The notes under the pieces are model-generated. The model saw only the letters and a program-made list of their open reading frames with translations, made no database searches and had not been told where the DNA came from. A program made the position numbers and the translations under genes. Positions 1 to 64,000 of a stretch of DNA of 64,000 bases are shown here, piece after piece. The stretch is from a virus (lineage: Duplodnaviria; Caudoviricetes): IMG/VR virus record IMGVR_UViG_3300028833_005986, positions 32,001 through 96,000 of that record; one strand, given 5' to 3'. Positions within the stretch are counted from its first letter, which is position 1. The number at the start of each line of letters is the position of its first letter.

Positions 1-48
1 ACTTATTTATATTAATTTAATACTTATTTATATTAATTTAATACTTAT
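1..48. repeat. 21-bp tandem direct repeat (ACTTATTTATATTAATTTAAT x2 plus partial)
   Basis: Identical units at 1-21 and 22-42, partial at 43-48; may continue beyond the window edge. Confidence 0.8.
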
Positions 49-84
49 ATGAAATATTCATATTAAATTGCTATAAATAGTAAA

Positions 85-326
85 TAAACTCCCATGCTAA
101 AGTTATCTCATGTTTTAATTTTACCTACATAGTAGGTAAAATATGACTATAACACTGTTACTTTATATATTAAGAGATACTCAAGTAGGAATATATAAAG
201 TAACTGTTTAATTATAATCCGTAGAGTTTTAAACTGGAAGAACACTTAAAAGTACCTATAATATAATGAGATAACGTAGTCTACTCTGTAGACTTAAGCT
301 GATAGGTTAATTGAGTATTAACCTAT
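85..326 (-). ncRNA. HEARO / IscB-type omegaRNA scaffold (cognate iscB would lie off the left edge)
   Basis: Minus strand reads hairpin ATAGGTTAAT-actca-ATTAACCTAT, then CAGCTTAAGTC..GACTACGTTATCTCA..ATAGGTACTTTTAAGTG..CCAGTTTAAAACTCTACG..TAAACAGTT..AACAGTGTT..AAAACATGAGATAACTTTAGC. This is the order of conserved blocks in HEARO/omegaRNAs; GTTATCTCA pairs with TGAGATAAC. Confidence 0.85.
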
Positions 327-350
327 AATTCCTCATACATATTTTTCTCC

Positions 351-626
351 TTATAAAATATTTAATAAATACTTAGATTCATATACAATTTTTAATATTT
401 TATATACATATTCTGCACGAATATGTTCTACTTTAATTATTAATTCAATATTATTATCTTCATGTATACATTTTAATGCTGTAAATAAAGAATTTTTTTT
501 AACATAAATTTTAAGTAATTTATTTATTCTATCAGTTAAATCATACATATCTATATATTTACATTTACTTTTCATTATTTCTATTTCATTTAAGAATATT
601 GTCATATCTTTTATATCTTTATCCAT
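351..626 (-). CDS. hypothetical protein; member of the small paralogue family with C-terminal SKYLL.. motif
   Basis: ORF with GAGGA RBS; ends YESKYLLNIL. Confidence 0.7.
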   Translation of the reverse strand: MDKDIKDMTIFLNEIEIMKSKCKYIDMYDLTDRINKLLKIYVKKNSLFTALKCIHEDNNIELIIKVEHIRAEYVYKILKIVYESKYLLNIL

Positions 627-641
627 AATTTTAATATTCCT

Positions 642-1466
642 CTATACTTTTTTAATTGCTTCGCGAATTGATATTATATAATCATCAAAATATATTTGTC
701 CTTTATCAAAATTTATTTTTATATAATTAATATTATTATAAAATTTATGTTTAGCGAATATAAATAATTTCCTTAATACAAAATTATTACTAATATTATC
801 ATCTTTTGATATTAATACTAATAATTTCCAACCATTAGATAATAAAAAATTTTTTCTATTATTTTCATGAATTATAAATTCTTCTTCTGTCATACGATTT
901 TTTTGCACATTTAAATCATGACCACTTCCATTATATTCTATCGCAATTTTTTCATCAATTAATGCTATATCTATTGCTAAACTATCATATACATAATTTA
1001 AAATTCCTCCAAATAATTTATGTAATCGCTTCTGCTGTTTACTAGCAGGAATATAATTATGTTTTTTAGAAGTGACTTGTATTTTTTCATAAATTCCTGG
1101 TATATCACTAATTTTATCTACACCATATTTTTGTTTTATAATGTCAACAATTTTTTGTTTTACTTGCTTAGCTTGAAATACATGCTTCACACCATATTTT
1201 TTTAAATTAGTTAATTCTTTGCGTTTTTGAATACATTCTTTATCATTACAATTACATATATCAATACATCTACAATAAGATTTTTTTAAAATCTTATTAC
1301 AAAAATCACATTGAATAATAACTTCATGAGTTGATTCTGAAGATAAATCTTTAACTAATACTTTAAATGAATCATGAAATTCAGTAAAAGTATAACCTTT
1401 ATCTTCATAATATTCTTTATTTTTTAATGTCCATTGAATTCTAGTTACTTGTTGTAATATAGGCAT
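642..1466 (-). CDS. putative free-standing homing endonuclease (Zn ribbon, KYGV repeats, C-terminal Vsr/DUF559-like PD-(D/E)XK domain)
   Basis: CDFC Zn ribbon, two KYGV repeats, DIALIDEKIAIEYNGSGH and GWKLLVL motifs. Confidence 0.7.
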   Translation of the reverse strand: MPILQQVTRIQWTLKNKEYYEDKGYTFTEFHDSFKVLVKDLSSESTHEVIIQCDFCNKILKKSYCRCIDICNCNDKECIQKRKELTNLKKYGVKHVFQAKQVKQKIVDIIKQKYGVDKISDIPGIYEKIQVTSKKHNYIPASKQQKRLHKLFGGILNYVYDSLAIDIALIDEKIAIEYNGSGHDLNVQKNRMTEEEFIIHENNRKNFLLSNGWKLLVLISKDDNISNNFVLRKLFIFAKHKFYNNINYIKINFDKGQIYFDDYIISIREAIKKV

Positions 1467-1551
1467 TTTTTCTCCTTTCTATAATTAATTTATAATATTA
1501 ATTATTTTTATTTTAAAAAATAGATTAAAAAAACCTATCATTATAAAATAA

Positions 1552-1580
1552 AAAAGACTAATTAATATAATTAGTCTTTT
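1552..1580. terminator. intrinsic terminator hairpin
   Basis: AAAAGACTAATTA-ata-TAATTAGTCTTTT inverted repeat right after a minus-strand stop. Confidence 0.7.
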
Positions 1581-1722
1581 ATGCAAGTCTAATAGCCAAA
1601 CGCTGTTTTTTGGTACGTAATTTAGAATTTAAATCAGCTAAAGCTTTAGCTTCAATTAATAAAGTTTCTTTATTAATTTCTTTCTTATTATTTTTATCAA
1701 TTTTCTTTTTATTTTGTTCCAT
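1579..1722 (-). CDS. small basic protein, 47 aa (MEQNKKKID...KKQRLAIRLA), missing from ORF track
   Basis: Translated by hand; AGGAG RBS upstream; ends at the terminator. Confidence 0.7.
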   Translation of the reverse strand: MEQNKKKIDKNNKKEINKETLLIEAKALADLNSKLRTKKQRLAIRLA

Positions 1723-1732
1723 TATTTTTCTC

Positions 1733-2161
1733 CTAACCTATTCGTTTCTTTTTTACTATACTCTTATTATCATGTTTAAAACATGATTGATATAAATAAT
1801 CCAAAATATTAATTGTTTCTGGCGAATCTATAATTATGTTTATTATTTCGTTAATTTGTTCTTTATTTAAATAATCATATAAATTTAATGAAATATTTAA
1901 ATTATTAGCATCATTTTGTATAGTTTGTATTTTATTTAATATAAATGATTTTATTTTATTTTTATCATTACTTTTTAATAACGAATATAATTGATAATCT
2001 TGACAAATATATTCATATGCTGAAATTTTACCAAAAATATTTTTATATTCTCCATATTTTTCTTCAAATTGAATATTATTTTCTGCATTATCTTCATCAA
2101 TTTTAAATATACGCATTAATTGTAAATTCTTATGTCTTTTTCTAGAAATAATAGTAATCAT
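1733..2161 (-). CDS. hypothetical protein
   Basis: ORF track; AAGGA RBS. Confidence 0.7.
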   Translation of the reverse strand: MITIISRKRHKNLQLMRIFKIDEDNAENNIQFEEKYGEYKNIFGKISAYEYICQDYQLYSLLKSNDKNKIKSFILNKIQTIQNDANNLNISLNLYDYLNKEQINEIINIIIDSPETINILDYLYQSCFKHDNKSIVKKKRIG

Positions 2162-2182
2162 TTATATTATCCTTTCTTGTAT

Positions 2183-5100
2183 TTATTGATCTTCTTCAAA
2201 CATTTTTTCGCTTACTAAATCATTATACAGTTTATTTTCAAGTTTTTTTCTAGCGTCTCCGTCCTCAACGGTATTTTGCTTTTCAATAACCCATTTAGGC
2301 GGATATTTATATATAGAAGTTTTTATTCCATTAGCATATTTAGTTTTAGCAGCTTGTCCCATAGATGCTTGCATAAAATTTATATATGTTTCCATTATAC
2401 CTTCTATAGTAATTCCTGTATCTCCGTTTCTTCGTTCTTTCCCGCGTTCATTAGCAGCCATATTATACCACTTAGATATAAATGATTTAGGAGTTCTAAT
2501 ATAAGCTAAACCATGACACAATTTAGCATCTGAACTTTTTAAATATCGTTTTACTTCTTCTTTTATGTCTGATAAATCTTGTAAAGCAGCTAATCCAATT
2601 GAAGATAATAAAGTATTAGCATCACTTACAGCATCTGCGATATACTGTAATTCTTCATCAATATTTATATTTTTAAATACTGTAAGTTTTCCCTTAAAGC
2701 CTTCTGCTTCTGCTTCTACTTGTTCCTTTTCCATTTCTGTATGAAGTTTATTAAAACGATTACTAATATTATATTTACCAGTTCCAAAAAATGCTACAGC
2801 AAATGGAGAAATCCTACCATATTGATCACAACAGCCTTCAATATAAGGCTCGACTCGAGCATGAATTGCTTTTATTTTTTGTAAACCTTCGTCAGTATTA
2901 ATATCAATATTATATAAAGTATTTATAAAATAAAATAATACTGATTGTCGTTTTTTATTATCTAATTCTAATATCGTATTACGTAATCTTTTTTGTATTC
3001 CTAATAAAATTTGTTCTTGTATTTTACCTAATTGATTTATTTTAATTAACCAATTTTTATTTAATTGGTGTAAATCTTTATCATAATAATCGTCTTCATA
3101 TTCTTTTTGAGTATCATATAATTGATTAAATATATTATTATATATCTGTTTTGCGGTACATTTTCCCCATACCGAATCTTTATATATAATATCAATAGAA
3201 TTCGCAATATTAAAACGCTTAAATGTTTTCCATAAATTTATATTTTCTCCGTATTTTATTAATAAGCATGTTTGAGTTTTTGTGCTATTATAAATTTTTA
3301 TATAGAATTGAGTATTTTCTTCTTCTCCAAAATTTTGCATTATTGAATTATTAGCTTCATTTTCATTGTTATCTGGATTTCTTGCTGCTATATTTTGATT
3401 TGATATCCATGTTTGAATTAAGCTATAAATATTATGCGGGTGATTACCGGATTTATTATTTTTTAATAATTTTCTGAATAAATATTAAAATTATATTTTT
3501 AATATTAAAATAAAATATTTTTAATATCTTTTAAAATAGATTTTAATATATTATACTTATATTTATGTATAAGCATAGATTATATCTTTATATAAAAATT
3601 ATATAAATAAAATTCAACAAAAATATTTACTATATATAATCGTTATATTATTTATTATAAATTTATAATGAATAATTATGAATTTTAATATAATTATTAT
3701 ATTTTCATAAATTATATTAATTATGCTACTTTATATATAAATAGCTTCATTAATATCATTAATTCTTTCGGTTGAGCATAATTCATTTATTTGATTTATG
3801 AAACTACCAATACTCGTACGATAGCTAGTTAATAAATTTGATATACGCTGTTTAGGATGCAGTTCTTCCCATGTTGCTATATTATCTTTAATAATTTGTG
3901 TACTAGATTTTAAACTGCATAAATCATCAATCATTTTTCGAAGATATTTTATAACTGTATGCCATCTTTCTGGAGAAAACTTTTTTTTAGCTTGTGCAGA
4001 ATTAGAATCGCGCTTTTTCATATATACGTCATTTAATTTTTGTAAAGTTTCTTCTAACGATGAAAATCCGCCATGTGATAATTCTAAAAAATCATCTAAT
4101 TTTTGATTATTAATTACATTTATAATTTCTCCAAAAGACTGATTCGTTACAGGTGTAATAAAATTATTTTTAGAATTTAAGGCCTTATATTTATTATTAA
4201 AGCATGTGTTACGGTATCTTTGTAATTTACTAGTATTATTTTTAATAGCATCAGTTAATTCTTTTAAAGTAGTAATATCATTTAATATAGGATTATTACT
4301 AAATGTTGAAGCTAAATTTAATGCTAATTGTCTAGCTCGTAAAAAGACATTATTATCGAATTCTTCTAATTTAGCATTTTCTTCAATAGTTAAATTCAAA
4401 TTTAATAAATTACGGCGTATATTAACTATACTACGTAATTGAGAAATAATAATATCAGCTTGTTTTGAAGTTAACTCCTTATCTTTTACGCGTTGATATA
4501 ATTTTTCAATTATATCATTACCAAAATATCTATGACATTCTTCTAAATTAAATTGCTCAATACCTTGTGGATCTAATAATATTTTACGATTATTAACCTT
4601 TTTAATAACATCTGGATCTGTTAATGCTGATTCGTCATATTTATCATAAATATTTGAATTTTTTAAAATTGTATCAAAAATAGCTCTTTTTAAATTATCA
4701 AATAATTGTTGATATTTATTTATATTAATAGATGCAAAGGAATTTAAACCTTCAACTATAGCTTTACGTAATTCGGTATACTGTTCAGATGCCAATGAAT
4801 TAACTTGTACTTGTTGATATTTTTTAAAAAAAATTTCAATTCGTCTTATTAAGGCAAAAAAACCATATACTTTGTTAAGCGTAGCTTCGCTATCTTGTGA
4901 ATCTTTTACGCCTTCTTTATAAATTTTATATATCTGATTAACAATACGTTCTTTATTAACATTAGTATATTCATTATGCGCACGATTTAACCAAGAAAAA
5001 GATGTAGCATAAATTGAATCTTTAATAATTGGTAGTAAATCAGCATAATATTTAGCTTGTTTTAAAAATTGCCTTATAAATCGAGCGAATCGCAATTGAA

Positions 5101-5488
5101 ATATTTCAGGCTTAAATTGCGCTATAGTATCATACCACACTGAAATTACGAACCCACTAACTGCAGAAATATATACATTTCTAAATGCTTTATATTTATC
5201 GTTATTTTTAATATCATTTATAAATTGAAGAACTTTAGAAAATATATTTTTATTATATTTGATTATATTAGCAACATTTAAATTTATATCTGAATTTTCT
5301 TTCGTTGCTTTTATGTAGCTATCAAATAATAATTTTTCTGTTCGCTGCCAATCAACTGGAAATGTATTATTATCAATACCTATATCTTTACTATCTGCTT
5401 TTAATTGTTCAACAATACTTTTTATTTTTTTTCTAATTTCTAAATCAGTATCTTTAATTTTTGAATCAGTTGCCATATTTTTATTCAC
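2183..5488 (-). CDS. large helical hypothetical (possibly virion) protein, spliced from exons 5488-3741 and 3473-2183 (~1012 aa)
   Basis: The frame of 2183..3340 stays open upstream to 3473; the junction GAA GCT AT|A AAA TTA restores one frame (EAIKLLKNNK). Confidence 0.8.
3474..3740 (-). ncRNA. group I-like intron, 267 nt, ORF-less
   Basis: P1 GCTAT/GTAGC with U.G at the splice site; R ATAACGATTA, S AAGATATAATCT; ends ..TTCAG; in-frame joining. Confidence 0.85.
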
Positions 5489-5526
5489 TTCTCCTATATA
5501 AATTTATAAATTTTTTAAAATTATAA

Positions 5527-8500
5527 TTATGTCATTGCAGATTCAAAAATTTTATTTAATTCATAAGTAATATTCGCACGCGTCCATTGAATATTTAATT
5601 CTGGAATATCTTTATAATTATCTTCATTAACAGGATTATAATCTTTTTTTGCGCCGCCATATTTATTAATCATATTTTCTAATAAATCTATACAATATGC
5701 AACATTAAAATTTTTATATGATTTTTTATCAATACGTGCTTGTATCACTCTAACCATTTGATTTAAATATCTTTGCCAATTAGCTGGATTTTCTATAAGT
5801 GCACGAGTAACGCCGAGTTTATCATTATCTTTTACTTCTGCTAACATATCACCGAAAAAATTAACATGATCAATAAAAGCATTAACAATTTGATTTAATT
5901 TTACTGTACGATCTATTAAAGTAGTTTGATATAATTTATCTTTTTCTTTATCAAATTCTTTAAATAGATTTTCAAAGACATTTTCATATTTATTATGCAG
6001 TTGCTGAATTTGAGCTAATCTATAATCTTTATCTATTGTTTCATTTCGTATTGAAGCTATATCTATGCCCAGCATTTGTTTAATAAAACGTTTTTTATCT
6101 ATTTCGGAAATATTATTATCTATTGATAAATTATTAATATCAGTCATTATATTATTTTTTAAATTTTGAACACGATTATTAAATTCTTGCTTAGTTTTCA
6201 TTAATTGTTGTTTAATTGTATTTAATCGCTTATACCAATCTTCTCTCTGAGCATTATATTTATGATAATATTCAGCCCAAGTAATCATAATTGGATCAAT
6301 TTTTTTATGAAAATTTTTATATATATCATAATCATATTTTGCGACAATTTTCATATTTGTTGTAGGATTTGAATTCATTAAATTATTAATTCTATCAATA
6401 TTATTTACATTGCGATTATATAATTGTTCATTTATGAATTCATTAGAATTAGCTTTAACATATTTACCAATAATAGCTAACGTTATCTTATCAGCATTTA
6501 ATTGAGCATTATTTATTGAAATAGCTTTTATAAAATTATCAAATTTATTTTTCCATTGATCATCAATAATATCTTTTTTGGGATCTGCATCATCAATCAT
6601 TTTTATCCATTTTACATAATTTTTTAAATCATAAAGGAAATGATTTACATTTTCTTTTGTATCTTCTACATTTGCATATTTTTCGCGTAAATAAGTTACT
6701 ATAATAGGATCAATATATCCGTCTTTATTATAATATTGTTTTTTTACTAATTGTCTGGTAAAAGATAATATTCTACCATCAGCAAAATAAGAATCATTTT
6801 TATTTGATGAATTATCAGATTGGACTCGAACAAAATTCCCCCCCTCGGGAGCATACTCGTATCGTTTAGTAGTTGCATTATATATATAATTTCCTTTTCC
6901 AGATTCTACTTGCTTAAATATATAGTTATTACTGCTTCCAAAACTTTGTTCTAATTGATGCCTAAAATTATTATTATTTTCTAATACTGTTACACGTTTA
7001 TACATATCTTTAGATACTTTATGAAAATTTCCATTAGATATTTTTTGATATTCACCTGAGGGTAATTGCATATAATCGCCACGAGCATCTTGTTTATATT
7101 GATTTGTCGTAGAATCATAACTATATTTATATTTTGCTGGAATATAAATATAATCTCCTTTTGGATTTAATTTATATTTTTTAGTAGATTCATCATATTC
7201 ATATCTATCCATAGGCATTGGCATAGAAAACTGAGTATGAGCATTTAATGGTTTAATTTCACGCGTAAAATTACCATTTTCATCATAAATATAAGTTTTA
7301 GTTTCATCATCATAAGTATAATTTCCCTCACCAGGTTTAGTTGGTGTATATGTTACTACCTGAATATTATTATACTGATAATTTGTAGGATCAAAATCTT
7401 TATTAAATGCAGGATATCGACTATATTTATCATAAATATCATCTATAATTTCGCGATAAATACTAGGCATTGCATTAGATAAAATATTTAGAGCTTGCTG
7501 AAATGTGTGCAATTTATTATATTGATATGTTGGTGATTGATTTACTTTAATAGTATCTGATATATTAGCAACTTTACCACATTTATTCTGAATAAATTCA
7601 CAAGCATATGCATATGGGCAATATTGTTCATATAATCCATTATCAATTAATTTATGTAATAAAGCACGTGTATCAGTCTTTCGACGTTTTTCTCGATCAT
7701 TTTTTACTTGTACTATTTTTTTATTTAAATCGGATATTTTTTGCTCTAATACTTGTTTAACTGTATTATATTCTTCCATTGATTTACGTTCATCTTCAGG
7801 TATATTATCTATATTGTTTGTTGCTAATTGCTGCATATAAAAATCTATTTTTTTTAATTCTTTATCTGTTTCGTCTATTTTAATTTTAATTTTATCTATT
7901 ACTTTTGTAAATGCGTCAGCTTGTGTATTTTGATTATTAAACATATCTTCATCAAATATATTACTATTATCATTATATCGTGAAAGAGTATATCTAATTT
8001 GTCGATCAAACGGAGATCCTTGCTCTTGTAAAATTCTTAAATCTTTTTTCAACTGTTTGCGTTGTTTTATTAATTCATTAATTTTTTCTCGACTATTTAC
8101 CAAGCTTGTACGTGTTATTTGGTTACGTTCACTAATTAATAATCTAAATTTTCTAAGTTCATTTTCTAATATGCGTTTTTTTGCTTGTGTTTGTTCAGAT
8201 TGATCTCCACTATCATGTATTTGCTTTAATTGCTGTGTTAATACTTCTTCATAATCAGGAACTTTATTAGAAGTATCTTCGTCAGATGTATCTTCATCTT
8301 CATTATTTTGTCGATTTTTTAATTTGCTTAATTCTTTTACAAATTTATCAGCAAATTCTTTTGAATCTATATCATTTTCAATATCATTTTCATTTGAATT
8401 ATTAATATTAGTTGCATTAGGATTACTCATTTTATTAATTTGTGTTGTAATAATAGCTAATCTATTATTAATAGCAGTAAATTCGCGTTCCGCTTTTGCT

Positions 8501-9075
8501 ATAGCTTTTTGAAGATCTTTTAAAGCATCTTCTAATGCTTGCTTTTTATCCTCATATCTTTTATTAGTATTACGACGTACCTTATGCATTACAAAATCTA
8601 ATGCATCAATATCGTCAACAGAATAATTATCATTATCGACAATATCTGTATTTACTTGATTTGCTTGCACTTGTAAATCATTATATATGTGATTAAAAAA
8701 TTCGTATAATTCATTTTTAGTTTTTTCATGATTTAATCTACTTTTAGCTTTTAATGCTGAAATAAAATTATCATAAGTCATATAAGGAACTAATTTCATT
8801 AATTTTAATAATATTTCATTATCTTGACCGGGAAATACTGCAGTACCCATTTTAGGACTTTTACTAGAATCCCAATTTGCAGCTTTATCCTCGTTTGCTG
8901 CTGCTAAAATAGATTTTAATCTTGGATTTTGAAATGAATTAATGAGTAAAATTCGATTCAATATACTATTCAAATATTTTTCACCCTTTTTATAATTCAT
9001 TTTGTAATAATTTATTTTTTTATTAAAAAATAAAAATATATAATAAAAAAAGAATTCATATATTTTAAGATACAT
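5527..9075 (-). CDS. large coiled-coil protein with four Tyr-rich beta-hairpin-like repeats; likely start TTG at 8973
   Basis: ORF track; AAGGGTGA RBS precedes TTG 8973; repeats Y.Y(D/N)..T..Y.....G.(Y/F). Confidence 0.75.
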   Translation of the reverse strand: MYLKIYEFFFYYIFLFFNKKINYYKMNYKKGEKYLNSILNRILLINSFQNPRLKSILAAANEDKAANWDSSKSPKMGTAVFPGQDNEILLKLMKLVPYMTYDNFISALKAKSRLNHEKTKNELYEFFNHIYNDLQVQANQVNTDIVDNDNYSVDDIDALDFVMHKVRRNTNKRYEDKKQALEDALKDLQKAIAKAEREFTAINNRLAIITTQINKMSNPNATNINNSNENDIENDIDSKEFADKFVKELSKLKNRQNNEDEDTSDEDTSNKVPDYEEVLTQQLKQIHDSGDQSEQTQAKKRILENELRKFRLLISERNQITRTSLVNSREKINELIKQRKQLKKDLRILQEQGSPFDRQIRYTLSRYNDNSNIFDEDMFNNQNTQADAFTKVIDKIKIKIDETDKELKKIDFYMQQLATNNIDNIPEDERKSMEEYNTVKQVLEQKISDLNKKIVQVKNDREKRRKTDTRALLHKLIDNGLYEQYCPYAYACEFIQNKCGKVANISDTIKVNQSPTYQYNKLHTFQQALNILSNAMPSIYREIIDDIYDKYSRYPAFNKDFDPTNYQYNNIQVVTYTPTKPGEGNYTYDDETKTYIYDENGNFTREIKPLNAHTQFSMPMPMDRYEYDESTKKYKLNPKGDYIYIPAKYKYSYDSTTNQYKQDARGDYMQLPSGEYQKISNGNFHKVSKDMYKRVTVLENNNNFRHQLEQSFGSSNNYIFKQVESGKGNYIYNATTKRYEYAPEGGNFVRVQSDNSSNKNDSYFADGRILSFTRQLVKKQYYNKDGYIDPIIVTYLREKYANVEDTKENVNHFLYDLKNYVKWIKMIDDADPKKDIIDDQWKNKFDNFIKAISINNAQLNADKITLAIIGKYVKANSNEFINEQLYNRNVNNIDRINNLMNSNPTTNMKIVAKYDYDIYKNFHKKIDPIMITWAEYYHKYNAQREDWYKRLNTIKQQLMKTKQEFNNRVQNLKNNIMTDINNLSIDNNISEIDKKRFIKQMLGIDIASIRNETIDKDYRLAQIQQLHNKYENVFENLFKEFDKEKDKLYQTTLIDRTVKLNQIVNAFIDHVNFFGDMLAEVKDNDKLGVTRALIENPANWQRYLNQMVRVIQARIDKKSYKNFNVAYCIDLLENMINKYGGAKKDYNPVNEDNYKDIPELNIQWTRANITYELNKIFESAMT

Positions 9076-9128
9076 GAATTCTTCATAATTATATATTAAC
9101 CTCTATTTAATAGAAGACTTTTTAAAAT

Positions 9129-9419
9129 TTACACTTCAGCAGTTTTATTATTAAGGTCTGCCTTAAATGCATTACTTAATTTTAATTTAATTGTCTTTTT
9201 AGGCTCAATCCATAAAGTTTCGCCCGTAATAGGAGAACGTCCATTTCGTCCAGCTCGCATAACTGGTGTAAATGTACAAAAACGACTAATAGAAAATGTT
9301 TCATCATTTAATAATGTCTTTTTAAGATTATCAAATACTGCATTTACAGCTGCAGCGGCATCATGTTGAGTTAAATCTGCATCACGAGCTACATTTTTAA
9401 TGAATTCTGCTTTTGTCAT
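9129..9419 (-). CDS. hup: HU family DNA-binding protein
   Basis: MTKAEFIKNVA...RAGRNGRSPITGE.L.I.PKK signature. Confidence 0.92.
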   Translation of the reverse strand: MTKAEFIKNVARDADLTQHDAAAAVNAVFDNLKKTLLNDETFSISRFCTFTPVMRAGRNGRSPITGETLWIEPKKTIKLKLSNAFKADLNNKTAEV

Positions 9420-9576
9420 AATTGGTATATATCATCATTAATAACAATGATAATATACTACACTTCCTTTCATAATATAATTATTTTTATTTTAATAATA
9501 TAACTTAATAAATAATTTTATCACTGCACAGTTAATAAATTATTTTCTTTATTAATAATATAATAATTTTATAAAT

Positions 9577-11598
9577 TTATTTTAATAGATTATTAAAATC
9601 TTGCTCCGTAATGATCTGAGCTTGATATTTTTTAGCTTTATCTATTTTAGGTTGTTTAGCACCATTACCAATAATTAAATAATTCAATCCTTGCTTAATA
9701 GATGAATTAATACCGCCATTTTCTTCAATTAATTCTTGAATTTTTTTGCGAGAAATAGATAATGCTCCAGTAAAAGCAAATGTTTTATTCATTAATTTGC
9801 CTATATGATTATTATCATTATCATTACCTAAATTCAATGCAATTAATTGATCTAATAAATTATTATTTTGATTAATCCAATTAATAATATTATTAGCTAC
9901 TGTAGATCCAATATTATTAATCAATATTAATTCTTGATATTTAGCATTTTTAAAATTACTTAATGACTTATAAAATTTTGCTAAATCTTTACCTGCAATT
10001 TCACCAATATTAGCAATTCCTAAGCCTGCAATAATTTTTGCTAAAGATGTTTTTTTTGATTTTTCAATATGATCAATTACTTTATTAGCTGATACTAAAC
10101 CCTGTTTATCTAATACTGATATATCACTAACTTTTAAATAATATATATCTGCAATATTATTTAAAACATTTCTATTAACTAATGCAGTAATTAATTTTTC
10201 GCCAAAATCTTTAATATCTAATTTAGTAACAAAATCTACAATTTTACCTATAATACGACCTTTACAATTGCTATTATTGCAGCGAATATAAACTTCTTCA
10301 AATTTTAATTTACTACCACATACTGGACAAGTTTTAGGAATTACTATATCTTGTTCATTACCTGTACGTAAATCAGTTAATACATTAATAATTTTTGGTA
10401 TTACATCACCGCGACGAGTTACTGTTATATGATCACCAATTTTAATATTTAATCTATTAATTTCTTCAATATTATGTAAAGTCACGTTACTAATATCTGC
10501 GCCTAAAATATTTACTGTTTCAATAATAGCTACAGGTGTTAACGTACCTTTAGAACCTAAATCCCATCTAACATTCTTTAAAATTGATACTTTTTCTTCT
10601 TGTGGAAACTTATAAGCTATAGCCCAATTAGGAACAGTTTGCTTATTACCTAATTTTTTTTGTTCTGCATAATAATATACTTTTATTACTAATCCATCAA
10701 TTTCAAAATCTAAACTATCACGCATATCATTAATATCTGTTAATTTCTTTTTTAACTTAGCCATTAATGTATTAAAATTTTTTCCATAAAAATCAATAAT
10801 AAAATTAGTAACAAAATCATTAGTTATTTTAAATCCCAATTCTTTTAAAAATTGCATAGAAGCTTTATGGTTTAAACATTCATTATCTAATGACATATAT
10901 GCTGCAAATTGTAAATATTTAGATTTTTCAGCATTGGGATTTTTATCATTTAATAATCCACTCGCTGCATTTCTTACATTCTTTTTTATTAATTCTTTAG
11001 GAGAATATTTCTTTATATATTCATTAATTTTTTCTAATCCAGATTTAGTTAAAAAAATTTCTCCACGTACTTCTAAATCTTTTTTATAATCTATTATTTT
11101 CGGGATAGAATCTATTTGCCAGCATATTTTAGTTACATCTTTACCTACTAAACCATTTCCACGAGTAGCAGCTTGTATAAATCTTCCTTGTGAATAATGT
11201 AATACACAAGCTAATCCGTCATGTTTAGATTCAACAAAGAATGTATTAATTCCGAAATTATTTAAATTCTTTAACCATTTTTGTAATTCATCAAAATTCA
11301 TAGCTTTAGCTAAAGATAAACACGGTATTTTATGAGTTATTTCTTTATCAGTTGTATTAATAGATCCCATAATTCGTTTTGTAGGTGAATCTTCACGTAT
11401 CCAGTCTTTATGGTTTTGTTCTATAAATTGAGCTTCATAATATAATGAATCAAATTCAGCATCTGTTAAATCTATTAATTCGGAATTGTAATATTGATTT
11501 TCATATTTTATTAACTGATCTATTAATAAATTATATTTTTCACGCGCAGTTAACTCTGACTGAATCTCTACATCTTTTGCTTCTGCTGGTAACGTCAT
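9577..11598 (-). CDS. ligA: NAD-dependent DNA ligase
   Basis: KHDG adenylation motif, TRGNG, EVRGE, DGLVIK, AYKF, C4 Zn finger, HhH motifs, C-terminal BRCT. Confidence 0.97.
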   Translation of the reverse strand: MTLPAEAKDVEIQSELTAREKYNLLIDQLIKYENQYYNSELIDLTDAEFDSLYYEAQFIEQNHKDWIREDSPTKRIMGSINTTDKEITHKIPCLSLAKAMNFDELQKWLKNLNNFGINTFFVESKHDGLACVLHYSQGRFIQAATRGNGLVGKDVTKICWQIDSIPKIIDYKKDLEVRGEIFLTKSGLEKINEYIKKYSPKELIKKNVRNAASGLLNDKNPNAEKSKYLQFAAYMSLDNECLNHKASMQFLKELGFKITNDFVTNFIIDFYGKNFNTLMAKLKKKLTDINDMRDSLDFEIDGLVIKVYYYAEQKKLGNKQTVPNWAIAYKFPQEEKVSILKNVRWDLGSKGTLTPVAIIETVNILGADISNVTLHNIEEINRLNIKIGDHITVTRRGDVIPKIINVLTDLRTGNEQDIVIPKTCPVCGSKLKFEEVYIRCNNSNCKGRIIGKIVDFVTKLDIKDFGEKLITALVNRNVLNNIADIYYLKVSDISVLDKQGLVSANKVIDHIEKSKKTSLAKIIAGLGIANIGEIAGKDLAKFYKSLSNFKNAKYQELILINNIGSTVANNIINWINQNNNLLDQLIALNLGNDNDNNHIGKLMNKTFAFTGALSISRKKIQELIEENGGINSSIKQGLNYLIIGNGAKQPKIDKAKKYQAQIITEQDFNNLLK

Positions 11599-11623
11599 TG
11601 TAAAATCCTTTCATTAACAATAA

Positions 11624-11974
11624 TTATAATTGTTGTAATAGCAAATAACTATTATATTTAACATTAGGAAATTTTTGACATAATTTTTGTAAAATTTCAC
11701 AAGCCATATATTTATAATATATATCAATAAATATTAATTCATTAGGAGTTAACATATCTTTATTCAATAAATAAAAATATGTTACATTATTAACAAACAT
11801 ATCTTTACAATCAATATATGAAGTTATATCTGCAACTTCAAACTCATAAGTAGATACAATTAATTGATCATTAATATAAATAGCATCTGCTGATAAATAT
11901 TCATTATTAATTTTTACTATTGATATATTAAAATATTGTTTAAACTCCTGATATAAATCCTTCATAATTGTCAT
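11624..11974 (-). CDS. small paralogue-family protein
   Basis: LTPNELIFI motif; ends NSYLLLQQL. Confidence 0.75.
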   Translation of the reverse strand: MTIMKDLYQEFKQYFNISIVKINNEYLSADAIYINDQLIVSTYEFEVADITSYIDCKDMFVNNVTYFYLLNKDMLTPNELIFIDIYYKYMACEILQKLCQKFPNVKYNSYLLLQQL

Positions 11975-11998
11975 ATATATGCTCCTATTAAATAAAAA

Positions 11999-12280
11999 TT
12001 ATAATTGTTTTAATAATAATTTACCACATATATTATGATAAAAATCGGAAATAAAATTATTATACTGCTGAAAAGACATTATATCAGATACAAATTTAAA
12101 TGTAGACTGTATAAACGATTTTAATGATACTTTTGATATAGTCTGATTATAATAATTAAATATTAGACTGACTTGATTTATGTCTTTTATATATAATAAG
12201 CATATAGATTTAAATTGATTAATAACTAATTTATATTGATATATATTATTAGTTAATTCACATACTTGATATTTATCCAT
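11999..12280 (-). CDS. small paralogue-family protein (start more likely ATG 12280 than 12385)
   Basis: ATG 12280 overlaps the upstream stop; ends GKLLLKQL. Confidence 0.6.
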   Translation of the reverse strand: MDKYQVCELTNNIYQYKLVINQFKSICLLYIKDINQVSLIFNYYNQTISKVSLKSFIQSTFKFVSDIMSFQQYNNFISDFYHNICGKLLLKQL

Positions 12281-13070
12281 TTCTAACAAATTTATTAATA
12301 TATTCTCGATCTTTAGCAAATACCGGAATATCATAGTCAATAACCCAACGATAGCGTTGAATATCTTCATTTTTATATTCATCATGTACTATATATCCTT
12401 CTTTTTTAGTACACACTCCACGTTTAAAAAATGTAGGATATTCATTCCAATTAATTCCTATATTTTTTAATTTTTCTTGAATATTAGTATTACTTAAATT
12501 TCTTATTTTTTCAGAGCTAAAATAATAATTACCTGCTAATTGAACTGAATTTTTAGCACATTCAGTTTGTCTATAAAGAAAATAATTAATAACTTCACTT
12601 TCAGGAATATTAAATACTACAGATTCGAATGACATTCGATTAATATTAGATGAATATTGATTTGTTGCTTCTGCATCTAATTCTGCATGATTTAAAATCG
12701 CATGAGTATATGCGGCATTAAATGCTATAGTAGCAATTGAAGAGGATATTGACGCAATTTTTTGTACATTACCATTTTGCCATTGACCTAAAGTAATTTT
12801 TTTATAATCAGTTAATAATAAATTAATTTCATCTGCTTGAATATATGCGAATTCTACATTAGTTAATTGTTCACATAAAGTCAAAGCAGTATTATGCATA
12901 CTTTCCATAAAAAGTGGATCAAACGGTTTTTTCATAAAAGACATAAAATTATGAGCATTTAACATATCAATACGAATAATAACAGGAGTACGCTTAGTAA
13001 GAAAAAAACGATATGGAAATTCATAATTTTGACGCATTCTTTCGCCTAATAAATCTTTATTATTTTGCAT
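12273..13070 (-). CDS. Thg1-like tRNA-His guanylyltransferase / 3'-5' polymerase family protein (divergent motifs)
   Basis: TPVIIRID, YIQADEINLLL, NVQKIAS, YFLYRQ.EC.KNS, GINWN.YP..FKRG. Confidence 0.85.
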   Translation of the reverse strand: MQNNKDLLGERMRQNYEFPYRFFLTKRTPVIIRIDMLNAHNFMSFMKKPFDPLFMESMHNTALTLCEQLTNVEFAYIQADEINLLLTDYKKITLGQWQNGNVQKIASISSSIATIAFNAAYTHAILNHAELDAEATNQYSSNINRMSFESVVFNIPESEVINYFLYRQTECAKNSVQLAGNYYFSSEKIRNLSNTNIQEKLKNIGINWNEYPTFFKRGVCTKKEGYIVHDEYKNEDIQRYRWVIDYDIPVFAKDREYINKFVRNG

Positions 13071-13098
13071 AATTAATAAATTTACTCCTTAAAAATCA

Positions 13099-13524
13099 TT
13101 ATTTTTGCCAATATAAGGCTGATAAATAAATACAATGACTTAATGCAATACTAGCTTTAGTAGGATAATCATTTAATTTGTATAATAATAAATAACTTTC
13201 TATTTCATTTTTATAATCATTATTTAATAACGCACATAAAATTTTATTTAAAATAGAAATACCACAATATTTATAATTTTTATAAATAAAATCTTGTTCT
13301 TCAATTGTTAAAGCTTTACAATTGTTACATAAATATAATACAATTTTATTAATAGTCATAATATATAATGGTTTAAACGTCCAATTACAAGTACATATTT
13401 TTTTTTCATTATATATTAATTTAAAATTATAATATAAGCCTTTTTCCCAATTAACAGATATATAACGAAAATTAGGTAATTGCTTAGATATACTTTTATA
13501 CATTTTTTGAAAATGCTTATTCAT
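13099..13524 (-). CDS. small paralogue-family protein
   Basis: LTIEEQDFIY and ESYLLLYKL motifs. Confidence 0.7.
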   Translation of the reverse strand: MNKHFQKMYKSISKQLPNFRYISVNWEKGLYYNFKLIYNEKKICTCNWTFKPLYIMTINKIVLYLCNNCKALTIEEQDFIYKNYKYCGISILNKILCALLNNDYKNEIESYLLLYKLNDYPTKASIALSHCIYLSALYWQK

Positions 13525-13534
13525 AATTTTTTCC

Positions 13535-13999
13535 TTATAATGTATATAACAAAATTAAACTATTAATATGAAATTGATATTTTTCAATAAAATATTTTTT
13601 AAAATCTTTTAAAAATTGAATTTTATCATCATTATTATTGATTTTATTTAAAAATAAATCTATATGTTCTAAAATAAATAACTGTTCAAATTCATCAGAA
13701 GTATTATTTACTACATAAAACAAAAATCTTTCAGCTAATTCTTTAATAATATAATCTTCACTAATATTAATTACGTATTTTTTATTATATGGAAAAAACC
13801 ATGAAAGAAATCCTTTTTGTCTATAAAAAACTTCAAATAATATTCCAATTTGAGGCTTTTTATTTTGTAAAGTATATTCATTAATAATAAATATTATCTT
13901 ATCATTATTAACATATTTTAAAATAATCATTTGTGCTTCATGTATTATATCTAATATATCATTTTTAACTAAACATTGAGATAATTTTTTCTTTCTCAT
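13535..13999 (-). CDS. small paralogue-family protein
   Basis: EFEQLFIL; ends NSLILLYTL. Confidence 0.7.
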   Translation of the reverse strand: MRKKKLSQCLVKNDILDIIHEAQMIILKYVNNDKIIFIINEYTLQNKKPQIGILFEVFYRQKGFLSWFFPYNKKYVINISEDYIIKELAERFLFYVVNNTSDEFEQLFILEHIDLFLNKINNNDDKIQFLKDFKKYFIEKYQFHINSLILLYTL

Positions 14000-14436
14000 T
14001 ATATTAATTTATGAATTGCTTGCTGAATTTTTTGCGGTAAAAAATAATAATATTTTAATATTGTATCTGTATAAACATTTTTAGAATAATTATATATAAA
14101 TTGTAAAATATAGTTTTCTTCATTTTCTGTTAATATATCATTTTTTGCCTGTTCGCAAACAATATAGCATAATATTTTATGTATATCATTAAGATAAATA
14201 TGTATATCTATTAGATCATCTATATTATTAATAGAATATTTTAATAATATATTTTGTCTATATAAACATAATACTTTATATTCATTATTAAAATATAATG
14301 TATAATTAAAAAATCGTTTATCTGGAATAATTTTTAATAAAATTTCTTTTTCTTGCTGACAAAATTTTTGAATTGCTTCTTTATCCAATTGTATATTTTT
14401 TTCTATTTTTTTTATTTTAAGCACAATTTTTATCAC
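13999..14436 (-). CDS. small paralogue-family protein
   Basis: LTENEENYIL motif. Confidence 0.65.
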   Translation of the reverse strand: MIKIVLKIKKIEKNIQLDKEAIQKFCQQEKEILLKIIPDKRFFNYTLYFNNEYKVLCLYRQNILLKYSINNIDDLIDIHIYLNDIHKILCYIVCEQAKNDILTENEENYILQFIYNYSKNVYTDTILKYYYFLPQKIQQAIHKLI

Positions 14437-14890
14437 CTAGTCTTTCAATTGATTTAATCCAATTAGTATTAAACCACACAGTAGATTCACAATCCCAACC
14501 ATAAAGTTGCGGAAGTGTATAATCAATACAATGAATTCCATCGAATAATTTAGAAACTTTATTAAAATTAATCATATATTTGCCAAGAAATGAATCAAAT
14601 TGTTTCGGTAAAGAATTTAAATCCTCTTCATTATTAATTTCAAAAACTTTTAAATTATTTTTAGGTATAATTTTATATTTAATTTTATGATTTTTAATAT
14701 TAAATTCATTAATTTGGCACCACAAATCCCACTGACTACTATTTGTATCAATTAATGTTGATGTCCATAAAGCTTTATATGGTTTATTTAAGCTATTAAC
14801 AAAATTAAATTTTACCTTAGAAATACAAAAATCAGATGAATGAATTAATAATTGAGTATTAATTTTATTAGTAATCATTTTGTACCTCAA
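14417..14890 (-). CDS. conserved phage hypothetical protein (KP..LWTS / W..WC / DGIH / LYGWDCES motifs)
   Basis: Motif pattern recognised from recurrent phage proteins; function not assigned. Confidence 0.65.
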   Translation of the reverse strand: MRYKMITNKINTQLLIHSSDFCISKVKFNFVNSLNKPYKALWTSTLIDTNSSQWDLWCQINEFNIKNHKIKYKIIPKNNLKVFEINNEEDLNSLPKQFDSFLGKYMINFNKVSKLFDGIHCIDYTLPQLYGWDCESTVWFNTNWIKSIERLGDKNCA

Positions 14891-14950
14891 TTTCTAAAAT
14901 ACTCTTTATTAAAAATATTTTAATATATTAAAAATTAAATAAAAAATAAA

Positions 14951-15274
14951 TTAGATTTTATTTAATAATAGATACGCTTTTAATTTATCTTGATATACTT
15001 CAGAAAATTGAGATAAATTACGTTCTAAATGAATATAATCAATTCGATGTTTATATTTATAAATGAATTGCTGCTCTATATTTGTAAATTTAAAACTGAA
15101 AAATAAATATAATAATAATTCATTAATTGCATACTTTAATGAATTATTATTTTCAACAGCTATATTAAAATCAAATACAACATTAGATTTATTGTAGCAG
15201 AAATATTCTTCCTTTAATTCTAATAAAGGAAGATCTCGATGTAAAATATTAAAAATATGATTAATTTTAATCAC
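14951..15274 (-). CDS. small paralogue-family protein
   Basis: FTNIEQQFIY; ends KAYLLLNKI; AGGAGG RBS. Confidence 0.75.
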   Translation of the reverse strand: MIKINHIFNILHRDLPLLELKEEYFCYNKSNVVFDFNIAVENNNSLKYAINELLLYLFFSFKFTNIEQQFIYKYKHRIDYIHLERNLSQFSEVYQDKLKAYLLLNKI

Positions 15275-15332
15275 TAAAATTCCTCCTTAAAAAAATTAAA
15301 AAAACATTAATTAATAATGTTTTTTTTTATTG

Positions 15333-16934
15333 CTATACAAGAGTACTTCGTATAAATGCATCAAATAATGGCTCAGAATTAATAGGAGTACTTAATAATT
15401 CAGGGTGTCCTTGAATTCCTATATAAAATTTATTTTTATCATATTCTATAATTTCTACTAATTCATTGTCATTATCATTTTTATTATATGATGATGTTCC
15501 GACAATTTTCATTCCATAATTAGTAAATAATTCTCGATATTGATTATTAAATTCATATCTATGCCGATGACGAATATTAATAACATCTTTTTTATAAATA
15601 TTATATATTTGTGAATTTTTTTCTAATTTACAAATATAATCACCGAGCCTTAAAGTTTGGCACATTTCGGTTAAATTACGCTGTTGTTCCATTAAATGAA
15701 CTATTAAATTATTACTACTTTGTTTAGTCTCACTAATAATTTCTTCTGAGTTAGCATCCGATAAATTTAATACATTTCTAGCAAATTCAACGAACATTGC
15801 TTGTGCACCAAAACATATACCTAAACACGGAATATTATTTTCTCGTGCATATTTAGCTGCTAAAATTTTTCCCTCAAAGCCTCTGCTACCAAATCCGCCA
15901 GGAATTAATATCCCATCTGATTCTGATAATTCATTAATATTAACTGCTTCAGCATTAATCCATTTAATATTAATATTAACATTATTTTTCCATCCAGCAA
16001 ATCTTAAAGCTTCAGTAATAGATATATATGAATCTTTTAATTTTAAATATTTGCCAACAATTCCAATTGTAACAGTATTATCGCATTGATTAAATATAAT
16101 ATTATTCCATGGATCATCTTGATAATTAAATTTTAACTTTAATTTATATTCTAATGCAGGAATAATATTTTCTTTAATTAACATAGACGGAACATAGTAT
16201 ATAGAATTTGCATTTAAATTTTTAATAATAAATTTAGATTTTATATTAGTAAATAAAGATAATTTATTCTTTATAGCATCATCAAAATCTTGATCCGCTC
16301 GGCAAATTAAAATATCTGGATTTATACCCAATGATTTACAAGATTCAACGCCTTGTTGAGCAATTTTAGTTTTTATTTCTTGCGTAGTTTGCAAAAAAGG
16401 TAAATATACTAATAAACAAATTAAACAATTATTAACTGATAATTCATATTGTAATTGTCTAATTGATTCAATATATGGCAAAGCTTCTATATCTTTTATA
16501 TTTCCACCAATTTCATGAATAACAATATCATATTGATTATTAAATAATTTAATATATCTTTTTATCTCATTAGTAATATGTGGAATCATTTGAATAGTTT
16601 CTCCGAGATATTTACCTTGTTTTTCATTAGTTAATATATTATCATATATTACTCCAGAAGTAATAGAATTATTTTTTTCTAATAAATATGGATCATTTAA
16701 AAAATTAGCATAATTTAATAGATCCATATCACCTGTCCAGCCATCTTTTAATGGAATACTTTCTCCATGAGATTCAGGATTAATATTGCTCGCGGAAATA
16801 TTATAGTACGGGTCAAATTTTTGAATTGTAACTGTATAACCGCAAGATTTTATAATATGTGCTAAACTAGCAGAAATAATACCTTTACCTAATCCGCTTA
16901 AAGACGCGGATAAAACAAATATATGTTTAGTCAA
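15333..16934 (-). CDS. pyrG: CTP synthase
   Basis: SGLGKG, KFDPY, HGE, KTK, GGFG.RG, LGICFG, RHRHRYE, QGHPE. Confidence 0.97.
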   Translation of the reverse strand: MTKHIFVLSASLSGLGKGIISASLAHIIKSCGYTVTIQKFDPYYNISASNINPESHGESIPLKDGWTGDMDLLNYANFLNDPYLLEKNNSITSGVIYDNILTNEKQGKYLGETIQMIPHITNEIKRYIKLFNNQYDIVIHEIGGNIKDIEALPYIESIRQLQYELSVNNCLICLLVYLPFLQTTQEIKTKIAQQGVESCKSLGINPDILICRADQDFDDAIKNKLSLFTNIKSKFIIKNLNANSIYYVPSMLIKENIIPALEYKLKLKFNYQDDPWNNIIFNQCDNTVTIGIVGKYLKLKDSYISITEALRFAGWKNNVNINIKWINAEAVNINELSESDGILIPGGFGSRGFEGKILAAKYARENNIPCLGICFGAQAMFVEFARNVLNLSDANSEEIISETKQSSNNLIVHLMEQQRNLTEMCQTLRLGDYICKLEKNSQIYNIYKKDVINIRHRHRYEFNNQYRELFTNYGMKIVGTSSYNKNDNDNELVEIIEYDKNKFYIGIQGHPELLSTPINSEPLFDAFIRSTLV

Positions 16935-17076
16935 TTTTATTACCGACCTTGATATAAAAATTCTGTATAATTATACTTTTTATTTATCAATTATTTAATA
17001 AATTAATATCAAATAAGTAAAATTCAATAATAAGTTTAATCATTCTGTTGAGTAAAAATCTATATAAAAAATACTT

Positions 17077-17775
17077 TTATAGTTTTAATAAAAGTTGTAA
17101 AGCTTTCCACTGTTCATTATTAAATGAAATCCGTACTGAAGAACTATTTAAATATTCTGCAATATAACCACGATTATATAAACTGCTATGTAATTTTTTA
17201 TACATAGATTGTATAAAAGTTGTAATCATTTCCGCCGTAAAATATTCTTGAAATAAAAGAAAAAATACAAACATTTTATTATATCCACGCTTACATTTTT
17301 TATATAATTGATCTCCCCAACGATTAAATATATCTTCTAAATGCGGTTCAAGTAAAAATAAATGCTCTGATTTAATTAATTTATTTGCATCTTTCTTTTT
17401 ATAATATAAAGCTGGATATACCAAATACCAATAATTTGATTTAAACAAACAAATATATAAATATTCTATATTATTAGATAATTTATTAATCATAAGCGGA
17501 AAATATTTTTGATATAATTCATTCTGTCGTGCATCTTGCGAAGATAAAGAAGAACAATATAAAAATGCGATTTCGTCATTTGCATTTATTAAATATTGTT
17601 CTATTTGTTCTTCAGATAATCCTTGTTCTTGAGCAATCACAAAAAATCTATCAAAATGACCATATAAACTAATACTTTGTCTATATTTATTACGTAATTT
17701 TTGCTTAGATAAATATACATTCATTAATGTAGAATTAAAATCTAATATATCTTTCATATAAAAATCACCTTTCAT
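17077..17775 (-). CDS. paralogue-family protein (longer form)
   Basis: Ends KALQLLLKL. Confidence 0.7.
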   Translation of the reverse strand: MKGDFYMKDILDFNSTLMNVYLSKQKLRNKYRQSISLYGHFDRFFVIAQEQGLSEEQIEQYLINANDEIAFLYCSSLSSQDARQNELYQKYFPLMINKLSNNIEYLYICLFKSNYWYLVYPALYYKKKDANKLIKSEHLFLLEPHLEDIFNRWGDQLYKKCKRGYNKMFVFFLLFQEYFTAEMITTFIQSMYKKLHSSLYNRGYIAEYLNSSSVRISFNNEQWKALQLLLKL

Positions 17776-17868
17776 TATTTTTTTTATAATAACGAAAGGC
17801 TAATATATTTTTTTATAATATAGATTTTATTTATCTATCAATAAAAATTTTTACAATAAAAGAATTAA

Positions 17869-18585
17869 TTAAAGATCACGTAATAAATATTTACTATTAA
17901 ATTCATGTTTATATTCATTAGGACATGTAGAATCATTAATATATTGTTTTATTAATTGTATACGATCTAAATTTATATCATTTTTAATTAATTTATCATA
18001 ATAACGAATCATTTTATCAATTAAAAGTTGATATTGATCGCTAGTAAAAAAAGGTTCAAAATATATAAAATATATAAATGTATCTATGCTTCGTTGTTGT
18101 GCTCTCGTCCAATAATCTTGTCCATATTGATTATAAATTTTTATTAAAAATGAATATAATAAATCAAAAAAACGTTCTCTTAATAAAAATTTTTTAAGTG
18201 ATTCATTATGATATATAATAGTTAAATTATTCATAAATAATATATTATAATTAGTAAATAATAAATCATATAAAGTACGTTCAAAATATAATAATTGCTT
18301 TAAACAATATATAAAATATTCACGATATGTATTATATGTACTAGATATAATTTTCTGATTATTCATCATATTATATGGTACTTTTTTTAACTTTACTTCT
18401 GTATTAATAACTAATTCATTTTCGGTAAAATCTTTATTAAAAAAATTGCAAAAATATAAACAATATAAATAATAATCTTGTTTAGAAAACTTTTTAATTA
18501 TTACAGGATTTATTTTTAATAAAAAACATAATTCATTAAAAATACTGTCATAATTAATAGTACTAATTGCTGGAAATACTGCCAC
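17869..18585 (-). CDS. paralogue-family protein (longer form)
   Basis: FTENEL motif; ends NSKYLLRDL. Confidence 0.7.
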   Translation of the reverse strand: MAVFPAISTINYDSIFNELCFLLKINPVIIKKFSKQDYYLYCLYFCNFFNKDFTENELVINTEVKLKKVPYNMMNNQKIISSTYNTYREYFIYCLKQLLYFERTLYDLLFTNYNILFMNNLTIIYHNESLKKFLLRERFFDLLYSFLIKIYNQYGQDYWTRAQQRSIDTFIYFIYFEPFFTSDQYQLLIDKMIRYYDKLIKNDINLDRIQLIKQYINDSTCPNEYKHEFNSKYLLRDL

Positions 18586-19183
18586 TTAATTTTCGCCTCC
18601 TCTCCTTTAATTTTTTTTGTATTGTATTATACAATATATCCGCTTCATAATTATTGCAATTAGGCATTATATAATCTATAAATCTATAATAATGATCAAT
18701 TAAATTTTTTTCATATTCATAATATGACGGTAATTTATATTTTATATATTCTAAATGCTTTCGGCATATTATAGAAATTAATAAATTAATTTCAGAAAAT
18801 GATAATAAATTAATAGATCTATTATATATTCTTTTTAATTCATTTTGTAATAAAGAAATATTAATATTATCTGGATTAATTCCAAATTCATTTTCTAATC
18901 TAATAATCGCTTCTTCGCGCGATACATGATTTAATAATTCATAAAATTTTATTATATCGCCGCCAGCATTACAGCCAAAGCAATAAAACGAATCATGATC
19001 TTGCGGACCTAATTGAGTCATAAAGCCTTTAGGATAAATAGTAAATGATGGAGTTTTTTCATTATGAAACGGACAACAAGCTTTATAACTAGTTCCAACT
19101 TGTTTAATATTAGTTACATATTTTGATATATAATCTACTCCATCAATATAATTATATAATTTTTGAATTCTTAACTTATTCAT
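18563..19183 (-). CDS. CHC2 zinc-finger protein (stand-alone DnaG primase Zn-binding domain)
   Basis: CPFHNEKTPSF...FYCFGC..GGDII; no TOPRIM domain follows. Confidence 0.88.
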   Translation of the reverse strand: MNKLRIQKLYNYIDGVDYISKYVTNIKQVGTSYKACCPFHNEKTPSFTIYPKGFMTQLGPQDHDSFYCFGCNAGGDIIKFYELLNHVSREEAIIRLENEFGINPDNINISLLQNELKRIYNRSINLLSFSEINLLISIICRKHLEYIKYKLPSYYEYEKNLIDHYYRFIDYIMPNCNNYEADILYNTIQKKLKERRRKLSGSISSN

Positions 19184-19215
19184 TTAATCGCTTTCATATA
19201 AAAAAAATAATGAAA

Positions 19216-20619
19216 CTAAATTAATACTTTTCCCCAAGTAGTTTCATTATTAATATTTTCAGCTACTGGAATCATTTGCATCATTGCATAATTCTTTTTA
19301 AAAGGAATTGAAAATGGTGCAGCATCCCTTGTTTTAAAACTTTCTAATATAGCATAATCTGATTCGGGATTTACAATTTTTATAGAAATACCCCAATCAA
19401 TATGATCGCCTACTTGATCAGATTCAGCTATATAAGCAGATTCTGCATGTCCTCCCTTCTGTTGCATATCATTTTTTCCTTGCCTACTCATTTGGGCAGC
19501 TGAATATACTACACAATTTCGCTTTCTAGCAATACGTTTTAAACTTAACGCAATATTACCTTGTTGATGACGTTTTTCTGGTACATCTATATCAGGCATC
19601 ATTAATCCTGCATAATCAATTACTACAATGTCAAATTGTATATTTCGTTTTGTCTGTTCTAACGCTAAAGTCGAATCTATAAATGCAGGTTTACATTGAT
19701 TAGGTACGTCTATAATTACAAATGCTCCCATTTGATTTCCATCAATAGTTTTATTATGTTTTAAATTATCGATATATTGTTCAAAACGTTTATAATCTGC
19801 AGTATTTAAAGTAGCGCGTTTTAAATTATTAGATGAAATAGAACAAGCACAGGCAGCTAAACGTCTTTCATAATCTTCTTTAGAAATTTCTAATGAAAAT
19901 AATAATACATTATAACCTACTTTACAAGCATTATAAGCAAGATTTAATAATAATATAGATTTACCAGTACCTTTACGCCCAATAACATAAACTAATTCAG
20001 TACGTCTAAACCCGCCTTCTACTTGATCAATAGCTTCGAATCCTGATGGTATATATTCAATACTATCAGGATGATCACGAAGATAATTATATCTTTCTAA
20101 TTGTTCTTTAGCTGATTCTTGAAGTGATCCGCTTTTTAAAATAATGTTATTATCAATAGATAAATCTGTCAACTTCGTTAATAATTCAGTGTTTAATGTA
20201 TCTACTTCAGCTTCACTTAAAGTAGTATTAGATTTTTCAGTAATTTCTTGCGCGATATGTGTTAATTCTTCTCGTTTATATTGATATTTTAATATTTGTA
20301 TAGTTTGTTTAAAACTAGCTTCATCAGGCTCTATTTCAATTAAATCATCATTATACAATGAATTATATATAACCATATCGTCATCTGAAATATATTGACT
20401 ATATATTTCACTATAAAATATATTTGATAAAGTAGTGGGAATTAATACATCATTATTATGATGATAATAAAATTTTAATAATTTAAATATTCTTTGATAT
20501 TTTTTTGAAAAATATTTAGAATGTAATTCATTATCACTTAATTCTAAGTATTTTTTGTCAGTTAATAAATATTTTAATATTTTTTGTTCATTTTGTAATT
20601 TTAGTTCAGCTAAAGTCAT
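19216..20619 (-). CDS. dnaB: DnaB-like replicative helicase
   Basis: Walker A GRKGTGKS, FSLE, IVVIDY, AAQMSR, K.R finger. Confidence 0.9.
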   Translation of the reverse strand: MTLAELKLQNEQKILKYLLTDKKYLELSDNELHSKYFSKKYQRIFKLLKFYYHHNNDVLIPTTLSNIFYSEIYSQYISDDDMVIYNSLYNDDLIEIEPDEASFKQTIQILKYQYKREELTHIAQEITEKSNTTLSEAEVDTLNTELLTKLTDLSIDNNIILKSGSLQESAKEQLERYNYLRDHPDSIEYIPSGFEAIDQVEGGFRRTELVYVIGRKGTGKSILLLNLAYNACKVGYNVLLFSLEISKEDYERRLAACACSISSNNLKRATLNTADYKRFEQYIDNLKHNKTIDGNQMGAFVIIDVPNQCKPAFIDSTLALEQTKRNIQFDIVVIDYAGLMMPDIDVPEKRHQQGNIALSLKRIARKRNCVVYSAAQMSRQGKNDMQQKGGHAESAYIAESDQVGDHIDWGISIKIVNPESDYAILESFKTRDAAPFSIPFKKNYAMMQMIPVAENINNETTWGKVLI

Positions 20620-20637
20620 TCAAATCACCTAAAATAT

Positions 20638-21249
20638 TTACACTGAAGAACAAATTAATTTACAATTACGTTGTATAATATCATTTATTGACTTAGTATA
20701 AATATTACTAATTTCATTTATATCTATATTAGTAGTAATCCAAGTTAATTTTCCTGACATTTCACGATTACGTAAAATATTATCTAATAAAGACACAGAT
20801 GATCTAGCTTGTGTATATAAACCAGTTTCACTACCAATATTATCTAACACTAATATTTCTGGTAATTTAATTATTGTTTCTAATATAGTAAATGATTTAT
20901 CACTTAATGATAAACGTACTAAATCATCATATAAAATAAATCGTATACAATATAAATTTAATAATAAAGGATTTTTAGCTCGATATATATTTTTAGCTAA
21001 TGTATGCACAGCAATAGTTTTACCTGTATTTGCTTTACCAAAAATAAATAATCCTTTACCTTGCCGTTCATATTCAAGAAAATTATTAAAATATTCTTGA
21101 ATAAATTTTTGTAAATGTGAATTATTCATTTGCTTATTTAAATAAGCTCTACCAAATCCATTTAATTCACATTCAACTAATGCATTTATTAATGTTTCAT
21201 CTTTATATAAATTAGACCAATATATATATTTTTCATCATTTTTAGTCAT
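20638..21249 (-). CDS. DnaC/IstB-like AAA+ helicase loader
   Basis: GLFIFGKANTGKT, LVLDNIGSE, ITTN; adjacent to dnaB. Confidence 0.8.
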   Translation of the reverse strand: MTKNDEKYIYWSNLYKDETLINALVECELNGFGRAYLNKQMNNSHLQKFIQEYFNNFLEYERQGKGLFIFGKANTGKTIAVHTLAKNIYRAKNPLLLNLYCIRFILYDDLVRLSLSDKSFTILETIIKLPEILVLDNIGSETGLYTQARSSVSLLDNILRNREMSGKLTWITTNIDINEISNIYTKSINDIIQRNCKLICSSV

Positions 21250-21287
21250 GTTTATATTTTCCTTTTAAAAATAATTTAAATAAAAAC

Positions 21288-22487
21288 CTATACTTCAAAT
21301 TTTTGTTTATAATTTTTTAACCAAGATTTAAAATTTTGAATATCTATATCATTAGTAAAATGATATAATTTACCATTAATATTAGATTTAGCTAATAAAT
21401 ATAAATCTTTTGTTAGTGGTACTTTTATATTATATAGCCATTCAATTGCTGAATATTGTTGATTGAATTGATTATCTTTTAAAGCTTGTATAATTGATGA
21501 AATAAATATATCTTGTATTCCATATATATTTATGAGATCAATATATGTCATTTCTCCGCGCTTTAATTGATCAATTGCAGAAGATAAATAATTTTTTTCT
21601 GCTGTCGCTTGTTTAATTTCTTTTGCTTGATATGACGATAGAATTGTAATAATTTTACTTTGAATATATGTTAATGGTATAACTTTTTTATTAATTGCAT
21701 ATTGTAATATAAATTGTATTTGTTCTTCATTTAATTTATAAGCTGATTTAATTTTTTGTACGAATTGATAATCTTTAATTGTTTGATATATAGGTATATG
21801 TAAATTTAAACTATCATAATATTGTGTTATAAAATATGGAATAGTATTTTTTTCTTGTAAAAATGGTTTTATTTCTTCTAAATATATTTTTGCATCATGT
21901 GCTTTAAAATTACTCACACCTTTTATATTACATTTTCCCTCTTCTACTTGCATTAACAATGCAGTTTTAACGCATTCATAAGAATAATTATGTAATATAT
22001 TTTTTATAATCACTACTTCTATTCTATAATTATTACATTCTTTATTAATACTATTATAAAATTCTTGTAATAACTGTTTTGCTTGATGATTAATATTTAA
22101 TTGTATTTTATGTAATTTAGCTTTTCCTTTTTTATATATATTATATTCTAATTTAATACAATCATTAATAAATTGACAATTATAGCATTTATATTTATCA
22201 CAGCCTAAACACTGTAATTCTTGAATAGTATCAATATCATTATATGTTTTTTCTAATAAATCAATTTTTTCTCTATATTTATTATGTAATTCATCTTTTT
22301 TCAATCGTAAATGCGCTTTTGCTTTCGCTTTTGTTTCAAATACTTGATTACATATATGACATTTGTATACTATTGTAGGCTTTATTTTATGACTATCCAT
22401 TACATCATCAATATGTTTAATCACATTAATCACCAATCCTATTAATCTGTTATATATTGAAAATAAATTCTTCTCACTTTTATACAT
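21288..22487 (-). CDS. C2H2 zinc-finger-containing protein, possible replication initiator
   Basis: YKCHIC...KAHL..KKDELH and a second Cys cluster; upstream of loader and helicase. Confidence 0.55.
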   Translation of the reverse strand: MYKSEKNLFSIYNRLIGLVINVIKHIDDVMDSHKIKPTIVYKCHICNQVFETKAKAKAHLRLKKDELHNKYREKIDLLEKTYNDIDTIQELQCLGCDKYKCYNCQFINDCIKLEYNIYKKGKAKLHKIQLNINHQAKQLLQEFYNSINKECNNYRIEVVIIKNILHNYSYECVKTALLMQVEEGKCNIKGVSNFKAHDAKIYLEEIKPFLQEKNTIPYFITQYYDSLNLHIPIYQTIKDYQFVQKIKSAYKLNEEQIQFILQYAINKKVIPLTYIQSKIITILSSYQAKEIKQATAEKNYLSSAIDQLKRGEMTYIDLINIYGIQDIFISSIIQALKDNQFNQQYSAIEWLYNIKVPLTKDLYLLAKSNINGKLYHFTNDIDIQNFKSWLKNYKQKFEV

Positions 22488-22616
22488 ATTATTACTGAAT
22501 AAATAAATTCATTTATTTATTTATAGCAAAAGGATTTTATAAAAATTTTAAAATTAGATTTAAAAATAGATAAAAAAAAGACATTAATGTCTTTTACTAA
22601 AGATAAGCAAAAAATA

Positions 22617-24972
22617 TTAATGCCTCAACGGCTTTAAATTATAATCTAATAAATTCATAGGAAACATTTTTATATTAAACGCTGGTTCTTGCTTATATAA
22701 TCTATTACGTACTTGAGCTTGCCGTAATAACATTGGAGTAGAATCTCTAAAATCATACACAAATGCTCTATTTTTACCTTCGCATTTACGAAGTACACGG
22801 CCAATTCTTTGTAGAGCACGTGTAGATGATTTTCCTCCTCCTGCAAGAATCAGACAATCAGCTGATGGAATATCCAAACCTTCATCTGCAATAGTAGTAC
22901 AAATTAGAATTTTGCATAATTTTTCTCTGAAAGCTTGAATAGTAGCATTTCGTTTTAAAGAAGCATCACTACCTGATAAAAATTCTATTTCACTAACTTT
23001 AGCTGGTAATTTTTTATTACTACCAGTTTTTGATGCTTCAATCATAAATGCTTCATTACTAATATATTGTTGTAATAATCTTAAAATCATTTCACCATGT
23101 TCTATACGCTGAACTAAGATTAATATAGTTGCATTCTTTGCTTTACGCATTTGATAAGCAATTTTTACTATATCCATATTACGTTCACGATTACAAACAA
23201 TAGCTTCACGATATAGATCATTATAATTTTTTTGTGGAAATACTCGTTGATGCTTTACCCAAAAAATATCACAAGGCGTTATATAGCCTTGATTTATTAA
23301 TTCACTAGCTGTAACTTTATTATTAGGCAGCGGCCGGGCACATATAGCATCAATTAATAAATCAGAATTATCTGACCTCCACGGAGTGGCAGAAACTCCA
23401 ATACGATAATAAGCATTTACACACCATTTACTTACATCATTTAAAGTATTACATGGTAAATGATGACATTCATCAAATAATAATAATTTAGTATCTTTTA
23501 CCATTTCTTCTGTAGCTGATTGTGCAGAAAAAACAGTAATATCTTGTACATCTCTTGTTCCACCACCAACTAGACCAATCGGTTCGCCTAAAAATTTTTC
23601 AAATTCACTTTTTAATTGAGTACATAAACTAATTTGATTTGCAAAAATTGAAACTGGCTTTACATTAAATTTTGCAACTAATCCTGCCATCATTAATGTA
23701 TTATGTGTAACAATAAAATCTTTACATATAAATGTATGCTTAGGAGAATCAACAGTAATACATTTCATTTCCTTTTTTATATTTAATTTTTGAATATTAA
23801 CAATTCTTAAAGTATTAATATTTAATATTTGAAATATATTATTACCTTGTTTAGAAACACGATATCCTAATGAATATAATAAAAACTTAACATAATTCAT
23901 TAAATTATCATTATAAATATAAACATGATTTTCATCTATATAATGTGCTTGCATTAATCCTTTTAAAAAAGCTGTTCGTTCATCAACAGATGAATAAAGA
24001 TAATTTTTAATATTATATTGTTTTAATATATCGCGATTATTTTCTCTATTAACTAAAAATCCAAAATCATATGGAGATAATATAAAATATCTTCGATAAT
24101 ATTGAATTGGCTTATTAACTGGAATTTGCATATCTATAACTAAATCTTTACATGCAATAATTTGTTCTTCTGATCCATTAATAACTTTCCATAAATGATC
24201 TTGACAACATTCTATTTTAGTTGCATCAGCAAAAGTAATTTCATATATTTCTTTTTCGCCTTGATAAAATTCTTTTAATACTCTTGTTTGGTTGCCATCT
24301 TCATCATATACTATACTACCAGGATGAATATCTTCTAACTTAACCCACCCGTTGGGTGTAAGAATATTCGTATCTAATGGCATTGCTTTACCCAAATTTA
24401 TTATTATAAATAAAATTTATACTATTTATTAAAATATTTTAAAATAAATAGGTTAGTATATATCTTCTTTATTAAAGTTATAATTAATATACGTTGATAT
24501 ATTAATAAAAATTTTTATTAATATATTCTGATTATTATATTTTTCAGAAATAATTATAATTAAGTAGCAATAAATTACTACTAGTTGCAGCTTGAATAAT
24601 ATCTCTCGGACGACAATTATCTATAATTTTTTGCTGATAATCTCTAACTTTTAATTCTTGAGTTCTTTCTTTATCTAAATATTTAACTAATGAATAATCA
24701 GCATTCGGTTGCCAAGCAACTCTTTTATCAATAATTTTATATTCTTCTTTATTTTCTTCTAAAATTTCAATAATATAATCTAATAATCCGGTATAACTCT
24801 TTTTTGTAATACGATTAAATAAATGTCTAACTTGTGGAATTGAATTGGGATTATATTCTTGTATTTCAAAAGATAATTTATCCCAAATTTTAAATTCTAT
24901 ATTATTACTTGCATATTTTACTTCTACATATACATTATCTATGTGCAATTCAATCAAATTCATCACTTCCAT
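22617..24972 (-). CDS. SF2 (UvsW/ResIII-like) helicase, spliced from exons 24972-24577 and 24392-22617, containing an intein
   Basis: Q motif VRDYQQ; Walker A AATSS|GK[intein]T; DECH, SATP, QRIGR. Confidence 0.92.
23700..24386 (-). mobile_element. class 3-type intein (229 aa, Ala1...His-Asn/Thr) with degenerate LAGLIDADG remnant
   Basis: AMPLDTNILTPNGW N-terminus; DHLW (Trp), MKCITVD (Cys), VTHN|T (Thr) give the WCT signature; eroded YLYSSVDERTAFLKGLM block. Confidence 0.9.
24393..24576 (-). ncRNA. group I-like intron, 184 nt, in helicase Walker A
   Basis: P1 AGTAGT/GCTACT (U.G); R TCAACGTATA, S AAGATATATACT; ends TTTG; joins AGT AGT|GGT AAA. Confidence 0.9.
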
Positions 24973-24975
24973 TTT

Positions 24976-25359
24976 CTATTTCATCAATATTTTTTCATTT
25001 ATATCATTTTCATTTATAATTGGATCAATATCAATTTGCGGATCAAAATCAAAATATAAATTAATTTTATTTTGTTTCACATTAATAAAATTTAATGGTT
25101 TAAACATACTTTTATGAACAGATATTTTTAACCAAATCGGTAATTGTAAATTTCGTATACTATATAATTGATCTAATACTTGTTCCGCTAAAAGAAATTT
25201 TTTATTAATAGAAAAATTAGATTCTAATATGATTTTATCATTTATTATTTGAATTGATTTAATTGCACGATGCATATAATTGATATTTAAATAAACATAA
25301 TCATTGAAATCAAATATATTCTGATCGATATAATCGATTATTTTCTTTATAAAAATCAT
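24976..25359 (-). CDS. hypothetical protein
   Basis: ORF track. Confidence 0.65.
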   Translation of the reverse strand: MIFIKKIIDYIDQNIFDFNDYVYLNINYMHRAIKSIQIINDKIILESNFSINKKFLLAEQVLDQLYSIRNLQLPIWLKISVHKSMFKPLNFINVKQNKINLYFDFDPQIDIDPIINENDINEKILMK

Positions 25360-25496
25360 AAAATATGCACGGCAGATTCCCCCTCACTTTAACTGTGGGC
25401 AGGAACCGTGCTCCTCCTTTCCGCTAAATATGTCTTGCGCCTAGAAATTAGAAAGAGCTTGTATGAGCTCACATTTTTAGGCGTGGGATTACTGGC
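25360..25496 (-). mobile_element. 137-bp non-autonomous remnant of an IscB-type IS200/IS605 element (both ends, interior deleted)
   Basis: GC-rich island. 5' part GCCAGTAATCCCACGCCTAAA..GAGCT..AGCTC resembles an omegaRNA start. 3' part GAAAGGAGG..TTCCTGCCCACAGTTAAAGTGAGGGGGAATC resembles the hairpin end that follows iscB. ATGA follows directly. Confidence 0.6.
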
Positions 25497-25546
25497 TAAA
25501 ACTATTCACCAAGTTTTAAATAAATCTTAATCAATATTTAATTTTT

Positions 25547-26803
25547 TTACAAGAATTTTTCTTTAATTTTATAATATGCTTTAATAATATTACTAGGATC
25601 TATTTGATTAATACAATGTGCTTCAGTTGATATACATCCATTATATGTATTATATTCTAAGCATTCGCCTAATGAACTATCGGGCTGTAAAAGAATATAT
25701 TTATTATGTGTTGGATGAAATCTTGCTTTAGCTGATAATGATCCAGTATGTATATTATTTTTATCTTTTGCCTGCGGTAAATAATAAATTATCGGTTTAT
25801 TAAAAACTTCTGCTATATGCATTAATCCAGTATCATTACCAATATATAAATCGCTTTGCTGAATTACCGCTATACTTTCTAATACTGAAGTTTTATTAAC
25901 TAAATTAATACATTCTATATGCTTATTTAAATATTCCGCATCTTTTTTTTCTTGTTCTCCTGCCCCAAGTAAAATAAATGTATTATTATCTTTTACTATT
26001 TCTTTTAAAGCAATTAATAATTTTCGAGCCGAATATCGTTTAGTATTATTACTACTAGCTAAACCAATAATTATTTTTCTTTTTGCATCTTTTAAAATAT
26101 TTTTTGCATATATTATACTTTTTTGATCAAGAAATAATTCTAACTTTTTACTAGTTACTTTTAATCCGCAAGCTTCTAATATATACATTTTTCTATCTAA
26201 TTCATGATACATATAAAAAGGATTAACTATTGGTTTAGTTAATATAAATTTATCTATTTGAATTAAATCTAAAAAACTTTGTAAACTAAAATCTTTATGA
26301 TAATATTGTCTTTCTGCTTCAAAAGAATATCCAATATTTTCTTTTGTTATACTTAACCATTGTATAATTGATCCTATAAATACATTACAACTAAAATGTA
26401 AATTAATTGCTAAATCATATGTTCTATTCCATAAATATTTATAACAAAAATTTATAGAATGTAATAAAAAATTTAATAAATTAATATGTGATATATTTGA
26501 TGGAATAAATTCATCAACATATGGCAAATATTTAACTATATCTTTAAATGTTTCAAAATAAACTAAAGTAATATGTGCATCTGGATAATTTTTTCTTATT
26601 TCTCTAATTGCTGGTATAGCTAAAATTAAATCACCCATTGCATTTAATTGAGTTAATAATATATTTTTACGCTTATTTTCCTTTTTATAAGAATTTAATA
26701 TTTTATTAATATTATTAATAGTATTATCTAAATCATTAGATGTTAATATAGTATTAATAATTTCTTGTTTTAATTTATCTTTATTAATCATTATATTTAC
26801 CAC
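25547..26803 (-). CDS. glycosyltransferase family 9 (ADP-heptose:LPS heptosyltransferase-like)
   Basis: MGDLILAIPAIREIRKNYPDAHITL and DLYIGNDTGLMHIA motifs. Confidence 0.88.
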   Translation of the reverse strand: MVNIMINKDKLKQEIINTILTSNDLDNTINNINKILNSYKKENKRKNILLTQLNAMGDLILAIPAIREIRKNYPDAHITLVYFETFKDIVKYLPYVDEFIPSNISHINLLNFLLHSINFCYKYLWNRTYDLAINLHFSCNVFIGSIIQWLSITKENIGYSFEAERQYYHKDFSLQSFLDLIQIDKFILTKPIVNPFYMYHELDRKMYILEACGLKVTSKKLELFLDQKSIIYAKNILKDAKRKIIIGLASSNNTKRYSARKLLIALKEIVKDNNTFILLGAGEQEKKDAEYLNKHIECINLVNKTSVLESIAVIQQSDLYIGNDTGLMHIAEVFNKPIIYYLPQAKDKNNIHTGSLSAKARFHPTHNKYILLQPDSSLGECLEYNTYNGCISTEAHCINQIDPSNIIKAYYKIKEKFL

Positions 26804-26837
26804 TAAAAACTAAAAAAACCAGAAAAAATTTCTGGAA

Positions 26838-27095
26838 TTATAGTTTTTCTTTCGCTTCATTAAATAATTCATTAAAAGCATTTTGTAATTTATTAATATC
26901 TTCTAAAGAAGTAATTTGAGTAATAAAACCATTTTTAGTAGGTCCATCATAATCTGCCGTTTTTTTAAATAATCTTGCAGAAGCATGTAATGTTCCGCGC
27001 TTTTTATGTTCTTCCAATCTAAACTGCCAAGTAAATACTTCATCAACAGGTAATTCTTTCACATAAATTTGATTGTAATTATCGGACCAAGCCAT
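26838..27095 (-). CDS. small PC4/YdbC-like ssDNA-binding protein (tentative)
   Basis: 85 aa; ARLF..T..Y.GPTKNG pattern. Confidence 0.45.
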   Translation of the reverse strand: MAWSDNYNQIYVKELPVDEVFTWQFRLEEHKKRGTLHASARLFKKTADYDGPTKNGFITQITSLEDINKLQNAFNELFNEAKEKL

Positions 27096-27188
27096 TAAAA
27101 ATCAATTCCTTTCAATAATATTAATTAAAAATACTTTCAACAAATCTTTAATAAAATATAAAAACTTAAATAATATATAATTTATAAA

Positions 27189-30100
27189 TTAGATTTTTAT
27201 AGTAGGTAATCCAGATAATTTAAATAAATCACCATATACCGGTTCAATTATATTATGTGTAGTTTTATTATTATATGTTAATTGATTATTATTAATAGAT
27301 CCAATAATAAATAATAATAATTGTCCTAATTCATCAACTACTATACACGCCATTCCTGTATATTTACTAATTCCTACTAATGAATCCGGTAAATATACTT
27401 TAAAATTATTAAATGTATATTTTAAAGTATCATCTTGGTACCCTATAGTTTGTTTATTAATTTCAAATGAAGTATCTAATTCAAAGAAATAATCATCAAA
27501 TTTATGATCCACAGAAGTAAATAATGCATCATTTAAAAATCTTAATTCATAATTGCCATCAGATTTTAAATATTTTTTAATCTTATCCGCAATATTTATT
27601 TCTACATCTGTATTATTATTTAAAACTAAATTTAATTCATCAATACTATCAATATCATCATTTAATTCTTGATTAGTCATTATATAATTATTATATAAGT
27701 TTTGTGATTGTCCTATAGGTATATCCGTGTTAAAAATAATTTTTTCTCCTGTTAAATATGATGCATAAGTATTACCACCTGGTAATCTATTTACTAAATT
27801 ATTTAGCGAATTAACATTATCATATTTAGCTGATAAAGCTTCTCCACCTGAAGATAAAGTAGTAATAAAATATTTCCAATCAGTTAAGCGTTTTAATTTT
27901 TTAGTATTATTACTTAATATTCCTTGATATGGCGTATATGTATACCAAAGTGATAATACATCATATTGAGTTGGTTGATAACTAACCAATATAGGAATTT
28001 CAACTTTTGCATTTTCTGCGGGAGTATAATTAAAAGTAATTTTTAAAAATGGCGTATGCCATGAAGTATTATTAATACTTAATTGAGCTAATTGATATGC
28101 GCCTATTGATGTTTGATATTCTTGCGAATTATCCTGTATAGGATCTGTTGATACATTTACAGATTCATCTGCATTCCTTATAGCACGAAATGGATACATT
28201 TCTCCATCAACATAACAAGCATATTTAAATATTTCATTGCCTTCATCATCAATATCAATTATACTACAAACTGATTGTAATACACCGCCATTTTGTGTAT
28301 AAATAGGTAATAAATATTGATTATGAATTCCATCAGTATTAAAAGAAATAATTTGCGTACGTAATATATTCGAAACTAAAGTTTTAGTATGCACATCATA
28401 ATCAAAAGTAGTTCCACCTAGTGCTAAAACGAATTCGATATTTTCTCCTAATGTAACAGATTGTTGTAAATATACAATAAATTGTCCACTTTTTTCTTCT
28501 GTATCATTTATCTTTTTTATATTTCTTACTTGTTTATTAGATACATATAATACATATAATACTGGATAACCATATAATTTATTAGGAATAAAATATTCAT
28601 TTGTGCCATTACCAATTTTATGATAATATAATATACGTGCAAAACTTTGATGCGTAGTACGATCAGTATGATAGTCATATAATTGATCTATACTATCTTC
28701 TAATACTGTAGAATGAAAATAATTTACTAATCTAAAATTAGTATCATTTTTTCTTGCAAATGAACATTCTTCATAAATATCTGAATCCGTAACATATCCT
28801 GCTGCTAAAATTTCCTCTGGCATATCACTAACGCCATTTCCAGCAGGAACTTCAATAGTATACTGCACTACTACTGAAGTAATAGTAATATCATCTGCTT
28901 GAAAAATCCATTCTTCATCAAATGAATACCATGTACCTGATACTGTTAAAATATTACCATCTAAATCGACTTCACCAGTAGATTTATAAACAATTGGCTC
29001 TGTATTAATTTTAATATCTATAGATATAGGTAATGAAAATAATCCATTTTCACCATTTAATACTTGAATTATTTCATTTTGTTCTAACCTAATATCGCCA
29101 AATCCACGATATAATGAATTAAATGATGGTAATATTTTAGCTGATCCTTTAATAAAATCATTAGGTAAACCAGGCCAATATTCATTAATAAAATATGCTG
29201 TATTATCTGTAGTAATATTTTGTTCGTATGTATTATTATATAATACTAATTCTTCAATTATAAAGCCATAATTATGATTAACACGCTTTTGATTAATTTT
29301 TTGTAAATATATCTTTTTTTCATTCTTTCTAAAATTTTTTAAACGATTTAATAATAATATTCGTGTTTTTTCATTATTTAATAATGAATTAATATCATTA
29401 TCTGTTAAATTATCTACATCTAATTGTAAATCATTATTATCTTCATCACTACTATGTATATCATTATTAATATTTTCTGCGTTTGTATTATTAGATTCTT
29501 CATCAGTCACATCAATAGTACCAATAGGATATCGTTGCCCAGCAATATTCGCAAATACAATATTATCATTTAATAATAACTTACCTGTTAATTGCTGAAT
29601 TTGTTCTTCAGATAAATCACTTATATCTATATCTTGATTATTAGTTATATAAAAATTTTGATCTTCTTCTTTTTCTTCATCAGTAATAATTAAATTAGCA
29701 TAATTTTTAGCGTCATTTTTATCTCCAATAATTAAAGCATGTGGAATTAATACTGAACCAATATAAGAAATTCTAGCAATAAATGAGCCATTAATATAAA
29801 AAATTATATAGCTTTTTGATGGATCACTATCCCATGCAATACGGAATATATTAATTTGCTTAGCAAAAATTAAAGTATTTTTTAAATCTATAATTAAACT
29901 ACCGTCTTTATTATTATCATCATTTAATATATCATATGTTCTATTAACTTTTAATATTAATTGATCATTTTCTTTTATACATTTAAATATAATATTACCA
30001 TTCACATCAACGATAGTAAATAATGTTTGATTAATATCAGTATGGCCATTATATAAAAATTGTGTATAAAAATCTAATGTACCTTTATTAATATTACAAG

Positions 30101-31424
30101 CATCAATAATATATTTATATTCAGCTCGACCATCTATATATAGTCCTTTCGCAATAACTGCATCCTTATATATTGGTTCATATAATATTTCATTAGATTC
30201 CATAGATACTGTAGAAGAATAATCATCTAATTCATCAGGGTCAATATTACCATCAAATTCCACATGCAATATAACATTATCATTTTCAGAATAATCTACA
30301 TATTGTCTACCGAATTGTACACGTCGTACTTGTGCTTTATCTTTAGTACATAATTTTCCCGTAAATAATTCTTTCAATCCTTGATTTAAATAATGTGTAT
30401 ATGAAACATTATTTAATACTGTTTTTCTTAAATCAACTATATCATTTTCTGCAATAACATCATAATAATAATGATCAGGACGGATATTATTTAATAAATC
30501 ACCATATGCCGATGACGGAATATCATTATATTGATATATAATAGTTCGTGATCCGTTATAATTTTGTAATGAATATGCTTGTTTATTACGGCGTTTAATA
30601 CGAAACATTGGTAATGCAAAAATAAAATTACCAATTACTTTATTACTATTTAAATCATGATTGGGTAATCCTGCTATATATAAATTATTATCTTTATAAA
30701 ATGGTTGATCTCTAAAAGCTAAAAAATCAGCTGGTTTATAAATTAATTCTCGATGATATGTATTAAATTCACCATTAGCTGTAGCTTGTATATTAGAAAA
30801 ATCGTTAATGCTATTATATCCAAATCCATTAGGAAATTTATTAAAATTTATATTTTGTGCGACTTTTATCGAATAATGTACTATTACGCGGCGAGAAGTT
30901 TCATCTTGTACTCGAGAATCTAAAATATTATAATTAACATAATTACCATTAATATTACCTTCAAATTTAAAAGTATCTTTATATGATGCACGTTCTAACC
31001 ACATTTCTAAATATACTAAATCTTCTCTCGTACCCGTTTCAGGCGCTTCACCTAAATTTAACAATAAATAATTACCTGCTTGTTGTGTGGTAAAATTACC
31101 TACTAAATTAACAGGTATACCATTAATTATGGCTTTACAGGGTGCAATAGCGATAGAATTTAATATTACATTATTTAAATTATCTGTTGGCTGATATATA
31201 ATAGCCGATGATAAAAAACTTTTATCCACTAATTCAATAAATCCGCTAGGAATTAATATTCTAGCTAAATTTTGACGATTTTTATTTTGTATATCTTGTA
31301 ATTCATTTAATTCTAACTCTAATAATGGAGAATTATTAGAAAAAATTATACTTTGTAAATTAACATGATCATTAAAAGCACTAAAATAACGAAATCTTTC
31401 AGCATCTTGTGACAATTTATTCAC
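27189..31424 (-). CDS. large virion structural protein (baseplate/tail-associated, LamG-like middle)
   Basis: LELNELQ, REDLVYLEMW, ETSRR, FALPMFRIKRRN, RPD..YYD.I...DI.DLR; these are shared with the spliced gene 40571-42162. Confidence 0.65.
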   Translation of the reverse strand: MNKLSQDAERFRYFSAFNDHVNLQSIIFSNNSPLLELELNELQDIQNKNRQNLARILIPSGFIELVDKSFLSSAIIYQPTDNLNNVILNSIAIAPCKAIINGIPVNLVGNFTTQQAGNYLLLNLGEAPETGTREDLVYLEMWLERASYKDTFKFEGNINGNYVNYNILDSRVQDETSRRVIVHYSIKVAQNINFNKFPNGFGYNSINDFSNIQATANGEFNTYHRELIYKPADFLAFRDQPFYKDNNLYIAGLPNHDLNSNKVIGNFIFALPMFRIKRRNKQAYSLQNYNGSRTIIYQYNDIPSSAYGDLLNNIRPDHYYYDVIAENDIVDLRKTVLNNVSYTHYLNQGLKELFTGKLCTKDKAQVRRVQFGRQYVDYSENDNVILHVEFDGNIDPDELDDYSSTVSMESNEILYEPIYKDAVIAKGLYIDGRAEYKYIIDACNINKGTLDFYTQFLYNGHTDINQTLFTIVDVNGNIIFKCIKENDQLILKVNRTYDILNDDNNKDGSLIIDLKNTLIFAKQINIFRIAWDSDPSKSYIIFYINGSFIARISYIGSVLIPHALIIGDKNDAKNYANLIITDEEKEEDQNFYITNNQDIDISDLSEEQIQQLTGKLLLNDNIVFANIAGQRYPIGTIDVTDEESNNTNAENINNDIHSSDEDNNDLQLDVDNLTDNDINSLLNNEKTRILLLNRLKNFRKNEKKIYLQKINQKRVNHNYGFIIEELVLYNNTYEQNITTDNTAYFINEYWPGLPNDFIKGSAKILPSFNSLYRGFGDIRLEQNEIIQVLNGENGLFSLPISIDIKINTEPIVYKSTGEVDLDGNILTVSGTWYSFDEEWIFQADDITITSVVVQYTIEVPAGNGVSDMPEEILAAGYVTDSDIYEECSFARKNDTNFRLVNYFHSTVLEDSIDQLYDYHTDRTTHQSFARILYYHKIGNGTNEYFIPNKLYGYPVLYVLYVSNKQVRNIKKINDTEEKSGQFIVYLQQSVTLGENIEFVLALGGTTFDYDVHTKTLVSNILRTQIISFNTDGIHNQYLLPIYTQNGGVLQSVCSIIDIDDEGNEIFKYACYVDGEMYPFRAIRNADESVNVSTDPIQDNSQEYQTSIGAYQLAQLSINNTSWHTPFLKITFNYTPAENAKVEIPILVSYQPTQYDVLSLWYTYTPYQGILSNNTKKLKRLTDWKYFITTLSSGGEALSAKYDNVNSLNNLVNRLPGGNTYASYLTGEKIIFNTDIPIGQSQNLYNNYIMTNQELNDDIDSIDELNLVLNNNTDVEINIADKIKKYLKSDGNYELRFLNDALFTSVDHKFDDYFFELDTSFEINKQTIGYQDDTLKYTFNNFKVYLPDSLVGISKYTGMACIVVDELGQLLLFIIGSINNNQLTYNNKTTHNIIEPVYGDLFKLSGLPTIKI

Positions 31425-31432
31425 CTCGGTAT

Positions 31433-32455
31433 TTAAAAAATTCGTTTAGCTAGTCGTGCTTGTTTTAATATTCCGCTTTGATTTCTTGGAGCGGAAGAAA
31501 TAAATACTTTTAATATATTTGGTTCTTCTCTTTTAATAATATCTGCTACTTCTTGTAAAGAATTATATCCATTATGTTCATTAGTTGATAAAATAGCTAT
31601 TAACCCATGTAAATATGCACAATTAAATACTTCAACACCATCTTTATTTTTACAATTATTTCTTAATTCTGGATATTGATTCAATACATCATTATGATGC
31701 TGTCCATAATCGCCAATTAATACATGATCAGTATTATCCTTAAAATTGTGTATAACAACAATTGGTGCATCACGTAAAAACGGTATTTGTGGGTCAAAAT
31801 CAATATATTCTTTTCCATTATTCGAATCTTCTAACTTATTTATTTTTAATCTATGGTTTCTACGTTTATTTATTATATTGTTATTTTTTTCTTTTATGTA
31901 ATTTTGCAAAATACTATTAATTTGTGCAAATGTCTTATTCCAATTAAATTTTTTATATAATGTATTAATTCCAAAATTAACATATCTTAGCTTTTTATAA
32001 TTTGGACATACTTTACACACAATATTAAATAAATTAAAACTAGTATCATCTTCATTAATAAAAAAATAATCATTTAAATTAGGCTTATAATAAATATCAT
32101 AAAGCATAGTATCTCTATCTCGCGGCCACGATAATTCATCTATAATAGTTTTAATATTATTTTTAACCCATGCTACAGTTTCTTTTTGTACTAATTGTGC
32201 TAATTGTTGCGGAGTCATTTCAATATAGTCTTTAAATGATTTCGGCTGATATTTATTAATATAATTAATTATTAAATCTTCATTATTATATATATATTGA
32301 TTAATTAATTTTGTATTAAATACTTTTACCATACATGTATTTAAATATTCTATAATTCTTTCTTTATTAAAATCAAAACAATCCTTATATAAGTATAAAG
32401 ACATATTATTTAAATAATCTTGAATTTTTTCACGTATCTGTCTATTACTAAAAAT
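31433..32455 (-). CDS. hypothetical protein, paralogue of 57931-58929; probable ATT start at 32455
   Basis: LRDAPIVV..DHVLIGDYGQHH C-terminal domain; frame open to ATT behind a GAGGTGA RBS. Confidence 0.7.
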   Translation of the reverse strand: MFSNRQIREKIQDYLNNMSLYLYKDCFDFNKERIIEYLNTCMVKVFNTKLINQYIYNNEDLIINYINKYQPKSFKDYIEMTPQQLAQLVQKETVAWVKNNIKTIIDELSWPRDRDTMLYDIYYKPNLNDYFFINEDDTSFNLFNIVCKVCPNYKKLRYVNFGINTLYKKFNWNKTFAQINSILQNYIKEKNNNIINKRRNHRLKINKLEDSNNGKEYIDFDPQIPFLRDAPIVVIHNFKDNTDHVLIGDYGQHHNDVLNQYPELRNNCKNKDGVEVFNCAYLHGLIAILSTNEHNGYNSLQEVADIIKREEPNILKVFISSAPRNQSGILKQARLAKRIF

Positions 32456-32491
32456 ATTTTTTCACCTCATTAAATAACTTTCTGCTATAAA

Positions 32492-32522
32492 AATAACACC
32501 TAATTAATATAATTAGGTGTTA
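32492..32522. terminator. intrinsic terminator-like hairpin
   Basis: TAACACCTAATTA-ata-TAATTAGGTGTTA. Confidence 0.6.
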
Positions 32523-32681
32523 ATTATAATACTTTATTATATAGTTATTATTTATTATACTAATTAATGCTTTTTTATATATATTATTTTAATATATCAT
32601 AATTAAAACTTAATCAAATATATATATGCATTAATTAGATGATATTTATCTATAAAAGCATTTCTATGATAAAAAAATATC

Positions 32682-33578
32682 TTAAATTAAATATTGGTTT
32701 ATAAAATTTTTAAAAATTATACTAATTGAAGAATCCGCACGCACAGCATATTTATCTTTATAAATTGCTTTTACATTATCATATTCTACTTCATTTTCTA
32801 ATTTTAATAAATGTTCTGATTGTATATTTAATATTTTATCTTCATCGCCAAAAGTATCATCTACAATAAATAATTTTTCAATATCAATTACAAAACATAC
32901 TTTTTCAATATGATTAGGATTATCATTAAATGCCAATTTATAAAATTCTGCTTGATTTTCATAATTAATTGTTGTTAGCATATCAAAACATACTAAAATC
33001 AAATACATGTGTACAGGTTTTTTTAATTGTTGTTCCATTTTATATTTAAAAGAAAAATATAATTCATTTAATTTTTTAGTAGTTAAACCAGTATTATATA
33101 TCCAAATAGGATTTTGCTTATTTTGATCATCTAATTTTTTGCGCCATACCATACCAGATTTTACATCAAATGCATGATAAGAATTATCTTTTATTGATTG
33201 AACTAATAAATCTGGCATTTTCATTTTATTATATTCTGTAAAATTAATAACATTATCAAATGTATTAGTAAATTCAGGAGTTAATTGATAACTATATAAT
33301 ATATTAGCAATTTCTTGCTCATATAATGATCCAATTAATACATTTAATTCTTTTGCCATCCAATTATAGATTTTTGTATTATCTTTATATTTATCAATTA
33401 TTTTTTGTAATTCTAGCTTTTGCTTATATTCATCAATTTGTAAATACATAAGTAATTCTTTAAATACTTTTTTTATCATATATTGTTTATCAAATAATTT
33501 ATTATATTGAAAACTAGTAGAATAATAATTTTTTAATATATTATTAATAGTCATTTTATAAGGTAAAATATAATTCAT
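32682..33578 (-). CDS. putative PD-(D/E)XK nuclease-fold protein
   Basis: GSLYE...MPDLLV...AFDVKSG. Confidence 0.55.
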   Translation of the reverse strand: MNYILPYKMTINNILKNYYSTSFQYNKLFDKQYMIKKVFKELLMYLQIDEYKQKLELQKIIDKYKDNTKIYNWMAKELNVLIGSLYEQEIANILYSYQLTPEFTNTFDNVINFTEYNKMKMPDLLVQSIKDNSYHAFDVKSGMVWRKKLDDQNKQNPIWIYNTGLTTKKLNELYFSFKYKMEQQLKKPVHMYLILVCFDMLTTINYENQAEFYKLAFNDNPNHIEKVCFVIDIEKLFIVDDTFGDEDKILNIQSEHLLKLENEVEYDNVKAIYKDKYAVRADSSISIIFKNFINQYLI

Positions 33579-33791
33579 TATTAATAAATCCTTTCTTAAA
33601 TAAAATAATTTTTCATTAATTATATTTTAATGTGTTATTAATATTATTTTAAACTAATATTAATTTTTAATAATTTAGATTTTTTAATTTCTTCGTTTAT
33701 ATTACTTATCTAATAATCTAATCATTTTTTTTTATTATTTTTATCCTTTATTATTTTATAAAAAATATAAGTAGAAAGGATTAAAATAATT

Positions 33792-35582
33792 ATGTTATGT
33801 ATTCCATATAATTCAATCGAATTAAATAATAATGCAGTAGGTAAAATTTTTAGAATTTATAATAAAAATAATAATAAATCTTATATTAATTATACTAATA
33901 ATAATTTATTTACTATATCAAATATTATAAATGAATTAAAAGCAAAAAAATTCTATATTACTGATATGCAAAATGATTGGAATAATAATATTGCTAATTT
34001 TTTTGCAGAAGATTTACAATTATATTATTCAATTAATGAAATTTCTATATTAATGATTAATTGGCAAAATTATTTTGGCGGTACCAATAAAGAATTATTA
34101 TATAATATTGAAGAATTTAAAAATCATAAGAATATTGATGAGTTATTGGATGAAAATAAATATTATATTTATTATACTACACAATTATTAAAAGTAAATA
34201 AAAATTTACAAGAACAATTAAATATTTTAAATCAGAATTATATTAATTTACAAAATTATAATATTAATATAAAAAATGATTTAACATCAATTAATACATT
34301 AATTGCCCAACAAATTAAAGATTCACCAATTCAAATATTACAAATGTTAACTTCATTATTAACTATTACTAGCGCAGAATGTAATATTCAATTTAATAAA
34401 TCTATAATTAATTCTTTATCCACTAATACAACTTCTACTAATAATATGATTAATAATGAAAATAATTCTTCGCAGCAAAAAATTATTATTGCTAATAATA
34501 ATTCTTTGACTAATGAAAATATTATAAATGAATCTATTTCTAATGAAAATAAATTTATCTCTAATGAAAATAAATTTATCTCTAATGAAAATGAAAATAA
34601 TCATAAAAAAATGTATAATAAAAATCAGTCATTAGTAATACAAGATACTAAAATTACATATAATAAAATAAATGCAGCAATACAGCTTATTCAACAATAC
34701 ATTCCTATACTAAAACGTCTTATAAAAGTATTAAGAAGTAATCAATTCGTTAATATTAATAGTAAAGATAAAGTATTAAACGATATTAATGATATTCAAA
34801 ACTTATTTAATCGTATAAACGCTCAAATTATTATATATAAAGAAAATATTATATTATTAAATAATAGTTCACAATTCGTTAATATTATGAATAAAATTAA
34901 TAAGCAATTACAAAATTTTAAAAATGATTTTAATGGATTAAAAAATAATATTTATAATCGTATTAAACAGATTGAATTAAAAAATAATTCAAAAATTAAT
35001 ACTGATAATTTAAGTATAGAAGAATTGATAAAATTAAAATTACAAAAAAGTGATAATAATATAAAAACAAAAGTAGAAAATACTATTAATAATAAATCGA
35101 ATAATAATATAGAAACAAAAGTAGAAAATATTATTGATAATAAATCGAATAATAATAACAATAATACTAATGATGATATTAATAATGAAAAAAATGATTT
35201 TAAATTATTTCCGTTATTTGATGGTAAAAAGCCAATCGCCGCTTGGCTACGTATTGCATATCAATGGTTAATTAATAATAATTATATCAATTTTGCTCAA
35301 GAGTTACAACATGAAGTTAATAAATCATTAATTAATAAATCTCCAACCAAAGCATTAAATTACGCTTTAACTTATAATAAAGGTATTAATTATAATGATA
35401 TTGCTAAACTATTTAATATATCAAAAATCAAAGTTATGCAAAGTATTGATAGCTTACAAGCTACACATCCTGCAATTTATTTAGCATTAGGTTATAAAAG
35501 TAAAAATTCACAAGGTAAAAATAAACGTGTTATAAAAACTTTACACAACCTTAATATTACTAATATTCCTTCAGAATTATAA
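33792..35582 (+). CDS. Asn-rich coiled-coil protein with degenerate N-terminal GIY-YIG-like segment and internal tandem repeats
   Basis: GKIFRIYNKNNNKSYINYT; 21-bp repeat (ISNENKF) near 34537-34595; 45-bp repeat near 35054-35150. Confidence 0.6.
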   Translation: MLCIPYNSIELNNNAVGKIFRIYNKNNNKSYINYTNNNLFTISNIINELKAKKFYITDMQNDWNNNIANFFAEDLQLYYSINEISILMINWQNYFGGTNKELLYNIEEFKNHKNIDELLDENKYYIYYTTQLLKVNKNLQEQLNILNQNYINLQNYNINIKNDLTSINTLIAQQIKDSPIQILQMLTSLLTITSAECNIQFNKSIINSLSTNTTSTNNMINNENNSSQQKIIIANNNSLTNENIINESISNENKFISNENKFISNENENNHKKMYNKNQSLVIQDTKITYNKINAAIQLIQQYIPILKRLIKVLRSNQFVNINSKDKVLNDINDIQNLFNRINAQIIIYKENIILLNNSSQFVNIMNKINKQLQNFKNDFNGLKNNIYNRIKQIELKNNSKINTDNLSIEELIKLKLQKSDNNIKTKVENTINNKSNNNIETKVENIIDNKSNNNNNNTNDDINNEKNDFKLFPLFDGKKPIAAWLRIAYQWLINNNYINFAQELQHEVNKSLINKSPTKALNYALTYNKGINYNDIAKLFNISKIKVMQSIDSLQATHPAIYLALGYKSKNSQGKNKRVIKTLHNLNITNIPSEL

Positions 35583-35651
35583 AAAATAATATTTATAAAA
35601 ATATTATTTTTTATATAAATATATCATTCCGTTACGAAAACATTTTAAAAC

Positions 35652-35686
35652 AAAAGAGTAGATATAAAAAATATCTACTCTTTTTT
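35652..35686. terminator. bidirectional terminator between convergent genes
   Basis: AAAAGAGTAGATAT-aaaa-ATATCTACTCTTTT. Confidence 0.75.
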
Positions 35687-36686
35687 TAATTATATTGTTC
35701 TAATAACCATAATGCATCAACTTTTTCATTAATAAATCTATTTCTTAATCCATTAATTACACTTAAATTATAAGCGTGACAGAAATTATAAGTTGATCGA
35801 TAATATCCTAAATTATAATCCCAATATACAGAATCGCATTCACCAATTAAAAAGTTATAAATTTCAATAATAATATCATTATCAAAATATGCACTATCAA
35901 TATAGGATAAATTAGGATATTCAAATATATCTTCATTTACATATTCTAATAAGCTAATACATCCAGAATTGCCATTTTGAATCGCACGAGCAAAAATTAC
36001 ACTTTGCATTGCAAATGAATGTTTATCTATATTAAAATATTTAACTTTTAAACGCTGTAACACAGGATAATAATATTGACTTAATGCAAATTCATCTTGT
36101 AGCTTTTCAAAATTACCGGGATCAACATTACCTAATTGCTGCCACAATTTAATAAATTTATTACTATTAATAGTATACTTATTTAATTCTTTACCATAAT
36201 TCGCTAATCGAGGGTGTGAATAATTACATAACCATTGTACAAATTCATCTACTACTCCAACGGTAGATGAGAATTGATATTTCTAGTATATTTATTCAAT
36301 TTTTCTTTAAAAAAATTCTATATGTAATTAAATTATATTAGAATTTATTTGAAGAAAAATTGAATAAAATTATTAATCTATTTATATGAAATTAAATAGC
36401 ATATGACTATATCTTTATTAAAAGACTTTTAATAAATTTCGATATAATTAAATATATTTACTTATAATTAGTCGTTAGATAAATATTTATTATATTAATA
36501 AATATTTATTATTGATATATTAAATATTAATTATATCAATAATTATATATTATATTAATAGCATTAATATTTACCATAAGATTGTCCACCAATATCTCCA
36601 TAACCAGTAGAAACAAATCCTGGTCCGCGGCCAGAAGTTTCATATTTATTAATTAAATATGTAATAATTGGAATATATTCATTCAT
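35686..36686 (-). CDS. peptidoglycan hydrolase (VgrG3 C-terminal-like muramidase), spliced from exons 36686-36573 and 36282-35686 (236 aa)
   Basis: Spliced motif KYETSGRGPGFVSTGYGDIGGQSYG|KYQFSSTVG; later F..LQ.EF....YY.P, ARAIQNG, GLRNRF.NE. Confidence 0.85.
36283..36572 (-). ncRNA. group I-like intron, 290 nt
   Basis: P1 ATGGT/GCTAT (U.G); R CTAACGACTA, S AAGATATAGTCA; ends CTAG; restores the SYGKYQ motif. Confidence 0.92.
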
Positions 36687-36688
36687 TT

Positions 36689-36856
36689 TTATTTTTCCTC
36701 TTTTCTCTTTTCTTGTATTGCTTTATTATACTCTTTACTATCGGTAAAAACATAATTTTTATCATGTTCAACCGTAAAATGATCTGCTGGATCTTGCGGA
36801 ATAAAAATATTAATTGTATCAATAGCATTTTCATTGTCATCTTCTAATTTAATCAT
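36689..36856 (-). CDS. small acidic protein, 55 aa (MIKLEDDNENAIDT...), not in ORF track
   Basis: Translated by hand; GGAGA RBS; abuts the muramidase start. Confidence 0.65.
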   Translation of the reverse strand: MIKLEDDNENAIDTINIFIPQDPADHFTVEHDKNYVFTDSKEYNKAIQEKRKEEK

Positions 36857-36868
36857 TAAATCTCCGCA

Positions 36869-37027
36869 TTAATCAATAGGATCTAGATAAAAAGTAACAA
36901 AACATTTACGATTATCTAAATTATATTCATAAACTTCATGCACTGGCATTTTTTTAGGATAATCATCGCTACGAATTTTAGCAATTCTATTAATTATTCT
37001 ATTTATGTTTTTTTCTCTATACTTCAA
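36869..37027 (-). CDS. small protein, ~52 aa (..NRIINRIAKIRSDDYPKKMPV..), start uncertain
   Basis: Open frame translated by hand. Confidence 0.45.
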   Translation of the reverse strand: MKYREKNINRIINRIAKIRSDDYPKKMPVHEVYEYNLDNRKCFVTFYLDPID

Positions 37028-37267
37028 TATATTAAAATATTACTTTATTAAAAAATAATTATATATAATAAAAAAAATGACTAAAGAAATTAAATCTCTT
37101 TAGCCTTTTTATGTGCTTATTTAAGTAAAATTCAATAATAATACTACTATTATCATTAACTCAGCATCTGAACTCTTAGTCTACTTATCACTATTCCTAT
37201 ATATGCTTTTTATATGACTTAACATATAATATAATCATGTTTTTAATTTTTAAATTATAACAATTAA

Positions 37268-40200
37268 TTAAAATGTTAATCTCCATGTACACTAAATAAT
37301 ATTGGACTATATAATTAATTAATAAAGTTATTATAGTCTCTGAAGAATATACAAATTCTTACTGATTAAATTATTATTAATTACTTTCAGTAATTTAAAC
37401 TTTTTATATAACTACTACATATATTAAATAGTTAATCTAGAACTTGCGTCTTTCTAATATATTATTATTTTAGCATATACTTAAAATATCTTATATATTT
37501 TATATAAGTTTAGATTATATCTTTTATATAATTAAATATAAACTATTATTATAATCGTTGTATATATAAATTATTCTTATATAATTTATATATTACTAAT
37601 TAATATTATTAATAATATTTTTAGTAAATAAATAATTTACGGAACAAAAATCTATTATAAGAATATAAAATTTTTATAATAATAAAAAACATCGTTCCAA
37701 ACTGGAAATACTTTCATTATTTTTTATTTGGACTATATCATATATAAAAATTATTTATATTAATATTACTAGTCTCTGATATGATTAATAATCATATACT
37801 GATTTATTTATTAAAAATAAATATTCCAGTAATTTTATTATTTTATAATCGTAAAGTATTTAAAATATAATCAAAATTTTATCAGCGATTGAACATATAA
37901 CCAGTATCTTTTCCAGCTCCATTTTCCCAGGCAGAAGCATTTCCGCCAAATATAGCCATTTCAGTAATTGGACCTACAGCTTCATCTTCATTAAATGTTG
38001 TTACTAATTTTAGAATATTCGTATTATAATCTTGCTGATAATTTTTAAAATATCTTCTCATCTTAAAAATTCATACCAATTAAGCTCTCTTGTTATTATA
38101 TATGTACTAATATATAATCAAATCAATCTACACTTCGCAGCGTATTCTAAAATCAATTCAATATATACTTATCTCTTATATATATCATAATCAATTCTAT
38201 ATTGATTCTTGAACTCTAATTCGTATTGGCGCTACCAGCGCACCTCTACAGTATAAAGTAGATATATCTTCATATAAATTATGTATATCTCGACTTTCTA
38301 TTAAGTCTTCATAAGATATCTTTCTACTTATAACCTTACCTTTATTTAACTGTTTTATTTTTTTATATTCTTTATTTAATAAATATTTCTTTAATATATT
38401 CAAAGATCCATTCATATCTGCATTTATTAATATACCATTCTTGGACTTATAAAGTCCTCTCTTTATTCTCTTACCTGCAAAGTGTTTCTTTTTTAATTCT
38501 ATCTTATCATTTATTGTTCTTAATACATATCCTAATTTTTCATCTTTTTTATATGATAATATATAATCATTATCTAAGAAAGAAGCTTTAGATGTAAATG
38601 ATTCTTCTTGAAGAACAAATTTAATATTATTCATCTTACATCTATATTCTAAATTATCTTTTATCTTACTAAATGGTATACTAGTAAAGAATTGATTATT
38701 TTTCTTACCTAAATTAGATTTTCTTTGAAAGTCATTGTTCCATCCTAATATAATAATTTTTATATTATTTTGTAAAGAATAATCTATTAATTTTTTACAA
38801 ATCTTATGGATATAATAATTAACTTTATTATTTCTTTTCTTTAATATATTATACATCTTTTTTGTATATCTTAATTTTTTATTAGTATTTTTCTTTTGTA
38901 ATTTACTAATAATTCTATTATATCCTTGATTTATAGATTTCAATTCTTTACCATCTAATATAAAACTATTAATTTTTTTCTTAGAATTATGATTATAATT
39001 AATACAAGTCATTAAATTATTAATGCCTAAATCAATTGATAAATAATTATTATTAACTTGTATATTATCATTAATTTCTATTTCATAGGTATAATGAATT
39101 TCAAAAATTTTACCTTTATATTTAGGAATTACTTGAATATATTTTATTTTTTTATCTTTTAATATAGCAGGTATTTTTATTCTAAATCTATCTTTACTTT
39201 TTAAAGTTAAATTATATTCTTTTAATATTTGATAACTTAGAGGAATAATCCATTCATTATTTTTATTTATATGAATTTTATTAGTTGGAAGTATAAAATA
39301 ATCATTTTTGTCTAAATATTTAGGAATATTACATTTTAAACCTTTTTGTTTTAAAGTGAAGAAAGATTTAAAATTTTCATCTATTATATATAAGATATTA
39401 CAACTACAATTAGCTTCTAATAATTTATAATTAATATTATTTTTAATACTATGATAATTATCTATATAATTTAAATATTTACCAATATTAAAGAAATATT
39501 GTCTAATATTATATAGAGCAGAATTATATAGATTTTTACTATATTTACATAATTTTTTAAATAATATATATAATTGTTTATATTTATATATACTGACTTG
39601 TTGTTTAACAGTTAAATAACATTTTTCTTTTTTATTGATATTATTTTTAAGATTTCTACTAATAATAATAATTCACATCTTTTTAATATTATAAATTTTA
39701 ATAATATTAACAGTTTAAATAACTATTAGTAATAGGATTAGATATTTTAAAACCTATTAAGCTTTGATTTTAATTAAAGCATAGATTATATCATTAATAT
39801 ATAAGATATATAATTAATGATTCTATAGAAATATACAATATTAATCGTTAGATAGATATATATTGATAAAATATATATTTATTATTGATCTATTATAAAA
39901 TTATAAATATTCCAATAAATAATTAAATTATCAAACCATTGTATGGTTCATCGTTTTCATCAACAAAACACCACGAAGTAAATTTCTTACGATATAATTC
40001 ACCTACTAATCTAGTATCAGTTAATTGTGCTTTATGTTCCACCTCTGGATCCATAATATCCCATAATACTGTATTAACTTTATTATTTACACGGTCATAT
40101 GGCTGATCTTCGTGTTCGAGAATACCAACGCCAACAGCTAAAACCTGTAAGCCTGTAATTTTTTGAATATCACTAACAGTAGTACCAGTTTCCGATTCCA

Positions 40201-40399
40201 TTACTGGTGCCATTCTCCAAGCCATTAATTCGCTAGCTTTATTAACAATTAAATTTTTTGTAGTTTGTTCTTTTGTAATTTCTTTAGCGCCTTCAATTTT
40301 ACCTGTTTTAGGATTATATTCTCCGCCTTTGTGCATAACCATTGAAATTTCGCCTTTAATTACATGCTGTTTTTTATAATCTTCATTATTTATACTCAT
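37268..40399 (-). CDS. baseplate/tail-associated structural protein, 5 exons (40399-39935, 38034-37885, 37714-37694, 37453-37428, 37289-37268; 227 aa)
   Basis: Spliced product NLIVN..LAVGVG..L.GELYRK..G|QDYNTNIL...F.E.EAVGPITEMAIFGG...MFNR|KVFPVWN|KDASSRLTI|TWRLTF* forms one coherent phage structural fold. Confidence 0.82.
37290..37427 (-). ncRNA. group I-like intron, 138 nt
   Basis: P1 TAACTAT/GTAGTTA (U.G); R TCAGAGACTA, S TATAGTCC; ends TAGTG. Confidence 0.85.
37454..37693 (-). ncRNA. group I-like intron, 240 nt
   Basis: P1 TGGAAC/GTTCCG (C-G at the splice site); R CAACGATTA, S AAGATATAATCT; ends TTAG. Confidence 0.8.
37715..37884 (-). ncRNA. group I-like intron, 170 nt
   Basis: R TCAGAGACTA, S GATATAGTCC; ends AATG; candidate P1 AATCGC/ACGATT (C.A). 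Confidence 0.8.
38035..39934 (-). mobile_element. IStron-like element 1: group I intron core + tnpB + right end/omegaRNA, no transposase
   Basis: R CTAACGATTA, S GATATAATCT; tnpB downstream of the core; ends AAAAATTATCAG; highly similar to 45905-47822; removal restores the host frame. 5' end placed by alignment and frame. Confidence 0.85.
38197..39672 (-). CDS. tnpB: IS607-type TnpB RNA-guided nuclease (~491 aa; frame open to ATT codons at 39672, ORF track truncated it at 39012)
   Basis: YLTVKQQ, SKNLYN, IDLG, QEESFTSKASFLD, KRGLY, INADMNG, RG.L..P.RI; collinear with 46076..47557. Confidence 0.88.
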   Translation of the reverse strand: MIIISRNLKNNINKKEKCYLTVKQQVSIYKYKQLYILFKKLCKYSKNLYNSALYNIRQYFFNIGKYLNYIDNYHSIKNNINYKLLEANCSCNILYIIDENFKSFFTLKQKGLKCNIPKYLDKNDYFILPTNKIHINKNNEWIIPLSYQILKEYNLTLKSKDRFRIKIPAILKDKKIKYIQVIPKYKGKIFEIHYTYEIEINDNIQVNNNYLSIDLGINNLMTCINYNHNSKKKINSFILDGKELKSINQGYNRIISKLQKKNTNKKLRYTKKMYNILKKRNNKVNYYIHKICKKLIDYSLQNNIKIIILGWNNDFQRKSNLGKKNNQFFTSIPFSKIKDNLEYRCKMNNIKFVLQEESFTSKASFLDNDYILSYKKDEKLGYVLRTINDKIELKKKHFAGKRIKRGLYKSKNGILINADMNGSLNILKKYLLNKEYKKIKQLNKGKVISRKISYEDLIESRDIHNLYEDISTLYCRGALVAPIRIRVQESI

Positions 40400-40570
40400 A
40401 TATTTTTATCTCCATTCTTTTATTTTTTAATATAATATTTATTAATAAGATAATTTGTTAATTAGATTATTAATTTATCTATATAATAATATTAATATAA
40501 TTAACGAATTAATTAATAAAAAATAATATTAATTTATTAAATAACTAATAAATTAAGTAATATTAATTTG

Positions 40571-42162
40571 TTATATAGCTAACAAATTAATAAATTCAAG
40601 TTCTTTACGTAATTGCTTATTTTCTTCTATTAAAGCTTCAATTCCTTTAGTATGAATATCCATATTATCTTGAGTATCTTTTACATAAGTATTAAAATTA
40701 CTTAATTGTAAATATTTCGTATTTAATTCATTCGTTCCTAAAAATGCTTGATAGCGCTGATCTTGTATATCATTCCAATAAATTACATTAGCAAATTTAC
40801 CGTCTAATGATACTCTATCGGATATAGAACTAAAATTTTGCCAATTAATTGCTCCATAAATATTATGATAAGCATTATAGCCGGTTGTGTTTAATCTAGC
40901 GACTTCAAATAAAGGTATTGCATAAACATATCCATCCATAGTATTAAAGATATTCATAGTTTCTGCGCCTTTACCTGCAATAAACATATGCGGGTCATTA
41001 AACGGTTCAAAATCAGCCGTAGTATATATATAATCTAAATTATCATAAACTTTTGGACCTTGCTGATATTTTTTAAAATATCTTTTCGTATTTTAAAAAT
41101 TTATTAAGCTTTAATGATTTAGTTAAAGCATAGATTATATCATTAATATATAAGATATATAATTAATGATTCTATTAGTATATACCTATAAAATTAATCG
41201 TTAAATATATATTTATTATTAATAAATATATATTATTGATCTATTATAATGGTTTATAAATATATCAATAAATTTTAAATTAATAATCCCTTATAAGGAT
41301 GTATATCTAAATCTTCAATACGATTTTTACCGTTATCATAATGTAATTCATGTTTATCTTCAATTGCTCTAATACACCATTGTAATTGAATTCTAGTTGT
41401 GCTGGGAATAGAAATACGATGATCAATCATTTCAAATGCTACTGAATCATTAGCTATACCACCAAATAAAGGAATGTCATCTCTAAATTTAATTTCTTTA
41501 AACCAAAATTCTAATATTACTAAATCTTGGCGTCTAACAGATGTAGCTGTAGGTGGAGGTAAATATACAACTAATCCATCGCGTTTACTTGATTCAATTC
41601 TTACAATATGTCCATGTAAAACTGCATGAAATGGATTAATAATAAAATTATTTAATTCTAATTGTGAGCCAATAGTACTAGCATCTTGAATAATATGATC
41701 ATGTTTATCTCTAATTAAAAATTGATGTGCTTTATATGCGCCTAATTCATCAGTATTAGCATTATTTGAAATTTGTAAGCATCCTGAATGCGTCATAGTT
41801 CTAATTAATTTTGCTCGTTCTTCAATCTGAATCCATTGAAGTTCCTTTATATATTTATATATTTAAATATACTTTTTAAATACATTTTTATTAAAAGTCT
41901 TAAAATAAAAATGGTTAGACTATATCTTTTTTTAAAAATAAAAATTATTATATAGTCGTTGAATATATAGATTTTTATATAAAAATTTATATATTACTAA
42001 ATAAATTGATTATTTTTAGTAATTAAATAATTCGATTGGAACAAATTTATTCCATTCATCTTCAATTAAGAAAGCATCTGATCCACCTTTTAATGACAAA
42101 AAATTAACAGTAGGATCAAATTTACCTTTCGCATTTCGTGAAAAATCAGGAAAATATGCCAT
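40571..42162 (-). CDS. virion structural protein, 3 exons (42162-42049, 41844-41287, 41062-40571; ~387 aa), paralogous to the N-terminus of 27189-31424
   Basis: IEDEWN|ELQWIQ, RQDLVILEFW, STTRIQLQW, YAIPLFEVARLN, DGKFANVI..NDIQDQR. Confidence 0.82.
41063..41286 (-). mobile_element. 224-nt tnpB-less intron of the same family as the IStrons
   Basis: Shares the 5' core (ATAATAGATCAATA, TAACGATTAA, AGAATCATTAATTATATATCTTATATATTAATGATATAATCTATGCTTTAA) and the 3' end (AGATATTTTAAAAA.TATCAG). Confidence 0.85.
41845..42048 (-). ncRNA. group I-like intron, 204 nt
   Basis: P1 TGGAAT/GTTCCA (U.G); R TCAACGACTA, S AAGATATAGTCT; ends AAAG. Confidence 0.92.
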
Positions 42163-42301
42163 TTACCTTTATTCACCTCAAATAGTATATTTATTTTTTG
42201 AAATAAATATTTTTATTTTCTTTACAATGAATTTTTATTTTTTACAAAGAATTTTTTTCTTTATAAAAAATTTTATTTTCTTTTCTTTATAAAAATAGAC
42301 T

Positions 42302-43003
42302 TTAATCTAGCATAAACAAATACGGATATACATTATTTAATAATACTGTTATTAATTCTTCATATGATTGAGTATTATTTATATCGTTTTTTAATTTATC
42401 CGGTATATTTTTTATTTCACTTATATTAATTAAAAAATATTTTATATTAATTAAATCTTGTTCTGATAATTCTCTATCTATATAGAAATGAAATAATGAA
42501 GTTAATATATCTTTATTATCAATTTTAGATTTTTCAATCTTTTCATTTTCTATTTTAGATTGTTCTTGAGCATTTATTATTTGTTCTTTAATACTATTAC
42601 TAATTATTTCATTTAAATCAGATGAATAAATTCGTTCTGAGTTAAAATATTGATCCATTTTAGAATCAATATCTTGACTTATTTGCATTTTTATATTATC
42701 TAATTTATCAAATATAATTTGATTTATATTATCAGATTCTTTATTCTTTTCTTGTATTGGAAATTTAGTATTAATATTATTTATAATTTGATGATTAATA
42801 CTATGATTACTTTTCTTTACAGTATATTTATTTTTTGGTAAAGTAACCAATTGTATATCATTATCTTCAATAATATTTAAAAAGCCGCTGGAAATTAATT
42901 TTTTATATGGATTTAAACTAATACTTCTAATTTCTTCCCCAGGCTTTATAAATTTTCCTAATATATCTAGTGTATTATTTGATACATTTTTTAATTTATA
43001 CAT
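42302..43003 (-). CDS. hypothetical protein
   Basis: ORF track. Confidence 0.7.
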   Translation of the reverse strand: MYKLKNVSNNTLDILGKFIKPGEEIRSISLNPYKKLISSGFLNIIEDNDIQLVTLPKNKYTVKKSNHSINHQIINNINTKFPIQEKNKESDNINQIIFDKLDNIKMQISQDIDSKMDQYFNSERIYSSDLNEIISNSIKEQIINAQEQSKIENEKIEKSKIDNKDILTSLFHFYIDRELSEQDLINIKYFLINISEIKNIPDKLKNDINNTQSYEELITVLLNNVYPYLFMLD

Positions 43004-43021
43004 TTTTAATCAACTACGCTT

Positions 43022-44620
43022 TTAAGTTTTATAAAAATATGAACCAGTTTGTAATAGAAATTTAGTATTATTATTACTATTATTATTACCTATTTTATTA
43101 TTAACATTATCTTCAATCGTAGTAACAGTTCCATCTGCATTTATATGTTTTAACTCTGTAATAACATTAAAATTTGGATGATAATATTCAAAAATATATG
43201 TACCTGGATCTAAAAAAAATATATATTTACCATTACTATCAGTATAATCTTGTGCACGAATATTTTCTTCACAAATTGTATCATCTTTATAAAAAACATT
43301 TACTTGTACTTCATTTATTGGATTATTCCATTTATCTTGTATTATATCTATAATTTTTAATCTACCAATTCCATTATTAATTACTGGTATATTAGAATTA
43401 GTTAATATATTAGCAGTAATATTATCCATCATAAATGTGCCATCAGGTAATACTTTTAATCGAAATATACGATTAAAATCAGTATTATCTAAAGTACCAT
43501 TTACTTTTAGTATATAAAATCCTTCGTCTAAATATAATTCCCATACTCCATTAGTATCAGTATTAGTTTCAGCTATTTTTATTGCTGGATTTATTATGTC
43601 AAAAACAGTAATATTTAAATTATATAATGGTTGTCCTGTCTTAGTAGTAAATGAATCTGTTAATCTAAATAATCCTGTACCTTGCAAAACAGAATTATTA
43701 CTCAATGAAATAGTTTCAAATAATAAATGATTATTATCATCGGTAATTTCAGTATATACAATTTCATCATTATAACCATTACGTGAAAAAATAAATTTAT
43801 ATTGATTAGGATATAAATAAGCTTCCCAATAACCTTCACGATTTGTTAATGATTGATATACTTTAGATTCAGTATTAATTTCTGTATTAGTTTCATAAAT
43901 AGATACTCTAACATCCTCGGCTGGAATAGTGGTATTTTTATAATTAACATAACCAGTAATTTTTACAGTATCCTCATATATAGAGGACTGTTGAATAATA
44001 TAAAACATTTCCATAGTATGAGCAATACTATTATCGTTACATTTATCAAAATTTAAATTCTGTAATTGTATATCGTCTAAATATTGCTTACTAATTAAAT
44101 CATAATATTTTTTATTATAAATAGATTTATATATAACTTGATATTGTCCAGGAGATAAATCATAAGGAATTGAATAATTATAATAAAATTCATTATTACC
44201 CATAGTTAACATATTAGTCCAAGGTAAATCTTCATATATATTTCCATCATTATCATGTAAAATTCTACATTGCATTTGGTGTGAAATTTGTTCTACAATA
44301 ACACAATCTTCAATATTTAAATCTTCTAATGAATGTACATAATAATTTGATGTCCATGAATAGCCATTTAAATATATATTAGAATAATATGAATTATATG
44401 CATAATAAGTAGTATCCCATGCAGTATCAACTAAATAATCAGAATAATATCTCATATATTGATCATAAGTAACATATTCACCATTGATATATAAGCCATA
44501 TTTGGAATTATCTGTAGCAATATGATTAAGATCTTCTTGATGATTAGTAATAATATTTAATCCTGGCTGAAATGATGAATATAAAAAGATAACTTCTCCT
44601 GGAAAATAAACATTTTTCAT
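43022..44620 (-). CDS. virion protein with three carboxypeptidase-regulatory-like (Ig-like) repeats
   Basis: Three P..V.V.....T...G.(W/Y)...L.PG.Y repeats. Confidence 0.7.
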   Translation of the reverse strand: MKNVYFPGEVIFLYSSFQPGLNIITNHQEDLNHIATDNSKYGLYINGEYVTYDQYMRYYSDYLVDTAWDTTYYAYNSYYSNIYLNGYSWTSNYYVHSLEDLNIEDCVIVEQISHQMQCRILHDNDGNIYEDLPWTNMLTMGNNEFYYNYSIPYDLSPGQYQVIYKSIYNKKYYDLISKQYLDDIQLQNLNFDKCNDNSIAHTMEMFYIIQQSSIYEDTVKITGYVNYKNTTIPAEDVRVSIYETNTEINTESKVYQSLTNREGYWEAYLYPNQYKFIFSRNGYNDEIVYTEITDDNNHLLFETISLSNNSVLQGTGLFRLTDSFTTKTGQPLYNLNITVFDIINPAIKIAETNTDTNGVWELYLDEGFYILKVNGTLDNTDFNRIFRLKVLPDGTFMMDNITANILTNSNIPVINNGIGRLKIIDIIQDKWNNPINEVQVNVFYKDDTICEENIRAQDYTDSNGKYIFFLDPGTYIFEYYHPNFNVITELKHINADGTVTTIEDNVNNKIGNNNSNNNTKFLLQTGSYFYKT

Positions 44621-44701
44621 TATACATCACTTTTTAATATATTTTTTATATATAAAGAAAATAAGTAGAAAATTTATGTAGTTAGAATGTGGTGATGATT
44701 T

Positions 44702-45276
44702 GTGGAAAACTGCCTTCTACTTTTAGCATGTCTATTATTTTCTTTTGCAGGTAATTTAATTCAACAAATTTATAATAATAAAGTATATTCATCTATTCAA
44801 TCAATGCTATATCATGCATTAGTATCATCCGCGGCTGGATTTATTTTTTCCTTAATATTAAGTGAATTTATATTAAATCCATTATTATTAATTTTTTTAT
44901 CTGGCGTTGGCGGATTTTTAGGCATAACTTATAGAGTGTCTAATAATTAATTTAATTTATTAAAATAATTTTTATAAAATTGATTAATATTATATTAATA
45001 TATGATATTAATATAATTAACGACTAATTATATAAAAAGTAGATTTTATTGAAAAAATATAATGTAATTATATAGTCTTATACTTATATGAATAATATAA
45101 GCAAATATATTAATCAAGGATTAACATTTATTTTACAGCATAAATTTAATATTGAACTTAACGATTTATTACACAAAAACAATACACAGTATATGTTAAT
45201 ATATAATAATAGCATATTAAAAATATTACAGCAACCACATAAACATATACATTTACAAATTATAAAAAAAGAATAA
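44702..45276 (+). CDS. holin-like membrane protein, spliced (exon 44702-44925 + exon from 45102 or 45120)
   Basis: Three hydrophobic segments, LSGVGGFLG motif; both candidate 3' sites join GGC AT| in frame with 45088..45276. Confidence 0.65.
44926..45119 (+). ncRNA. group I-like intron, 176 or 194 nt (3' end G45101 or G45119)
   Basis: P1 TTAGGCAT/GTGTCTAA (U.G); R TAACGACTA, S TATAGTCT. Confidence 0.82.
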
Positions 45277-45300
45277 TATAAATAAATATATTATTCTTTT

Positions 45301-45576
45301 TTATTTAAATCGCATATTATTTAATATAATTTCATTAACATTTGTTAAGTTATCATTATTAACAACAAAATAAATATCATTACCCCAAACTTTAAATATA
45401 GAGTTGCAATTAGGACATATTTTAAATCCAGAGTCTTTTTCTAAATGATATAATGATTTACATATTGGACATTTATTAGCTCTAACTTCTGCTGCATCTA
45501 ATAGCTTCATTTTTTCCATAGGATTAGTTGCAAAACAAGCTTCACAAGTTATATTTTTTAATAAATCTGCATTCAT
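45301..45576 (-). CDS. small zinc-ribbon protein
   Basis: CPIC...CPNC. Confidence 0.7.
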   Translation of the reverse strand: MNADLLKNITCEACFATNPMEKMKLLDAAEVRANKCPICKSLYHLEKDSGFKICPNCNSIFKVWGNDIYFVVNNDNLTNVNEIILNNMRFK

Positions 45577-45649
45577 ATAAAGCTATCTCTCTAATTATAT
45601 TTTTTCTTGATTATACAAAACTATCAATTATATTGACGTATATAATTGA

Positions 45650-47888
45650 TTATATATAATTATCAATTATATTACCAATATAATAATAATTATTATAATT
45701 TAATAAATAATTTTCACTATATGTATTTTCACGATCAATTGTTGTTTTAAAATCGTTTATATATGTTTCAATGTCATCTATACCATTTATACCTTTCATT
45801 GATTTTTTAATATCATCAATCTGAGATTGTGCTTTATGCTGCTGATAATTAATAAATTTATATTCACTAATCTCATTAACTTGATGTATACGTTTATATT
45901 TATTCTGATAATTTTTAAAATATCTTCTCATCTTAAAAATTCATACCAATTAAGCTCTCTACTTCTCAATATATTAATCACTTAATATATCTAAAATCAA
46001 ATCAATCTACACTTCACAGTATATTCTAAAATCAATTCAATATATACTTATCCTTTATATATATCATAATCAATTTCATATTGATTCTTGAGCTTTAATT
46101 CGTATTGGCGCTACCAGCGCACCTCTACAGTATAAAGTAGATATATCTTCATATAAATTATGTATATCTCGACTTTCTATTAAGTCTTCATAAGATATCT
46201 TTCTACTTACGACCTTACATTTATTTTTATTTAACTGTTTTATTTTTTCATATTCTTTATTTAATAAATATTTCTTTAATATATTCAAAGCACCATTCAT
46301 ATCTGCATTGATTAATATACCATTCTTGGACTTATAAAGTCCTCTCTTCACTCTCTTACCTGTAAAGAGCTTCTTTCTTAATTCTACTTTATTATCTATT
46401 GTTCTTAATACATATCCTAATTTTTCATCTTTCTTATATGATAACATATAATCATTATCTAAAAAAGATGCTTTAGATGTAAATGATTCTTCTTGAAGAA
46501 CAAATTTTATATTATTCATTTTGCATCTATATTCTAAATTATCTTTTATTTTACTAAATGGTATACTAGTAAAAAATTGATTATTTTTTCTACCTAAATT
46601 AGTTTTTCTTTGAAAATCACTATTCCAACCTAATACAATAGTTTTTATATTATTAGCTAAGCAATAATCTATAAGTTTTTTACAGGTCTTATGAATATAA
46701 TAATTAATTTTATTATTTCGCTTCTTTAATATATTATACATCTTTTTTGTGTATCTTAATTTCTTATTAGTATTTAATTTTTGTAATTTACTAATAATTC
46801 TATTATATCCTTGATTTATAGATTTTAATTCTTTACCATCTAATATAAAACTATTAATTTTTTTATTAGAATTATGATTATAACTAATACAAGTAAATAA
46901 ATTATTAATACCTAAATCAATAGCTAAATAATTATTATTAACTTGTATATTATCATTAATTTCTATTTCATATGTATAATGAATTTCGAATATTTTACCT
47001 TTATATTTAGGAATAACTTGAATATATTTTATTTTTTTATCTTTTAATATAGCAGGTATTTTTATTCTAAATCTATCTTTACTTTGCGAAGTTAAGTTAT
47101 ATTCTTTTAATATTTGATAACTTAAAGGAATAATCCATTCGTTATTACTATTAATATGAATTTTATGCGTAGGTAATATAAAATAATCATTTTTATCTAA
47201 ATATTTAGGAATATTGCATTTTAATTTTTTTTGTTTTAAAGCGAAGAAAGATTTAAAATTTTCATCTATTATATGTAAAATATTATTACTACAATTAGCT
47301 TCTAATAATTTATAATTGATATTATTTTTAATATTATGATAATTATTATTATAATTTAAATATTTATTAGTATTAAAGAAATATTGTCTAATATTATATA
47401 AAGCAGAATTATATAAATTTTTACTATATTTACACAATTTTTTGAATAATATATATAATTGTTTATATTTATATTTACTAACTTGTTGTTTAACAGTTAA
47501 ATAAAATTTTTCTTTTTTATTGATATTTTTTTTAAGATTTCTACTAATAATAATCAACTACCTTTTAATATTAATATAATAATATAAATAGATAATGATT
47601 ATTAAAAAGTAATAGGATTAGATATTTTAAAATCTATTATACTTTAATATTTAATTAAAGCATAGATTATATCATTAATATATAAGATATAAGATATATA
47701 ATTAATGATTCTATAATAATATACAATATTAATCGTTAGATAGCTATATATTGATATAATATATAGCTATTATTGATCTATTATGAGATTATAAATATTC
47801 CAATAAATAATTAAATTATTAAACCATTATTAGGTTCAGGCATATTAAATAATAACCATGAAGTATCTGTTATATACATATTCATCAT
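45650..47888 (-). CDS. small tail-fibre-associated protein, spliced from exons 47888-47823 and 45904-45650 (106 aa)
   Basis: AGGAGG RBS; MMNMYITDTSWLLFNMPEPNNG|NKYKRIHQVNE in frame. Confidence 0.7.
45905..47822 (-). mobile_element. IStron-like element 2: group I intron core + tnpB + right end/omegaRNA
   Basis: Same architecture and termini as 38035-39934. Confidence 0.87.
46076..47557 (-). CDS. tnpB: IS607-type TnpB RNA-guided nuclease
   Basis: AIDLG, VLGWN, QEESFTSKASFLD, INADMNG; no C4 zinc finger. Confidence 0.92.
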   Translation of the reverse strand: MIIISRNLKKNINKKEKFYLTVKQQVSKYKYKQLYILFKKLCKYSKNLYNSALYNIRQYFFNTNKYLNYNNNYHNIKNNINYKLLEANCSNNILHIIDENFKSFFALKQKKLKCNIPKYLDKNDYFILPTHKIHINSNNEWIIPLSYQILKEYNLTSQSKDRFRIKIPAILKDKKIKYIQVIPKYKGKIFEIHYTYEIEINDNIQVNNNYLAIDLGINNLFTCISYNHNSNKKINSFILDGKELKSINQGYNRIISKLQKLNTNKKLRYTKKMYNILKKRNNKINYYIHKTCKKLIDYCLANNIKTIVLGWNSDFQRKTNLGRKNNQFFTSIPFSKIKDNLEYRCKMNNIKFVLQEESFTSKASFLDNDYMLSYKKDEKLGYVLRTIDNKVELRKKLFTGKRVKRGLYKSKNGILINADMNGALNILKKYLLNKEYEKIKQLNKNKCKVVSRKISYEDLIESRDIHNLYEDISTLYCRGALVAPIRIKAQESI

Positions 47889-47919
47889 AATACGCCTCCT
47901 TTAAAAAATATTTTTATAA

Positions 47920-50900
47920 TTATGCTTTATAAATGCGATATCTAATAGTAAAAGTATCTGATGGTGTTTCTTTTGCATATAAATAAAAGCATCCCGATGC
48001 TGAAACTGTAAAGTCTGCTAATCCTGCTGCACGAGCTATATTTGTATTACTTGCTAATTCTACTTCAACTACATCATTAGCTGTTAAATTACTAACATTT
48101 ATTTGATATCGCCGTGCATATGATATATTATTAATAGTAGTTGCGGTGGTATACCAAGCACCAGCAGTTGTAGAACTGGTAGTAGTTGTTTTTGCAATAG
48201 TTACTGCCGAAGCATATGTATATTTAGTCATATAAGTAGTATCAATTCGCTGTCCTTTAATATCTTGCAGTGCTTGTAAAGCATTAATACCCATAGGTTG
48301 GAATTCGCCATTTACGTACTGCCAATATTGATTATATAAAAGATTTATATTCATTTGATATGTAGAATATGATCTACCAACATATAAATAGGTATATCCG
48401 TCTTCACTAGTAGGAGCTGTAGTAGTTAAAATATCAGAATGTACAGTAAAAGTATTACCAGATAAAGTACCTTTTAAATATACTGGTTTCTTTTCTGCAA
48501 ATGTTCTTGATGCATTATCAACTATTGTTTGCATATTAGCACCAATACTAATCCAATACAAACTTGTACTCAATGCAGCTGCATCAGCCACCGTTGATCC
48601 ATTAAATAATACTGGATGTCGAATATCAAAAGTATCTCCTGCATTAAGTTCTTTATATGCTATGCCATCAGTTGTACCTACAAATCTTGCAGCAGCAATA
48701 GCACCATCAGCAGTTGCTACTGGATTCGCTATTCTTATTCTATCATAATAGTTGGCATCATAATCAGCAAGTACAAACCAATAAGTACCATTATAAATTA
48801 ATGGAACATAATAATTCGCACTATATTGTGTTGTTAATCGAGTTGTAGAGTATCTATAAATTGCTTTTGCGCCTGTTGTACTTCCACCTGAAAGTGTAAG
48901 ATTTAATGTAGCATTACCAGAACTCGAATATGGTAATTTATAAATAATCATTTTACCAGTATATAGAGCAGCATCTTTTGTTACGCCAGTCCAAGCACCT
49001 GTAACTGCTGTTTGAGTACCTACAATATATTCTATAGTGTGTTCACTAATCTTTTTACCATTAGAATCATTAGTAGCTGTAGCAGCTGTTCCGCTAATAT
49101 TAATCCCCCAAGTACCTGAAGCATCTCCACCTGTTCTACTAGGAACTGATAAAGTTGTTCGCATTGCTGCTACATCTGCATCATCTAATAACGTTCTTGC
49201 TATAGCTGTTAATGGTGTAGTTGCATATGTATTAGAAGCAGTTGTATAAATCATTTGATTTGCAGAAGTAGCTAACCCACTAATAGAAGTTAAAGCTGCA
49301 TGAGCACTTTGTTTAGTAGTAATAGCATTATTTAATGTAGTATATACACTAGCATCTTTATTAATAGCATTAGCAATTTCTTCCAAAGTATCTAATGTAC
49401 CAGGTGCCGCACCAATTAAATTATTAATAGCATTATCGACAAAAGCTGTAGTAGCTACTTGTGTAGTCTTAGTGCCTAATGGAGCTGTTGAAGCTGTTAC
49501 CGTTCCTGTAAATGCAGCACCAGCCAGTTTAGCATAAGTAGTATTAATTGGTTTATTATCGCTGTCATTAGTTGCTTTTGTTGCAGAATCAGCATTACCT
49601 GTTAAATTAGCTTTAATTGTCGCAGGCAATTTAAGAATAATATTAGAAGATCCATCAAAACTAGTAACAGCACCTGTATTAGCAGCAGTAGAATCTTGAA
49701 TACTAATAGATTTTGCAACAGCTAATTTAGTAGCAGTATCAGCATTGCCGTCTAAACTTGCTTTTATAGTCGCTGGTAATCTTATATTTAATACAGAAGT
49801 ATTACTTCCATCAAAACTAATAGCCGTACCAGTATTCGCTCCAGAACTATCTTGAATATTAATAGATCTTGCTGTAGCTAATTTAGTAGCTGTAGTTGCA
49901 TTACCAGTTATACTACCAGTAAAAGATTGTGCAATTACTCCCGCAGGAAATGTAACGTTATTATTTATATCCCAAGTATAGAATCTGTTATGACTAACTA
50001 TATTGTGATCAGAAAACCACCAGTTACCACCATAAAAACGAATATCATTTAATGATGGCGAACCATAACTAGCATTTACTGTTGTTTGTTTAAAAGTCAT
50101 ACGCAATGCATACATATTTCCTGATTGCGAAGCAGATTGATTAAAACCTTGTACTTGATTGAAATAAATTATATTATTTCCTGACCATCCGCTTAATGGC
50201 TTCTCAGTAAATAAATTAATCCAAGTATCAGTATCTTTATCTGCAAATTTTTGCCAATCAAGCGTTACATTCCAATTATTACCATTAGTGGAGCCCCAAA
50301 TATATAAAGCATTTACACTAACATATCTACCTGAAGGCATAATAGTAATACGTAGCTGATTATTAAGACTATTATCTGCTTTTACAGATGCTTTACCTAA
50401 GAACATGTTAGTAGTACGTAATTCCATAAAGATAGCCTTTTTTTGATCATCAGTTAAACCATAATCAATCCATGTTTTGCCGCCATCGCGTGAATATTCT
50501 ACAATAGTTGTCGCGCCACTAATACCAAATGTTTTATTAGATGCCCATGCTCCTACGCGATTACCAGTAATCCAGTCTAAATTACCTGCTATACTTTCTG
50601 TTGTGGTATTAATTGATGATGGAGTAATATTACCAGATATATTAGTCGCTTGAATATTAGTGGCTGATAGTGTAGATGTAGCGGGATTAACTTTTACTCC
50701 AGAGCCAAAAATTGCTGTATTCGCACCACGATTTGTTGATGCATTTTCTGTAGATACTAATAATACTGGGTATGTTGCATCCGCAGTAGATACATTTTGC
50801 GTCATTAGTGTATCAGTATTAGTATCGCCGTATAATGTAGTAGTTGTACCATTTATAGTAATTTTACCTACTTCAGTACCAGAAGTCTTTGTTTGTGTAA

Positions 50901-53900
50901 AACTAACAGCATCTGCAGAAGCAGTAATACCATCTAATTTAGATTTATCTGCGGCAGACATTAATCCAGCAATACTAGTTGTTGCTTCATGCTCAGTACC
51001 AGTAGAATTAATAGTAATTACACCATTAGAAGCCGTAACTGTAGTAGAACCAGTACCTTTAATATTAATGGCATTTCGTACAGTAGAATCATCAATAACA
51101 TTTAAATGCACATTACCATTAGTAGCAACTGCATTAGCTGTTCCGTTATTAGCACTAGCTGCTACTAAATGTGTGGTATAATGCGTATTAGTATCTGTAG
51201 TTGGAGGCGTATAGCCTAATGCAGTGGTAACATTATCTTTAGTTAGACTAATCGTACCTGAAGAATTAGTAATATTACTACCTATTTTAACTAATCCTAA
51301 ATTACTACCAGACGCAGCAGAATATGTCGTATCTTGTGTAGTAATAGTACCAGTATCTCCATCACCTTTAGTATAAGTGATAGTCTTACCAGATACAGAT
51401 AAGTCTTTAATATAAGTATCAACGATATCTTGATTTTTACTATCTTTAGTAGCAGAAGTAGCCGCACCTGATAAGTTACCTGTAAAAGTAGTAGCTGTTA
51501 CTTTAGTTGCTAATAATTCACCAGTTGATGGATTGATTTTTATATCTTTACCAAATTGTGCAGCATTAGCCGAAATATTACTTGTCGCATTAGCTGTAGC
51601 CGCAATTAATACTGGATATGTTGAATTTACAGTAGAAATATTTTGTGCGACTTTAGCATCCGTATTTGCTGCGGCAGCTGCAGCTTTAGCAAAAGCTGTT
51701 GTAGCAATTTGTGTATCATTAGTAGCGATTGCCGCTGTAGGAGCAGTTGGCGTTCCAGTTAATTCAGGCGATGCTAATGGTGCATAAGTAGTATTAATTT
51801 GATTACCGACAGAATCACTAGTCGCTTTTGTGGCTAGACCACTGAAATTTTTAGCCGTAATAGTACCTGCCGACGGATTAATAGTAATTGCAGAATTAAA
51901 ATAAGTACCACTAGTAGTATCTGTTACCGCGGTGCTATTTTTAAATAATACTGGATATGCAGAATTAACAATTGATATAGCAGTTTGTGTTACATTTTGA
52001 TCCTCAGTAGTAATAGTTCCGGTAGTATTATTACCTTTAGTATATGTAATAGTTTTACCTGAAATTGCTAGGCCTACAATAGCATTAGCTTTAGCTACAT
52101 AAGTATCGGCGATATTATGCCCACCACTATCATTTGTTGCATTAGTTGCAGAAGTCGCATTACCAGATAAATTACCAGAAAAAGTAGTAGCATATAAAGT
52201 GCCAGTAGATGGATTAATTTTAATAGTTTTACCAAAAATTGCAGCTTTTGCACCTTGATCTGTTGTAGCATTAGGTGTAGAAGTAGCTAATATTGGATAT
52301 GTAGAATTAGTAGTAGATACACTTTGTGTTACAAATGTATTTGTATCAGGTGTAGTAATAGTACCTGTAGTTCCATTACCTTTAGTATAAGTAATAGTCT
52401 GTCCAGAAATAGCTAATCCTGTAATAGCATTAGCTTTAGTTTCATAAGTAGTAGCAATATTATGTCCTGCACTATCTTCAATAGCTGCATCTGCAGTGCC
52501 TTCTAAATCGCCAACAAATTTAGATGCAATAATACTTTTATTGTTTGGATTAATTTTAATATCTTTACTAAAAATTGCAGTTGTAGTTGCATTAGTACTT
52601 GCATTTACTACTGACGATGCTAATAATGGATAAGTAGAATTAGTAGTCGAAACGCTTTGTTGCATTTTTTCATCTTTAGTAGTTAAAGTGCCAGTTGTAT
52701 TATCTCCGCGTTTAAAAGTTAATGTCTGATTTGATAGAGTTAAATCAACAATTCCTTCAGTCTTTTTAACATAAGTCGTGTTAATCGGTTTATCATCACT
52801 ATCGTTTGTCGCTTTTGTAGCAGCTGTGGCAGTAGAAGCATTACCGTTTAAAGTAGCTTTAATAGTAGAAGGTAATTTAATATATAATGTAGAAGTATTG
52901 CTACCATCAAATTTAATTTCTGTACCAATATTAGTACCATCAGCATCACTAATATTAATAGATCTCTTATTAGCTAATTTAGTTGCAGTAGAAGCATTAC
53001 CTTCAATAGTAGCTGTAATCGTACCAGGTAATTTAATGGTACCAGCTGAAGACCCATTAAAATTAAATGCAGTACCAGTATGTGATCCGTCACTATCACT
53101 TATATTTATATTTCTTCCTGTTTCTAAAGTAGTAGCAGTAGCAGCATTACCGGTACATTTTGCTGCAGTATCTGCCGTAGTTGCTGATGCTGCTTTTTCA
53201 CTTTTACCTAAAGCATCAATAGTTGTACGCATATCAGAAGCTGTAGCATCATCTAATAAATTCCTTGCTAATGCAGTTAATGGCGCAGTTTTATATGTAT
53301 TAGAAGCTGTCGTATAAATCATTTGATTTGCAGACGTAGTTAAATTACTTATAGAAGTTAATGCTGCATGGGCTGATTGTTTTGTAGTAATTGCATTATT
53401 TAATGTATTATATACATCTTGATCATTATTGATTGCATCTGCTAATTCTTTTAATGTATCTAATTCTGCTGGAGCTGCTCCAATTAAATTTTTAATAGCA
53501 TTATCTACAAAAGCTGTAGTAGCTACTTGTGTAGTCTTAGTACCCAATGTAGCTGTAGGAGCAGTTGGTGTTCCAGTTAATTCTGGTGAAGCTAATGGTG
53601 CATAAGTAGTATTAATTTGATTACCAGAAGAATCATTAGTAGCATTAGTAGCAGTATCAGCATTACCTGTTAAATTAGCTTTTATAGTACTAGGTAATTT
53701 AATAGTACCATTTGTCGATCCGTCAAACTCAATAGCAGTACCGGCATTAGTATTATCAGCATCACTAATATTAATAGATCTTTTATTAGTTAATTTAATA
53801 GCTTTATCTGCTGTACCAGTTAAATCAGCTTTTATAGTACCAGGTAATGCAATAGTTACTGCTTGACTACCATTAAAACTAGTACCTGCTCCAATATTTG

Positions 53901-54777
53901 TTGCATCCGCATCACTTATTTTTAAAGTACGAGAATTTTTTAATGTAGTGGCAGTAGCGGCATTACCAGTAGTATCTATACTAGCTGTACCACTTAATTT
54001 AGTAGCATCTAATGACGTAACAGGAATAGTAATATCTAAAGTACCATTAAATTCTGTAGCTGTACCAGTAGCGGCGCCAGAAAGTGCTATTGTTTTTTTA
54101 TTAGCTAATTTTGTAGCTGAATCTGCATTACCAGTTAAATCAGCTTTAATAGTAGCTGGTAATTTTAAAGTAACATCTGCAGAACCATTAAAAGTACTAG
54201 CAGTACCAGCATTTGTGCTATCATTATCATTAATAACAAAATTTCTAATATTCTTTAATACAGTGGCAGTAGAAGCATTACCATCAATTTCAGCTGTAAT
54301 GGTTTTTGGTAATGTAATAGTACCATTAGCAGAACCGTCAAAATTAATAGCTGTACCTGTATGCGTTTCGCTATTATCTTGAATATTAATAGACCTGCTA
54401 TTAGTTAATGTTGTAGCAGTAGTAGCGTTGCCAGTTAAATCAGCTTTAATAGTAGAAGGTAATTTAAGATTAATATTTGATCCGCCGTTAAAACTAGTAG
54501 CAACGCCTGTATTTGTTTTTGATGCGTCGCTAATAGTAATATCTCTACTAACACTTAAATTACTTGCAGCTGTAGCTGTACCATCTGCGGGAAGAAATGA
54601 ACCTACGATAGAATTATTATAAAATTCAGAAATTTTGCTATCAATTCGATTATCTGTAGCATTTGCAAAATCTGTTATTTGTGAACTTTCAGTTTCTGGA
54701 TGTAATACTTTATATATAGCTTTATTATTCAAATCGCGATCAGCAATTACATGTATTTTTCCTTTAATTTCTGCCAA
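47920..54777 (-). CDS. long tail fibre protein (2285 aa, repetitive)
   Basis: Many GNA.TA.KL...R.I.I.D...G..FDGS.N..I.LP.TI.A repeats; PTAPTA..T..TQ.ATTAF and LDTL.E.A.AI fibre motifs. Confidence 0.9.
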   Translation of the reverse strand: MAEIKGKIHVIADRDLNNKAIYKVLHPETESSQITDFANATDNRIDSKISEFYNNSIVGSFLPADGTATAASNLSVSRDITISDASKTNTGVATSFNGGSNINLKLPSTIKADLTGNATTATTLTNSRSINIQDNSETHTGTAINFDGSANGTITLPKTITAEIDGNASTATVLKNIRNFVINDNDSTNAGTASTFNGSADVTLKLPATIKADLTGNADSATKLANKKTIALSGAATGTATEFNGTLDITIPVTSLDATKLSGTASIDTTGNAATATTLKNSRTLKISDADATNIGAGTSFNGSQAVTIALPGTIKADLTGTADKAIKLTNKRSINISDADNTNAGTAIEFDGSTNGTIKLPSTIKANLTGNADTATNATNDSSGNQINTTYAPLASPELTGTPTAPTATLGTKTTQVATTAFVDNAIKNLIGAAPAELDTLKELADAINNDQDVYNTLNNAITTKQSAHAALTSISNLTTSANQMIYTTASNTYKTAPLTALARNLLDDATASDMRTTIDALGKSEKAASATTADTAAKCTGNAATATTLETGRNINISDSDGSHTGTAFNFNGSSAGTIKLPGTITATIEGNASTATKLANKRSINISDADGTNIGTEIKFDGSNTSTLYIKLPSTIKATLNGNASTATAATKATNDSDDKPINTTYVKKTEGIVDLTLSNQTLTFKRGDNTTGTLTTKDEKMQQSVSTTNSTYPLLASSVVNASTNATTTAIFSKDIKINPNNKSIIASKFVGDLEGTADAAIEDSAGHNIATTYETKANAITGLAISGQTITYTKGNGTTGTITTPDTNTFVTQSVSTTNSTYPILATSTPNATTDQGAKAAIFGKTIKINPSTGTLYATTFSGNLSGNATSATNATNDSGGHNIADTYVAKANAIVGLAISGKTITYTKGNNTTGTITTEDQNVTQTAISIVNSAYPVLFKNSTAVTDTTSGTYFNSAITINPSAGTITAKNFSGLATKATSDSVGNQINTTYAPLASPELTGTPTAPTAAIATNDTQIATTAFAKAAAAAANTDAKVAQNISTVNSTYPVLIAATANATSNISANAAQFGKDIKINPSTGELLATKVTATTFTGNLSGAATSATKDSKNQDIVDTYIKDLSVSGKTITYTKGDGDTGTITTQDTTYSAASGSNLGLVKIGSNITNSSGTISLTKDNVTTALGYTPPTTDTNTHYTTHLVAASANNGTANAVATNGNVHLNVIDDSTVRNAINIKGTGSTTVTASNGVITINSTGTEHEATTSIAGLMSAADKSKLDGITASADAVSFTQTKTSGTEVGKITINGTTTTLYGDTNTDTLMTQNVSTADATYPVLLVSTENASTNRGANTAIFGSGVKVNPATSTLSATNIQATNISGNITPSSINTTTESIAGNLDWITGNRVGAWASNKTFGISGATTIVEYSRDGGKTWIDYGLTDDQKKAIFMELRTTNMFLGKASVKADNSLNNQLRITIMPSGRYVSVNALYIWGSTNGNNWNVTLDWQKFADKDTDTWINLFTEKPLSGWSGNNIIYFNQVQGFNQSASQSGNMYALRMTFKQTTVNASYGSPSLNDIRFYGGNWWFSDHNIVSHNRFYTWDINNNVTFPAGVIAQSFTGSITGNATTATKLATARSINIQDSSGANTGTAISFDGSNTSVLNIRLPATIKASLDGNADTATKLAVAKSISIQDSTAANTGAVTSFDGSSNIILKLPATIKANLTGNADSATKATNDSDNKPINTTYAKLAGAAFTGTVTASTAPLGTKTTQVATTAFVDNAINNLIGAAPGTLDTLEEIANAINKDASVYTTLNNAITTKQSAHAALTSISGLATSANQMIYTTASNTYATTPLTAIARTLLDDADVAAMRTTLSVPSRTGGDASGTWGINISGTAATATNDSNGKKISEHTIEYIVGTQTAVTGAWTGVTKDAALYTGKMIIYKLPYSSSGNATLNLTLSGGSTTGAKAIYRYSTTRLTTQYSANYYVPLIYNGTYWFVLADYDANYYDRIRIANPVATADGAIAAARFVGTTDGIAYKELNAGDTFDIRHPVLFNGSTVADAAALSTSLYWISIGANMQTIVDNASRTFAEKKPVYLKGTLSGNTFTVHSDILTTTAPTSEDGYTYLYVGRSYSTYQMNINLLYNQYWQYVNGEFQPMGINALQALQDIKGQRIDTTYMTKYTYASAVTIAKTTTTSSTTAGAWYTTATTINNISYARRYQINVSNLTANDVVEVELASNTNIARAAGLADFTVSASGCFYLYAKETPSDTFTIRYRIYKA

Positions 54778-54914
54778 AATTCTATCACCTACGATTATGA
54801 TTGTAAAAAAAAATATATATTTTCTTTCATAAGAAAAATATATATTAGAATAAAATTATTTCAACTTATAAAATGCTTAATTCATATAATAATTAATAAG
54901 TGCATATAATTATA

Positions 54915-56142
54915 TTAATTTTTTTTATTTTTATAATATTCATTTTTTATTAACATAAATGAAACTAAAATAATCATTATAATAATAATTAAAATTATAA
55001 AAAATGCATTTATATGTAAACTATTTATAGGATTAGTAATAATATGATGTCTAAAAGTATTAATCTTAGTTATATCTCCTGAATATCTAGCTTGTAATTG
55101 CTGATATAAATTAAATGTTTGCACAACAATTATTTTATGATTTTGTACTTTATTGCCATATATATCAATATCGTCTACGCCAAAAATATCTCCGTTAGGT
55201 GTAATATAAGCTGGTGCGAGAAATTGAATATTTTTAAAAGCTTCTATTCCATATTGATTATATAATTGATGCAAATTTTCTATATCAATTTCTGGAGGAA
55301 TTACAACTCTATTAGGATCGTCACTCGGAAATTCCCAATAAATAAGTCCATCTTTCTGCGATAATAAAGCATTCACTGCGGCTTTAGTAAGCTTAATATT
55401 AGTTTGTTCTTTATAAATTTCACTCCATAAGAGTGGAAATTTTTCTATATTTTTTCTAGCGCGACGTGATTGATTTGCTAATACACCATATCTATTGCAA
55501 ATAAAAACATTATTATTATTATCATCTGCGTTAACGTTAAATAAATATACATCTTTGATAGTTTGTTGCATAATAACAAAATATCTAGGATTTAAATCTT
55601 TATTAGCATTATTATCCAATTCTTCTTGCAATACAGATAAATCTGAATATTGACTTTTAATATTAATAATTAAATTATCTGCTATTAATTTTGCTTGATT
55701 TTTTGCCGCCAAATGATCTTCATATATAATAGATTTAATAAAAGTCCACTCTAAATCATTAATATATTGTGTACGCAATTCTATATTCGAAAAATTCGTA
55801 ACATAATCATTATATATATATCCTATATATGCAGATAGAATAATGAATATTATAATTATACACATTGGCAACAATTTATATTTATTTATCTTAAACAAAT
55901 CATATGGTCTGTAAAATATTTTATTAAAAAATTAATAAAACTATTAATCAATTATTAATTTCTATAATTGCATAGACTATATATTTTTATAACAATAAAT
56001 TTCAATAAAAAATATTTACTATTATAGTCATTACTTATATGATAATTTTAAAATTATCATATAATATTGATAATTTTAAATTAATATACCAATAATCAAT
56101 ATATTTACTGAGGCTATATTAATACCTCCTACATAATTTCAT
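54915..56142 (-). CDS. membrane protein with two TM helices flanking an extracytoplasmic domain; 5' end interrupted by an intron
   Basis: Hydrophobic N- and C-terminal segments; candidate splice ATG AAA TTA TGT AGG AGG T|AT TTG TTT. Confidence 0.65.
55901..56123 (-). ncRNA. group I-like intron, ~215-223 nt (3' end G55901 or G55909)
   Basis: P1 GAGGT/GCCTC (U.G); R TAATGACTA, S ATATAGTCT. Confidence 0.78.
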
Positions 56143-56391
56143 CAATCCTTTAAGTTTTATAAACAATTCCTTTATTTAAAAAATATTTTTCTTTTTCTTA
56201 AATAAAAATTTTCCTTTAATAAAAATTTTTTTAATAAAAAATTTTATATAAAACTTTTTATAATGATCGATATTATTTATCTAAATCTATTTTTTATTTT
56301 ATATTATTATTTAATAATTATAATTATATATTTTTTATATTAAAAAGAAAAGAGGCGTATTTATATATTATTATTAAATGATTATATACAA

Positions 56392-56619
56392 ATGTATATT
56401 AATCCTCAGCATTGGTATGAAAAGCAAGAAGCTGAAAATATGAAGCAAAAAATTGATAAATATTTAATTATTAAAAATAATGTAGGTTATATACATAATA
56501 GATTATTATCAATACCTATTACAAAATTTGCTATTTATTTAGGTAAAAATATTAATTTACAAAAACAAATTAATGCATTACTTAAAGAAGACTATCAATA
56601 TTTATCTAATATTGTTTAA
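56392..56619 (+). CDS. hypothetical protein
   Basis: ORF track. Confidence 0.45.
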   Translation: MYINPQHWYEKQEAENMKQKIDKYLIIKNNVGYIHNRLLSIPITKFAIYLGKNINLQKQINALLKEDYQYLSNIV

Positions 56620-56624
56620 TTTTA

Positions 56625-57440
56625 TTAATACTTTTTATTAGCGACTCGAATAATTAATTCGTCTGCAAATCTAAAAGTATAAATTTTTTTATGTAATTTA
56701 TGTTGTACTTTTTTACATATGCTTTTTATATTTTCTGTTCTATAGGTAATTAATAATTCATCAATATCATATGAATAAGCATATAATCTTGCCGCAGAAA
56801 TATTATACTTATTTAAATCATTCCAAGTTAATATTTCTACTTGTTCTAATATTTTTGTTAAATCTTTTTCACTTTCATGTTTATATTGGTCATATTCTAA
56901 ACAATATTGTTCTAATAAATCATCATGTAAGCAGTCTCTTTGTAAAATAGATCCGTTAATATATAATACTGCTAATCCGTCAGGATCGAATTCTGGTTCT
57001 AATATTTTATATTTATCATCAACATCATCAATTATTGAAGTTAATTCTTTTTTATGTTTAATAATTTTATAATTTGTTGGAGTATTTAATTTCTTTTTAA
57101 ATGAAATTAATTTTTTATTGATTTTAGATCTAATTGACTCATATATAGGTAATTTACAAATTCTTTTCATATATATAATAAATGATATTGGAGGTAATCG
57201 ATAAATATAATTATCAGGCATTAATGAATCTATTAAATCGTAATCAATAAATATTATTTTTTTACTATATAATAGTTCATGATTATCAATTAATTTATCA
57301 ACATTTATATTATTTATTTTAAATAAATTGGTATTAATAAATTTATTAATATAATCTAAATATAAAGTAATATATTGTTCGTGTAAAACATTATCTAATT
57401 GTTTATGTGTTTTTAATATTATACTCAAAATTAAATTCAC
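56625..57440 (-). CDS. hypothetical protein, distant relative of the 31433/57931 family
   Basis: DGLAVLYING..H..L and C-terminal KKIY....L.IRVA. Confidence 0.6.
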   Translation of the reverse strand: MNLILSIILKTHKQLDNVLHEQYITLYLDYINKFINTNLFKINNINVDKLIDNHELLYSKKIIFIDYDLIDSLMPDNYIYRLPPISFIIYMKRICKLPIYESIRSKINKKLISFKKKLNTPTNYKIIKHKKELTSIIDDVDDKYKILEPEFDPDGLAVLYINGSILQRDCLHDDLLEQYCLEYDQYKHESEKDLTKILEQVEILTWNDLNKYNISAARLYAYSYDIDELLITYRTENIKSICKKVQHKLHKKIYTFRFADELIIRVANKKY

Positions 57441-57567
57441 CCTATAATAAATATTAAATCAAATATAAAAAAATCCTTATTAAATTAATCTTTTATATTA
57501 AAAACTAATTTAATAAGGATTTTTTATTAAAATTTTTTATATTAAGAACTAATTTATTAAGAATTTA

Positions 57568-57855
57568 CTAAGTAAATGCATAACCTAACATATTGTTATT
57601 TAATTTAGCATTTAGCAATTCAATTTCATCACATGAATTATCAAATATTTCATATACAATAATTTGATACTTGTGTCCACGCTTTTCATATTCTGCTTGC
57701 CAAATTTTTTCTTTATCATTAATTAATTCTAATACCTGAATACTATGCATTTGAGCAATATTAATTGCTTCATCCTGTGTATTAAATATACCAATAATAC
57801 ATATTCTAATATTATTAGTATTAATTGTATAATCTTTCTAAACTACAATAAACAT
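57568..57855 (-). pseudogene. small gene with premature TAG at codon 6 (57840-57838)
   Basis: AAGGAG RBS, then ATG TTT ATT GTA GTT TAG AAA GAT..., continuing in frame into ORF 57568..57750. Confidence 0.6.
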
Positions 57856-57930
57856 TTTAGTTCTCCTTATAATTGTATTAATAATACTAACTAAATTTAA
57901 AATAAAAAATATTTATTAATTTATATGCTT

Positions 57931-58929
57931 TTATTTTTTTATAGCTAATCGTTTAAGCTTTCCACCATGTGCTCCATCTGGTGCTAAATATACTTTTTTA
58001 ATTCTTGAATCATTTTTTAATATATTAACTAATTCATTAATTGTATATCCAATTTGTCCTTGATAATCAATAAATACACATGGTTTATACCAATATGCTC
58101 GACCATAATGATAATTGTCATAATTACAATTTTCAGTATTCAATTCATGATGAAAATCTCCATAATTACCAATTAATACATGATCTTTATTATTTTTATC
58201 TCGATAAATAACTACAGGTCCATCGCGTAAATTAGTATTATGTGGATCATAATTAATCTCTCCATAATATTGACCAATTTTATCATCATTATCTAATTCT
58301 AATAAATATTTATTTTTATCTTTTATATGTAATTGATCATATATATCTATAACATAATTTTCTAATTCATTAAAATCATTTTCTAGTACTAAATTAATAG
58401 TTGGCGATAATGATAAAATATTACTTAAAGATAAATTAAAATTTTCTTTACAAAATATATCATCTACAATAAATGCATTAATTAAATTTATTAATTTATT
58501 TCTTATATTTGCTTTAATTTTAATATTATTAATAATTTTAGGTATTAATTGATATATATGTCCACAAATTAATTTACTAAGTCGAGAATATATTTGTTCT
58601 AAATTAATATCTTTACTTCTTTCATTAATTATTTTTTGTATTATATTTTTAAATTGTTTTTTATTATCTTCAACGAAAGATAATAAAATATTTTCAAGAT
58701 TATATTTATATTGTTTATTATTTCTATATTTTTGAATATCAATATTTAATAATTCAGCAATATCAAAATCTTGATTATCTAAATATTCTTTAATACAATT
58801 AACATAATGTTCATTAATTAAATTATAAATATTATCATTTAATTTAAAATCAATACCGAATTCAAAATATAACTCAAAATATTCTTTAAAGGATTTAAAT
58901 AATTTTTCTTTATCCATATTTTTATTCAT
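57931..58929 (-). CDS. hypothetical protein, paralogue of 31433-32455
   Basis: LRDGPVVI..DHVLIGNYGDFH...GGKLKRLAIKK. Confidence 0.75.
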   Translation of the reverse strand: MNKNMDKEKLFKSFKEYFELYFEFGIDFKLNDNIYNLINEHYVNCIKEYLDNQDFDIAELLNIDIQKYRNNKQYKYNLENILLSFVEDNKKQFKNIIQKIINERSKDINLEQIYSRLSKLICGHIYQLIPKIINNIKIKANIRNKLINLINAFIVDDIFCKENFNLSLSNILSLSPTINLVLENDFNELENYVIDIYDQLHIKDKNKYLLELDNDDKIGQYYGEINYDPHNTNLRDGPVVIYRDKNNKDHVLIGNYGDFHHELNTENCNYDNYHYGRAYWYKPCVFIDYQGQIGYTINELVNILKNDSRIKKVYLAPDGAHGGKLKRLAIKK

Positions 58930-58954
58930 TAAAAAATAATTATTAATTTTATAT

Positions 58955-59190
58955 ATAGCAAAATCACGTCAAGCTAAAATTTTAAAAAAGATAATAGCTT
59001 ACGCGCCGACTAATTTTTATTTTTTAAAAATTAACTAGCAATTAATTTACAATATATAGTAATTAATTTATACATAGCGCGATTGATATTCAACGTACCC
59101 AGGATACACATTTCCAGCTATCCACATATCCCAACGGCTTGACTATCCTTTACGTGGGTCATCGCAACCTGCGTGTATCATATGCTCTTC
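58955..59190 (-). ncRNA. unassigned GC-rich structured RNA (~240 nt)
   Basis: Non-coding GC island. Minus-strand stems GATACACG/TGTGTATC, CAGG/CCTG, AATCGCG/CGTGATT, GCGCT/GGCGC, TAAGCTA/TAGCTTG; G.U wobbles favour the minus strand. Confidence 0.6.
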
Positions 59191-59394
59191 TATATATATA
59201 TTAATAATAATATATTTTAAATTAATATTTAATTAATTATCAAATGGAAAAAATTAATTTAAAAAACTCTCTGTATATAAAATAGCATAAATTTGCTATT
59301 TTATTTCGTCTTAAATTGACAATACAATTAGCTTAAAGAATGTTTTTAGAAGAAATTTTTTAGAAGAATATTTTTATATAGAGGTGAATAAATA

Positions 59395-60929
59395 ATGGCT
59401 ATTATTTTAGAAGCTAAAGATGATCTTAATCAGTTTATATTAACAGATTATGAACGCAAACTTATTTATCGCCTCCGCGTTTTACTAAAAGATTTACCAG
59501 ATGATGTTCTTAGAACATTAAATACGTTAGTCGAACAAAATCGCGGAATTAATATTATTAATACTAAACTACATTTTAGAAATTATATTAATTTTTTTAT
59601 GCCGCGAAAAATTATAAAAATTTCAAAGAAATACTAATATATTATTTGAATTATTAATAAAATTATTTAATTAATAATTTCTATATAAGCAACGTATATT
59701 ATTTATAATTAATAAAAAAGAAATATACTAATCTTTTTATATAAAAAGAAAATATATAATAAAATATTTATAAATATAAATGGAACGATGGACAGATCAA
59801 ATGCTAATAAATTACATATATCAATCTTTAGGATATATTAATGCAGCGCCTTTACAAACAGGATATGATTTAACAAATATACCTACAGCATGGGAAAGCC
59901 CACTATTAACCGGTGCAATGGTATTCTCACTTTTAGCAGAAGCTATATTACAGACTGGAAACATCATATAAAATAAATATATTGCTTGTATAGCAATATT
60001 AGTTTTAAATTATTCTCTAGTCAAATAAATTAAAATAATTTCGAGAAATTATTCAATAAATTTAATTCGAAAATATATTATATATATTATATAATAATTG
60101 CAACGCATAATTGAATTTAATATAAACATAAAAAATTATGCTAATCTAAAAAGATAATTTTTAGATAATAATTAATATAATTATTATTTAATACAAAAAG
60201 AAACATTTTCCTATTCAGATAATGGAATCAGTCAAAAATTAAAGGCTGAAATAAAATTTAATTAATTACGAGAATAATATATCTATATTTATTCGTAACT
60301 TATATAAGTTCAAAGACTATATATTAAAATTATTAAAATAAAAAATAGTCTAATTATATAATGCTTTCAATTTCTAATGCTGGACAGTACCAATCTCTAG
60401 CGAACGGATTACTATCCGGCTTTGAGCAACAAATAAAATCTTTAAAAGCATATACAAATATGCTTATACAATTAATTAATTTAATGAAAACACATATATT
60501 ATGTATATATTAAAATAATATTTATTTTTAAATAAATCTTATTTCAGAGCATATAAATATTAATTTATAATAAATGATTTATGCCATTCTATATTAAAAT
60601 TTATAGAATTATATAATAATAAATATATTTTCTTCTTAATTCAAAAAATTTGAGGCCAAATCCGGCTGGAATTTTTCATAAGTTCTTGTATAAATATATT
60701 ATTGCTAAAAATATATATTATATATCAATTAGCATTTATTTAAATATAAATATATTATTTATAAATCAACGACTATATAATATTTATTAATAAAAATATA
60801 GTCTTATTTTAGCATTTGTTAAAAATATTAAATTTATAAATTTAATAAAAAATTCAAAATTGATATGGAGGAATGAATTCAGGAGTCCGAATTCGCTCAT
60901 ATTCCCCGCGAATGTGGGTTTATAGATAA
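59395..60929 (+). CDS. neck/head-completion-like protein, 6 exons (59395-59547, 59783-59960, 60201-60232, 60364-60453, 60653-60672, 60863-60929; 179 aa)
   Basis: Spliced: ..RLRVLLKD..NRG|ERWTDQML..INAAP..LQTG(K/E)TFSYSDNGIS|LSISNAGQYQ..KAY|RPNPAGI|YGGMNSGVRIRSYSPRMWVYR*. Functional label is inferred from the FSYSDNGISL-type motif. Confidence 0.78.
59548..59782 (+). ncRNA. group I-like intron, 235 nt
   Basis: P1 TCGCGG-A / G-CCGCGA (59601-59607); R CAACGTATA, S AATATACT; ends AATG. Confidence 0.82.
59961..60200 (+). ncRNA. group I-like intron, 240 nt (ends uncertain by 1 nt)
   Basis: P1 GACTGG/CTAGTC; R CAACGCATA, S TTATGCT. Confidence 0.78.
60233..60363 (+). ncRNA. group I-like intron, 131 nt
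   Basis: P1 TCAGT/GCTGA (U.G); R TCAAAGACTA, S AATAGTCT; ends AATG. Confidence 0.85.
60454..60652 (+). ncRNA. group I-like intron, ~199 nt
   Basis: P1 AAGCATAT/ATATGCTT; R TCAGAGCATA, S TTATGCC; ends TTTG. Confidence 0.78.
60673..60862 (+). ncRNA. group I-like intron, 190 nt
   Basis: P1 GGAAT/GTTCT (U.G); R TCAACGACTA, S ATATAGTCT; ends ATTG. Confidence 0.85.
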
Positions 60930-61085
60930 GTATATCAAGCATTTTATAATTTTTATAAAAATGAATATAATAATAATTTTTATAAAAATTATATTTATTC
61001 GTGCAAAAAAAAAAAAAGTGACTCTAGAAAATTGAAATAAAATTATAAAATTATATTATTTTTATCATGTATAAAAAACTTATAC

Positions 61086-63866
61086 ATGATTTTTTTATTA
61101 AAAATTTTTTATGAAATTGAGGTAAAAATAATTATGAGTATGACTTTAGAAGAAAAAAGACAATTAGCTATTCAAAGTTTAAAAGAAAAAATGATTAATA
61201 AAATGAAAAAAATAAAATCATCAGATGATACTATAGAGAATATACTCTATAATATATCCGATGAAGCTGAAAGAAATTTATTACGTATATTCAATTATTG
61301 CCACAGGCAATTTGAATATCAATGTAAATATTTCGAATTAAATAATACTATATTTATTCCTAATATTTACTGTAATAAAAATAAAACATTTTATATATTA
61401 AATTTTATTAATCAATATACCGGTTCAGATAGAAAAAAAATAATAAATGAATTTATTAATTTATATCCAAATGAAAAAATAAAACTAATATCATTAAAAC
61501 AATATAGAAAAATAATAAAATGGTTTCGAGATGATATTTTATTTGAAAGTAGTAAATATAAAATTAATTTTAGCTTAGATAATAAAAAAAGAATAAAATG
61601 TAATTATTGCGGAACAAAATTTACATCTAACAATAAAAAAGATAAATATTGTTCTGAAGAATGTGCTATAAATGCACATAATAATAAAACAAATAAATCT
61701 ATAATACGTCATTATTATTCAGGATATTATATGGATATACATCATTATGTTCGATCTGGATGGGAACATAATATAGCACGAATATTACAATGGAGTCAAT
61801 TAAATTATGATTATGAATGCCATACATTCAAATTAAGTAATGGTACTACATATACTCCAGATTTTTATATATATGCTGATAATACATTTTATGAAGTAAA
61901 GGGCGAAATGCGCACAAACACATTAACAAAATATAATATGTTTAAAGAAGAATACCCAGAAAAAAAATTAATAATAATAGACGGAAAGATATATCAAGAC
62001 TTATTAGAGCAGTATACCAATATTGATTTTAACCAATATCAGTATAATCAATATCAAACATTACCATATACTATTAATAATATTAATCAATATAGAGTTT
62101 CTAATATAAAATATGAAATGTGGGAATTAGATTATAAATTTTATACAAATAAGCGCTATAATAATAGTAAATCAATTGCTGCAGATGAAAATATTAATAA
62201 TTTTATTAATATAAAAGAATTAGCAAATAATAATTATTTATTAAAAAACATAGCAATTAAAACTATACGTTATATGCATATTAATAATGAATTTTTTATT
62301 TTTAAGGATGATATACAGATTAATTCTACTAATAAACAAGCTACTATTATTCAGCATAATACTTCTTTACCAGAAATATTTCATAAATGTTTACAAAAAA
62401 TCTTACCTAATAAATATATTGTTATTTGTCAAAATTGTAAAAAACAATATATAAGTAATTATATCGCATATAATAAACCTCAAATTTGCCGTGATTGCTA
62501 TCAAATAATATATAATAATACAGATATTAAACGTCAGCAAGCTAATAAAATGCTTATTAAAAATTTAAAGCATATACACTGGCATATTAATGATAATCAT
62601 ATACAATTTAATAATGAAGCAGAAAATAATTTTGCTTTAATCTTAGAATATTTAAATAATGAATATACATATGAAGATGATTATCGATATATTGACAATT
62701 ATCAATATATTTATCAATTTAATTTTTTTAGAAATAAAAATAATACAATTTATATTTTAGAATTTTGTTTAACTTACACGATTAGACTAAGAGTAAAGTC
62801 ATTTTTAAATGAATATAATGAAAAAGTACATATTATTACGCGCAAAAAATACGAAAGAATCTTAAAATTTTTTAATACAAAAATTAATTTTACTTATAAT
62901 CAATATCCTTTACAATATTATGTATTACATATTTGTCCTATTTGTAATAATAATTTTTATGCTAATATACAACAAATTTATTGTTCTAGTCAATGTAAAC
63001 ATAAAAGCATGAATAAACAATATAAAGAAATAAGAACTAATTTATATCAATATAAGCTTACAGATGAACAATTAAATAATTTACAATGTACTAATTTACA
63101 AGCAACAAACAAAAAATTATTAAAGCAAATGCATAATTTAAATTCTAATAATATTGATATAAATAATATTAATTTACCCAATGAAGAAATTAATTTTATT
63201 AAGGTATTACAATATTTAAAATTAGAATTTTATTATAAAACTGAATATAAAAAATTATCTACTGGAAAAATTTTAATTATGAAATTTTATTTACCAGTAG
63301 ATAATCACTATTATTTTTTAACTTTTGTCTATAATCGTAATTATATTAATAAAATAAAACAATATATAATTGAAAATGAAAATAATAATTGTATATTAAT
63401 TGATAAATATATATATGAACAATTATTACAACAATATAAAAATAAAATTGATTTTATACAAACTACTATTTGTACATTAAATAATAATCAAATAGTAAAT
63501 AAATGTAAATATTGTGGTAAAGAATTATCTACTGTAAAAAAACAGCATTTATATTGTTCTAGAAAATGTTATGAACTGGCTAAACGAAAATATATTAAAA
63601 AATCTTGTATCAATTGTAATAATAAATTTTTAGTATTAGATGATGATATTAATAATCAATATTTTTGTTCTTCAAAATGTGGCGAAGAATATAAACAAAA
63701 AATACAAAATAATAATAAATTATCAGTAATTACTGAAAATAATATAATTAAAAAATTTTATAATACTCAATGCGAGTATTGTCATAAACAGCATTATTAT
63801 TTTGGTACAAGAAAGCACAAATATTGCTCTAATATTTGTAAAAGAAAAACAAATGCTAATAAATAA
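61086..63866 (+). CDS. multidomain protein with four PD-(D/E)XK endonuclease-like repeats (one intact) and several C..C..YCS..C zinc ribbons; start probably 61134
   Basis: RSGWE..IAR.L...YE...F...YTPDFY...EVKG plus three degenerate copies; GAGGT RBS before ATG 61134. Confidence 0.75.
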   Translation: MIFLLKIFYEIEVKIIMSMTLEEKRQLAIQSLKEKMINKMKKIKSSDDTIENILYNISDEAERNLLRIFNYCHRQFEYQCKYFELNNTIFIPNIYCNKNKTFYILNFINQYTGSDRKKIINEFINLYPNEKIKLISLKQYRKIIKWFRDDILFESSKYKINFSLDNKKRIKCNYCGTKFTSNNKKDKYCSEECAINAHNNKTNKSIIRHYYSGYYMDIHHYVRSGWEHNIARILQWSQLNYDYECHTFKLSNGTTYTPDFYIYADNTFYEVKGEMRTNTLTKYNMFKEEYPEKKLIIIDGKIYQDLLEQYTNIDFNQYQYNQYQTLPYTINNINQYRVSNIKYEMWELDYKFYTNKRYNNSKSIAADENINNFINIKELANNNYLLKNIAIKTIRYMHINNEFFIFKDDIQINSTNKQATIIQHNTSLPEIFHKCLQKILPNKYIVICQNCKKQYISNYIAYNKPQICRDCYQIIYNNTDIKRQQANKMLIKNLKHIHWHINDNHIQFNNEAENNFALILEYLNNEYTYEDDYRYIDNYQYIYQFNFFRNKNNTIYILEFCLTYTIRLRVKSFLNEYNEKVHIITRKKYERILKFFNTKINFTYNQYPLQYYVLHICPICNNNFYANIQQIYCSSQCKHKSMNKQYKEIRTNLYQYKLTDEQLNNLQCTNLQATNKKLLKQMHNLNSNNIDINNINLPNEEINFIKVLQYLKLEFYYKTEYKKLSTGKILIMKFYLPVDNHYYFLTFVYNRNYINKIKQYIIENENNNCILIDKYIYEQLLQQYKNKIDFIQTTICTLNNNQIVNKCKYCGKELSTVKKQHLYCSRKCYELAKRKYIKKSCINCNNKFLVLDDDINNQYFCSSKCGEEYKQKIQNNNKLSVITENNIIKKFYNTQCEYCHKQHYYFGTRKHKYCSNICKRKTNANK

Positions 63867-63911
63867 ATATATTTTTTATTTTAATAAAAAACCAATTATT
63901 AATAATAAAAT

Positions 63912-63945
63912 AAAAAGGAATATAAAGAATAATATTCCTTTTTAT
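63912..63945 (+). terminator. intrinsic terminator
   Basis: AAAAAGGAATAT..ATATTCCTTTTT. Confidence 0.7.
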
Positions 63946-64000
63946 TTTATATTTTATAAAATTATTGAGTATTAATTTATAATTTTTGCATTAATCTTTT

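Follow-up and report, generated by a model that had tools for sequence, protein, structure and literature searches.

Phage genes with several introns, and phage introns of miniature size, have been described before. The small late gene orf142 of phage Twort, the subject of work by Landthaler and Shub in 1999, reportedly carries three self-splicing group IA2 introns. In the crAss-like Zeta group, the MCP ORF is found in five fragments and genomes hold up to 14 introns (PMC7886860). In the Jug jumbo gut phages, essential genes are broken up by small group I introns, of which a genome contains ~18.5, with a mean length of ~206 nt; metatranscriptome reads confirmed roughly half of them (PMC12880540).

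Here, we present a locus of a 166,990 bp IMG/VR virus record, studied within a window of 64,000 nt (bases 32001-96000 of the record), a term that designates throughout the whole stretch of DNA analysed. This locus very probably corresponds to a single gene, borne by a phage G-like jumbo phage, and five miniature group I-type introns would be removed from its RNA. We infer splicing, its autocatalysis and the exact splice nucleotides from the sequence.

The window has a GC content of ~20% and its ORFs are tightly packed and phage-like, including a NAD-dependent ligase, DnaB-like and SF2 helicases and HNH-type endonuclease modules; a tRNA scan of the window returned none. The CheckV completeness of 34% for the record fits a phage G-like jumbo phage.

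A 179-residue coding sequence in six pieces

The best homologue of the studied gene belongs to the 497-kb Bacillus phage G, in which gp165 (AEO93425.1) is encoded by an uninterrupted gene of 540 nt and 179 aa. A tblastn search of the window with gp165 recovered the protein as six consecutive pieces, all on the + strand and with zero indels, exons 1 and 2 corresponding to abutting phage G coordinates (99258-99410 and 99411-99587). The pieces and the signal that precedes them are the following:

59382..59387, + strand: GAGGTG, resembling a Shine-Dalgarno sequence, 7 nt before the ATG, read from the sequence
59395..59547, + strand: exon 1, 153 nt, residues 1-51
59783..59959, + strand: exon 2, 177 nt (178 if A59960 is included), residues 52-110
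60200(/01)..60232, + strand: exon 3, a micro-exon of 33 (or 32) nt, ETFSYSDNGIS
60364..60453, + strand: exon 4, 90 nt, residues 122-151, which aligns to gp165 and to the relative P0004
60650..60669, + strand: exon 5, a micro-exon of 20 nt, LRPNPA plus 2 nt of a Gly codon, GC 0.60
60863..60929, + strand: exon 6, 67 nt, residues 158 (third base) to 179 plus TAA

Exon 1 shared 55% identity with residues 1-51 of gp165 and 86-96% with the relatives P0001-P0004, exon 2 shared 46% with gp165 residues 52-110, and exon 6 (VRIRSYSPRMWVYR) reached 79% with the gp165 C-terminus. The micro-exons were equally recognizable in relatives: 10 of the 11 residues of exon 3 are the same in gp165 (111-121), and this piece is continuous with its flanking exons in the relatives L010 and L016, while LRPNPAG, spanning the end of exon 5, is identical in L010 and has MRPTAAG as its gp165 counterpart.

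Joined together, the six exons form a 540-nt frame that ends in TAA and encodes a 179-aa product, no exon containing a frameshift or a stop. The gaps, by contrast, have stop codons in every frame, no ORF of note and a GC content of 0.10-0.15, versus 0.30-0.60 in the exons. A preliminary description of this DNA had proposed a 179-aa gene split by five introns, with exons of 153, 178, 32, 90, 20 and 67 nt visible as islands of higher GC and joining in a single frame to a clean stop. Our analysis confirmed this observation and reproduced each of these elements, the sole difference being a single nucleotide at intron 2, which fits equally at its upstream or its downstream border. The same description had made its reading depend in part on a full-length homologue of the spliced product, and such homologues exist, as gp165, P0004, P0006, P0007, P0008, P0011, P0013 and P0017 match it end to end. 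Over 179/179 aligned residues, the product was 53% identical to gp165, 88% to L010, 76% to P0004 and 73% to the protein of L046, a contig from another sample.

Database searches with single exons yielded uninterrupted relatives of 177-182 aa (P0004, P0006-P0009, P0011, P0013, P0017) along with truncated ORF calls, with breaks at recurring positions: after G51, at ~103, after G110, after FSY(S)116, after V145 and at ~165. P0012 starts with MERW, as does the exon 2 ORF of the window, indicating a break after G51, and a break after G110 was seen in P0015, P0018, P0024 and probably P0023. The contig L010, which encodes the closest protein, has none of the five introns of the window and a single 484-nt interruption after V145. 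A blastn search with 59000-61100 against GenBank phages gave no match, and a search of viral contigs with exon 2 gave no relative.

The comparison with L010 also informs on selection. Synonymous sites are saturated between the two genes and dN/dS is ~0.05, with pS of 0.66-0.79 and pN of 0.04-0.18 for each exon block, including exons 5 and 6 downstream of I4 (pS 0.74, pN 0.12). Selection thus preserves the six pieces together, as a single functional coding sequence. Considering the 88% identity to L010 at saturated synonymous divergence and the conserved residues of the micro-exons, a chance origin of the exon arrangement is excluded. Gene callers would nevertheless give three ORFs here, of 80, 63 and 54 aa, as if the locus consisted of independent small ORFs, or of chance similarities, separated by ordinary AT-rich spacers. 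We consider this extremely improbable, since the six pieces are collinear with one 179-aa protein without indels, the 20-nt and 33-nt pieces have no start codon, and relatives encode the same residues contiguously. Two further candidates were rejected: an intein, because of the stops in every frame of the gaps, and read-through with an alternative code, because the homologues are devoid of inserted residues.

Weak leads point to a head-tail adaptor or connector function for the gp165-family protein. Its AlphaFold structure model has four predicted helices with a mean pLDDT of 59. A PHROG connector family was matched weakly (E 0.009, sub-threshold), the Sf6 gp7 tail adaptor appeared only at rank 6 (E 0.94) in a Foldseek search of the PDB, and Atlas leads to the SU10 and PhiTE adaptors had feature scores of 0.88-0.89, below 0.9. 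Foldseek found nothing in the PDB at E <= 0.001, a PDB profile search found nothing credible, and matches in Pfam and PHROGs were all sub-threshold.

Miniature elements with a group I core

All five gaps are 131-240 nt long, have 10-15% GC, are ORF-less and carry a group I core on the sense strand. Their positions and those of their parts are as follows:

59548..59782, + strand: intron I1, 235 nt, GC 0.10, terminal G
59601-59607 and 59647-59734, + strand: I1 guide GCCGCGA and I1 core, P7 GUAUAU/AUAUAC
59960..60199, + strand: intron I2, 240 nt; the alternative 59961-60200 ends in G
60013-60022 and 60035-60147, + strand: I2 guide UUCUCUAGUC and I2 core, P7 GCAUA/UAUGC
60233..60363, + strand: intron I3, 131 nt, terminal G, the only fully canonical one
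60241-60249 and 60262-60356, + strand: I3 guide AAAGGCUGA, predicted to form P1 + P10, and I3 core
60454..60649, + strand: intron I4, 196 nt, AGAG-type R box
60455-60465 and 60538-60590, + strand: I4 guide CAAAUAUGCUU and P7-P8 half
60670..60862, + strand: intron I5, 193 nt, codon phase 2, terminal G
60698-60809, + strand: I5 core, R box CAACGACUAU, S box AUAUAGUCU

Their cores follow the order AAUU-P4 ... P4'-AA-P6 hairpin-(U)CAACG-P7-P3'-P8-AGAU-P7', which matches the canonical group I order. The R box CAACGACUAU and the S box GAUAUAGUCU are identical to the boxes of the Twort orf142 and T4 introns, and I5, like many other copies in the genome, carries CAACGACUAU ... (G)AUAUAGUCU, the same decamers as in the Twort and T4 introns. 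The three P7 types noticed in the preliminary description were found again, with GUAUAU/AUAUAC in I1, GCAUA/UAUGC in I2 and I4, and GACUAU/AUAGUC in I3 and I5. P4 differs among copies and stays complementary (ACUAA/UUAGU, ACUGA/UCAGU, ACGAG/UUCGU, GCUAA/UUAGC), and covariation extends over P4, P6, P7 and P8. I4 represents a second sub-family, two paralogues of which, elsewhere in the genome, covary in P4 (UUAAU/AUUAA versus UUGAU/AUCAA) and in P6. Outside the guide, P4 and P7 cores, these introns are almost pure A/U. The minimum-energy fold of I3 recovered P1, P4-P5 and P7 (z = -2.2). At 131 nt, I3 is far below the Azoarcus intron, the classic small self-splicer of ~200 nt; searching the literature for the shortest group I intron on record gave nothing usable.

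Simple patterns were of little help: a scan for R and S boxes was noisy (122 matches versus ~78 in Markov shuffles) and a looser P4+P7 scan was uninformative. We built covariance models, the first (R1) made from six genome copies and the second (R2) rebuilt from the 12 matches of R1. Across 11 distinct copies, 95% of helix cells were paired, versus 33-48% in slid controls, and compensatory changes occurred in 14 of 23 pairs, these counts coming from an alignment that was adjusted to the model and is therefore biased towards the modelled structure. With filters off, the best five R2 matches in 58900-61200 were I3, I5, I2, I4 and I1, all on the + strand; I1, I2 and I4 were not part of the R2 training set. 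Scores were 58 bits for I3 and 49.8 bits for I5, with E 2e-4 for I2 and E 0.044 for I1 in this local search; I4 was matched over its 3' half only (E 0.022). The whole genome contained 14 distinct R2 matches at E < 0.05, all on the locally dominant coding strand.

The Rfam group I model did not recognize these elements. No family matched the window at the Rfam gathering thresholds; RF00028 in particular (gathering score 50 bits) had no match in the window and none at E <= 10 in 58900-61200, and across the whole genome it gave only partial matches of 6-17 bits to the S-box end of other copies. As a positive control, the same model gave 23-105 bits for introns of Twort and T4 (64-101 for the three of Twort orf142, 36-105 for those of T4). 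Conversely, R2 found only chance-level matches in the Twort, T4 and phage G genomes, the best Twort match lying inside a coding ORF. The link between the two models was provided by two unrelated contigs (L051 and L052) retrieved by a motif scan of IMG/VR: R2 matched six stretches there, five of which coincide with RF00028 matches of 89.9, 70.5, 66.3, 57.1 and 29.4 bits. The R2 family therefore shares its ancestry with genuine group I introns, and its members are too A/U-rich and too pared down for the Rfam model.

Guides, splice sites and insertion history

To each intron we applied a guide test, in which the 14-nt ligated junction (9 nt of the 5' exon and 5 nt of the 3' exon) was paired with the first 110 nt of the intron. 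For I1-I4, junction-guide duplexes ranged from -10.7 to -15.3 kcal/mol, versus -2.8 to -6.6 for wrong-intron controls, and 0-6 of 1000 shuffles were as good. The duplex of I1 reached -11.4 kcal/mol (3/1000 shuffles matching), that of I2 10 bp and -15.3 kcal/mol (0/1000), that of I3 9 bp and -10.7 kcal/mol (6/1000), and that of I4 11 bp and -13.4 kcal/mol (0/1000). The I4 guide CAAAUAUGCUU is a perfect complement of its ligated junction, AAGCAUAU followed by UUG. In I2, I3 and I4, pairing runs unbroken across the junction, equivalent to P1 + P10 on one guide. For I5 the test was not significant (171/1000 shuffles matching), with just a short local hairpin at the junction.

The contig L046 (GC 0.20) offered an independent view of these guides. 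Its gene consists of seven exons (153, 156, 21, 37, 106, 46 and 24 nt) that encode 180 aa, and R2 matched all six gaps with E 9e-5 to 0.9. The introns lie at 51/52, 103/104, 110/111, ~122/123, codon 158 in phase 2, and 173/174; the I1, I2 and I5 sites are thus shared with the window, the fourth is <=4 nt from the I3 site, and the I4 site is empty. The orthologous intron at the I1 site (L046-a) is 72% identical to I1 and has the same P7 type, and that at the I2 site (L046-c), likewise an orthologue, is 77% identical to I2, with the same P7 type and one compensatory P7 change. In both pairs the guides track the exon ends: UCGCGG/CCGCGA versus AAGAGG/CCUCUU for I1 and L046-a, and GACUGGA/UCUAGUC versus AGCGGGA/UCCCGCU for I2 and L046-c. 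This co-variation between exons and introns provides the strongest evidence at hand that P1 forms and is selected for, and hence that the RNA is spliced.

Most of the splice sites themselves appear to depart from the canonical rules. On the homology-inferred junctions, I3 is the only one of the five introns with a U.G pair at the 5' splice site, and the only one to combine it with a terminal G. I1 combines A.G at the cleavage site with a terminal G, and the nucleotide just before I5 is a G. At the I2 cleavage site the pair is A-U or A.C, and the intron ends in A with Glu111, in G only with Lys111. I4 has a U-A pair and, if Leu152 is kept, ends in U, with no compatible terminal G. In L046, U.G is present in introns b, d and f, the cleavage site of L046-a is C.A, and L046-c shares the terminal-nucleotide ambiguity of I2. 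Moving the L046-d junction by 1 nt gave both canonical features and a better match to the protein; homology-inferred junctions can therefore be off by one nucleotide.

Two junctions had been singled out in the preliminary description for settlement by homologue alignment. At AY(L)RP, the leucine is supported by AYLRP, QFLRP and QYLRP in relatives, by the 11-nt guide and by P10 (CAA/UUG). At G(K/E)TF the outcome was divided, as the homologues and the 10-bp guide pairing favour E, whereas a terminal G needs K. As I3 alone follows both the U.G and the terminal-G rule, some of the introns may depend on a relaxed recognition or on a protein helper.

These anomalies could also reflect a decaying gene, at least one element of which, most likely I4 or I5, would no longer splice, so that no full-length protein would be made. 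The U-A pair of I4 in place of U.G, its lack of a compatible terminal G and its half-model R2 match all go in this direction, as do the absence of a significant guide in I5 and the very short length and 10-15% GC of the introns. We nevertheless hold decay to be unlikely: exons 5 and 6, beyond I4, show the contrast of pS and pN reported above, the exons are free of frameshifts and stops, the 11-nt guide of I4 is exact for its ligated junction, and L046, the gene of which is intact in other respects, retains at the I5 site an intron of the same P7 type and phase.

The lack of canonical group I nucleotides at several junctions could likewise suggest that the gaps are removed by programmed DNA excision, or bypassed by ribosomes as in T4 gene 60. 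Either process appears very unlikely here. The T4 gene 60 bypass spans 50 nt, whereas the gaps are 131-240 nt long and have stops in all frames, and reading I1 and I2 showed no pair of matching take-off and landing codons that would preserve the frame; for DNA excision, no terminal repeats were noted at the junctions. Moreover, the sense-strand helices covary and the guides track the exons, which is expected only for a mechanism acting at the RNA level.

Under RNA-level removal of five introns, the reading that we retain, one pre-mRNA would be transcribed from upstream of 59395 (a promoter and terminator scan was uninformative in this AT-rich DNA) and the five ORF-less miniature introns would be excised from it, joining the six exons into the 540-nt frame. 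Each intron would adopt a reduced IA2-like core (P3-P4-P5-P6-P7-P8, then P9) in which nearly all pairs are A-U, and a guide near its 5' end would pair with the last nucleotides of the 5' exon (P1). The guides of I2, I3 and I4 would pair in addition with the first nucleotides of the 3' exon (P10), defining the junction. For the introns that depart from the canonical rules (all but I3), a protein helper or relaxed splice-site recognition may be involved in some cases.

Regarding their history, every intron of the window has its best non-self match elsewhere in the genome and not in the same gene, for example 56400-56537(-) for I1 and 159156-159313(+) for I4, both at 74%. The preliminary description had read the different P7 types as the mark of independent insertions. 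The paralogues elsewhere and the different site occupancy among L010, L046 and the window are in line with this, and a separate insertion of the introns appears plausible from these comparisons. On the other hand, L046 has introns at three of the same sites and, at a fourth, no more than 4 nt away. Given these common sites, most insertions would be old or kept by site-specific homing.

We also propose, tentatively and as the less probable part of our interpretation, that these elements, ultra-compact and derived from group I introns, form a lineage of their own that has lost U.G and, in some copies, the terminal G. Their junctions would be set chiefly by an unbroken P1 + P10 guide, a phage or host factor would probably assist them, and the gp165-family gene would be their preferred landing pad, with at least 10 sites across relatives.

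Comparison with known systems

If confirmed at the RNA level, this locus would represent the densest intron packing that we found reported for a phage protein gene, with five introns here and six in L046 for ~540 coding nt, and exons of 20-36 nt. Natural group I cores down to 131 nt, with a seeming tolerance of non-U.G and non-G sites, would help to define how small a ribozyme can be and how splice sites are chosen. Since ORF callers and Rfam miss both the gene and its introns, AT-rich jumbo-phage genomes are probably under-annotated. The orthologous intron sets of the window and L046 provide a ready comparative system.

Twort orf142, the three introns of which RF00028 places at 16606-17506, resembles our locus in being a small phage gene with several ORF-less group I introns, short exons and the same R and S boxes. 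It differs by its three introns of 225-287 nt, against five of 131-240 nt and 10-15% GC in 540 coding nt here, and by their detection with RF00028, to which ours are invisible; most splice sites are moreover non-canonical here. Phage G gp165 shares with the spliced product its full length of 179 aa, but it is uninterrupted, and the whole phage G genome is free of group I introns according to RF00028.

The genomes of crAss-like Zeta phages are likewise dense in group I introns, yet these are known by their encoded endonuclease domains and interrupt a much longer gene (PMC7886860), in contrast to the present phage G-like phage, where a gene of only 179 codons holds five mini-introns, all ORF-less. 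In Jug phages, standard group I covariance models found the introns and genes are in 2-3 pieces (PMC12880540), whereas here introns invisible to RF00028 cut one small gene into six. What is unusual in the present locus is thus the 5-6 introns per 540 nt, the 131-nt size, the 10-15% GC, the invisibility to RF00028 and the apparent relaxation of the splice rules, making it an extreme and unusually degenerate variant of the systems described so far.

Introns in the gp165 family

Database searches recovered a homologue of the five-intron gene (window 59395-60929, + strand; family of Bacillus phage G gp165) that is itself repeatedly split:

L046:1976-3854, gp165-family homologue with seven exons and six mini-introns (Logan contig, SRR27373470)

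L046 is an AT-rich contig from a related phage, and contig L047 carries the same gene as this split homologue. Three of the L046 introns share their sites with I1, I2 and I5 of the window gene, a fourth lies at most 4 nt from the I3 site, and the shortest exons of the L046 gene measure only 21 and 24 nt. Among metagenomic relatives of the family (P0001-P0024), ORF truncations cluster at about 10 positions (51, ~66, ~103, 110, 116, 121/122, 145, 151, 158, ~165 and 173). This small gene appears to be a recurrent target of introns.

Genomic surroundings

Directly upstream of the five-intron gene, a GC-rich non-coding island separates divergent gene blocks; an Rfam search of this island returned nothing at E <= 10. 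A long ORF lies directly downstream:

58955-59190, GC-rich non-coding island
61086-63866, + strand, 926-aa ORF

The latter combines repeated PHROG modules, HNH-like and other endonuclease-like, with many Cys-rich motifs, and could encode a homing endonuclease of the free-standing type or a factor that mobilises the introns. In contig L010, the homologous gene is likewise followed by a long ORF (1186 aa).

Other features of the window

Further matches were obtained with R2, the covariance model built only from intron copies of the window's genome, and one large ORF was distinguished by its composition:

37299-37397, 37507-37631 and 37725-37836, - strand, three intron cores (R2)
22617-24554, - strand, helicase ORF with PHROG matches typical of intein-bearing genes
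46076-47810, - strand, 493-aa transposase/TnpB-like ORF (phrog_506, E 3e-26)
47920-54777, - strand, 2285-aa ORF

The three cores, contained within 540 nt, look like a second gene with multiple introns and micro-exons. The helicase ORF, which shows a weak Intein_splicing match, is adjoined by an R2 intron core (24450-24554). A weak intron-core match (47694-47810) adjoins the TnpB-like ORF, an association that fits the IStron-like elements noted in the preliminary description. The 2285-aa ORF has a GC content of 0.33-0.35, against ~20% for the genome, and its sole Pfam match, to DM13, is marginal and barely above the cut-off.

Intron clusters in unrelated viruses

Several introns lie close together in each of two unrelated viral contigs from IMG/VR:

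L051:1444-3375, group I intron cluster
L052:6783-8932, group I intron cluster

Each holds 3 or 4 group I introns within ~2 kb, detected both by the Rfam group I model (RF00028) and by R2.

Follow-up and report, generated by a model that had tools for sequence, protein, structure and literature searches.

Small self-splicing group I introns are usually compared with the one in the pre-tRNA-Ile of Azoarcus sp. BH72: it measures about 205 nt, belongs to subgroup IC3, lies in the tRNA anticodon loop, and is G-C-rich and very stable, keeping P2, P8 and P9 together with tetraloop-receptor contacts. In phages, the introns of Staphylococcus phage Twort orf142 and of T4 td, nrdB and nrdD belong to subgroup IA, range from ~250 to 1000 nt, have P2, P7.1/P7.2 and P9, and often harbor homing-endonuclease ORFs; among group I introns in general, P2 and P9 are common but not universal. 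In Jug gut jumbo phages, which carry 18.5 introns per genome with a mean length of ~206 nt, metatranscriptome reads confirmed splicing for 37 of 76 introns (PMC12880540). Many intron-split genes have also been described in Bacillus phage AR9 and MarsHill-like Staphylococcus phages (bioRxiv 10.1101/2020.12.14.422802), and extreme gene fragmentation in zeta crAss-like phages (PMC7886860). Far shorter elements are reported from the rDNA of Phialophora and lichen fungi, as putative degenerate group I introns of 56–81 nt in which only P1, P7 and P10 are kept (PMC3160393).

Here we describe two inserts of 131 and 138 nt that are very probably genuine ORF-less group I introns cut to little more than the catalytic core. 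Both lie in a window of 64,000 nt, the whole stretch of DNA that was analyzed, which corresponds to bases 32001–96000 of one 166,990-bp IMG/VR virus record carrying a provirus-fragment label. The GC content of the record is about 20–23% and its completeness is estimated by CheckV at 34%; ORFs are dense under the standard code and a tRNA scan found none. The two genes that hold the inserts, one gp165-like and one gp190-like, have matches among GenBank phages only in Bacillus phage G (a 497-kb jumbo phage). Because both genes match only phage G and the completeness estimate is 34%, the record looks like approximately one-third of a phage-G-like genome. A 2285-aa ORF in the window (47920–54777, − strand) has a GC content of 33–35% versus about 20–23% for the genome, and its match to a DM13 domain is marginal.

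By comparison with the systems above, the two inserts resemble the Azoarcus intron in being compact and ORF-less and in having the same core helices and, presumably, the same chemistry, while the Azoarcus intron is ~70 nt longer. With the Twort orf142 and T4 introns they share a location in phage protein-coding genes, the presence of several introns in one gene, AT-richness and similar R/S boxes. The introns of the Jug, AR9 and MarsHill-like phages are likewise many per genome and several per gene, occur in structural and replication genes and are mostly ORF-less, whereas the host genome here is a phage-G-like fragment; unlike the Jug introns, which measure ~206 nt and were found with standard covariance models, those of 131 and 138 nt go undetected by Rfam and are without P2, P9 and nearly all of P8. 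The fungal degenerate introns differ in lying in rRNA, whereas the phage mini-introns lie in protein-coding genes and keep the P3-P7 and P4-P6 core. An initial annotation of this DNA had placed both introns possibly below the size of a self-sufficient group I ribozyme, with the Azoarcus intron as its reference, and both are indeed well below ~205 nt. The size floor so implied is softer, since degenerate introns of 56–81 nt have been published and one of them was reported to splice in vitro (PMC3160393). Both predicted introns are among the smallest with a recognizable core and represent the small extreme of a known kind. What is new is the reduction to 131 and 138 nt with the core intact, the almost complete loss of P8, and how densely the introns are packed (five in 540 nt of coding sequence; exons of 21–33 nt).

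The gp165-like gene (59395–60929, + strand) has a coding sequence of ~180 codons, or 540 nt, in six pieces separated by five introns, whereas phage G gp165 itself is a single 180-aa ORF. A tblastn search with gp165 recovered six collinear pieces on the + strand, spanning 59395–60926, around which the following features are arranged:

59395–59547, + strand: first gp165 piece (tblastn)
59783–59959, + strand: second gp165 piece (tblastn)
60200–60232, + strand: third gp165 piece and exon 3, 33 nt (gp165 residues 111–121), joined to exon 4 in the intron-less relative L074; the last five bases are the exon strand of P1
60233–60363, + strand: intron 3 of five, probable ORF-less group I intron of 131 nt (tblastn, intron-less relative, helix check)
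60364–60447 and beyond, + strand: fourth gp165 piece (tblastn)
60364–60453, + strand: exon 4, 90 nt (tblastn, relatives)
60650–60673, + strand: fifth gp165 piece (tblastn)
60885–60926, + strand: sixth gp165 piece (tblastn)

Between them, the third and fourth pieces leave out exactly 60233–60363 (131 nt), a stretch preceded by U and with G as its last base. A longer relative found by protein search (P0007) is a single ORF with 86% identity over exon 2 that runs uninterrupted through the sites of introns 1–3, and in its DNA (L074) a Ser codon ending in U is followed directly by a Leu codon where the window has the 131 nt. The tblastn pieces and this intron-less junction together show the coordinates 60233–60363 to be exact, as first proposed. 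Intron content varies among related loci: an intron of the 131-nt type is kept in L002–L004 (131 nt) and L005 (141 nt), from which intron 4 is absent; L006–L009 are without intron 2; and L005 and L006 have an additional intron at another site. Such presence/absence polymorphism of the neighboring introns would be as expected of mobile introns. A search of IMG/VR for related loci with exon 2 returned no relatives. Contigs of the phage or its relatives derive from SRR17418341, SRR17418355, SRR12650297/8, ERZ1667812 and ERZ27234818.

At the second locus, phage G gp190 and a relative with ~65% protein identity (L073) place the last exons of the gp190-like gene at 37453–37428 and 37289–37268 on the − strand, with an insert between them (37427–37290, 138 nt) that is flanked by U before and has G at its end. 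The 3' end of the gene is in four pieces with three small introns between them, and the final exons measure 21, 26 and 22 nt:

ending at 37885, − strand: long exon of the gp190-like gene
37884–37715, − strand: intron of 170 nt, absent from L073
37714–37694, − strand: exon of 21 nt
37693–37454, − strand: intron of 240 nt, absent from L073
37453–37428, − strand: micro-exon of 26 nt (gp190, L073); the last six bases (37433–37428) are the exon strand of P1
37427–37290, − strand: probable ORF-less group I intron of 138 nt, third of the three small introns (gp190, L073, helix check)
37289–37268, − strand: last exon, 22 nt including the stop codon (gp190, L073)

In L073 the first three gp190 pieces are fused into one ORF, the two neighboring introns being absent, and a 141-nt intron sits at the same codon as the 138-nt intron of the window. 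Phage G gp190 and L073 fix both junctions, and the extent earlier assigned to this insert (37290–37427) is likewise exact.

Both loci have neighbors with less regular features. Intron 1 of the gp165-like gene (59548–59782, + strand) has A in place of U before the 5' site, where it faces the guide G, and its P1 is still supported by a compensatory change; introns 2 (59960–60199) and 4 (60454–60649), set against intron-less alleles, would have A or U as their last base, given collinear proteins. The additional intron of L005 and L006 (approximately L005:1517–1660 and L006:1258–1778) follows the codons for Glu-Arg-Trp-Thr-Asp and has a canonical P1 U.G with a compensatory change between the two loci; in its P7 an A-U pair replaces the guanosine-binding G-C, and the first G comes 6 nt after the collinear 3' junction. 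In the gp190-like gene, the 170-nt intron (37884–37715, − strand) has C opposite A at the cleavage site and the 240-nt intron (37693–37454, − strand) has a C-G pair there. Directly downstream of the five-intron gene, a 926-aa ORF (61086–63866, + strand) with many Cys-rich repeats has PHROG matches to PD-(D/E)xK-type endonuclease or junction resolvase and to HNH endonuclease, and may encode a free-standing homing endonuclease. An intervening sequence at ~36290–36563 splits a VgrG3-like C-terminal (cell-wall hydrolase-like) gene (35686–36686, − strand), and a weak match to the 3' end of RF00028 falls at 36384–36417.

A TnpB-like ORF with one in-frame TGA (38197–39678, − strand) lies within the gp190-like gene, upstream of the three small introns. 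IStrons, whose group I moieties are likewise AT-rich Firmicute-type introns, are called to mind by a TnpB-bearing insertion in this same gene, and also by the irregular 5' splice sites of the neighboring introns, given that the last exon base of group B IStrons is G, a precedent for a base other than U (PMC4227781). Unlike IStrons, the mini-introns are without an IS part and have the canonical U.G and terminal G. We rejected an IStron identity for them, as no IS part is fused to either and the TnpB-like ORF sits in a separate insertion.

The helices of both introns were checked for pairing by script. In the 131-nt intron the elements are as follows:

60228–60249, + strand: P1, 60228–60233 with the internal guide 60244–60249, U.G wobble at 60232/60245 and a 10-nt loop (script; paired in 3 of 3 orthologues; in the minimum free energy (MFE) structure)
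60241–60244, + strand: P10 guide, 4 bp with the first four bases of exon 4 (60364–60367) (script)
60257–60328, + strand: P3, 60257–60262 with 60323–60328, six A-U pairs forming a pseudoknot with P7; invariant in the three orthologues and hence without independent support
60266–60298, + strand: P4 (60266–60272 with 60292–60298) and P5 (60276–60280 with 60285–60289) (script, MFE, orthologues)
60299–60308, + strand: P6, a 3-bp hairpin with a 4-nt loop (both-sided change among orthologues)
60315–60350, + strand: P7, R box 60315–60320 with S box 60345–60350, the first pair, G-C, being the predicted guanosine-binding pair (box scan, orthologues)
60329–60339, + strand: vestigial P8, three A-U pairs (60329–60331 with 60337–60339) and a 5-nt loop; the stem is invariant and thus weakly supported
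60340–60344, + strand: J8/7, 5 nt, A-rich
60351–60363, + strand: 3' tail, 13 nt, with the terminal G at 60363 and no P9

The corresponding helices of the 138-nt intron are:

37410–37433, − strand: P1, 37433–37428 with 37415–37410, U.G wobble at 37428/37415 (both-sided change relative to L073)
37324–37403, − strand: P3, 37403–37398 with 37329–37324 (one pair U-A in the window, C-G in L073)
37359–37393, − strand: P4 (37393–37387 with 37365–37359) and P5 (37382–37378 with 37373–37369) (changes relative to L073)
37345–37358, − strand: P6, a 4-bp hairpin (script, L073)
37305–37338, − strand: P7, 37338–37333 with 37310–37305 (box scan, L073)

The two introns share one order of elements. P1 with its U.G is followed after 6–7 nt by the 5' strand of P3, by J3/4 (3–4 nt) and by P4-P5; P6 abuts these and leads through J6/7 (6 nt) to P7, and after a further 2–3 nt to the 3' strand of P3; then come the P8 remnant, J8/7, the 3' strand of P7 and a tail ending in G. 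As only 6–7 nt separate P1 from P3, and only 13–15 nt separate P7 from the terminal G (13 nt in the 131-nt intron and 15 nt in the 138-nt intron), there is no room for P2 or P9. Features characteristic of group I introns are found in both, namely P1 with U.G, the terminal G (60363 and 37290), the P7 G-C with R and S boxes, and the P4-P6 domain. Of the P3-P8 domain, both window introns have P3, which shows a compensatory change in the 138-nt one, and P8 amounts to no more than three A-U pairs in either. In the 138-nt intron, the P7 strands are separated by 22 nt, which comprise 3 nt, P3' (37329–37324) and then 13 nt (37323–37311), the last holding a P8 remnant of at most 3 bp (A-U) plus J8/7; the P8 of L073 at the equivalent place has 4 bp and includes a C-G pair, and the 138-nt intron of the window is short of two loop bases. 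In the 131-nt intron, the P8 loop differs in each of the three orthologues around the constant three A-U pairs, which fits a P8 hairpin, though one with a very weak stem. The initial annotation had read a P1, a short paired region, P7 and a terminal G with almost no P9 or periphery from the letters, and the script finds all of these in both introns; the hairpin that it quoted is P4-P5 (60266–60298).

Comparative evidence bears on most of these helices. Between the 138-nt intron and L073, all 44 cells of P1, P4, P6 and P7 are standard pairs, versus 32–56% when the partners are slid; P1 has U-A in the window and C-G in L073, the exon-side change being synonymous, and P4 shows A-U changed to G-C as well as A-U changed to G.U. 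Among the three orthologues of the 131-nt intron (window, L002 and L005), 98% of cells are paired versus 30–42% when slid. Both sides of one P6 pair have changed here (U-A in the window, G-C in L002 and L005), and a P10 pair that is A-U in the window is U-A in L005, matching a synonymous change of a Ser codon in the exon. These orthologue sets are tiny (n = 3 for the 131-nt intron and n = 2 for the 138-nt intron) and the shuffle controls were non-significant (139/500 and 115/500). MAFFT misaligned the A-U-rich paralogues and the P3 region of the 138-nt pair, and P3 was hence checked by script. Read by eye across paralogues, the P4 strands vary complementarily while one C-G pair stays constant, and P7 is seen in several versions, each complementary. 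All helices are pure A-U except parts of P1, P4 and P7, so that alternative pairings are possible, especially for P3 and P8.

The R/S box pair of P7 occurs six times in the window (at four loci, some on both strands) versus 0.06 expected from 100 shuffles, and a looser scan by eye found the same boxes in about 14 ORF-less inserts of the 167-kb record. Both predicted introns belong to this family of at least 14 ORF-less introns in an AT-rich phage-G-like jumbo phage fragment. When IMG/VR was scanned for the exact pattern of these boxes, 41 viral contigs (L032–L072) matched, and in some of them P8 is normal. More than 20 phage contigs of 230–400 kb share a nearly identical intron, estimated at roughly 200 nt with its ends unmapped, in which P3 and J8/7 leave no space for P8. 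Because this intron is also without room for P8, the reduction of P8 is apparently a recurring trait of phage introns of this R/S-box type and not an accident of one locus.

Standard searches miss these elements. Rfam gave no match at the gathering score and none at either locus at E values up to 10; across the record, the best match to RF00028 (Intron_gpI) scored 17 bits versus a gathering score of 50, with 3'-end matches at other places. BLASTN of the 131-nt intron against GenBank phages returned only weak A-T-rich matches. The three orthologues of the 131-nt intron gave a covariance model too narrow for a census: it found one further full-length paralogue (in L005), and of the others only the R-to-S segment. 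No ORF of at least 30 aa lies inside the 131-nt intron, and those overlapping either intron start at its 3' edge and run into the downstream exon.

We assign both inserts to group I because of the collinear gp165 and gp190 pieces, the intron-less alleles, the canonical ends, the covariation, the R/S boxes, the polymorphism and the Jug precedent, and from the same sequence features we infer that both are spliced, and by group I chemistry. As the pre-mRNA folds, the end of the upstream exon would pair with the internal guide, the U.G wobble of P1 marking the cleavage site. A free guanosine would dock on the G-C pair of P7 and attack the 5' splice site; the terminal G would then replace the guanosine, and the freed exon end would join the downstream exon, which in the 131-nt intron would be aligned by the 4-bp P10.

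How such small RNAs might reach an active fold was the alternative posed at the outset, between a new minimal ribozyme and dependence on a trans factor. The predicted stability is −15 to −20 kcal/mol for ~145 nt and the MFE structure accounts for less than 1% of the ensemble; MFE z-scores against shuffles were −2.3, −0.1, −0.8 and −0.2 for four sequences, three of which are indistinguishable from shuffles. Neither intron has G-C-rich helices or recognizable tetraloop-receptor pairs. Since the RNA itself has nothing that stabilizes the core and its energies are near those of shuffles, we lean towards efficient folding in the cell having help, be it from a protein, from a chaperone or from the upstream exon being translated. 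In its strict form, this reading holds that the core is competent and folds productively only with a trans factor (RNA-binding protein, chaperone or translating ribosome), and we regard it, tentatively, as the most plausible of those considered. It is consistent with the low intrinsic stability and with the loss of P2, P9 and most of P8, and a reduced architecture common to the whole family of at least 14 would be easier to sustain with one common factor. Ribosomes reportedly assist the splicing of T4 td. Mitochondrial group I introns are assisted by CYT-18, Mrs1 and maturases (PMC2813881). A nuclease-like large ORF adjoins the five-intron gene and LAGLIDADG domains occur elsewhere in the record, but no candidate is tied to the introns: the LAGLIDADG domains lie only inside very long ORFs and are intein-like, and a DEAD-type match is marginal (26.6 bits, inside a 1316-aa ORF) in a record that represents 34% of the genome.

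A ribozyme that splices with guanosine and magnesium alone, which would be the smallest natural one with a complete core, is in our estimation a serious possibility but a somewhat less probable one. Each core element known to build the active site is there, and their order and spacing are canonical (P1 U.G, J3/4, P4-P6, the P7 G-C, J8/7 and the terminal G), the introns contain no maturase-type ORF, and genes for TyrRS and cold-shock-domain proteins were not found in the record (~1/3 of the genome). Derivatives of T4 sunY engineered to ~180 nt are reportedly still active, and weak catalysis persists in the P3-P9 half of a group I intron. Against self-sufficiency, no tetraloop-receptor or other peripheral clamps are recognizable, P8 is nearly gone, and the helices are almost all A-U with a stability like that of shuffled sequence, whereas the Azoarcus intron relies on G-C-rich helices and two tetraloop contacts. 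It would be bolder still, and we think it unlikely, to propose that the 131- and 138-nt RNAs are autonomous as the smallest natural self-splicing introns with the full P3-P7/P4-P6 core, without P2, P9 or a real P8, in a family that might also accept unusual nucleotides at its splice sites (A before the 5' site, a last base other than G, and A-U at the guanosine site in a relative).

That the inserts are dead remnants, decayed introns in genes no longer expressed as proteins, might be suggested by the provirus-fragment label of the record and the irregular junctions of some neighboring introns. It is, however, very improbable: the exons are open, in frame and conserved down to micro-exons of 21–33 nt while the introns diverge faster, and where the exon strand of P1 or P10 has changed, the intron guide has changed with it. 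Removal by other means (translational bypass, DNA-level excision, a protein endonuclease and ligase, or another intron class) has nothing specific in its favor, being raised only since standard models miss the elements, and is the least credible reading, given inserts of 131–240 nt with many stop codons, far beyond known bypass gaps, that have no terminal repeats and do have the group I R/S boxes, P1 U.G and terminal G.

If group I introns of this size are spliced, the natural size of an intron with an intact core would be much lower than the known examples, and they would show which elements evolution can discard, namely P2, P9 and most of P8; they could then be of use in ribozyme structural biology and as compact tools for splicing or circularization. 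Mini-introns of this kind escape both Rfam and gene callers, so that annotation of AT-rich jumbo phages breaks their genes up into series of tiny orphan ORFs. Should assisted folding, the reading that we favor, be needed for splicing, a general factor for group I splicing would be expected among the genes of the phage or of its host, and such a factor would be the first of its kind in bacteria.
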